A stretch of 32,000 nucleotides of DNA from Pseudoalteromonas phenolica (GTDB lineage: Bacteria > Pseudomonadota > Gammaproteobacteria > Enterobacterales > Alteromonadaceae). The notes under the pieces are model-generated. The model did not search any database. It saw nothing but the letters and a program-made list of their open reading frames with translations, and was not told the origin of the DNA. The DNA lies in NCBI RefSeq assembly GCF_001444405.1, contig NZ_CP013187.1:787716-819715 (forward strand), written 5' to 3'. Every line of letters starts with the position of its first letter. Within the stretch, counting starts at the first letter, position 1. A program made the translations under genes and the position numbers. Below, piece after piece: positions 1 to 32,000 of the stretch.

Positions 1-2366
1 TCATGGCTGAAGTGCTTAGCCAATACGTTAGCAATGGCTTTTTGTTTGAAGCCAGCTTTACGATGAACATGAATATCTAATAAGCCATTGTCGGCAGCTG
101 CGGTATCTTTTTGATAGCTCAAAACCTGTTGCGGTAATGGTGCAATGGTTTTGGTTTTTGCAAAGCTTGTTTGCGTATGGTTGCTACCAAGCGTTTTGCT
201 GATAACCTCAGCAACGTTTTCTAAATCACCTTGATTGTAGTTACCAAATGCAAATACACGAGGTTGGTTTGCCTTTACCAGCTTTTCTAAGCGTGCTTTG
301 AAAGTCGCTACATCTAACTTTTGTGCCGCAGCGATTAACGCGTCATCTTCAAAATTATTCGCTTCAGTTAAATTCTGAAGAGCAGGGAATAACTGACGAA
401 CGGTAAATTGTTTTTGTGCGTTATTGATACCACGAATAAGACGGTCTTTGGCTTGGGCAAAGTTCGTCTCTGTCACCTCAGGAATGAGATCAGATAGCAT
501 TTCAGAAAGCAGCAAGTTTTGCTTATCAGTGAAGCCGTTTAATAACAGACTCATACCGTTACTCGTTGTTGCACGCGTACTGATACCCGCAACACTTGCT
601 TCAGCTTGTAATAAGCTTTGCTGTAGGTTGTATAGATCAGACCAAAGTGCAAGAGACACTTGGGTTTCGATATCCGCATTTGCTTCGCCGGCATTAAGGT
701 CAATTTTCAAAATACCTTTTGGTTGTTCTGCAAATAATTGACTTGGGTAGTGCCACACTTTTACGCCGTCTTTTTCAACTTTAAGCTCTGCGGTCGATTG
801 CTTCATCCCCGCAGTTTTTAGGTCGAAGTTTTCAGGTAATAGACGATTCACTTTTGGTAGTGTTAATGCCACCTGAGTTGGTTTTTTCCAAGTTGCAATT
901 TCACTCTCAGCAATGTCTTCGATACGGTATTCACCCGCATAGAAATGTTGTTTCTGATCGACTTTCTCGTTTTTGCTGGTATACCAAATACGCAGTGTGT
1001 CAGGGGTTAATTGTGATAACACGTCATCAACCGCTTTGGCATTGAATTGACCAAAATAGTATGGCGCGTTGATGCTGTAGTTCAGCGGGTAATCTTGCAT
1101 GCTGTTAACTAACTGAGCAGCATAACTGAATTCGTCGACCTTTTGTAAGAATCGGAACTCGTTATCAAGGGAGGTTTTGATCTCTTTGTAGTACTTTTCA
1201 TCAACCCCTTTTTCTTTTACTAGATCAATGTACTGCATGATGATGGCAACGATTTCGTCACGGTTTTGCATACCCAAATCAGTCAGGTTTAGGGTAATAG
1301 ACATTTCACCGTAGTTACCATAATGGTTTGGTGTACCGCCGGCATTCAATGAACTGATCCAGCCCAATGCTTTTAGCTGCTGCGCTGGTGTGCCAGGCAT
1401 TTCAGAGCCAAGTAAGTAAGACACAAATGCATTTGGTTTAAACTTAAACTGGTCTTGGTTATTTTTAATGGTGAAATCAAGTTTTAGCTGCTTTAAGTCT
1501 TGGTTAGGCTTGTAGTAAATTTTCTTACCGCCTAACTCTGCAAAGTTAATTTCTTGCTTAACCTGCGGCTTCTCTATGCCTTTGTCTTTAATCGGTGAAA
1601 AGTGTTTCTTCGCTAACTTTTCCATTTCATCTAGCGAGGCATTGCTGATCAGCGCCACTTTCATGATGTTCGCAGAGTAGTACTTGTTGTAAAACTCAAC
1701 GGTTTCTTTGTGAAGGTTGCTGTTTTCTTTATCGCCTAATGTTTCTAGGTTACCGATTAAGAAGCGGTTGGCAGGGTGCTCACCCATCATATCGCGTGAT
1801 AATTTGAACTGACCGAAAAAGTCCATCTCACGGCGCATTGACCATTCAGCGTTAACGGCGTTGATTTCTTTTTCTGTGTATTCAGGGTACAGCTTTGGTG
1901 ACTTAAAGAAATCCGAGAAGCGATCAAGTGCTTCGTCATAAGCGTCATTGTTCACTTTGAACATATAGTTTGTGTAAGTTAACCAAGTCGATGCGTTAGA
2001 AACACCGCCATTTTCGGTTAAGAATTCTTTGTACTGGTTTGTTTCAGGGTACTTGTCTGTGCCTAAGAAAAGTAAGTGCTCAAGATAGTGCGCCATACCT
2101 TGTTGTGTCATTGGATCTTGTAAAAGACCGACACCGACGTTTAATGCCGCTGCAGATTTCTCAGTTGTAGGGTCAGACACCAAAATCACTTCAATGTTAT
2201 TTTCTAACTTTAAAGTCCTGTAGCCGCGCTGGTCATTCGGGCTAACCGCAAGCTTATCAAGTGGTGCAAGCGTGTTCGTTGCACTTGCTTGTGTATTGTT
2301 ATTTGATGTTTGTGAACAAGCAGCCAGTGCCAATGCCAATGCACTAATCGTAAATGCTTTTTTCAT
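1..2366 (-). CDS. M16-family (pitrilysin / protease III-like) zinc metallopeptidase, lipoprotein precursor. The C-terminus runs off the left edge of the window.
   Basis: Absent from the ORF track because it has no stop codon inside the window. The reverse-strand ATG at 2366-2364 follows an AAGGA RBS. My translation starts MKKAFTISALALALAACSQ (lipobox LAAC). It contains GMAHYLEHLLFLGTDKYPE, the inverted HxxEH zinc motif of M16 peptidases, followed by ENGGVSNASTW as in E. coli PtrA. The frame stays open for about 788 codons down to position 1. Confidence 0.85.
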   Translation of the reverse strand, partial: MKKAFTISALALALAACSQTSNNNTQASATNTLAPLDKLAVSPNDQRGYRTLKLENNIEVILVSDPTTEKSAAALNVGVGLLQDPMTQQGMAHYLEHLLFLGTDKYPETNQYKEFLTENGGVSNASTWLTYTNYMFKVNNDAYDEALDRFSDFFKSPKLYPEYTEKEINAVNAEWSMRREMDFFGQFKLSRDMMGEHPANRFLIGNLETLGDKENSNLHKETVEFYNKYYSANIMKVALISNASLDEMEKLAKKHFSPIKDKGIEKPQVKQEINFAELGGKKIYYKPNQDLKQLKLDFTIKNNQDQFKFKPNAFVSYLLGSEMPGTPAQQLKALGWISSLNAGGTPNHYGNYGEMSITLNLTDLGMQNRDEIVAIIMQYIDLVKEKGVDEKYYKEIKTSLDNEFRFLQKVDEFSYAAQLVNSMQDYPLNYSINAPYYFGQFNAKAVDDVLSQLTPDTLRIWYTSKNEKVDQKQHFYAGEYRIEDIAESEIATWKKPTQVALTLPKVNRLLPENFDLKTAGMKQSTAELKVEKDGVKVWHYPSQLFAEQPKGILKIDLNAGEANADIETQVSLALWSDLYNLQQSLLQAEASVAGISTRATTSNGMSLLLNGFTDKQNLLLSEMLSDLIPEVTETNFAQAKDRLIRGINNAQKQFTVRQLFPALQNLTEANNFEDDALIAAAQKLDVATFKARLEKLVKANQPRVFAFGNYNQGDLENVAEVISKTLGSNHTQTSFAKTKTIAPLPQQVLSYQKDTAAADNGLLDIHVHRKAGFKQKAIANVLAKHFSH

Positions 2367-2563
2367 AGGTGTCGTCCTTTGAAATTTTTCAGTTTTGAAT
2401 ATTTAGTTTACGCCTTTGGAATAAGTTAATCACTCAAATATAATGGCGTTTTGTAAAGTGATGTAACAATCCCACTTCAGCGTTTAAAAGTCTCTTATCA
2501 AACAATTATAAAACCAGTTTAAAAAATTATTATTAAAATTTATCCTATATAAACAATAGCTTG

Positions 2564-3664
2564 TTAGTCGTTCACCCCAGAAATATCTCCACGTCTTACA
2601 GGGTAGCCCAAGTGCATCCAGCCGAAAATACCTTCCCACAGTACTGCTGTGCGAGTGTAACCCCTAGCGCGAAGGCGATTGATGGTGTGATCTGCTGCGG
2701 CGCGAGGGCAAGAGCAATAGGCGACTATTTGAACGTCTTTGGGAATACCTGCAACGGTTTCATCTAAATCAGCATAATAGGGAAAGGGAATAGCGCCTTC
2801 TATGTGTGCTGTTTGCCAGACTGAGGTTACGCGCGTATCTAGCAATACCATACGTTTTTTTGCATTGAGTGCTTCATTGAGATCTTTTGAAAGTACATAC
2901 ATGCCATCTTTTAAATCAAAGTTAGGGTCTTCTCCGGCTTTGTTAATTATATAATCTTTAGGCTCTGGCAGTGCTCTAAGGACTGGTTTTTCTTCAACTA
3001 GCCCCATTGATTTACTGCGTAAAAATGCGGTGATGTTGTTAATGTCAGCGGGTGATAGTTTATTTTTGAATGCTTGCATAGGGGTGCCTTGTCGACCCTC
3101 CTGAATGGCATAGCGAATAAACTCGTCGGTATTATGGGCAAGGGCAGACTGATTCATCAGAGCTGGTGCCGTAATACCTTCACCTTGTTTACCATGACAA
3201 CTTGCACACTCTTTTTGGTAAACAGTCTCACCACGTTTTATATCGCCCTGTACCGGATTGGTTGAAAACTTAAGTCTGTCGTAACCTGCTTGCTCAAAAA
3301 GCCAATAAGTTAAATCCCAGGTTTCAGCAAGTGTCATAGGGCCACCTACCTCATCTAGGTAACCACCCATCGCGGTGCCTTCTCGGCCATATTGCATGGG
3401 CCTCAAAATTTGATGGGCTACGCCTGACTCCATCAGGCTTTTACTGCGAAGCGATGGGGCGTGATCGTTTTTATGACCTTCACGGTTTTCACCATGACAC
3501 AGCGCGCAGTATTTTTGATAGTTATTGGCTGCAACGCGAGCTTGCTCTGTCGTGAGCTTACGCGGTGGTGCTCGCCGCTCTCTTTCTTGTGAATAAGCAA
3601 CACTTGTATGAAAAAGCAAGATGACCAAACTGCTTGTCAGCAGCCCGAAAAATAGTTTAGACAT
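2564..3664 (-). CDS. Exported diheme c-type cytochrome fused to a C-terminal rhodanese-like (sulfurtransferase) domain
   Basis: The N-terminus is a hydrophobic signal or anchor (SKLFFGLLTSSLVILLF). There are two CxxCH heme motifs (CALCHG, CASCHG), each followed by a candidate Met ligand (GTAMGG, GTPMQAF). The C-terminal roughly 110 aa look like rhodanese (LLDTR...AHIEGAI...VAYCSCPRAAADH...GY..V..L.GG..GW). The track start at 3670 is TTG. The ATG two codons in (3664) is the likelier start. Confidence 0.8.
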   Translation of the reverse strand: MSKLFFGLLTSSLVILLFHTSVAYSQERERRAPPRKLTTEQARVAANNYQKYCALCHGENREGHKNDHAPSLRSKSLMESGVAHQILRPMQYGREGTAMGGYLDEVGGPMTLAETWDLTYWLFEQAGYDRLKFSTNPVQGDIKRGETVYQKECASCHGKQGEGITAPALMNQSALAHNTDEFIRYAIQEGRQGTPMQAFKNKLSPADINNITAFLRSKSMGLVEEKPVLRALPEPKDYIINKAGEDPNFDLKDGMYVLSKDLNEALNAKKRMVLLDTRVTSVWQTAHIEGAIPFPYYADLDETVAGIPKDVQIVAYCSCPRAAADHTINRLRARGYTRTAVLWEGIFGWMHLGYPVRRGDISGVND

Positions 3665-3767
3665 AACCAACCCTGGAAATAATGACGGTTAAATGAGCAT
3701 AAAGGGTGGTGATGTTGTTTTCTAGCGAAATACAAATCTGGTAACAATTTAAGTGAAAGGGTTTGAC

Positions 3768-3798
3768 CTAGCTCTTCCCCCAAAAGGGGGGGAGCTAG
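3768..3798 (-). terminator. Imperfect GC hairpin just downstream of the mscS stop
   Basis: ctagctcttccccc aaaa gggggggagctag forms a stem of CTAGCTC/GAGCTAG plus a C-run/G-run pairing. It lies 10 nt from the mscS stop. There is no clear U-tract on the minus strand, so support is only moderate. Confidence 0.4.
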
Positions 3799-3807
3799 CA
3801 AGAGAAA

Positions 3808-4638
3808 TTAGCTGCTCTCATTAACGAGAATAACTTTTCTGTGTGGGAAAGGTATTTCTATATCTGCCTCATCAAGTGCTTTTTTGATCTGTTCAGGTAC
3901 AGAGTATAGAAGATCAAAATAATGCTCTCCTTGACAGAAAGGTCTCACTAAGAAATCAACAGAGCTGTTGTTGAGTGATTCGACTTCAACAAAAGGCGCG
4001 GGGTCTTGTAAAACAAATTGGTGTTCAGAAAGTACTTTAAGAATGACAGCTTTGGCTTTATCTATATTTTCGCTGTAAGCGATACCAAACCGCATATCAA
4101 CCCCTCTAATTGTATAATGTGAGTGGTTGATAATTTTGTTCCCCCAAATATGGCTATTCGGTATAACAATTTGCTGATTATCGAAAGTTTGCATGATTGT
4201 GGTGAACATATCTATTTCAGTTACTTTGCCAAACTGCCCAGTTGTATCAATAAAATCTCCGACTTTGTAAGGCCTAAATATAAGCAGCATTACCCCTGCA
4301 GCTAAATTAGAGAGCGTCCCTTGTAAAGCAAGACCTACGGCTAAGCCTGCCGCCCCCAGTAATGCAATAATAGAAGCGGTCTGCACGCCAAATCGATTCA
4401 AGACAGCGATAGCAACAAAAGCAAGTATTGTGTAACGAACCACACTGCCAAAAAACTTAAATAAAGTGTCATCCAGTTGATCATATTTATTAGCAACAGC
4501 GGTGACTGCTTTATAGGCTTTGCCAGCTATCCATATACCGACCAATAAGATGCCAAGCGCGAGTAACAAATTTGTTGCCCAATCTAAAGCGGTTGGTAAG
4601 TATTGGTTTATATCTAGCTTTTCAATAAAACTATTCAT
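3808..4638 (-). CDS. mscS: Small-conductance mechanosensitive channel MscS
   Basis: The protein is colinear with E. coli MscS along its whole length, for example GVQTASIIALLGAAGLAVGLALQGTLSNLAAGVMLLIFRPYKVGDFI versus the E. coli TM3 region. I prefer the ATG at 4638 (MNSFIEKLD), which has GAGGA 8 nt upstream, over the track start at 4653. Confidence 0.9.
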   Translation of the reverse strand: MNSFIEKLDINQYLPTALDWATNLLLALGILLVGIWIAGKAYKAVTAVANKYDQLDDTLFKFFGSVVRYTILAFVAIAVLNRFGVQTASIIALLGAAGLAVGLALQGTLSNLAAGVMLLIFRPYKVGDFIDTTGQFGKVTEIDMFTTIMQTFDNQQIVIPNSHIWGNKIINHSHYTIRGVDMRFGIAYSENIDKAKAVILKVLSEHQFVLQDPAPFVEVESLNNSSVDFLVRPFCQGEHYFDLLYSVPEQIKKALDEADIEIPFPHRKVILVNESS

Positions 4639-4775
4639 GAAGGCGATCCTCATTGTTAATATATAGTTAAATTAGGCTAGAATCTCTACCTTATCAAGGT
4701 GGCAAGTTTCAGGTTGTTTTATAAAATTGTGTCTATAATTACTTTCTACGATAACCTTCAGAAAGTGAAAATAAA

Positions 4776-5015
4776 GTGAGATTAAACAGCGTTTTATTAA
4801 TTCTAATTTTGAGTAGTTTGGTTGCATGCTCTCAGGCTGATTCTGTGCCAGAGAGTGAATGCGATAAAGTTGTCGCCCATGCTAAATCGGTCTTAAAAGA
4901 AAATGCACCGAGTAAATCCGATATGTTGAAGCAATGTAAGGCTGCATCAGATGAAGCCAGAGGATGTGTTATGGCTGCGGATAAACCAATGAAATTACTT
5001 AAGTGTGACTTTTAA
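4776..5015 (+). CDS. Small secreted lipoprotein of unknown function
   Basis: GTG start. The signal peptide ends in the lipobox LVAC. The mature 60-aa part has 4 further Cys. A strong terminator follows. Confidence 0.6.
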   Translation: MRLNSVLLILILSSLVACSQADSVPESECDKVVAHAKSVLKENAPSKSDMLKQCKAASDEARGCVMAADKPMKLLKCDF

Positions 5016-5052
5016 TTTGAAGCATATTTGTGCTTGAAATAACTGCCCAGAA

Positions 5053-5088
5053 CCACCTAGCAAGTTGTCTCACTAGGTGGTTTTTTCT
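5053..5088 (+). terminator. Rho-independent terminator
   Basis: The stem is CCACCTAG (5053-5060) / CTAGGTGG (5073-5080) with a 12-nt loop, followed by TTTTTTC. Confidence 0.8.
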
Positions 5089-5146
5089 TTATGGCGTGTT
5101 GAAGACTTTTATTTCACAAACTCATAGCCAACAAGATAAATAAGCT

Positions 5147-5533
5147 CTAATGATAAGCCTCTGAGCGCTCTATCACTTCAATTTCATAACCATCAGGATC
5201 GGCAATAAAAAAGAATTTAGCAACAAGCTGATCGTCATTATAAAAAGACTTAACAGGACGAGGCTGATAACCTAACTTTACCGCTTTCTCATGCAGCGCT
5301 TCTATATTTTGCGCGCTAAACGCCAGATGACCATAACCATCACCTAGAATGTATGGCTTGGTTTTGTCATGATTAACGGTAAGCTCTAGTTCAAAATCGC
5401 TTTCATTATTACCCAAATAATGCAGGTCAAAGCCGTCAAATTTTAAGGTACGCTTTATCTCTAAGTTGAGTATATCTTGGTAAAATTGCGTCGACTTTTT
5501 TACATCCAAAACTCGGATCATACTGTGGATCAT
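5147..5533 (-). CDS. VOC-superfamily protein, glyoxalase I (lactoylglutathione lyase)-like
   Basis: MIHSMIRVLDVKKSTQFYQDILNLE...GYGHLAF...FIADPDGYEIEVIE parallels E. coli GloA (MLRVGDL..S..FY...LGM...AYGHIAL...FVEDPDGYKIELIE). The track start at 5590 is TTG. The ATG at 5533 gives the canonical length. No clear RBS is visible. Confidence 0.75.
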   Translation of the reverse strand: MIHSMIRVLDVKKSTQFYQDILNLEIKRTLKFDGFDLHYLGNNESDFELELTVNHDKTKPYILGDGYGHLAFSAQNIEALHEKAVKLGYQPRPVKSFYNDDQLVAKFFFIADPDGYEIEVIERSEAYH

Positions 5534-5922
5534 TTTTGCCACGTTTAAAATACCTATCTGTTGTGTGAACTCTACTCTTCTGTGCCGCAAGGTTTATTTG
5601 AAACAACGAAATGCTCAGTGTGCATTCAAAAAGGTGTCACTAAAAATCAGGTTTGGCAGTGATTCGAGCGTATAGTGAATGATGAAGACCGAGCGGCTGC
5701 CGAATTTATTTCAACTTTGTATCAAACGGTGATTGAACACCATTATAGTGTGCAAAGTACTGCATCAATCTTAAGAGCTACTTGTTTAATTGAGGCGTGG
5801 AATAATAAATAAAGCTGCGCGACATTGGGTAGTAACCAAATACTACATACAAATTAAATTTATTTGTGGGTAATGTTCTTTTGATGTTTAGTTAAGGGCC
5901 ACTTCAATCACGTCGGTATTGA

Positions 5923-6369
5923 ACTTTATCAATCATTCATCAGCCTCGGGAGCCATCGGGATCAGTATTGCAAGTTGCTAAATCATATCCGTGGCGACCA
6001 AGATCCCAGTCACTGTCTGAGTTTAACCAAGCTATGACTTATTTGAGTCAGCAAAATAATGTCACTACGTTTACCATGAGTGAATTTGGTCGAATCTTAA
6101 CGTCCTATGGTAATGGTACCGATCACGGTTGGGCAGGAAATCATATTGTCATGGGCGGCGCGGTGAACTGTGGTAATTTGTATGGCAAATTGTTGACTCA
6201 GCACCTTAATGGGCCCAGAGATACACGTGGTGGTCGACTTATTCCCGAAGTTGCCAATGAGCAGTATTTCGCAACCTTAGCAAGGTGGTTTGGCGTGCCT
6301 GATTCTGAGTTGGTTGATATTTTTCCAAACTTAGCGAACTTTAATCAGTACACACTCGGGTTTATCTAA
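5923..6369 (+). pseudogene. C-terminal remnant (about 140 aa) of a DUF1501-family (sulfatase-like, normally 400+ aa, Tat-exported) gene
   Basis: LSEFNQAM..VTTFTMSEFGRILTSYGNGTDHGWAGNHIVMGGAVNCGNLYG...GGRLIPEVANEQYFATLARWFGV...FPNLANFNQYTLGFI matches the conserved C-terminal third of DUF1501 proteins (SEFGRT..N..GTDHGW...GGAV.GG..YG...R.IPT...DQY.ATLA.WFG...FPNL..F). The in-frame upstream sequence hits a stop at 5920-5922. There is no ATG and no signal peptide, and the N-terminal two thirds are missing. Confidence 0.6.
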
Positions 6370-6389
6370 TTTTTTTTATCGCTAAATTT

Positions 6390-6424
6390 AAAAGCCACAG
6401 TCGAGATGAGTGTGGCTTTTTTGT
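6390..6424. terminator. Bidirectional rho-independent terminator between convergent genes
   Basis: AAAAGCCACA (6390-6399) pairs with TGTGGCTTTT (6411-6420). An A-run precedes the hairpin and a T-run follows it. Confidence 0.75.
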
Positions 6425-6428
6425 TGGG

Positions 6429-7523
6429 TTAAAGTTTGAAATCAGGTATGTACTGAGCAGCGATTTTGTCTGCGAATAGTATTGGGTTTGCTCCAATTAA
6501 ATTTGTTAAAACAACAACAGCAACATCATCTTCTGGGTATATAACCATACTTACAGCATTACCACCACTTGAACTGACAGCAGGGTGATTTTCTCTTTCA
6601 ATGATTTGCCAGCCCATAGCATAGCCTGTTTCAATAGGGCCTATTGAGCGAGTTTTGCCATCAGCGAGGGTTACAGGTGTCCAAAGCGCGCTTAGGTTTT
6701 GAATCAACTTCTTAGATTTTAGGCTGATTAGATAACTCGCAAGTTCCTCTGCATTACTACTCATGCCCGCAGCAGTTTGAAGCATATCTTCGTATTCAGC
6801 ATGAAAAACGTGATGCTGATTATTATAGAAATATTGCGGGACAAGTTGAGCGTTTGTTTTTACTGTGCTGTCGAATGCAGCACTGGCTGTTTTTGTCATC
6901 CCAGCTTTGGCAAGTTGCCCTGTAATAATAAAGTTTTGAAACCCTTGAGGCTTATATTTATCAATAATTTGACCAAGCAGCATATAACCTGTTTGGTTAT
7001 AGTTAAATTGTGTATTCTCTTTAAATCGCATGGGCAAAGTTTTCGCTTTTTGCCAAGATGCTTGTAAATCATTCAGCACAATTAAATCGAGCAAATGGCC
7101 TGTAAGTACCATAGGTAAACCAGATGTATGTGCAAGCAGATGCTTAATCTTTATCGGTTTCCAATGCTCAGGCAATCCAGATAGGTGCTGTCCTGCAGAG
7201 TCGTCAAGTTGTAGCATTCCTGCTTCAACAAGTTGCATGATTGCGACGCCCGTAAATGCTTTTGTCATCGAGTTAATTTGAAATAAATTTGCATCGGTTA
7301 CAGCACTTTTTGTTTCAACATCAGTAATACCATAACTGTTTTTAAAGACGATTTTGTCACCTTTAATTACAGCAACTTGTGCACCTAGAATTTTTTTCTC
7401 CTGCATCACTGTTTGCATATAACGGTCAACTGAGTGAGCACTTGCCACAAGTGGCATCGAAAGCAAAGACAAGCTAATTACAAGTAATGATGAGGTATAA
7501 AAGAGTGTTTTAAACAGGCGCAT
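6429..7523 (-). CDS. Secreted beta-lactamase-fold serine hydrolase (class C beta-lactamase / DD-peptidase / esterase family)
   Basis: The signal peptide ends in PLVASA-HS. An SxxK active-site motif is present (INSMTKAF), and the general AmpC/EstB-like layout runs through HLLAHTSGLP. An AAGGA RBS precedes the ATG at 7523. Confidence 0.8.
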   Translation of the reverse strand: MRLFKTLFYTSSLLVISLSLLSMPLVASAHSVDRYMQTVMQEKKILGAQVAVIKGDKIVFKNSYGITDVETKSAVTDANLFQINSMTKAFTGVAIMQLVEAGMLQLDDSAGQHLSGLPEHWKPIKIKHLLAHTSGLPMVLTGHLLDLIVLNDLQASWQKAKTLPMRFKENTQFNYNQTGYMLLGQIIDKYKPQGFQNFIITGQLAKAGMTKTASAAFDSTVKTNAQLVPQYFYNNQHHVFHAEYEDMLQTAAGMSSNAEELASYLISLKSKKLIQNLSALWTPVTLADGKTRSIGPIETGYAMGWQIIERENHPAVSSSGGNAVSMVIYPEDDVAVVVLTNLIGANPILFADKIAAQYIPDFKL

Positions 7524-7657
7524 AATATTCCTTTGTTATTATTTTCGCGCACAAAGTAACTGTTTTACAGCAAGTTATAAACATTGATTTGTAAACAATT
7601 GTGTTGAAACTATGAAAAGTTATTTACAATGAAGCAAACATAGTAAGAGATAATTTT

Positions 7658-8506
7658 ATGGGGTATTTAGCCTTTGTAACCTGTTTATGGGCGTTTTCTT
7701 TTAGTTTAATTGGCGTGTATTTGGCAGGGCAAGTTGATGCTTGGTTTAGCGCTTTTAGCCGAGTGGCGCTCGCAACTTGCGTGTTTATCCCTTTTTTAAT
7801 TCGCTCACGTATTCCTAAAGATCTCATTCTTAAATTAATGGCGATAGGGGGTGTGCAACTCGGGTTAATGTACGGGTTTTACTATCACTCGTTTTTGTTT
7901 TTGAGTGTGCCGGAGGTGTTGCTGTTTACTGTGATGACGCCGGTGTATATCACCTTACTCAATGATGTGTTAGATAGGCGGTTTAACGGTAAATATCTAC
8001 TGGTTGCGGTGATAGCTGTAATAGGTGCGGTTGCCATTCGTTATGAAAATTTTGATGGTGAGTTCTTATTTGGTTTGTTGCTGGTGCAAGGCGCTAACCT
8101 TTGTTTCGCAACAGGGCAAGTGACGTATAAGCGTTTAATGCAAGACTGTGAGCTTGATCACAAAACCGTGTTTGGTTGGTTTTTTGTCGGTGCATTAGTC
8201 GTGTCTTTGCTGTTCTTTTTAATGTTTGGCAATACAGACAAGCTACCAACGACTAGCACCCAGTGGGGCATATTAATTTATCTTGGTTTGGTGGCCTCGG
8301 GTTTTGGTTATTTTGCGTGGAATAAAGGCGCAACCTTAGTAGATGTAGGCGCACTTGCTGTGATGAATAATGTACTGATTCCTGCGGGTATACTGGTTAA
8401 TTTGGTTATTTGGAACCGAGATGCTGATTTAATCAGGCTTACTGTTGGGGGCGGCATTATCCTTCTTGCACTTTGGGTTAACCAAAAACTTGCTACAGGT
8501 CGCTAA
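7658..8506 (+). CDS. EamA/DMT-superfamily permease (10-TM drug/metabolite exporter type)
   Basis: The 282-aa protein is almost entirely hydrophobic and has a two-fold internal EamA-like repeat pattern (...GQVTYKRL..., ...GFGYFAWNKG...). Confidence 0.75.
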   Translation: MGYLAFVTCLWAFSFSLIGVYLAGQVDAWFSAFSRVALATCVFIPFLIRSRIPKDLILKLMAIGGVQLGLMYGFYYHSFLFLSVPEVLLFTVMTPVYITLLNDVLDRRFNGKYLLVAVIAVIGAVAIRYENFDGEFLFGLLLVQGANLCFATGQVTYKRLMQDCELDHKTVFGWFFVGALVVSLLFFLMFGNTDKLPTTSTQWGILIYLGLVASGFGYFAWNKGATLVDVGALAVMNNVLIPAGILVNLVIWNRDADLIRLTVGGGIILLALWVNQKLATGR

Positions 8507-9633
8507 GCGACCTGTGCTTTGTTAATACCGCTAAATTGCTGACGATATTGGTTGGGCGTAAACCCCGTAAATTGCTTGAACGCGCGAGTAAATGGCCCGA
8601 CAGACGCAAATCCGCTTTCTAGGCCAATCACTAACACCGGCCAATGCGATTTATCACACTCAGAGAGTAGCTGTTTGGCATGCTCGACTCTGAGTTGATT
8701 TATGTACTGGTTAAAGTTTCGAGCACCGAGCCCCTCTTTGAATAGTCGGCTGACCTTATATTCAGGTAAGTCGAGTTGCTTAGCTAAATCACCTACTTTC
8801 AGATTTGCTTGTAGATATAGTTTTTGGTCTATCAATAATTGTTGAATGGTGTCTTTCAACTCAATATCTTGTGACTCTTCGGTTTGCATTACCAAAGAGC
8901 GAGTTTCCATTTGTGTTTCATTTAACTTGGGTTTGAAAGCACTTACTTGCGTTGTGTTTATTGATTTTTTTGGATTGTGACTAGAGCTAGATTTAAAGCG
9001 CCAAAACATCAGTATTTGTGTAACAAGCAGCATAAAAATAGTGATACAGGCGATGATGGCTTCTTTAATATACGGCGTGTCTACAAAGTAGCCTTTGGCG
9101 ACCTTGCTAATGAATACTGCAGAGATGATGGCACACAAATAGAACACACGCTGTTTCTGCTGGGTCTTAGAGGATTGATTAAACCCTCTAAATGCTTCCC
9201 ATATAGATAAAACAATAATTGCAGAAGACAGCAAAATAGTGATTTCTGTGAGTGCATATTTAGCAAAACTGAAGCTACTTGATTCTATGTGCCACAGTTC
9301 TGTGACAAACAAATATCCTTTGCTCATCATCACCAAAACAGCAATGCCAATGGCTAGTGCAATATGTTGTATAGAGATGGCATTATTGCCTCTAAAATAA
9401 CTTCGCACAAACAACCAATAGCAGTTACAGGTCGCACAAGCTCCTAGCCCGACTAGGTATTGGTAAGCTCCCAGACTGTCAGCAGATAATTTTTGTATTA
9501 CGCCCATGGCAACCGAGCCACAAAATACCGCAAATAAAATATGCGTCGTATGCTTGTTTTTTACCCACAATTGAGCGAGTAAGCAGGTTAATGCCACGAA
9601 AAGCTGAATGGAATAAATGTTTGATAAGGTCAT
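8503..9633 (-). CDS. Membrane-anchored AraC/XylS-family transcriptional regulator
   Basis: The N-terminal roughly 210 aa form about 6-7 hydrophobic helices. A Ser/Gln-rich linker follows. The C-terminus is a typical AraC double HTH (VGDLAKQLDLPEYKVSRLFKE...YINQLRVEHAKQLL...IGLESGFASVGPFTRAFKQFTGFTPNQYR). A GGAG RBS lies upstream of the ATG at 9633. Confidence 0.85.
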   Translation of the reverse strand: MTLSNIYSIQLFVALTCLLAQLWVKNKHTTHILFAVFCGSVAMGVIQKLSADSLGAYQYLVGLGACATCNCYWLFVRSYFRGNNAISIQHIALAIGIAVLVMMSKGYLFVTELWHIESSSFSFAKYALTEITILLSSAIIVLSIWEAFRGFNQSSKTQQKQRVFYLCAIISAVFISKVAKGYFVDTPYIKEAIIACITIFMLLVTQILMFWRFKSSSSHNPKKSINTTQVSAFKPKLNETQMETRSLVMQTEESQDIELKDTIQQLLIDQKLYLQANLKVGDLAKQLDLPEYKVSRLFKEGLGARNFNQYINQLRVEHAKQLLSECDKSHWPVLVIGLESGFASVGPFTRAFKQFTGFTPNQYRQQFSGINKAQVA

Positions 9634-9908
9634 CAGGGGCGCTCCAAAGTAACACCGCAGAGTTTATCTAATCGTTTGTTCTCTCTCAATTGTGTGTTTG
9701 TAAGAAAGCGTGTCGTATTTTATTAGGTAATGAGGTGAGTAAAAAAGTTAGCTTTAATTTCATGTTGTTACATAGCTTTTAGATTCTGTTTATCAAAATT
9801 TAAAAAGCGCAAACTGCTAAAATCATAGGCCGATTTTAAAATTCGGTGCGATCCTATTTCACACCAATGTCAAGCTGTTTACATCAACATTAGAGTAAGG
9901 AGCTTGTT

Positions 9909-10757
9909 ATGGAACAGCTAACCGTTAATCAAAAAAATATCTGGGGTATGTCAGCCGATTCTGCACTTAAAAAGGCGGTGACTAGTTGGGTCAGTATTGT
10001 ATTAGTCGGGCAATGGGCGTTTGCCGTTTATATTCTCAGTTTGTATGCCATCCCTTTATTAATAGGGGCCGTGCATCAGGCAGATGAAATCTCTCCTGCA
10101 AGAGGGTTTGATACCAGTGCGGGTTTTGATTCCATCATGTTTTTTAGCCATATTTTGCCTGCGGCGATTATGGCAAGCAGTGGTTTGCTACAAATTATTC
10201 CAAAAATACGCAAAACCTACCCTAAGTTTCACCGTTGGAATGGTCGAGTATTTTTTGCTCTAGGCCTGTCTGGTGCTGTTACGGGACTGTATTTAACTTG
10301 GGGGGCAGGCATTCGCTTTAGTGACATAGGTGCGTTAGGTGTCACACTAAATGGCGTACTTATATTAGTCGCAATATTCTTTGCTTGGAAAACCGCAGTT
10401 AAAAAGCAATTTGTTCAGCATCAGCGCTGGGCGGTGCATGCCTTCATTTTAGTGAATGGCGTATGGACGTTCCGCTTGTTTTTAATGGGCTGGTATTTAG
10501 TTAACCAAGGCCAAAACGGCAATAACAATAACCTAGATGGCCCTATGGATCTAACAATATCTTTTGCTTGTTACTTGTTGCCTATGTTGTTTGCTGAACT
10601 TATCTTTTGGGCTAAGCGCAGTAAAACCGAAAACGTAAAATGGCTAGCTGCGATGACAACTTCTATTGCAGCCGTGATCACCTTAATTGGTGTAATCGCA
10701 GCAGCTATGATGATGTGGGGACCAAGGCTGTCTATGGTATTTTCAACAATTTTTTAA
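9909..10757 (+). CDS. Polytopic inner-membrane protein of unknown function (possibly DUF2306-like)
   Basis: A strong TAAGGAG RBS sits 6 nt before the ATG at 9909. There are 6-7 predicted TM segments. The KFHRWNGRVFF motif resembles what I recall of DUF2306, but that family call is tentative. Confidence 0.7.
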   Translation: MEQLTVNQKNIWGMSADSALKKAVTSWVSIVLVGQWAFAVYILSLYAIPLLIGAVHQADEISPARGFDTSAGFDSIMFFSHILPAAIMASSGLLQIIPKIRKTYPKFHRWNGRVFFALGLSGAVTGLYLTWGAGIRFSDIGALGVTLNGVLILVAIFFAWKTAVKKQFVQHQRWAVHAFILVNGVWTFRLFLMGWYLVNQGQNGNNNNLDGPMDLTISFACYLLPMLFAELIFWAKRSKTENVKWLAAMTTSIAAVITLIGVIAAAMMMWGPRLSMVFSTIF

Positions 10758-10789
10758 AAATTTATTTTTAAATACTGTAACTTGATAAG

Positions 10790-10825
10790 TTAAATCTATT
10801 AATTTGTATTGATTAATAGATTTAA
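10790..10825. terminator. AT-rich bidirectional hairpin between convergent genes
   Basis: TTAAATCTATTAAT (10790-10803) and ATTAATAGATTTAA (10812-10825) form a 14-bp perfect inverted repeat with an 8-nt loop. Confidence 0.55.
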
Positions 10826-10838
10826 TTTATTGTTATCG

Positions 10839-11681
10839 CTATCCTCGAATAAAAGGAAAAAGCTGCAAGGCATCTTCAATGATCTGCTTCTTATGGTTCT
10901 TCTCTAAGAAAATGGCATAAACGTCGCGGTAATAAGTGGGTGCTTCAGGCACTAAATAGAGCTTTTGTTTTCTGAGCTCTGTAAAGCACATTTGATTAGG
11001 CAAATAGGCTGCACCACCGGCTTCAAGTATAAAATTCATAGCAATACGCGGTTGGTTCATATGATGGCGGGTATTCAGTGCATCACCAAAGTCTTTTAGT
11101 ACTTGGTTATTAATGGATTCGCCGTAGTCTACCATGACCCAATTTTCTAATTCTTCAATGCTGTCTGCAGCCTGAGTGGATACTAGTTTAAGGGGAATTG
11201 TAGCCACTTTTTTGGCTTCGATGTCATCAATAAAAGGCGGCTCAAATAAGAAAGCAATATCAACCATGCGATTTTGCACTTGTTTGCGTAACTCAAGCGG
11301 TGAATAGGTTTGCGTGAATAGGTTAACGTCGTCTAGATTACGATGAATTTTTTGTAGCCAGTCATGTAAGACCATATCCCAAATCGACATCATGGCACCC
11401 ACAAACAATTGAGTTGAACTGGCATCGCCAACCCCGACATCTTGCTTGACCTTTTGCCACATAGTAAGAATTTCGTTGGCGTGCTTCACCAGTTTATGGC
11501 CTTCGGCAGTGAGCTTTAAGCGTTTGTTTGCCCTATCAAAAAGCAACACACCAAGATCTTCTTCTAATAGTTTAATGCGTGCACTGACTGCAGCCTGAGT
11601 CACAAATAAATTTTCAGCTGCCACTCTAAAGTGCAATGTTCGGCTCACTTCTAAAAATGTCATTAGCAGTTCAGTGCGCAT
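10839..11681 (-). CDS. LysR-family transcriptional regulator
   Basis: The N-terminal wHTH is MRTELLMTFLEVSRTLHFRVAAENLFVTQAAVSARIKLLEEDLGVLLFDR. The gene is divergent from rimK. A GAGAG RBS is present. Confidence 0.9.
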   Translation of the reverse strand: MRTELLMTFLEVSRTLHFRVAAENLFVTQAAVSARIKLLEEDLGVLLFDRANKRLKLTAEGHKLVKHANEILTMWQKVKQDVGVGDASSTQLFVGAMMSIWDMVLHDWLQKIHRNLDDVNLFTQTYSPLELRKQVQNRMVDIAFLFEPPFIDDIEAKKVATIPLKLVSTQAADSIEELENWVMVDYGESINNQVLKDFGDALNTRHHMNQPRIAMNFILEAGGAAYLPNQMCFTELRKQKLYLVPEAPTYYRDVYAIFLEKNHKKQIIEDALQLFPFIRG

Positions 11682-11701
11682 GGTTTCTCTCGGTTTTATT
11701 G

Positions 11702-11715
11702 ATAAAAATTTTTAT
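11702..11715. promoter_or_regulatory. Perfect 14-bp AT palindrome in the lysR/rimK divergent control region (candidate LysR-type site)
   Basis: ATAAAAATTTTTAT is its own reverse complement. It lies 21 bp upstream of the LysR start and about 100 bp upstream of rimK. Its function is inferred only from position. Confidence 0.3.
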
Positions 11716-11813
11716 TTAATAAGGTTATTTTATTTAGTTTTTCTTTTCAAATTGTTTGTCCTACATTTGCTCCCGTATTCACACACTGACATTTAACTTT
11801 TTTGGAAAAGAAC

Positions 11814-12719
11814 ATGAAAATTGCCATTCTTTCTTGTGGACCTGAACTTTACTCTACTAAGCGTTTATTAGAGTCGGGACTTGCTCGTGGGCATGAGGTC
11901 GACGTTATCGACACATTACATTGCTACATGGATATCACCAGTAGCCGCCCAACAGTGCGTTACCACGGTGAAGAATTACCAAAATACGATGCGATTATTC
12001 CACGTATTGGTTCATCAATTACGTTTTACGGCACAGCAGTTGCGCGCCAGTTTGAAATGATGGGTACATTTAACGTGAACGAGTCGGTGGCAATTAGCCG
12101 TTCGAGAGACAAGCTACGTTCACTACAATTGTTATCGCGTCGTGGTATTGGCTTGCCGCGTACTGGCTTTGCAAGTAAGCCTGACAACATTAAAGACCTA
12201 ATCAAAAATGTGGGTGGCGCGCCACTGGTGATTAAATTACTTGAAGGTACGCAAGGCATTGGTGTTGTGTTAGCGGATACGTCAAAGGCAGCAGAAAGCA
12301 TCATCGAAGCTTTTATGGGTCTAAAAGCCAATATTTTAGTTCAGGAATATATTAAAGAAGCGGGCGGTGCAGACATTCGTTGTTTAGTGGTTGGCGGTAA
12401 AGTCGTTGCGGCAATGAAGCGTCAGGCAGCTGAAGGTGAGTTTCGTTCAAACTTACATCGTGGTGGCTGCGCAGAAATTGTAAAGCTCAGCAAAGAAGAG
12501 CGTGAAACCGCAGTACGTGCCGCGAAAGTGATGGGTTTGAATTTCTGTGGCGTTGACTTACTTCGCTCGCACAATGGCCCTATGGTGATGGAGGTAAATT
12601 CATCGCCAGGTCTTGAAGGCATCGAAAAAGCAACGGGTTTAGATGTAGCAGCTAAACTCTATGAGTTTATTGAGAAAAAGAATGACGTGTCACCGCCAAG
12701 AAAATTAGCGGTGGGGTGA
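11814..12719 (+). CDS. rimK: Ribosomal protein S6 L-glutamate ligase RimK (ATP-grasp)
   Basis: From MKIAILS the protein is colinear with E. coli RimK across the full length ([97 protein letters not shown]). The track start at 11802 is TTG. The ATG at 11814 matches the E. coli N-terminus. Confidence 0.93.
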
Positions 12720-12732
12720 GGAGTCTAAATTA

Positions 12733-13767
12733 ATGGCATTACCTGAAGACATTGTAATTGGTGAGCACCGTATTAAAGCGGGGCAGAGTGCAAAAGTCAT
12801 GCTGCCAGTGGCCAAGTTGTATACCGATGCGGAAGTTTCTCTTCCTGTTTTTATCAGTCGCTCTAAAAAAGCGGGGCCAACGGTATTAATTTGCGCAGCG
12901 GTACATGGTGATGAACTGAACGGTATTGAAATTATTCATCGCTTAATTCGCGACAAAAAGCTTAAGCCATCGTGCGGTACTGTGATTGCAGTACCCATGG
13001 TAAACGTGTACGGCGTAATAAACCAAAGCCGCTATTTACCAGATAGACGCGATTTAAATCGCAGCTTTCCGGGATCTGCAAAAGGCTCATTAGCATCGAG
13101 ATTGGCGAATATTTTCTTAAATCAATGTGTGTTGCATTGTGACTATGGCATCGACTTGCACACTGGTGCGATTCATCGCTCTAATTTGCCACAGATCAGA
13201 GCAAATTTAGACGAGGCAGATTTAAGTGGGTTAGCCAATGCGTTTGGTGCGCCTGTGGTGATCAATACCGCAAATCCGAAAGGCTCTTTGCGAGAAGCTG
13301 CGGCAAAGTCAGGCACCAAAATCATGGTATATGAAGCGGGTGAGGCGCTGCGCACCGATGAGTTTTCTGTGCATATTGGCTACCGCGGGGTGCTAAATGT
13401 GCTGCGGGCTTTAAACATGTTGCCAAAATCGCGTAAGAAGAAAAGTAGCACCTTACCGTTTATTGCACATAGTTCTGATTGGATCAGAGCGACAGCCAGC
13501 GGCTTTGTATCGCATAAGCTTGAACTGGGTGAGCAGGTTGAGAAAGGCACGGTTCTGGCCGATGTGGTTGACCCCTTTGGTGAAGTGTTAGCGCAAGTAA
13601 AAGCGCCTCGTAAGGGCATCATCATCGGTAAGCAAAATATTCCTTTAGTACAGGAGGGAGAGGCTATGTACCACATAGGCTATTTTAGCGCTGATGAAGC
13701 AGAAATTTCTCAACATATCGACAATGAAGAAAATGCCATTGTTGATGGTGAAAGCGAGGCGCGCTAG
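12733..13767 (+). CDS. Succinylglutamate desuccinylase/aspartoacylase (AstE/AspA) family zinc hydrolase, M14-carboxypeptidase-like
   Basis: The zinc/catalytic signature of the family is present: AAVHGDELNG (HxxE), GIDLHTGA (second His) and VYEAGEAL (catalytic Glu). A GAGGAG RBS is present. The gene starts 13 nt after the rimK stop. Confidence 0.8.
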   Translation: MALPEDIVIGEHRIKAGQSAKVMLPVAKLYTDAEVSLPVFISRSKKAGPTVLICAAVHGDELNGIEIIHRLIRDKKLKPSCGTVIAVPMVNVYGVINQSRYLPDRRDLNRSFPGSAKGSLASRLANIFLNQCVLHCDYGIDLHTGAIHRSNLPQIRANLDEADLSGLANAFGAPVVINTANPKGSLREAAAKSGTKIMVYEAGEALRTDEFSVHIGYRGVLNVLRALNMLPKSRKKKSSTLPFIAHSSDWIRATASGFVSHKLELGEQVEKGTVLADVVDPFGEVLAQVKAPRKGIIIGKQNIPLVQEGEAMYHIGYFSADEAEISQHIDNEENAIVDGESEAR

Positions 13768-13786
13768 TGCGCCTTTGGAGTTAAGT

Positions 13787-14926
13787 ATGTTAACTGTTGA
13801 ACAAAATGCGAAGTTGCAAAGCTTAGATCTGGCGTTGCATGCCATGGTACAAGGAATAGATATACTTGATTCCGTTGCACCAATTAACTACCAAGAAGAA
13901 AGAGCAAGATTCTTTGCAGGTAATGCGACCGAGAACCCGAACTTCTTATATAAAGAAAATCAGTTCAATGTGTTTGCTAAAAAACGTGAACTCTATCAGT
14001 TGCCGGTGGAAACATTAGAGGATGATGATTTAACGCAGCTTTACAGCGAAGTCATAGAGTCTTATGCCGATAAGCTTGATCAGTTTCGCTCTGTAGGCAG
14101 CGAACAGTTTATGTATGACTCGCTGCGTTATTATGGTGAGCCATCAGATAAAGACATTCGCAACGCTCAGTTTGTGCTGCATGTGCCTGATTCTCTCTCG
14201 AAATCATCAGGGAACTTGCTCAATGCAGATGCGATTGTTGCGCAAATGCATGAGTTTGCGCAGACCCATAGTTATCGCTATGAGTTAGTGGTTGATGGTT
14301 CGATGATCGCCAATGCTTTGGTATCTGGCACTAAGGTGAAGATTAATGCGGCGGCCAGTTTAGGCGAAAAAGAAGTTGCAGCCCTTGCACATCATGAATT
14401 AGGTGTACATTTAGTGACAACCCTGAATGCTCAGACTCAGCCTTTAAAGGTACTCTCTTTGGGGAGCCCAGTGAATACCACAAGCCAAGAAGGCATCGCG
14501 ATTTTATGCGAATTCTTATCGGGCAACTTAACGGTATCGCGTTTAAAAATATTGGCGTTGAGAGTATTGGCGGTGAAATCTATGCTGGATGAGCGCGACT
14601 TCAAACGTACTTACCAGATGTTACTTGAGCAATATAATGTCAGTGAACAGTTGGCGTTTACGATTACAGCACGTGTTTATCGCGGCGGCGGTTTTACCAA
14701 AGATTATTTATATCTAAAAGGTTTCCACCAAATTCTACACGCATATGAAACCCGTGATGACTTTGTAAATTTACTCAGCGGTAAAGTGTCGTTAGAGCAG
14801 TTAGATGTGGTGACGAGTTTAATCAATAAATCGATTTTAAAAGCGCCGAGTTACATTAGCCCAGCCATTGAAAAACCGCAAAAACTAGGCGAAATCGAAC
14901 GTTTCTTATCGCTATCGATTAAATAA
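13787..14926 (+). CDS. DUF1704 / QEGLA-motif protein. This is a putative HExxxH metallocarboxypeptidase of the family also named tyrosine/phenylalanine carboxypeptidase domain (MATCAP-like).
   Basis: It contains HHELGVH (HExxxH) followed about 35 aa later by SQEGIAILCE (the QEG[LI]A motif). I prefer the ATG at 13787, which has GGAG 6 nt upstream, over the track start at 13694, which would overlap the previous gene by 74 nt. Confidence 0.7.
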   Translation: MLTVEQNAKLQSLDLALHAMVQGIDILDSVAPINYQEERARFFAGNATENPNFLYKENQFNVFAKKRELYQLPVETLEDDDLTQLYSEVIESYADKLDQFRSVGSEQFMYDSLRYYGEPSDKDIRNAQFVLHVPDSLSKSSGNLLNADAIVAQMHEFAQTHSYRYELVVDGSMIANALVSGTKVKINAAASLGEKEVAALAHHELGVHLVTTLNAQTQPLKVLSLGSPVNTTSQEGIAILCEFLSGNLTVSRLKILALRVLAVKSMLDERDFKRTYQMLLEQYNVSEQLAFTITARVYRGGGFTKDYLYLKGFHQILHAYETRDDFVNLLSGKVSLEQLDVVTSLINKSILKAPSYISPAIEKPQKLGEIERFLSLSIK

Positions 14927-14949
14927 GTTACGAATTATAGCTAGACATT

Positions 14950-14980
14950 AAAAAGCGATGAATGTGGTCATCGCTTTTTA
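14950..14980 (+). terminator. Rho-independent terminator ending the rimK operon
   Basis: AAAAAGCGATGA / TCATCGCTTTTT has a 6-nt loop (ATGTGG) and a T-run. Confidence 0.8.
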
Positions 14981-15083
14981 AGTTGAGCCAATTATCAATA
15001 AAATTTTAAAACTGATTCAACTTATTAGCTCATTATCAGTTTAAATTAAATGTTCTAAGATGGAATCAGATAACCTTGGAGGC

Positions 15084-15866
15084 ATGATGAAAAAGATATT
15101 GGTGACTGGCGCAACGGGTGGGTTAGGGTTTGCGACTGCTGAGCATTTATTAGCCCTCGGGCATGTTGTACTTTTACATGGTAGGAGTGAGCAAAGTTTA
15201 GCAACTGCTGCTCAAGCATTATCTCAATATAGTGATCAGCTAGAAATATATGCTGCTGACTTGTCTGATTTAGCCCAAGTGAATAATTTTATCGAGCAAG
15301 TAAAAGAGAAGCACACTCAGTTAGATGCGATCATTAATAATGCCGGAGTGCTTAAAACCAATACACCGATATCTTCATCAGGTGTAGATAGCCGGTTTGT
15401 CGTTAACACCATTACACCTTATTTAATTACCCAAAAACTGTTGCCATTGTTGGACGGTGGCAGAGTGATTAACTTGTCTTCAGCAGCACAAAGTCCTGTT
15501 GATATTAGAGGGTTATCAGGTGAGCTTCAATATAGTGATGCTATGACTGCATATGCACAAAGCAAGTTGGCAATTACGGCTTGGACTTTATATATGGCTG
15601 AAGAAATAAAGCAGACGCAATTTATACCCGTAAACCCAGGGTCACTACTCGCAACGAGTATGGTTAAATCTGGGTTCGGCATTGAAGGTAAAGACATTCG
15701 AAAGTCAGTAAAGTTATTGGCTGATTTAGCGGTATCAAAAGATTTCGACGGAGAAAGTGGTCGGTACTTTGATAATGACGTAGGCGCTTTTGGAGCCCCT
15801 CATCCTGATGCTCAAAACACTAATTTTCAAGCTGAGCTAATTAAAAATCTAGCTCGATTTCACTAA
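15084..15866 (+). CDS. Short-chain dehydrogenase/reductase (classical SDR)
   Basis: It has the TGATGGLG cofactor motif, NNAG, and the catalytic YAQSK (YxxxK). GGAGG lies immediately upstream of the tandem ATGs at 15084 and 15087, so the exact start is uncertain by one codon. The track start at 15060 is less likely. Confidence 0.85.
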   Translation: MMKKILVTGATGGLGFATAEHLLALGHVVLLHGRSEQSLATAAQALSQYSDQLEIYAADLSDLAQVNNFIEQVKEKHTQLDAIINNAGVLKTNTPISSSGVDSRFVVNTITPYLITQKLLPLLDGGRVINLSSAAQSPVDIRGLSGELQYSDAMTAYAQSKLAITAWTLYMAEEIKQTQFIPVNPGSLLATSMVKSGFGIEGKDIRKSVKLLADLAVSKDFDGESGRYFDNDVGAFGAPHPDAQNTNFQAELIKNLARFH

Positions 15867-15867
15867 G

Positions 15868-15893
15868 AAAATGGCGCTATTAAGCGCCATTTT
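15868..15893. terminator. Bidirectional rho-independent terminator (SDR / ygjK convergent pair)
   Basis: AAAATGGCGCT atta AGCGCCATTTT is an 11-bp stem with a 4-nt loop and A/T runs on both sides. Confidence 0.8.
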
Positions 15894-15897
15894 CATT

Positions 15898-21531
<5,634 letters not shown>

Positions 21532-21554
21532 CTAGCTAGCCTTAAGGTTAAAGT

Positions 21555-22607
21555 TTAATTTTGCCGCTCAGTTTGGTTTTCATTTAGGCTCTGTTTTGAA
21601 GCCGCTATTGGCGCAAATGCCGTTGATTGTCGCTCGACTAATGTTGGCTGATAGCGATGCGAATGTGCTGTTTTATCTAACTGAGTGTGCTTATTAATGG
21701 CCAGCAGTGCTGCGTGTTTGGCGATGGCTTCGACAGGGTAGTGCAAGGTGGTGAGCTTAGGTCTGCTGTAATGAGCAAGGCAAATGTCATCAAAGCCAAT
21801 CACCGAAATATCGTCTGGCACTTTAAAGCCCGCTTCTTCTAACGCTGAAATTGCACCAATTGCCATGGCATCGTTGTAGGCGAAAAGTGCCGTAAATACT
21901 TGCTGGTTTTTGAGTAAAGTATTGGCTGCTAGCTCGCCACCGAGTTGATCTGGTGCGCCATAAACAACTTGATCTTCAGTTAATGTAAGTGCTTGCTTAT
22001 ATAAAGCCGAATTGAACCCTGATAGCCTGTGTTTGGGATCTTGAATTGGCAGCTCACTCATAATGCTCGCAAAACGGCTGTGGCCTAAGGCGAGTAGGTG
22101 CTCAGCGGCCAATTGGCCACCAAGTTCATCATCTAGGTAAATACAGTTCTCGGCTATTTCTGGAATATTTCGTGCCACCACGACCACGTTTGAATAGCGC
22201 TCTACGATATCGATTAATGCGCTGTCGGCTAAATGTGTACAGTACAAAATTATGCCATCACAGCGACGTTGTAATAATGAATCAATGGCTTGTTGTTCTG
22301 AGTCACTACTGTTTTGGGCGGTACACAGCAGTACTTGGCTTTGATGCTGACGGGCTATGCTATCGACGCCTTTTGCTAAGCAGGCAAAAAATGGATCGCT
22401 GATGTCGGGCACCACTAAGCCGAGTGTGGCTGTCTTTTGTGTGGAGAGTGCGCGTGCATTGACGTTTACCTGATAACCTAAGGATTTCATCACCATGAGT
22501 ACATGCTCGCGGGTTTTGTCTCTTACTTTGTCATCTTGGTTTATCACGCGAGACACGGTGGCAATAGATACCTTGGCTTCTCGGGCAACGTCTTTAATGG
22601 TGGCCAT
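21555..22607 (-). CDS. galR: LacI-family galactose repressor GalR
   Basis: MATIKDVAREAKVSIATVSRVIN...NARALS...GLVV.D.SDPFF is near-identical in pattern to the N-terminus of E. coli GalR and colinear after it. A GalR-type operator lies in the adjacent intergenic region. Confidence 0.88.
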   Translation of the reverse strand: MATIKDVAREAKVSIATVSRVINQDDKVRDKTREHVLMVMKSLGYQVNVNARALSTQKTATLGLVVPDISDPFFACLAKGVDSIARQHQSQVLLCTAQNSSDSEQQAIDSLLQRRCDGIILYCTHLADSALIDIVERYSNVVVVARNIPEIAENCIYLDDELGGQLAAEHLLALGHSRFASIMSELPIQDPKHRLSGFNSALYKQALTLTEDQVVYGAPDQLGGELAANTLLKNQQVFTALFAYNDAMAIGAISALEEAGFKVPDDISVIGFDDICLAHYSRPKLTTLHYPVEAIAKHAALLAINKHTQLDKTAHSHRYQPTLVERQSTAFAPIAASKQSLNENQTERQN

Positions 22608-22663
22608 GTTTTTTCGCTTAAAAAAGGCTTAATTCTGAGCGATGGTAGCAGAGTGATTTTTTT

Positions 22664-22677
22664 AAGTAAATTTACTT
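22664..22677. promoter_or_regulatory. Perfect 14-bp palindrome AAGTAAATTTACTT (candidate second operator, or a site for another factor)
   Basis: The sequence is self-complementary. It shares GTAAA/TTTAC arms with the operator 25 bp to its right but lacks the central CG. Confidence 0.35.
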
Positions 22678-22688
22678 GCTAAAAAAAA

Positions 22689-22702
22689 TGTAACCGTTTA
22701 CA
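22689..22702. promoter_or_regulatory. GalR/LacI-family operator overlapping the predicted galT promoter
   Basis: TGTAACCGTTTACA has 6 of 7 symmetric pairs and the central CG typical of LacI-family sites. It is flanked by AAAA/TTTT. It lies between a candidate -35 (TTGCTA, 22676-22681) and overlaps a candidate -10 (TACATT, 22699-22704), 35 bp upstream of the galT ATG. Confidence 0.6.
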
Positions 22703-22736
22703 TTTTTTGTATACATTATCCTTTTGTGATTTAAAC

Positions 22737-23771
22737 ATGACATTTGATGCAACTGAGCACCCCCATAGGCGGTTAAATCCGCTCACCAATGAGTGGGTGC
22801 TGGTATCGCCTCATAGAGCCAAACGACCTTGGCAGGGGCAAACAGAAAAACAGCCAGTATTAGCAACTGCGTCGTACGATGAAAGCTGTTATTTGTGTGC
22901 GGGTAATACACGTATTAACGGTGAACAAAACCCTAACTACAGCCATACCTTTATATTTAACAATGACTTCGCCGCATTACAAAGTGAGCTGCCAGTTCAT
23001 CATAGCGACGACCCTTTATTTACCATGCAGTCTGAACAAGGTGAAAGTCGTGTCATTTGTTTTTCACCGGATCACAGTAAGGCATTGGCGCAGCTTTCGG
23101 TTGAGCAAATTCATAAAGTGGTGCAAACCTGGCAGGCGCAATATGCCGAACTTGGTGAAATTTATCATTGGGTGCAGGTGTTTGAAAACAAAGGCGCGAT
23201 GATGGGGTGTTCAAACCCGCACCCTCATGGACAAGTTTGGGCGCAGCAGTCTTTACCGACCTTGGTTGAAAAAAAGCAACAAGCGCAAATTCAGTATTTT
23301 ACAGAGCGAGGCGGGAATTTACTCGCCAATTATGTGGCCAGAGAAATTCAGGAACAAACACGAATAGTCGCTATTAATGATGATTGGCTGGTGGTGGTGC
23401 CATTTTGGGCGGCATGGCCGTTTGAAACCCTATTATTACCGCGCTTTTCGGTTCAGCGTATGACACAACTCACCGAGTCGCAAGGACTGAGTCTAGCAGC
23501 TATTCTATCTGAGTTGACCATTAAATATGACAATTTGTTTGAATGTGCGTTCGCTTATTCAATGGGCTGGCACGGCGCACCATTTGATGGAGAGGCTCAC
23601 CCAGAATGGACACTGCATGCAAGCTTTTTTCCGCCTTTACTTCGCTCAGCCAGTGTCCGCAAGTTTATGGTTGGCTATGAAATGTTAGCAGAACCACAAC
23701 GCGACTTAACCCCAGAGCAAGCCGCTGAACGATTAAGAACTCAGCCTTTAACGCATTATAGCGAGAAATAA
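22737..23771 (+). CDS. galT: Galactose-1-phosphate uridylyltransferase GalT
   Basis: [28 protein letters not shown] and the active-site [12 protein letters not shown] (HPH) are present. The ATG at 22737 gives the canonical N-terminus. The track start at 22707 is TTG. Confidence 0.93.
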
Positions 23772-23773
23772 TA

Positions 23774-24919
23774 ATGTGCCGTACTGAAATGATTAAACAG
23801 GTTTTTGCTCAGCAGTTTGGCTATCAAGCCGAGCAAGTAAGCCACGCGCCTGGGCGAGTGAACTTAATAGGTGACCACACCGATTACAATTTGGGATTTG
23901 TGCTGCCCGCAGCAATTAACTTTGGCACTGATGTAGCCATCGCAAAGCGTGATGACAATACAATACGGGTATTAGCCCATGATCTAGATAATCAAATATG
24001 CGAGTTCGAGCGAACAGAACTTTTGTTTAACCCCGATTTGATGTGGGTGAATTATGTCGCTGGGGTGGTGTATGTCCTGCAAAAAGCCGGCTTTGTACTG
24101 CAAGGCACTGACATTGTCATCTCAGGTAACGTGCCGCAAGGGGCGGGGTTAAGCTCGTCGGCCAGTTTGCAAGTCGCTTTGATCAAAGCGTTTTCGGATT
24201 TATTTGAGTTGCAGATAGACGGCTTTACAGCGGCCAAGCTCGCGCAACAAGCCGAAAATGAATTTGTAGGCTGCAACTGCGGGATTATGGATCAGAGCAT
24301 TTCGGCAATGGGCGCGCATAGTCATGCCATGTTACTCGATTGCCAAGATTTAACCTTTCAAGACGCCCCCATTCCAGAAAGCTTGGCCATTGTGATTGCT
24401 AATTCAAACGTTAAACGCGGCTTAGTAGAGAGTGAATATAACCAAAGGCGCGAGCAATGTGAGCGAGTGGCCAAGCACTTTAACGCTTCAGCACTACGAG
24501 CGCTGACTTTAGCTGAATTAGAGTCAGAGCGAGCAAATTTAACTGAGCTGGACTATAAAAGAGCAAGGCATGTGATCACCGAAAATCAGCGAACTTTAGA
24601 TGCATTAGAGGCACTTAAAGCAAATAATGTCAGCCATTTAGGGCGTTTGATGAATGAGTCTCATGACTCATTAAAGAATGATTTTGCTACCAGCACAGCT
24701 GAAATGAACTGTTTAGTTGCGCTCATACAGTCACAAATTGCTGAGCAAGGTGGTGCGCGAATGACAGGCGGCGGCTTTGGTGGTTGCGTGGTGGCTGTGA
24801 TGCCAAAAACCTTGGTTGAAGCAGTAACTCAGGCTGTTAAAGCCGAGTACCATAAACAGACTGGGTTAAGAGCCGATGTGTATGTGTGCGAAGCCGTGCA
24901 AGGGGCTTTTAGAGCTTAG
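23774..24919 (+). CDS. galK: Galactokinase GalK
   Basis: The GHMP kinase motifs are present: APGRVNLIGDHTDYN, PQGAGLSSSASL and GARMTGGGFGGC. The start is 2 nt after the galT stop. An alternative ATG lies at 23789. Confidence 0.93.
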   Translation: MCRTEMIKQVFAQQFGYQAEQVSHAPGRVNLIGDHTDYNLGFVLPAAINFGTDVAIAKRDDNTIRVLAHDLDNQICEFERTELLFNPDLMWVNYVAGVVYVLQKAGFVLQGTDIVISGNVPQGAGLSSSASLQVALIKAFSDLFELQIDGFTAAKLAQQAENEFVGCNCGIMDQSISAMGAHSHAMLLDCQDLTFQDAPIPESLAIVIANSNVKRGLVESEYNQRREQCERVAKHFNASALRALTLAELESERANLTELDYKRARHVITENQRTLDALEALKANNVSHLGRLMNESHDSLKNDFATSTAEMNCLVALIQSQIAEQGGARMTGGGFGGCVVAVMPKTLVEAVTQAVKAEYHKQTGLRADVYVCEAVQGAFRA

Positions 24920-24963
24920 TCAATATAACCCTAGTAATTAGAAAAAGAATAACGAGGAACATC

Positions 24964-26547
24964 ATGAATATCAGTTTACACAGTACAGATATCGCTGTTT
25001 TTAGCGCTTATGTACTCGGCTTGCTGGCGATTGCGCTATGGATCTCCCGCAGCGAGAAAAAAGAAGGTGCCAATACCGAAGATTACTTTTTAGCCTCTAA
25101 AGCATTACCTTGGTGGGCGATAGGCGCGTCATTGATTGCGTCCAATATTTCGGCCGAGCAGATAATAGGTATGTCTGGCTCTGGATATGCCATGGGATTG
25201 GCGATTGCATCTTATGAATGGATGGCGGCGATCACGCTTATTTTAGTCGGTAAATACATGCTACCGATATTCTTAAAACAGCAAATTTATACCATGCCGC
25301 AGTATTTAGCTCAGCGTTACGATGACCGTGTAAAAACCACCATGGCGGTGTTTTGGTTGGCCGTCTACGTGTTTGTGAATTTAACCGCGGTGCTATGGCT
25401 TGGCGGCCTTGCGATTGAAACTGTCGCTGGGGTTGATGCTCTGTATGGCATGATGTTTTTAGTGGTATTTTCGGTGGCATATTCACTTTATGGCGGCTTA
25501 AAAGCCGTGGCCTTTACCGATATTTTGCAAGTCACCCTGCTGGTATTTGGCGGCTTATTCTTAAGTTATTTAGCGCTGGATGCGGTATCTGATGGACAAG
25601 GTGTGTTAGCTGGTTTTGGTGTTTTAACCGAACAAGTGCCTACGCATTTTGACATGATCTTGTCACCTGATAACGCACATTATATGAGCTTACCTGGACT
25701 GTCGGTATTAATTGGCGGCATGTGGGTCATGAACTTTAGTTATTGGGGTTTTAATCAATACATTATTCAAAGAGCACTGGCGGCGAAAGATTTAAACGAA
25801 GCACAAAAAGGCATTGCCTTTGCGGCGTACTTAAAATTATTGATGCCCTTGATTGTGGTACTGCCGGGCATTGCTGCTGTGGTGTTATATCCTAATTTAA
25901 CCGCCCCAGATAAAGCTTATCCGTCAATGATGTCATTGATGCCTGTGGGTATTAAAGGCTTGGTATTTGCTGCGTTAGTGGCGGCGATTGTGTCGTCTTT
26001 AGCGTCTATGACCAACAGTATTTCGACTATTTTCACCATGGATATTTATAAAAAACTCCATGCTGAAAAAAGCCAATCTCATTACGTGAATGTTGGGCGC
26101 GTCACGGCTTTGTTGGCTTTAATAGTGGCACTGTTAGTTGCAAAGCCACTGTTGGGTCAATTTGAGCAGGCTTTCCAGTACATTCAAGAATTCACCGGGT
26201 TCTTTACCCCGGGTATTGTGGTGATCTTCGTGATGGGCATGTTCTACAAAGGCACAACTGCCAATGGTGCGCTGGCTGCGGCGTTTGGCTCTGCGCTGTT
26301 CTCATTAAGCTTGAAGTTTGCCATGCCAAGCTTACCTTTCATGGACCGTGTGGGGTTAGTGTTTATGTTGTGTTTACTGCTGTGCTTTGTGGTTTCAAAG
26401 CTGTTTAAAGCACATGAGCGTGACTCTGAAGGTACTTCAGAGTGCGTGCAACTCAGTGATGTTAGTTTTGTAACTAAAACGGGCTTCAATGTGGCCGCTT
26501 TGGGTGTGGTGGTGATCTTAATCGCTCTCTACGCTACTTGGTGGTAA
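24964..26547 (+). CDS. sglT: Sodium/galactose(glucose) symporter, SSS family (vSGLT ortholog)
   Basis: The protein is colinear with what I recall of Vibrio parahaemolyticus vSGLT (EDYFLA.K.LPWWA.GASLIA.NISAEQ.IGMSGSGY..GLAIASYEWM.AITLI.VGKY.LPIF, WGFNQYIIQR.LAAK...EAQKGI.FAA.LKL, FAAL.AAIVSSLASM.NS..TIFTMDIYK). A GAGGA RBS is present. Confidence 0.9.
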   Translation: MNISLHSTDIAVFSAYVLGLLAIALWISRSEKKEGANTEDYFLASKALPWWAIGASLIASNISAEQIIGMSGSGYAMGLAIASYEWMAAITLILVGKYMLPIFLKQQIYTMPQYLAQRYDDRVKTTMAVFWLAVYVFVNLTAVLWLGGLAIETVAGVDALYGMMFLVVFSVAYSLYGGLKAVAFTDILQVTLLVFGGLFLSYLALDAVSDGQGVLAGFGVLTEQVPTHFDMILSPDNAHYMSLPGLSVLIGGMWVMNFSYWGFNQYIIQRALAAKDLNEAQKGIAFAAYLKLLMPLIVVLPGIAAVVLYPNLTAPDKAYPSMMSLMPVGIKGLVFAALVAAIVSSLASMTNSISTIFTMDIYKKLHAEKSQSHYVNVGRVTALLALIVALLVAKPLLGQFEQAFQYIQEFTGFFTPGIVVIFVMGMFYKGTTANGALAAAFGSALFSLSLKFAMPSLPFMDRVGLVFMLCLLLCFVVSKLFKAHERDSEGTSECVQLSDVSFVTKTGFNVAALGVVVILIALYATWW

Positions 26548-26562
26548 TCGTCATTTCTTTTT

Positions 26563-26610
26563 AAACAGCAGGTATGTCACTTTTAAGTGAAGTACCTGCT
26601 GTTTTCTTTA
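26563..26610 (+). terminator. Strong hairpin plus T-rich tail between sglT and galM
   Basis: AAACAGCAGGTA (26563-26574) pairs with TACCTGCTGTTT (26593-26604) to form a 12-bp perfect stem with an 18-nt loop, followed by TCTTTAT. Confidence 0.65.
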
Positions 26611-26623
26611 TACACGTTAACTC

Positions 26624-27580
26624 ATGAAACAAACTTTAATTACCCTCAAAAATAACAATGGCATGCAGGTTGTGGTATCTGACTTTGGTGCTCGTTTGTG
26701 TTCTATTATTTTCCCGACATGTCATGGGTCAAAAGAAATGCTCATGCGCTATCAAAATGAAAGTCAGTTTGTTGATGACCCATTTTATGTCGGCGCTATT
26801 TGCGGGCGAGTTGCAAACCGAATTGGTCGAGGCCGTTTTAGTTATGATGGGCACACTTATCAATATTCTCAAAATGATGGCGAGCATTGTTTGCATGGCG
26901 GAGCGCAGAGTATTGATAAGCGGTTTTGGTACATCGCTGAAAAATCGCATTCATCAGTGACGCTGACGCTAAGATCAGAGGATGGCGATAATGGCTTTGC
27001 AGGTAATGTGAATATTCAAGTCATCTATCGTCTTTCTGAAGACAACAAACTCGAAATCGAGATTTGTGCAAATACAGATAAAACCACACCGCTTAATTTA
27101 ACCAACCATGCTTATTTTAACCTAGCAGAGCGCTCTACTTTAGATCTAGAGCTGTGTATTGATGCTGAATTAGTGTTAGAAAAAGATGCGGACAATATTC
27201 CAACCGGCAAACAACTTGAGGTCGATAACAGCGAGTTATTGACCTCAAAATTTGATTTTCGCGAGCCAAAACCGTTGCAGCAGGTTGATGGTCTAGATCA
27301 TTATTTTGTGTTTCACAAAGCGATTCAAGGTATGAGATTAGTGGCGCAACTGGTATCAAAAAATAATAGCGTGCGGATGAGTGTTTTTAGCGACCAAAAT
27401 GGCCTGCAATGCTATATGGGGGGATTTCTATCAGCTCCATTTACGCCGTACTCAGGCGTATGTTTAGAGCTACATAATTTCCCTGATGCATTAAATCATG
27501 AGCAGTTTGATAGCATTCTAGTTCAGCCTGAACAGCAATATAAAAACACTATGATATTGAGTTTTACTGAACTTGATTGA
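26624..27580 (+). CDS. galM: Aldose 1-epimerase (galactose mutarotase) GalM, short form
   Basis: Mutarotase motifs are present: GRVANRI, CLHGG...DKRFW and NLTNHAYFNL. Confidence 0.85.
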   Translation: MKQTLITLKNNNGMQVVVSDFGARLCSIIFPTCHGSKEMLMRYQNESQFVDDPFYVGAICGRVANRIGRGRFSYDGHTYQYSQNDGEHCLHGGAQSIDKRFWYIAEKSHSSVTLTLRSEDGDNGFAGNVNIQVIYRLSEDNKLEIEICANTDKTTPLNLTNHAYFNLAERSTLDLELCIDAELVLEKDADNIPTGKQLEVDNSELLTSKFDFREPKPLQQVDGLDHYFVFHKAIQGMRLVAQLVSKNNSVRMSVFSDQNGLQCYMGGFLSAPFTPYSGVCLELHNFPDALNHEQFDSILVQPEQQYKNTMILSFTELD

Positions 27581-27638
27581 CTTTGATACTTTTTAAAAGC
27601 CAATCAATAGTAATGTTTTGAAGCTAATTATATGCAGT

Positions 27639-28190
27639 TTAAGACTTATGGCAGTTAGCTAAAAGTTGCTGCCAGAATGCTTCGCCTTTGCGTCGAGCTA
27701 AACGGATATTGTTTTCAGGAATGCTTTCTGGGTCGTCGTAATTAGCCAGTGCTTCGGCCATGCTTTCCTCACGAATAAGATGCAGTGTTGGGTAAGGTGC
27801 ACGGTTGGTGTAATTGGCAGCATCGCCCGATTCACTGTCGGCAAACTCATAGTCTGGGTGGAAGTGAGCGATTTGATATTTACCCTCATAGCCTTGTGCA
27901 GCTAGAAGTGCGTTAGCTAGGTCGACTAAGTCTAAGTAACTATCAAAATCTTTAAACCCTTCAGCAAAAATAAGTAGGGTGGTTTCTACTTCTGGATGCG
28001 CGTCTAAATGAGCCAGTTGTTCAAGCATGGTCATCACTGCGTCTTCGTGTTTTTCATCATCAGAGACAATATAAGCGATGGTATTTGCTTCGACTTCTTT
28101 GCGAGCAAATGGACAAAAGTTAAATTTTACAATGACGCTTTTAACCCAGTTTTGCATTGCTTGGGTAATTAAGGTGTGTTCAGTTGTCAT
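27639..28190 (-). CDS. Conserved acidic protein of unknown function (DUF1415-like), co-transcribed downstream of waaA
   Basis: The 183-aa protein has an N-terminal W..S.I.KFNFCPFA motif, which I associate with DUF1415. The family call comes from memory only. The start is 18 nt after the waaA stop. Confidence 0.6.
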   Translation of the reverse strand: MTTEHTLITQAMQNWVKSVIVKFNFCPFARKEVEANTIAYIVSDDEKHEDAVMTMLEQLAHLDAHPEVETTLLIFAEGFKDFDSYLDLVDLANALLAAQGYEGKYQIAHFHPDYEFADSESGDAANYTNRAPYPTLHLIREESMAEALANYDDPESIPENNIRLARRKGEAFWQQLLANCHKS

Positions 28191-28208
28191 AAAATATTGC
28201 TCGATTAA

Positions 28209-29465
28209 TTAAGAAAGATGTGTGCTGATTAAGTTAACGGTTTTGGCTATCGCGCCTTGATTTTTTTGTAAGCAGGCAAGGGCATTCGCTCCGAGTTCTG
28301 CACAATCACTTGGGCTGCTGAAAAGTCTATTTATTTGCTCCGTCAATTCGTTACTAGAATGCACGGTAATACAGCCTTGATGCGCCGCTAAATCAGGGTA
28401 AATATGAGCAAAGTTATAGACATGAGGGCCTGTCAAAGTGCCTACTGAAAATGCCGCCGCTTCTAATGGGTTGTGACCACCGCGTTCAATTAAACTGCCA
28501 CCGATGTAGGCAATGTTTGCGCTGCCAAACAAGTATTTTAGTTCGCCTAAGGTATCAGCTAATAGGACTTGGCTGTTCGGGTTAAACTCCCCTGAGCGCT
28601 TAGAAAACGACAAGTTTGATTCTTTGAGAAGTTCTGCAACTTTTATAAATTGCTCAGGGTGTCGAGGTGCAATAATCAGTAGCGCATCAGGGTGGGTTGC
28701 AAGCACTTGTTGATGGGCCGCTAGAACTTGCTCATGTTCACCTGGGTGGGTTGAACCGGCAACCCAGACTTTGCTGCGATTGAAGCATTTTTTAAATTCA
28801 GCGACGGTCGATTTGGCAGCTTCATCGATTTGAATATCGAACTTAATTGAGCCTGTTACTGTGACTTTATCTTTATTGAGCCCTAGCTGTAAGAAGCGCT
28901 TAGCATCTTCTTCGTTATGACTCGCTAAAGTCGTTATGTGGTTCATGATGCCATTGGCAAGCGGTAGTACTTTTTGATAGCCCTGTAGTGACTTTTCTGA
29001 CAGGCGAGCATTAACAACATTGACTGCAATATTTTTCGCATGGGCTGCGGCAAATAAATTTGGCCAAAGCTCAGTTTCAAGTACCACAAGCTGCACTGGA
29101 GTCAATGTCTTTAAAAAGCGTTTACTAGCACCCCAAAAGTCGATGGGTAAATAACAATGTGGTGTATCGGGCAGGCTATTTTTTATTTGCGCACGACCTG
29201 TAGGGGTATTGCTGGTAACGATAATCGCTTGGTTTGGGTTTTTAGTTTTGAACGCTTTAATAAGCGGCGCAGCTGCCAACACTTCACCGACAGAAGCACA
29301 GTGAAACACAACCGCGTTCTTAGGCAATTTTTTTAAACTTAAAGCAAATCGCTCGGTAAAAAAGTCACGGTAGCCCGCATTTTTCTTGCCTCGAATTACA
29401 TAAAGGTAAAACACAATGAGAGGGCTGAGTGCGTATAAAAACAAGGAATATAAAAAGCGCGCCAT
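28209..29465 (-). CDS. waaA: 3-deoxy-D-manno-octulosonic acid (Kdo) transferase WaaA/KdtA
   Basis: The protein is colinear with E. coli WaaA (HCASVGE..AA.PLI, TPTG, ETELWPNL, NARLSEKS, VTGS.KFD, PRHPE.F, ADT.GEL..L...A..A..GGSL.ERGGHNPLEAAA). I prefer the ATG at 29465. The track start at 29471 is TTG. Confidence 0.92.
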   Translation of the reverse strand: MARFLYSLFLYALSPLIVFYLYVIRGKKNAGYRDFFTERFALSLKKLPKNAVVFHCASVGEVLAAAPLIKAFKTKNPNQAIIVTSNTPTGRAQIKNSLPDTPHCYLPIDFWGASKRFLKTLTPVQLVVLETELWPNLFAAAHAKNIAVNVVNARLSEKSLQGYQKVLPLANGIMNHITTLASHNEEDAKRFLQLGLNKDKVTVTGSIKFDIQIDEAAKSTVAEFKKCFNRSKVWVAGSTHPGEHEQVLAAHQQVLATHPDALLIIAPRHPEQFIKVAELLKESNLSFSKRSGEFNPNSQVLLADTLGELKYLFGSANIAYIGGSLIERGGHNPLEAAAFSVGTLTGPHVYNFAHIYPDLAAHQGCITVHSSNELTEQINRLFSSPSDCAELGANALACLQKNQGAIAKTVNLISTHLS

Positions 29466-29618
29466 AACCAACCGTTATTATTGAAGTATGTAAACAACCG
29501 CCATTTTAACCCGCTCAATCGTTTATGAAAACGAATTAACAAATTTAAACAGTTTAGGGTCGTGCTCCTGTTTATTGAATTTGTTACTATGGCAAGTTCA
29601 TTAGAGAAGAATTGAATT

Positions 29619-31067
29619 ATGAAGTTAAAGCTATTTTCAACCTTATTTGCTGCGGCTTTGGGTATCGCAGGTCAGGCGATGGCTGCGCCAACTGCGTATT
29701 TACCTCTGGGTAAGCACCCTGTACTAGAGCATCAAATTGACAGAATGTTTGCCATCTCAACAGGCACGCCTATGGCGAAGCCGTACCGCATTTATGATGT
29801 GCAAATTGCCCTTAGACAAATAAAACAATCAAACCCAGACCTGCACGCGCAGATTTTATCAGGTATTAAACCTTATATGAGTCGTGATGCAGTCACACGC
29901 ATGGGCGTAAAGCTCAGAGCAGATTCTGGCGCTGAAATAAAGCTGGCCAACGACCGTAGCAACAGCTCAAGTGAGTATGCTGAAGTGTCTTTTGACGGTA
30001 TTTGGCGCGGTGGTGAACATAGTTTAATGCAACTAGGCGCAGAGTATCGTGTTGAGCAAGGTAAGTTGGTGGCTTATAACAGCTTCTATGCGTTAGGTGG
30101 TGATAATTTACAGCTGAATTTAGGCTACAAAGAGCATTGGTTCTCGCCGTTTAAAACATTTGCGCAAGTTTACTCTAACAACGCGCAAGCGCCTTTGTCT
30201 ATTTCATTGGGTTTAAACGCGCCATTACAGAATTGGTGGAATTTTGATTTTGAGCTTTTTTATGCAAAAGCTGAGCATGTTGAAAACGGCATTTTATATA
30301 AAGATACTTTACACAGTGGTACGCCTAAGTTAGCAGGCACACATTTGTCTATTGAGCCTATTGAAGGCTGGAAGATCGGGGCTAATCGAATGATGCAATT
30401 TGGTGGCGGTCCAAGAAAAGTATCAACGAAAGATGTTTTTAAAGCCTACTTCGACCCAGCAGGGAATGATAATTCGGCGCTTACTGGTGGTGCAGATAAT
30501 GAACTTGGCGATCAATGGGCTTCAATCACTTCGACAATAAGAACGAATTGGTTTACTCCAATTGAGTGGTATTTTGAGCATGCTGGGGAAGATACCAAGT
30601 ACCATCGAAACTACCAGTTAGGGAATACGGCAAATAGTTTTGGTATTTTTATTCCTGAAATGACAGATCGTCTTGCATTTAGATATGAATATACAAAGCT
30701 AAATACATTTTGGTATGTAAATTATATCTACCCTGGTATCGGAAATTCTTTTAACGGTTCGGTCGTTGGCCACTTCGCAGCTGATAGAAGAAAATTTAAA
30801 GATGCAATTCCGAGCGGTATTCACTCTATTGAAGGCGATGTTTTCTTAGCAGAAGGTCATTGGAAAGTGAAATATTCTCTAATAAGAAATGCGAGTAATC
30901 ATATCAATGAATTTGGCGATGTGGGTGGCAAATATGAAACTTCACATGAACTTCAACTAATTAATAATCGAGCCTATGACGACAAGCGCCTAGAAACCAC
31001 ACTCACCTTAGGTAAAGACGTATTTGGTGAAAACTATACTTGGTTAGCGGTCAATGTATACTGGTAG
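29619..31067 (+). CDS. wzi: Outer-membrane beta-barrel protein, capsule assembly Wzi-family-like
   Basis: The signal peptide ends in GQAMA-AP. The central block IGANRMMQFGGGPRKVS....F........N.......NELGDQ.AS......W..PIEWYFEHAGEDT parallels E. coli/Klebsiella Wzi (LGASRIMQWGGEGRPQSF...DNEPGNQLAGFD...FYGQMVGEDE). The C-terminus ends in aromatic residues, as is typical of OM barrels. Confidence 0.55.
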   Translation: MKLKLFSTLFAAALGIAGQAMAAPTAYLPLGKHPVLEHQIDRMFAISTGTPMAKPYRIYDVQIALRQIKQSNPDLHAQILSGIKPYMSRDAVTRMGVKLRADSGAEIKLANDRSNSSSEYAEVSFDGIWRGGEHSLMQLGAEYRVEQGKLVAYNSFYALGGDNLQLNLGYKEHWFSPFKTFAQVYSNNAQAPLSISLGLNAPLQNWWNFDFELFYAKAEHVENGILYKDTLHSGTPKLAGTHLSIEPIEGWKIGANRMMQFGGGPRKVSTKDVFKAYFDPAGNDNSALTGGADNELGDQWASITSTIRTNWFTPIEWYFEHAGEDTKYHRNYQLGNTANSFGIFIPEMTDRLAFRYEYTKLNTFWYVNYIYPGIGNSFNGSVVGHFAADRRKFKDAIPSGIHSIEGDVFLAEGHWKVKYSLIRNASNHINEFGDVGGKYETSHELQLINNRAYDDKRLETTLTLGKDVFGENYTWLAVNVYW

Positions 31068-31120
31068 ACCAGTGGTAAGACAATAGATTTTTGACAACAG
31101 CGGGAAAAGTAGGAACGCAC

Positions 31121-31723
31121 ATGTCGCAAGATATTAAAAAAGACAACATGCTTGAAAACAGTTTTTTAGCAAGCCTTGAGCGCCACAGAGCGCTGTTTGC
31201 AACAGTAGATAAATACCAAAGTGAAGCAATGCAGCTTTTAACTGCTTGTCAAAAAGCGCTTAAATCAGGTGGTAAAGTAATTTGGTGTGGTAATGGCGGC
31301 AGCGCGGCAGATGCACAGCATTTAGCGGCTGAGTTTGTTGTACGTTATAAATTAGAGCGTGGTCCTTTAGCGTCGATTGCCTTAACCACAGATACCTCTA
31401 TTTTAACCGCGCACTCAAACGACTATCACTTCGACACGGTTTTTGAACGCCAGATCCAAGCATTGTGTAAACCTGAAGATGTTGTAATCGGTTTAACGAC
31501 CTCTGGGACGAGTCCAAACATTAATTTAGCGCTTCAAGCTGCAAATGAGATTGGCGCATACTCGGTAGCGCTAACAGGTCGCGAAGGTGGTTTAGTCAAA
31601 GATATCGCTAAACTGCCTATTATCATTGCCAATGATGAAACCGCGCGTATTCAAGAAGCGCACATGTTTATCGGTCACTGGTTATGTGAAGCAATCGATT
31701 TAGCAATTGAGAAAGGCGAATAA
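31121..31723 (+). CDS. gmhA: Phosphoheptose isomerase GmhA (SIS domain)
   Basis: [33 protein letters not shown] and RIQEAH match GmhA. I prefer the ATG at 31121 over the TTG track start at 31091. Confidence 0.88.
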
Positions 31724-32000
31724 TGGATTTAAGTTATTTTCAAAAGCTATCACAAGCTAAAATTCTGGTCGTTGGTGATGTAATGCTCGATAGATACTGG
31801 CATGGTGACACTGGCCGCATTTCACCAGAAGCACCAGTGCCTGTTGTTAAAGTCAGCAAGCTTGAAGATAAGGCCGGTGGTGCAGCCAACGTAGCCAAGA
31901 ATATTGCTTATTTAGATGGTCAAGTTAGCCTATTAGGGATTATTGGTAATGATGATAACGGCAGCTCACTACAAGCGTTATTGAAAAGCGAGAAAATTAA
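31723..32000 (+). CDS. hldE: Bifunctional D-beta-D-heptose 7-phosphate kinase / heptose 1-phosphate adenylyltransferase HldE (N-terminal 92 codons only, since the gene runs off the right edge)
   Basis: Absent from the ORF track because it has no stop in the window. The ATG at 31723 overlaps the gmhA stop (TAATG). The translation [62 protein letters not shown] matches the E. coli HldE N-terminus ([15 protein letters not shown]...[13 protein letters not shown]...PGGAANVA.NIA). Confidence 0.88.

Follow-up and report, generated by a model that had tools for sequence, protein, structure and literature searches.

In the window, the whole 32,000-nucleotide stretch of Pseudoalteromonas phenolica DNA analysed here, a rimK ligase gene is followed by genes for two zinc hydrolases, and functional coupling of the ligase with both hydrolases is well supported. 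The original prediction had treated the three as one unit, and this is strengthened by an analogous trio of genes in other genomes, by co-induction in Photobacterium damselae, and by the deglutamylase activity of eukaryotic MATCAP/TMCP enzymes. Together with a divergent lysR gene, they may form a regulated module that adds and removes alpha-linked Glu chains, with ribosomal protein S6 tails and released oligo-glutamate as putative substrates; we judge this reading to be about evenly poised between right and wrong.

Organisation of the operon and its divergent regulator

The gene block has the following layout:

10839-11681, minus strand: LysR-family regulator, with HTH_1 and LysR_substrate domains
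11696-11722, no strand: candidate LysR operator, with the palindrome ATAAAAATTTTTAT at 11702-11715
11814-12719, plus strand: rimK, ATG start, 301 aa, ATP-grasp alpha-L-glutamate ligase, S6-Glu ligase equivalog
12733-13767, plus strand: gene 2, 344 aa, AstE/AspA-family zinc amidohydrolase (PF24827)
13787-14926, plus strand: gene 3, 379 aa, stand-alone MATCAP-like (QEGLA/DUF1704) zinc metallopeptidase (PF08014/TIGR02421)
14948-14981, plus strand: intrinsic terminator, a hairpin identified by folding at the end of the operon

These coordinates agree with the predicted arrangement of three same-strand genes, separated by 13 nt (rimK/gene 2) and 19 nt (gene 2/gene 3) and divergent from the LysR gene. 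A longer version of gene 3 starting at 13694, taken from the ORF lister, was rejected, as homologues give it no support. Each gene had also been credited with its own Shine-Dalgarno sequence; this holds for gene 2 (GAGGAG) and gene 3 (GGAG), whereas rimK is preceded just by the weak purine-rich GGAAAAGAA. The single strong terminator, originally placed at 14950-14980, was recovered as a 14-bp perfect hairpin followed by a T-run (-22.8 kcal/mol, z = -5.7), a fold equalled by none of 200 shuffles; a simple terminator scan did not detect this hairpin. From lysR to gene 3 the block shares 94.5% DNA identity with two related genomes (98-100% for the proteins), where the four-gene block is the sole common part and the flanks differ. 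That DNA similarity ends at 14929, and the segment just 3' of the terminator is an insertion/deletion hot spot when three related genomes are compared.

The best NCBIfam match of the LysR protein is HdfR (NF002946), at 168.6 bits and thus below the cutoff of 240. A divergent LysR gene adjoins rimK in P. luteoviolacea, in Vibrio and at many metagenomic loci, and a LysR gene, often divergent, also adjoins operons that combine a GshB-like (glutathione-synthetase-like) ligase with an FGase-like (N-formylglutamate-amidohydrolase-like) domain fused to a MATCAP-like one. Alignment of seven lysR-rimK intergenic regions revealed a conserved palindromic block, consensus TAATCAATTTTTTTGATTAAAC, which we propose from sequence as a candidate LysR operator. 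The copy in the window, where the intergenic region is 132 nt long, has diverged.

The ligase and the two zinc hydrolases

Gene 1 is a full-length RimK, as predicted: it has the PF18030 and PF08443 domains, scores 454.7 bits against the S6-Glu ligase equivalog NF007764 (cutoff 331), and is 77-89% identical to the rimK products of related loci. Enzymes of the RimK family join Glu residues to a C-terminal carboxylate, and the known RimK products are the ribosomal protein S6 tail and free poly-alpha-glutamate. No rpsF gene was found within the 32-kb window.

The zinc signature and AstE/AspA assignment proposed for gene 2 are borne out by a PF24827 (AstE_AspA_cat) match at E = 3e-40 and by the motifs HGDE (residues 58-61), DLHTG (141-145) and YEAGE (200-204), which are invariant in 70 homologues. 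H58, E61 and H143, together with E201, align with the active-site motifs of DoeB. As the protein scores under the cutoff of each model for a characterised subfamily (DoeB, ASPA and AstE), its sequence places it in an uncharacterised subfamily of AstE/AspA zinc amidohydrolases, encoded almost always next after rimK. Foldseek comparisons gave TM scores of 0.75-0.79 with DoeB, about 0.65 with CphZ and 0.44 with CCP5. A CCP identity was rejected on these values, the fold being DoeB/AstE/AspA-like. The operon had been thought to hold one member of each enzyme class of the tubulin cycle; the ATP-grasp ligase and the MATCAP-like enzyme fit that description, but gene 2, as a presumed CCP-class deglutamylase, does not.

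In fold, HxxE...H zinc site, catalytic Glu and N-R carboxylate clamp, gene 2 agrees with DoeB, AstE and aspartoacylase, but it is tied to rimK and not to genes of ectoine, arginine or N-acetylaspartate catabolism. The invariant R187 of the gene 2 family is aligned to an Asp in DoeB and may point to a substrate with an acidic side chain, not a basic one. The gene 2 model is poor at residues 91-116 (pLDDT about 36), the region of a conserved DRRDLNR motif. To our knowledge, every substrate of the characterised members of this branch is small, either an N-acyl amino acid or a dipeptide, which makes a protein-tail role for gene 2 doubtful. Both the poor stretch of the model and the small-molecule precedents were counted against the add-and-remove module.

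Those precedents also bear on a different cycle, in which RimK joins Glu to a metabolite and gene 2, as an N-acyl-amino-acid deacylase, is its counterpart, with no protein involved. The closest characterised relatives of gene 2 (DoeB, AstE and ASPA) are indeed deacylases, mammalian RIMKLA/B produce N-acetyl-aspartyl-glutamate, and cofactor-modifying RimK-family ligases exist, with MptN and CofF models among the matches of our RimK. In the analogous trio described below, moreover, the ligase is glutathione-synthetase-like and its FGase partner comes from the N-formylglutamate amidohydrolase family. However, the RimK score passes the S6-ligase cutoff and lies far over MptN or CofF, and the MATCAP fold is that of a peptidase on peptide tails. 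Polymer products are further argued for by RimB, encoded by the usual third gene of such operons, which requires at least five consecutive Glu residues (PMC11957791). We consider a purely small-molecule cycle very improbable.

Gene 3 was rightly called a DUF1704/QEGLA protein: its match to PF08014, a model since renamed MATCAP, has E = 1e-100, its score of 394.5 bits exceeds the TIGR02421 (QEGLA) cutoff of 338.65, and it carries HHELGVH (202-208) and SQEGIA (233-238), with the HExxxH and QEGxA motifs invariant in 70 homologues. The top PDB matches of its predicted model (pLDDT 93) are human MATCAP (E = 1e-9, TM 0.63/0.71; next best E > 0.03). The model thus gives gene 3 the MATCAP fold, in line with the proposed kinship of DUF1704 with the human enzyme. 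TMCP1/2, eukaryotic members of the MATCAP family, are proven deglutamylases that shorten polyglutamate chains (PMC10499314). We found no experimental study of bacterial QEGLA proteins in the searchable literature.

Conservation of the neighbourhood and the rimB position

At 61 of the 66 metagenomic loci that could be assessed, the gene immediately upstream of the AstE-like one is rimK, and the median gap is about -1 nt. A RimB-like gene (PF05618) is present at 54/69 metagenomic loci (41 with it immediately behind the AstE-like gene, 13 with it at another position), and the usual operon order is rimK, AstE-like, RimB-like. Gene 3 occupies the slot usually held by rimB: there is no RimB-like sequence anywhere in the 32-kb window, nor any P. 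phenolica entry among the top 120 RimB-like matches, the latter a hint that the rest of the genome may lack rimB too. The gene is less frequent where QEGLA is also present: 3 of 9 such rimK-AstE-like loci have it, compared with 54 of 68 (Fisher's test, p = 0.008), an inverse relation that gives p = 0.03 with lineages collapsed.

Synteny of the contiguous trio beyond close relatives, on which the original prediction had been made to depend beforehand, was not observed; the trio is contiguous at 2/80 genome loci, both in Pseudoalteromonas and confined to the P. phenolica group. Six looser cases bring to 8/80 the genome loci where the rimK-AstE-like pair lies at most 6 kb from a QEGLA gene, in five different arrangements, and a further 9 loci have a second ligase of the RimK family (RLAN + ATP-grasp) close to QEGLA. 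A stand-alone QEGLA gene has no RimK or AstE-like gene within 6 kb at 72/80 loci. We counted these 72 loci, and the presence of the trio in one small lineage, against the add-and-remove module.

The same figures would suit a passenger, i.e. a stand-alone QEGLA gene that landed behind rimK and gene 2 once rimB had been lost, acts on an unrelated substrate and is co-transcribed without functional meaning. The neighbours of stand-alone QEGLA genes are highly variable, the trio belongs to a single lineage, and the hot spot lies just beyond the terminator. Nevertheless, the linkage to rimK-AstE-like genes recurs in six other lineages in varied orientations, Psychromonas has rimB and QEGLA in tandem, and, family-wide, ATP-grasp ligases and Glu-amidohydrolase-like domains occur as linked or fused partners of QEGLA. 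Nor do the 19-nt gap, the gene's own ribosome-binding site and its normal GC content suggest a recent accidental insertion. A passenger is, in our view, improbable.

Analogous systems and the proposed cycle

An FGase-like domain is fused to the MATCAP-like domain in 105 of the 150 nearest representatives of the gene 3 family (~70%), and a PRK12458-type GshB-like ATP-grasp ligase lies beside them in 5/7 cases examined. By analogy, this trio appears to be a widespread counterpart of that in the window: it pairs a ligase with a Glu-amidohydrolase-class enzyme and a MATCAP-like domain of the same family, which passes the TIGR02421 cutoff, and often has a divergent LysR gene. In contrast to the window, its hydrolases are usually fused rather than separate (TIGR02421 proteins of about 660 aa), and its ligase is no orthologue of RimK, nor its first hydrolase of gene 2. 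Sequence comparison detected no relationship between FGase-like domains and gene 2, so the correspondence of the trios rests on enzyme class, not orthology.

In P. damselae at 1% NaCl, rimK was up 52-fold and the GshB-like/QEGLA operon 38- and 27-fold (PMC10308900). Such induction at low salinity could also reflect a free glutamate pool, in which RimK would respond to a drop in external salinity by converting cytoplasmic glutamate into poly-alpha-glutamate, an osmotically inert form, from which the hydrolases release it again, and S6 is incidental. At 32/80 metagenomic loci, rimK-AstE-like comes with a gene for a small MscS-like channel, in three different positions, and CorA or MgtE genes recur around such loci. 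RimB takes polyglutamate off RpsF and also promotes the synthesis of free poly-alpha-Glu; consequences for the glutamate pool and for osmolality are discussed in the same paper (PMC11957791). AstE/AspA and FGase enzymes use small substrates, with CphZ as a precedent. Against this, RimK is well over the S6-ligase equivalog cutoff, the MATCAP-family enzymes characterised to date target protein tails, and the operon itself has no channel gene, the sole MscS-like ORF of the window being 7 kb away. The salinity data, moreover, come from another genus and concern expression rather than poly-Glu levels. We regard the free-pool explanation as unlikely.

The bacterial writer/eraser concept is not new, since publications have already described RimB as an eraser of polyglutamate alongside RimK (PMC7343187, PMC11957791). 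Pseudomonas RimABK (RimK ligase, RimB retropepsin-like protease, RimA phosphodiesterase) has the same writer and the same logic, a co-transcribed hydrolase undoing polyglutamylation, whereas the window lacks RimB-like and EAL/RimA genes and has two zinc hydrolases (AstE/AspA-like and MATCAP-like) and a divergent LysR gene. Desuccinylase, aspartoacylase and carboxypeptidase are never mentioned in the two RimK/RimB papers searched by these terms. In the eukaryotic tubulin cycle (TTL/TTLL, CCP M14, MATCAP/TMCP), an ATP-grasp ligase likewise extends an acidic C-terminal tail, and gene 3 is genuinely homologous to MATCAP in both sequence and fold. However, gene 2 belongs to the AstE/AspA branch with only a remote match to CCP5, RimK places alpha-linked Glu on the main-chain C-terminus rather than on side-chain branches, and the presumed target is S6 or free polymer, not tubulin.

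The cyanophycin cluster similarly combines an ATP-grasp synthetase (CphA1), an endo-acting peptidase (cyanophycinase) and an AstE/AspA-family enzyme. The last, CphZ, is an M14-annotated dipeptidase on small end products, clustered with the synthetase and endopeptidase (PMC9974463). CphZ structures are among the fold matches of gene 2, although gene 2 is closer to DoeB and the polymers differ (beta-Asp-Arg versus alpha-Glu).

In the add-and-remove module, RimK would add alpha-linked Glu chains, and gene 3, as a carboxypeptidase working from the C-terminus, would shorten these acidic chains one residue at a time, having presumably taken over the role and position of the endopeptidase RimB in the P. 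phenolica lineage. Gene 2 might, with less certainty, cleave the amide bond preceding a C-terminal glutamate and release free glutamate from the end of a tail or from short oligo-glutamates, a final step comparable to that of CphZ in cyanophycin breakdown. The divergent LysR would control expression, plausibly via salinity or the glutamate pool. Judging from other genomes, an add-and-trim system of this kind may be widespread among bacteria yet unstudied, with the operon in the window as one of its versions.

Organisation and flanks of the rimK operon

Three genes on the same strand, separated by 13 nt (rimK/gene 2) and 19 nt (gene 2/gene 3), lie divergent from a LysR-family gene, and their coordinates agree with the arrangement described in the original prediction:

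10839-11681 (-): LysR-family gene, divergent from rimK
11814-12719 (+): rimK, S6-Glu ligase
12733-13767 (+): gene 2, AstE/AspA-like zinc hydrolase
13787-14926 (+): gene 3, MATCAP-like zinc peptidase, 379 aa
14948-14981: terminator hairpin, 14-bp perfect stem followed by a T-run

The strong shared terminator was borne out by folding (-22.8 kcal/mol, z = -5.7), and this hairpin was missed by a simple terminator scan. Of the Shine-Dalgarno sequences claimed for each gene, those of gene 2 (GAGGAG) and gene 3 (GGAG) are clear, and that of rimK is just a weak purine-rich stretch. A longer ORF call that starts gene 3 at 13694 finds no support, since the homologues begin at the 379-aa start.

The LysR protein has HdfR as its best match in a profile search, with a score under the cutoff. 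The lysR-rimK intergenic regions (window 11696-11722; homologue loci L082 4851-4990 and L085-L089) have in common a conserved palindromic block, consensus TAATCAATTTTTTTGATTAAAC, with a TATACACT-like element downstream of it; the window copy of the palindrome has diverged to ATAAAAATTTTTAT. The two elements are probably the LysR operator and promoter, and the LysR protein would govern the operon via the palindrome.

The only DNA that can be aligned with the two related Pseudoalteromonas genomes carrying the contiguous trio (L001 and L002) is the lysR-rimK-gene 2-gene 3 block itself (10843-14929, about 94.5%). The upstream flank (1-10842) is unrelated to both genomes. Downstream (14930-15909), an SDR gene (15060-15866) is missing from L001 (site 7142-7216), and L002 holds a different insert of ~2 kb there (7140-9161). 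Both edges of the block are insertion/deletion hot spots. Beyond it, window 15898-27580 holds an unrelated sugar cluster, encoding a YgjK-like glucosidase, a lacZ-like GH2 enzyme, a LacI-family regulator, galT, galK and a sodium:solute symporter.

The ligase and two unrelated hydrolases

The first gene encodes a full-length RimK, as had been proposed. PF18030 (residues 1-94) and PF08443 (residues 98-286) are each matched end to end on the profile, and the protein passes the S6-Glu ligase equivalog NF007764 with 454.7 bits (cutoff 331). RimK enzymes extend a C-terminal carboxylate with alpha-linked Glu. The gene for S6, rpsF, was looked for and is absent from the window and from every fetched locus.

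Gene 3 has the assignment made for it from its HExxxH motif, DUF1704/QEGLA: it passes the cutoffs of PF08014, whose Pfam name is now MATCAP (337.5 bits, cutoff 27, E = 1e-100), and of TIGR02421 QEGLA (394.5 bits, cutoff 338.65), and its 70 homologues all share H203, E204, H208, Q234, E235, G236 and A238. In pairwise HMMER alignment, HHELGVH corresponds to HEIGTH and QEGIA to EEGLA of human MATCAP. The structural model is confident (pLDDT 93.1), and chains of human MATCAP take the first five places among its PDB matches (E = 1e-9 to 4e-9, TM 0.61-0.71). These are its sole strong matches, the next being ACE and oligoendopeptidase F with E > 0.03. The MATCAP fold named for gene 3 in the original prediction holds. 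Among the erasers of the tubulin code, MATCAP/TMCP enzymes were recognised only recently. The eukaryotic family members TMCP1/2 take off C-terminal Glu and so make polyglutamate chains shorter (PMC10499314); deglutamylase/carboxypeptidase activity on acidic C-terminal tails is established for eukaryotic members only.

Gene 2 belongs to the AstE/AspA branch, in keeping with the zinc motifs first quoted for it (PF24827 AstE_AspA_cat: 138.2 bits, cutoff 25, E = 3e-40). The quoted motifs are conserved without change across 70 homologues. H58, E61, N109, R110, H143 and E201, which are likewise unchanged there and supply the HxxE...H zinc triad, the N-R motif and the catalytic Glu, correspond to the motifs of DoeB. 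A model of moderate quality (pLDDT 78, residues 91-116 poorly predicted) matches DoeB 6twm in Foldseek (E = 1e-21, TM 0.75-0.79), as well as 3cdx, 3na6 and 2qj8; after DoeB and other AstE/AspA structures, the next fold match is CphZ, a member of the AstE/AspA family that completes the breakdown of an ATP-grasp-made polymer (PMC9974463). Gene 2 scores below the cutoffs of the characterised subfamilies (DoeB 101.8 vs 402.7; aspartoacylase, ASPA, 29.6 vs 180; AstE 25.4 vs 305.65) and therefore represents an uncharacterised subfamily. Within this subfamily R106, R149, R156, R187 and R207 are invariant; DoeB has none of these arginines, and its residue opposite R187 is an Asp. There is also a conserved acidic C-terminal helix (feature residues 100-110, 149, 156, 187, 207 and 320-344). 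An acidic substrate might account for both the arginines and the helix.

As the original prediction had it, the two hydrolases are not related; gene 2 has the AstE/AspA fold and gene 3 the MATCAP fold. The proposed correspondence with the three enzyme classes of the tubulin code is uneven. For gene 3 the likeness is real, by homology and by membership of a family with deglutamylase activity, whilst for gene 2 it is only loose. A CCP-type enzyme was rejected for gene 2: a profile search gave no Peptidase_M14 match, and CCP5 (8v3o) is a remote Foldseek match at rank 43 (E = 1.7e-6), its TM of just 0.44 comparing with 0.75-0.79 for DoeB. The idea of gene 2 as counterpart of the CCP deglutamylases did not survive this comparison.

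Gene 3 in the gene position usual for RimB

We scanned species-representative genomes with gene 3 and metagenomes with gene 2; the locus counts refer to the best 80 matches of pattern-based scans and are not phylogeny-corrected. Among the 80 genomic loci (46-99% identity to gene 3), rimK, gene 2 and gene 3 are contiguous in only two Pseudoalteromonas genomes; by the criterion that the original prediction set for itself, adjacency outside close relatives, the trio fails as a fixed unit. Six further loci keep the rimK-gene 2 pair no more than 6 kb from the QEGLA gene, in varied arrangements: a Colwelliaceae, two Psychromonas, Thalassotalea marina, an Acidiferrobacterales MAG and Glaciecola punicea. 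In the remaining 72 of 80, both rimK and the AstE-like gene are missing from the neighbourhood, in which no gene is strongly conserved. Linkage in 8/80 loci is nevertheless far above chance, judged against a baseline that we ourselves estimate at well under 1%. Gene 3 might be a mere passenger of the operon, which we consider improbable; its base composition (GC 0.42 vs 0.427 for the window) carries no foreign signature.

Two of the linked loci hold additional genes. In the Colwelliaceae locus (L036) a Glu_synthase-domain protein (PF01645; 7147-8640) is encoded between the QEGLA gene and rimK. At L075, the stretch between QEGLA and AstE-like-rimK (7475-8702) holds pieces of a circularly permuted ATP-grasp gene (PF14403/PF04174) and of an Alpha-E domain gene, probably frameshifted in that MAG; with them, QEGLA would have one more kind of amidoligase system as its neighbour.

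Counts from the metagenomic loci show what surrounds the gene 2 homologues.

Neighbours of the AstE-like gene in the metagenome scan seeded with gene 2
rimK directly upstream: 61/66 assessable loci
RimB-like (PF05618) directly downstream: 41/69 loci
RimB-like elsewhere in the locus: 13/69 loci
MATCAP-like gene in the locus: 1/80 loci

The median gap from rimK to the AstE-like gene is about -1 nt (n = 69). The loci of gene 2 homologues in P. luteoviolacea and a Vibrio have lysR divergent from rimK, an AstE-like gene and a RimB-like gene, followed by a small MscS-like channel gene. In marine gammaproteobacteria, the AstE/AspA-like gene is bound to rimK more tightly than RimB is. Separately, four loci with close homologues of gene 2 (56-60% identical; L104, L106, L117 and L121, AstE-like gene at ~6001-7000 or 3370-4314) have no rimK nearby, and in L107 (6001-7457), a locus that lacks rimK, the AstE-like gene has a RimB-like gene (PF05618) after it.

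RimB is a retropepsin-like endopeptidase that strips polyglutamate from RpsF and stimulates the synthesis of free poly-alpha-glutamate by RimK (PMC11957791, PMC7343187). In the two RimK/RimB papers searched for it, no desuccinylase, aspartoacylase or carboxypeptidase partner is mentioned; to judge by them, the RimK literature has overlooked a core partner, the AstE/AspA-like gene.

The 32-kb window has no RimB-like gene by tblastn with two RimB-like queries (best E = 0.24), the same queries having found one in 54 of 69 related loci, and gene 3 stands in the RimB position. A weaker observation is that no P. phenolica protein is among the top 120 RimB-like matches listed. In rimK-AstE-like loci, rimB is present in 3/9 with a QEGLA gene vs 54/68 without (p = 0.008; p = 0.03 after lineages were collapsed). 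In Psychromonas, rimB and QEGLA are in tandem, divergent from rimK-AstE-like, and the two erasers can therefore co-exist. Downstream of the AstE-like genes that lack rimB we found channels, transporters and unrelated genes, and no alternative peptidase.

We propose that gene 3 would trim RimK-made glutamate chains from the C-terminus, replacing the endopeptidase RimB, and that gene 2 would cleave the bond before a C-terminal Glu, acting on short oligo-glutamates or residual tails. Taken as a whole, with S6 as the target and LysR control of the operon, we regard this add-and-trim reading as evenly balanced between right and wrong.

The main rival is that a free glutamate/poly-glutamate pool matters, not S6. 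The company kept by rimK-AstE-like(-rimB) bears on this: a small MscS-like channel gene (PF00924) occurs in 32/80 metagenomic loci (L084-L163), in three positions, namely after rimB, between AstE-like and rimB, or divergent upstream of rimK (for example L084 3815-4447, L101 7244-7552 and L100 4842-4270; further cases are L081 7967-8572, L082 7485-8183 and L138 6235-8337). Such recurrence points to a connection with glutamate or osmotic homeostasis. Genes for CorA or MgtE Mg2+ transporters also recur beside rimK-AstE-like (L036 11156-12139, L082 3032-3994, L138 8349-9296, L059 1774-3120) and favour the same explanation, with which a salinity response seen in P. damselae is compatible. In the window itself the sole MscS gene is a generic one, at a distance of 7 kb (3808-4653, -). 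On balance we think the free-pool explanation unlikely, and retain the add-and-trim reading as the preferred one.

Ligase/hydrolase units in the wider MATCAP family

The strongest support for a ligase/two-hydrolase unit comes from the wider MATCAP-like family, which has at least 2,215 representatives at 50% identity (full HMMER search, E up to 1e-3). Of the 150 best representatives, 106 are extended at the N-terminus by 150 aa or more, and 105 of these 106 extensions, compared on their own, are mutually homologous. Pfam identified the extension as an N-formylglutamate-amidohydrolase-like domain (FGase, PF05013) in 3/10 representatives scanned, all three being long forms. Beside 5/7 long forms looked up (the exceptions being L167 and L169) lies a glutathione-synthetase-like ATP-grasp ligase.

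Arrangement of ligase, FGase and MATCAP at homologue loci
L164-L166: LysR divergent from ligase, then FGase::MATCAP fusion, 20-nt overlap
L172: ligase, then FGase::MATCAP fusion
L170: ligase, then two fusions; LysR and DUF413 nearby
L171: separate genes for MATCAP, ligase and FGase, closely packed
L168: FGase, then ligase; MATCAP 1.7 kb beyond

The partner ligase scores as a member of the "glutathione synthetase" subfamily PRK12458, whose model it passes, but not as a true GshB, since it stays under the cutoffs of both GshB equivalogs; it is only about 23% identical to RimK. A QEGLA peptidase co-oriented with an ATP-grasp ligase, with a divergent LysR, is common to the window, L164-L166, L170 and P. 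damselae. The ligase and first hydrolase of the window are of other families: neither a PRK12458-type ligase nor an FGase (PF05013) is in the window operon, where RimK and the AstE-like gene stand instead. The two hydrolases of the analogous trio, of the Glu-amidohydrolase and MATCAP-like classes, are usually fused. The recurrence of a ligase with two hydrolases built from non-orthologous parts suggests selection for that combination.

FGase and AstE/AspA families belong to the zinc-exopeptidase-like superfamily, and the enzymes characterised in them liberate L-glutamate, the substrate being N-formyl- or N-succinyl-glutamate. In hhalign, FGase-like domains had no significant relation to the gene 2 family; with a single sequence the HxxE and DLNR motifs could be lined up by eye (E = 0.14), and with a profile there was no match. 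The FGase-like domain had no PDB match by phmmer. We give little credence to the idea that the window operon runs a small-molecule cycle.

A third type of ligase, RimK-family with RLAN (PF14401) and ATP-grasp domains (~480 aa), is near a stand-alone QEGLA gene in 9/80 loci (L009 3516-7119, L019, L028, L037, L076, L014, L016, L022 and L041), with a GNAT + C39-like (DUF3335) protein between or beside the two in 5/9. As a separate observation, 9/80 loci have a gene for a 2OG-Fe(II) oxygenase (PF13640) in the vicinity of QEGLA (L005, L006, L017 and Amphritea loci, cluster 2), and one adjoins the LysR gene of the GshB-like/FGase::MATCAP operon at L164-L166 (2157-2789).

Expression data are published for P. 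damselae RM-71 at 1% vs 3% NaCl (PMC10308900, Table S2; NZ_CP070625.1:556448-560973 and NZ_CP070624.1:67296-68198).

Expression changes in P. damselae at 1% NaCl (PMC10308900)
rimK: 52x up, one of the 20 top genes
RS17020, "glutathione synthase": 38x up
RS17025, 660-aa QEGLA gene overlapping RS17020: 27.5x up
DUF413 gene adjacent to RS17020/RS17025: 9x up
HdfR-type LysR gene, neighbour of the QEGLA operon: 2.3x down
2OG-Fe(II) oxygenase at another locus: 11.8x up (low salt)

The unlinked rimK and QEGLA systems are thus co-regulated in this related marine bacterium, which points to a salinity signal. HdfR is likewise the best match, below the cutoff, of the LysR protein in the window. A broader reading, which we offer tentatively and consider doubtful as a whole, is that bacterial MATCAP-family peptidases, alone or FGase-fused, would work as dedicated partners to C-terminus-extending ATP-grasp ligases of three types (RimK, RLAN-RimK-like and PRK12458 GshB-like). 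They would form a widespread, low-salinity-switched add-and-trim system for acidic C-terminal tails or oligo-glutamates, from which the eukaryotic tubulin ligase/MATCAP pairing would have descended.

A bacterial writer/eraser pair is already known and is not new. The closest described system is Pseudomonas RimABK, which shares the writer RimK; the erasers differ, the window being without RimB (PF05618) and without RimA, whose EAL domain was not found by profile search in the four genes of the block. Three features appear to be new in the literature searched: the close coupling of rimK with the AstE-like gene, the MATCAP-like enzyme found where RimB usually is, and the recurrent ligase/FGase/MATCAP trio. 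These searches returned nothing that joined RimK with MATCAP, DUF1704 or succinylglutamate desuccinylase, only chance co-occurrences of RimK with aspartoacylase, AstE, deacylase or M14, and nothing for formylglutamate amidohydrolase with ATP-grasp; for the DUF1704/QEGLA family itself they gave mostly Plasmodium gene identifiers, and the P. damselae paper. The amidoligase paper of Iyer et al. 2009 may cover these gene neighbourhoods.

The salinity response and the linked MscS-like channels would tie ribosome glutamylation to glutamate/osmotic homeostasis. The position of gene 3 directly behind RimK, in the RimB slot, provides a candidate substrate for the whole bacterial family, alpha-linked C-terminal glutamate chains. 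On the broader reading, the Pseudoalteromonas operon would be a natural Rosetta stone, since it ties the MATCAP family to a ligase of known product. The bacterial relatives of MATCAP (at least 2,215 clusters at 50% identity) gain from the operon a substrate that can be tested.
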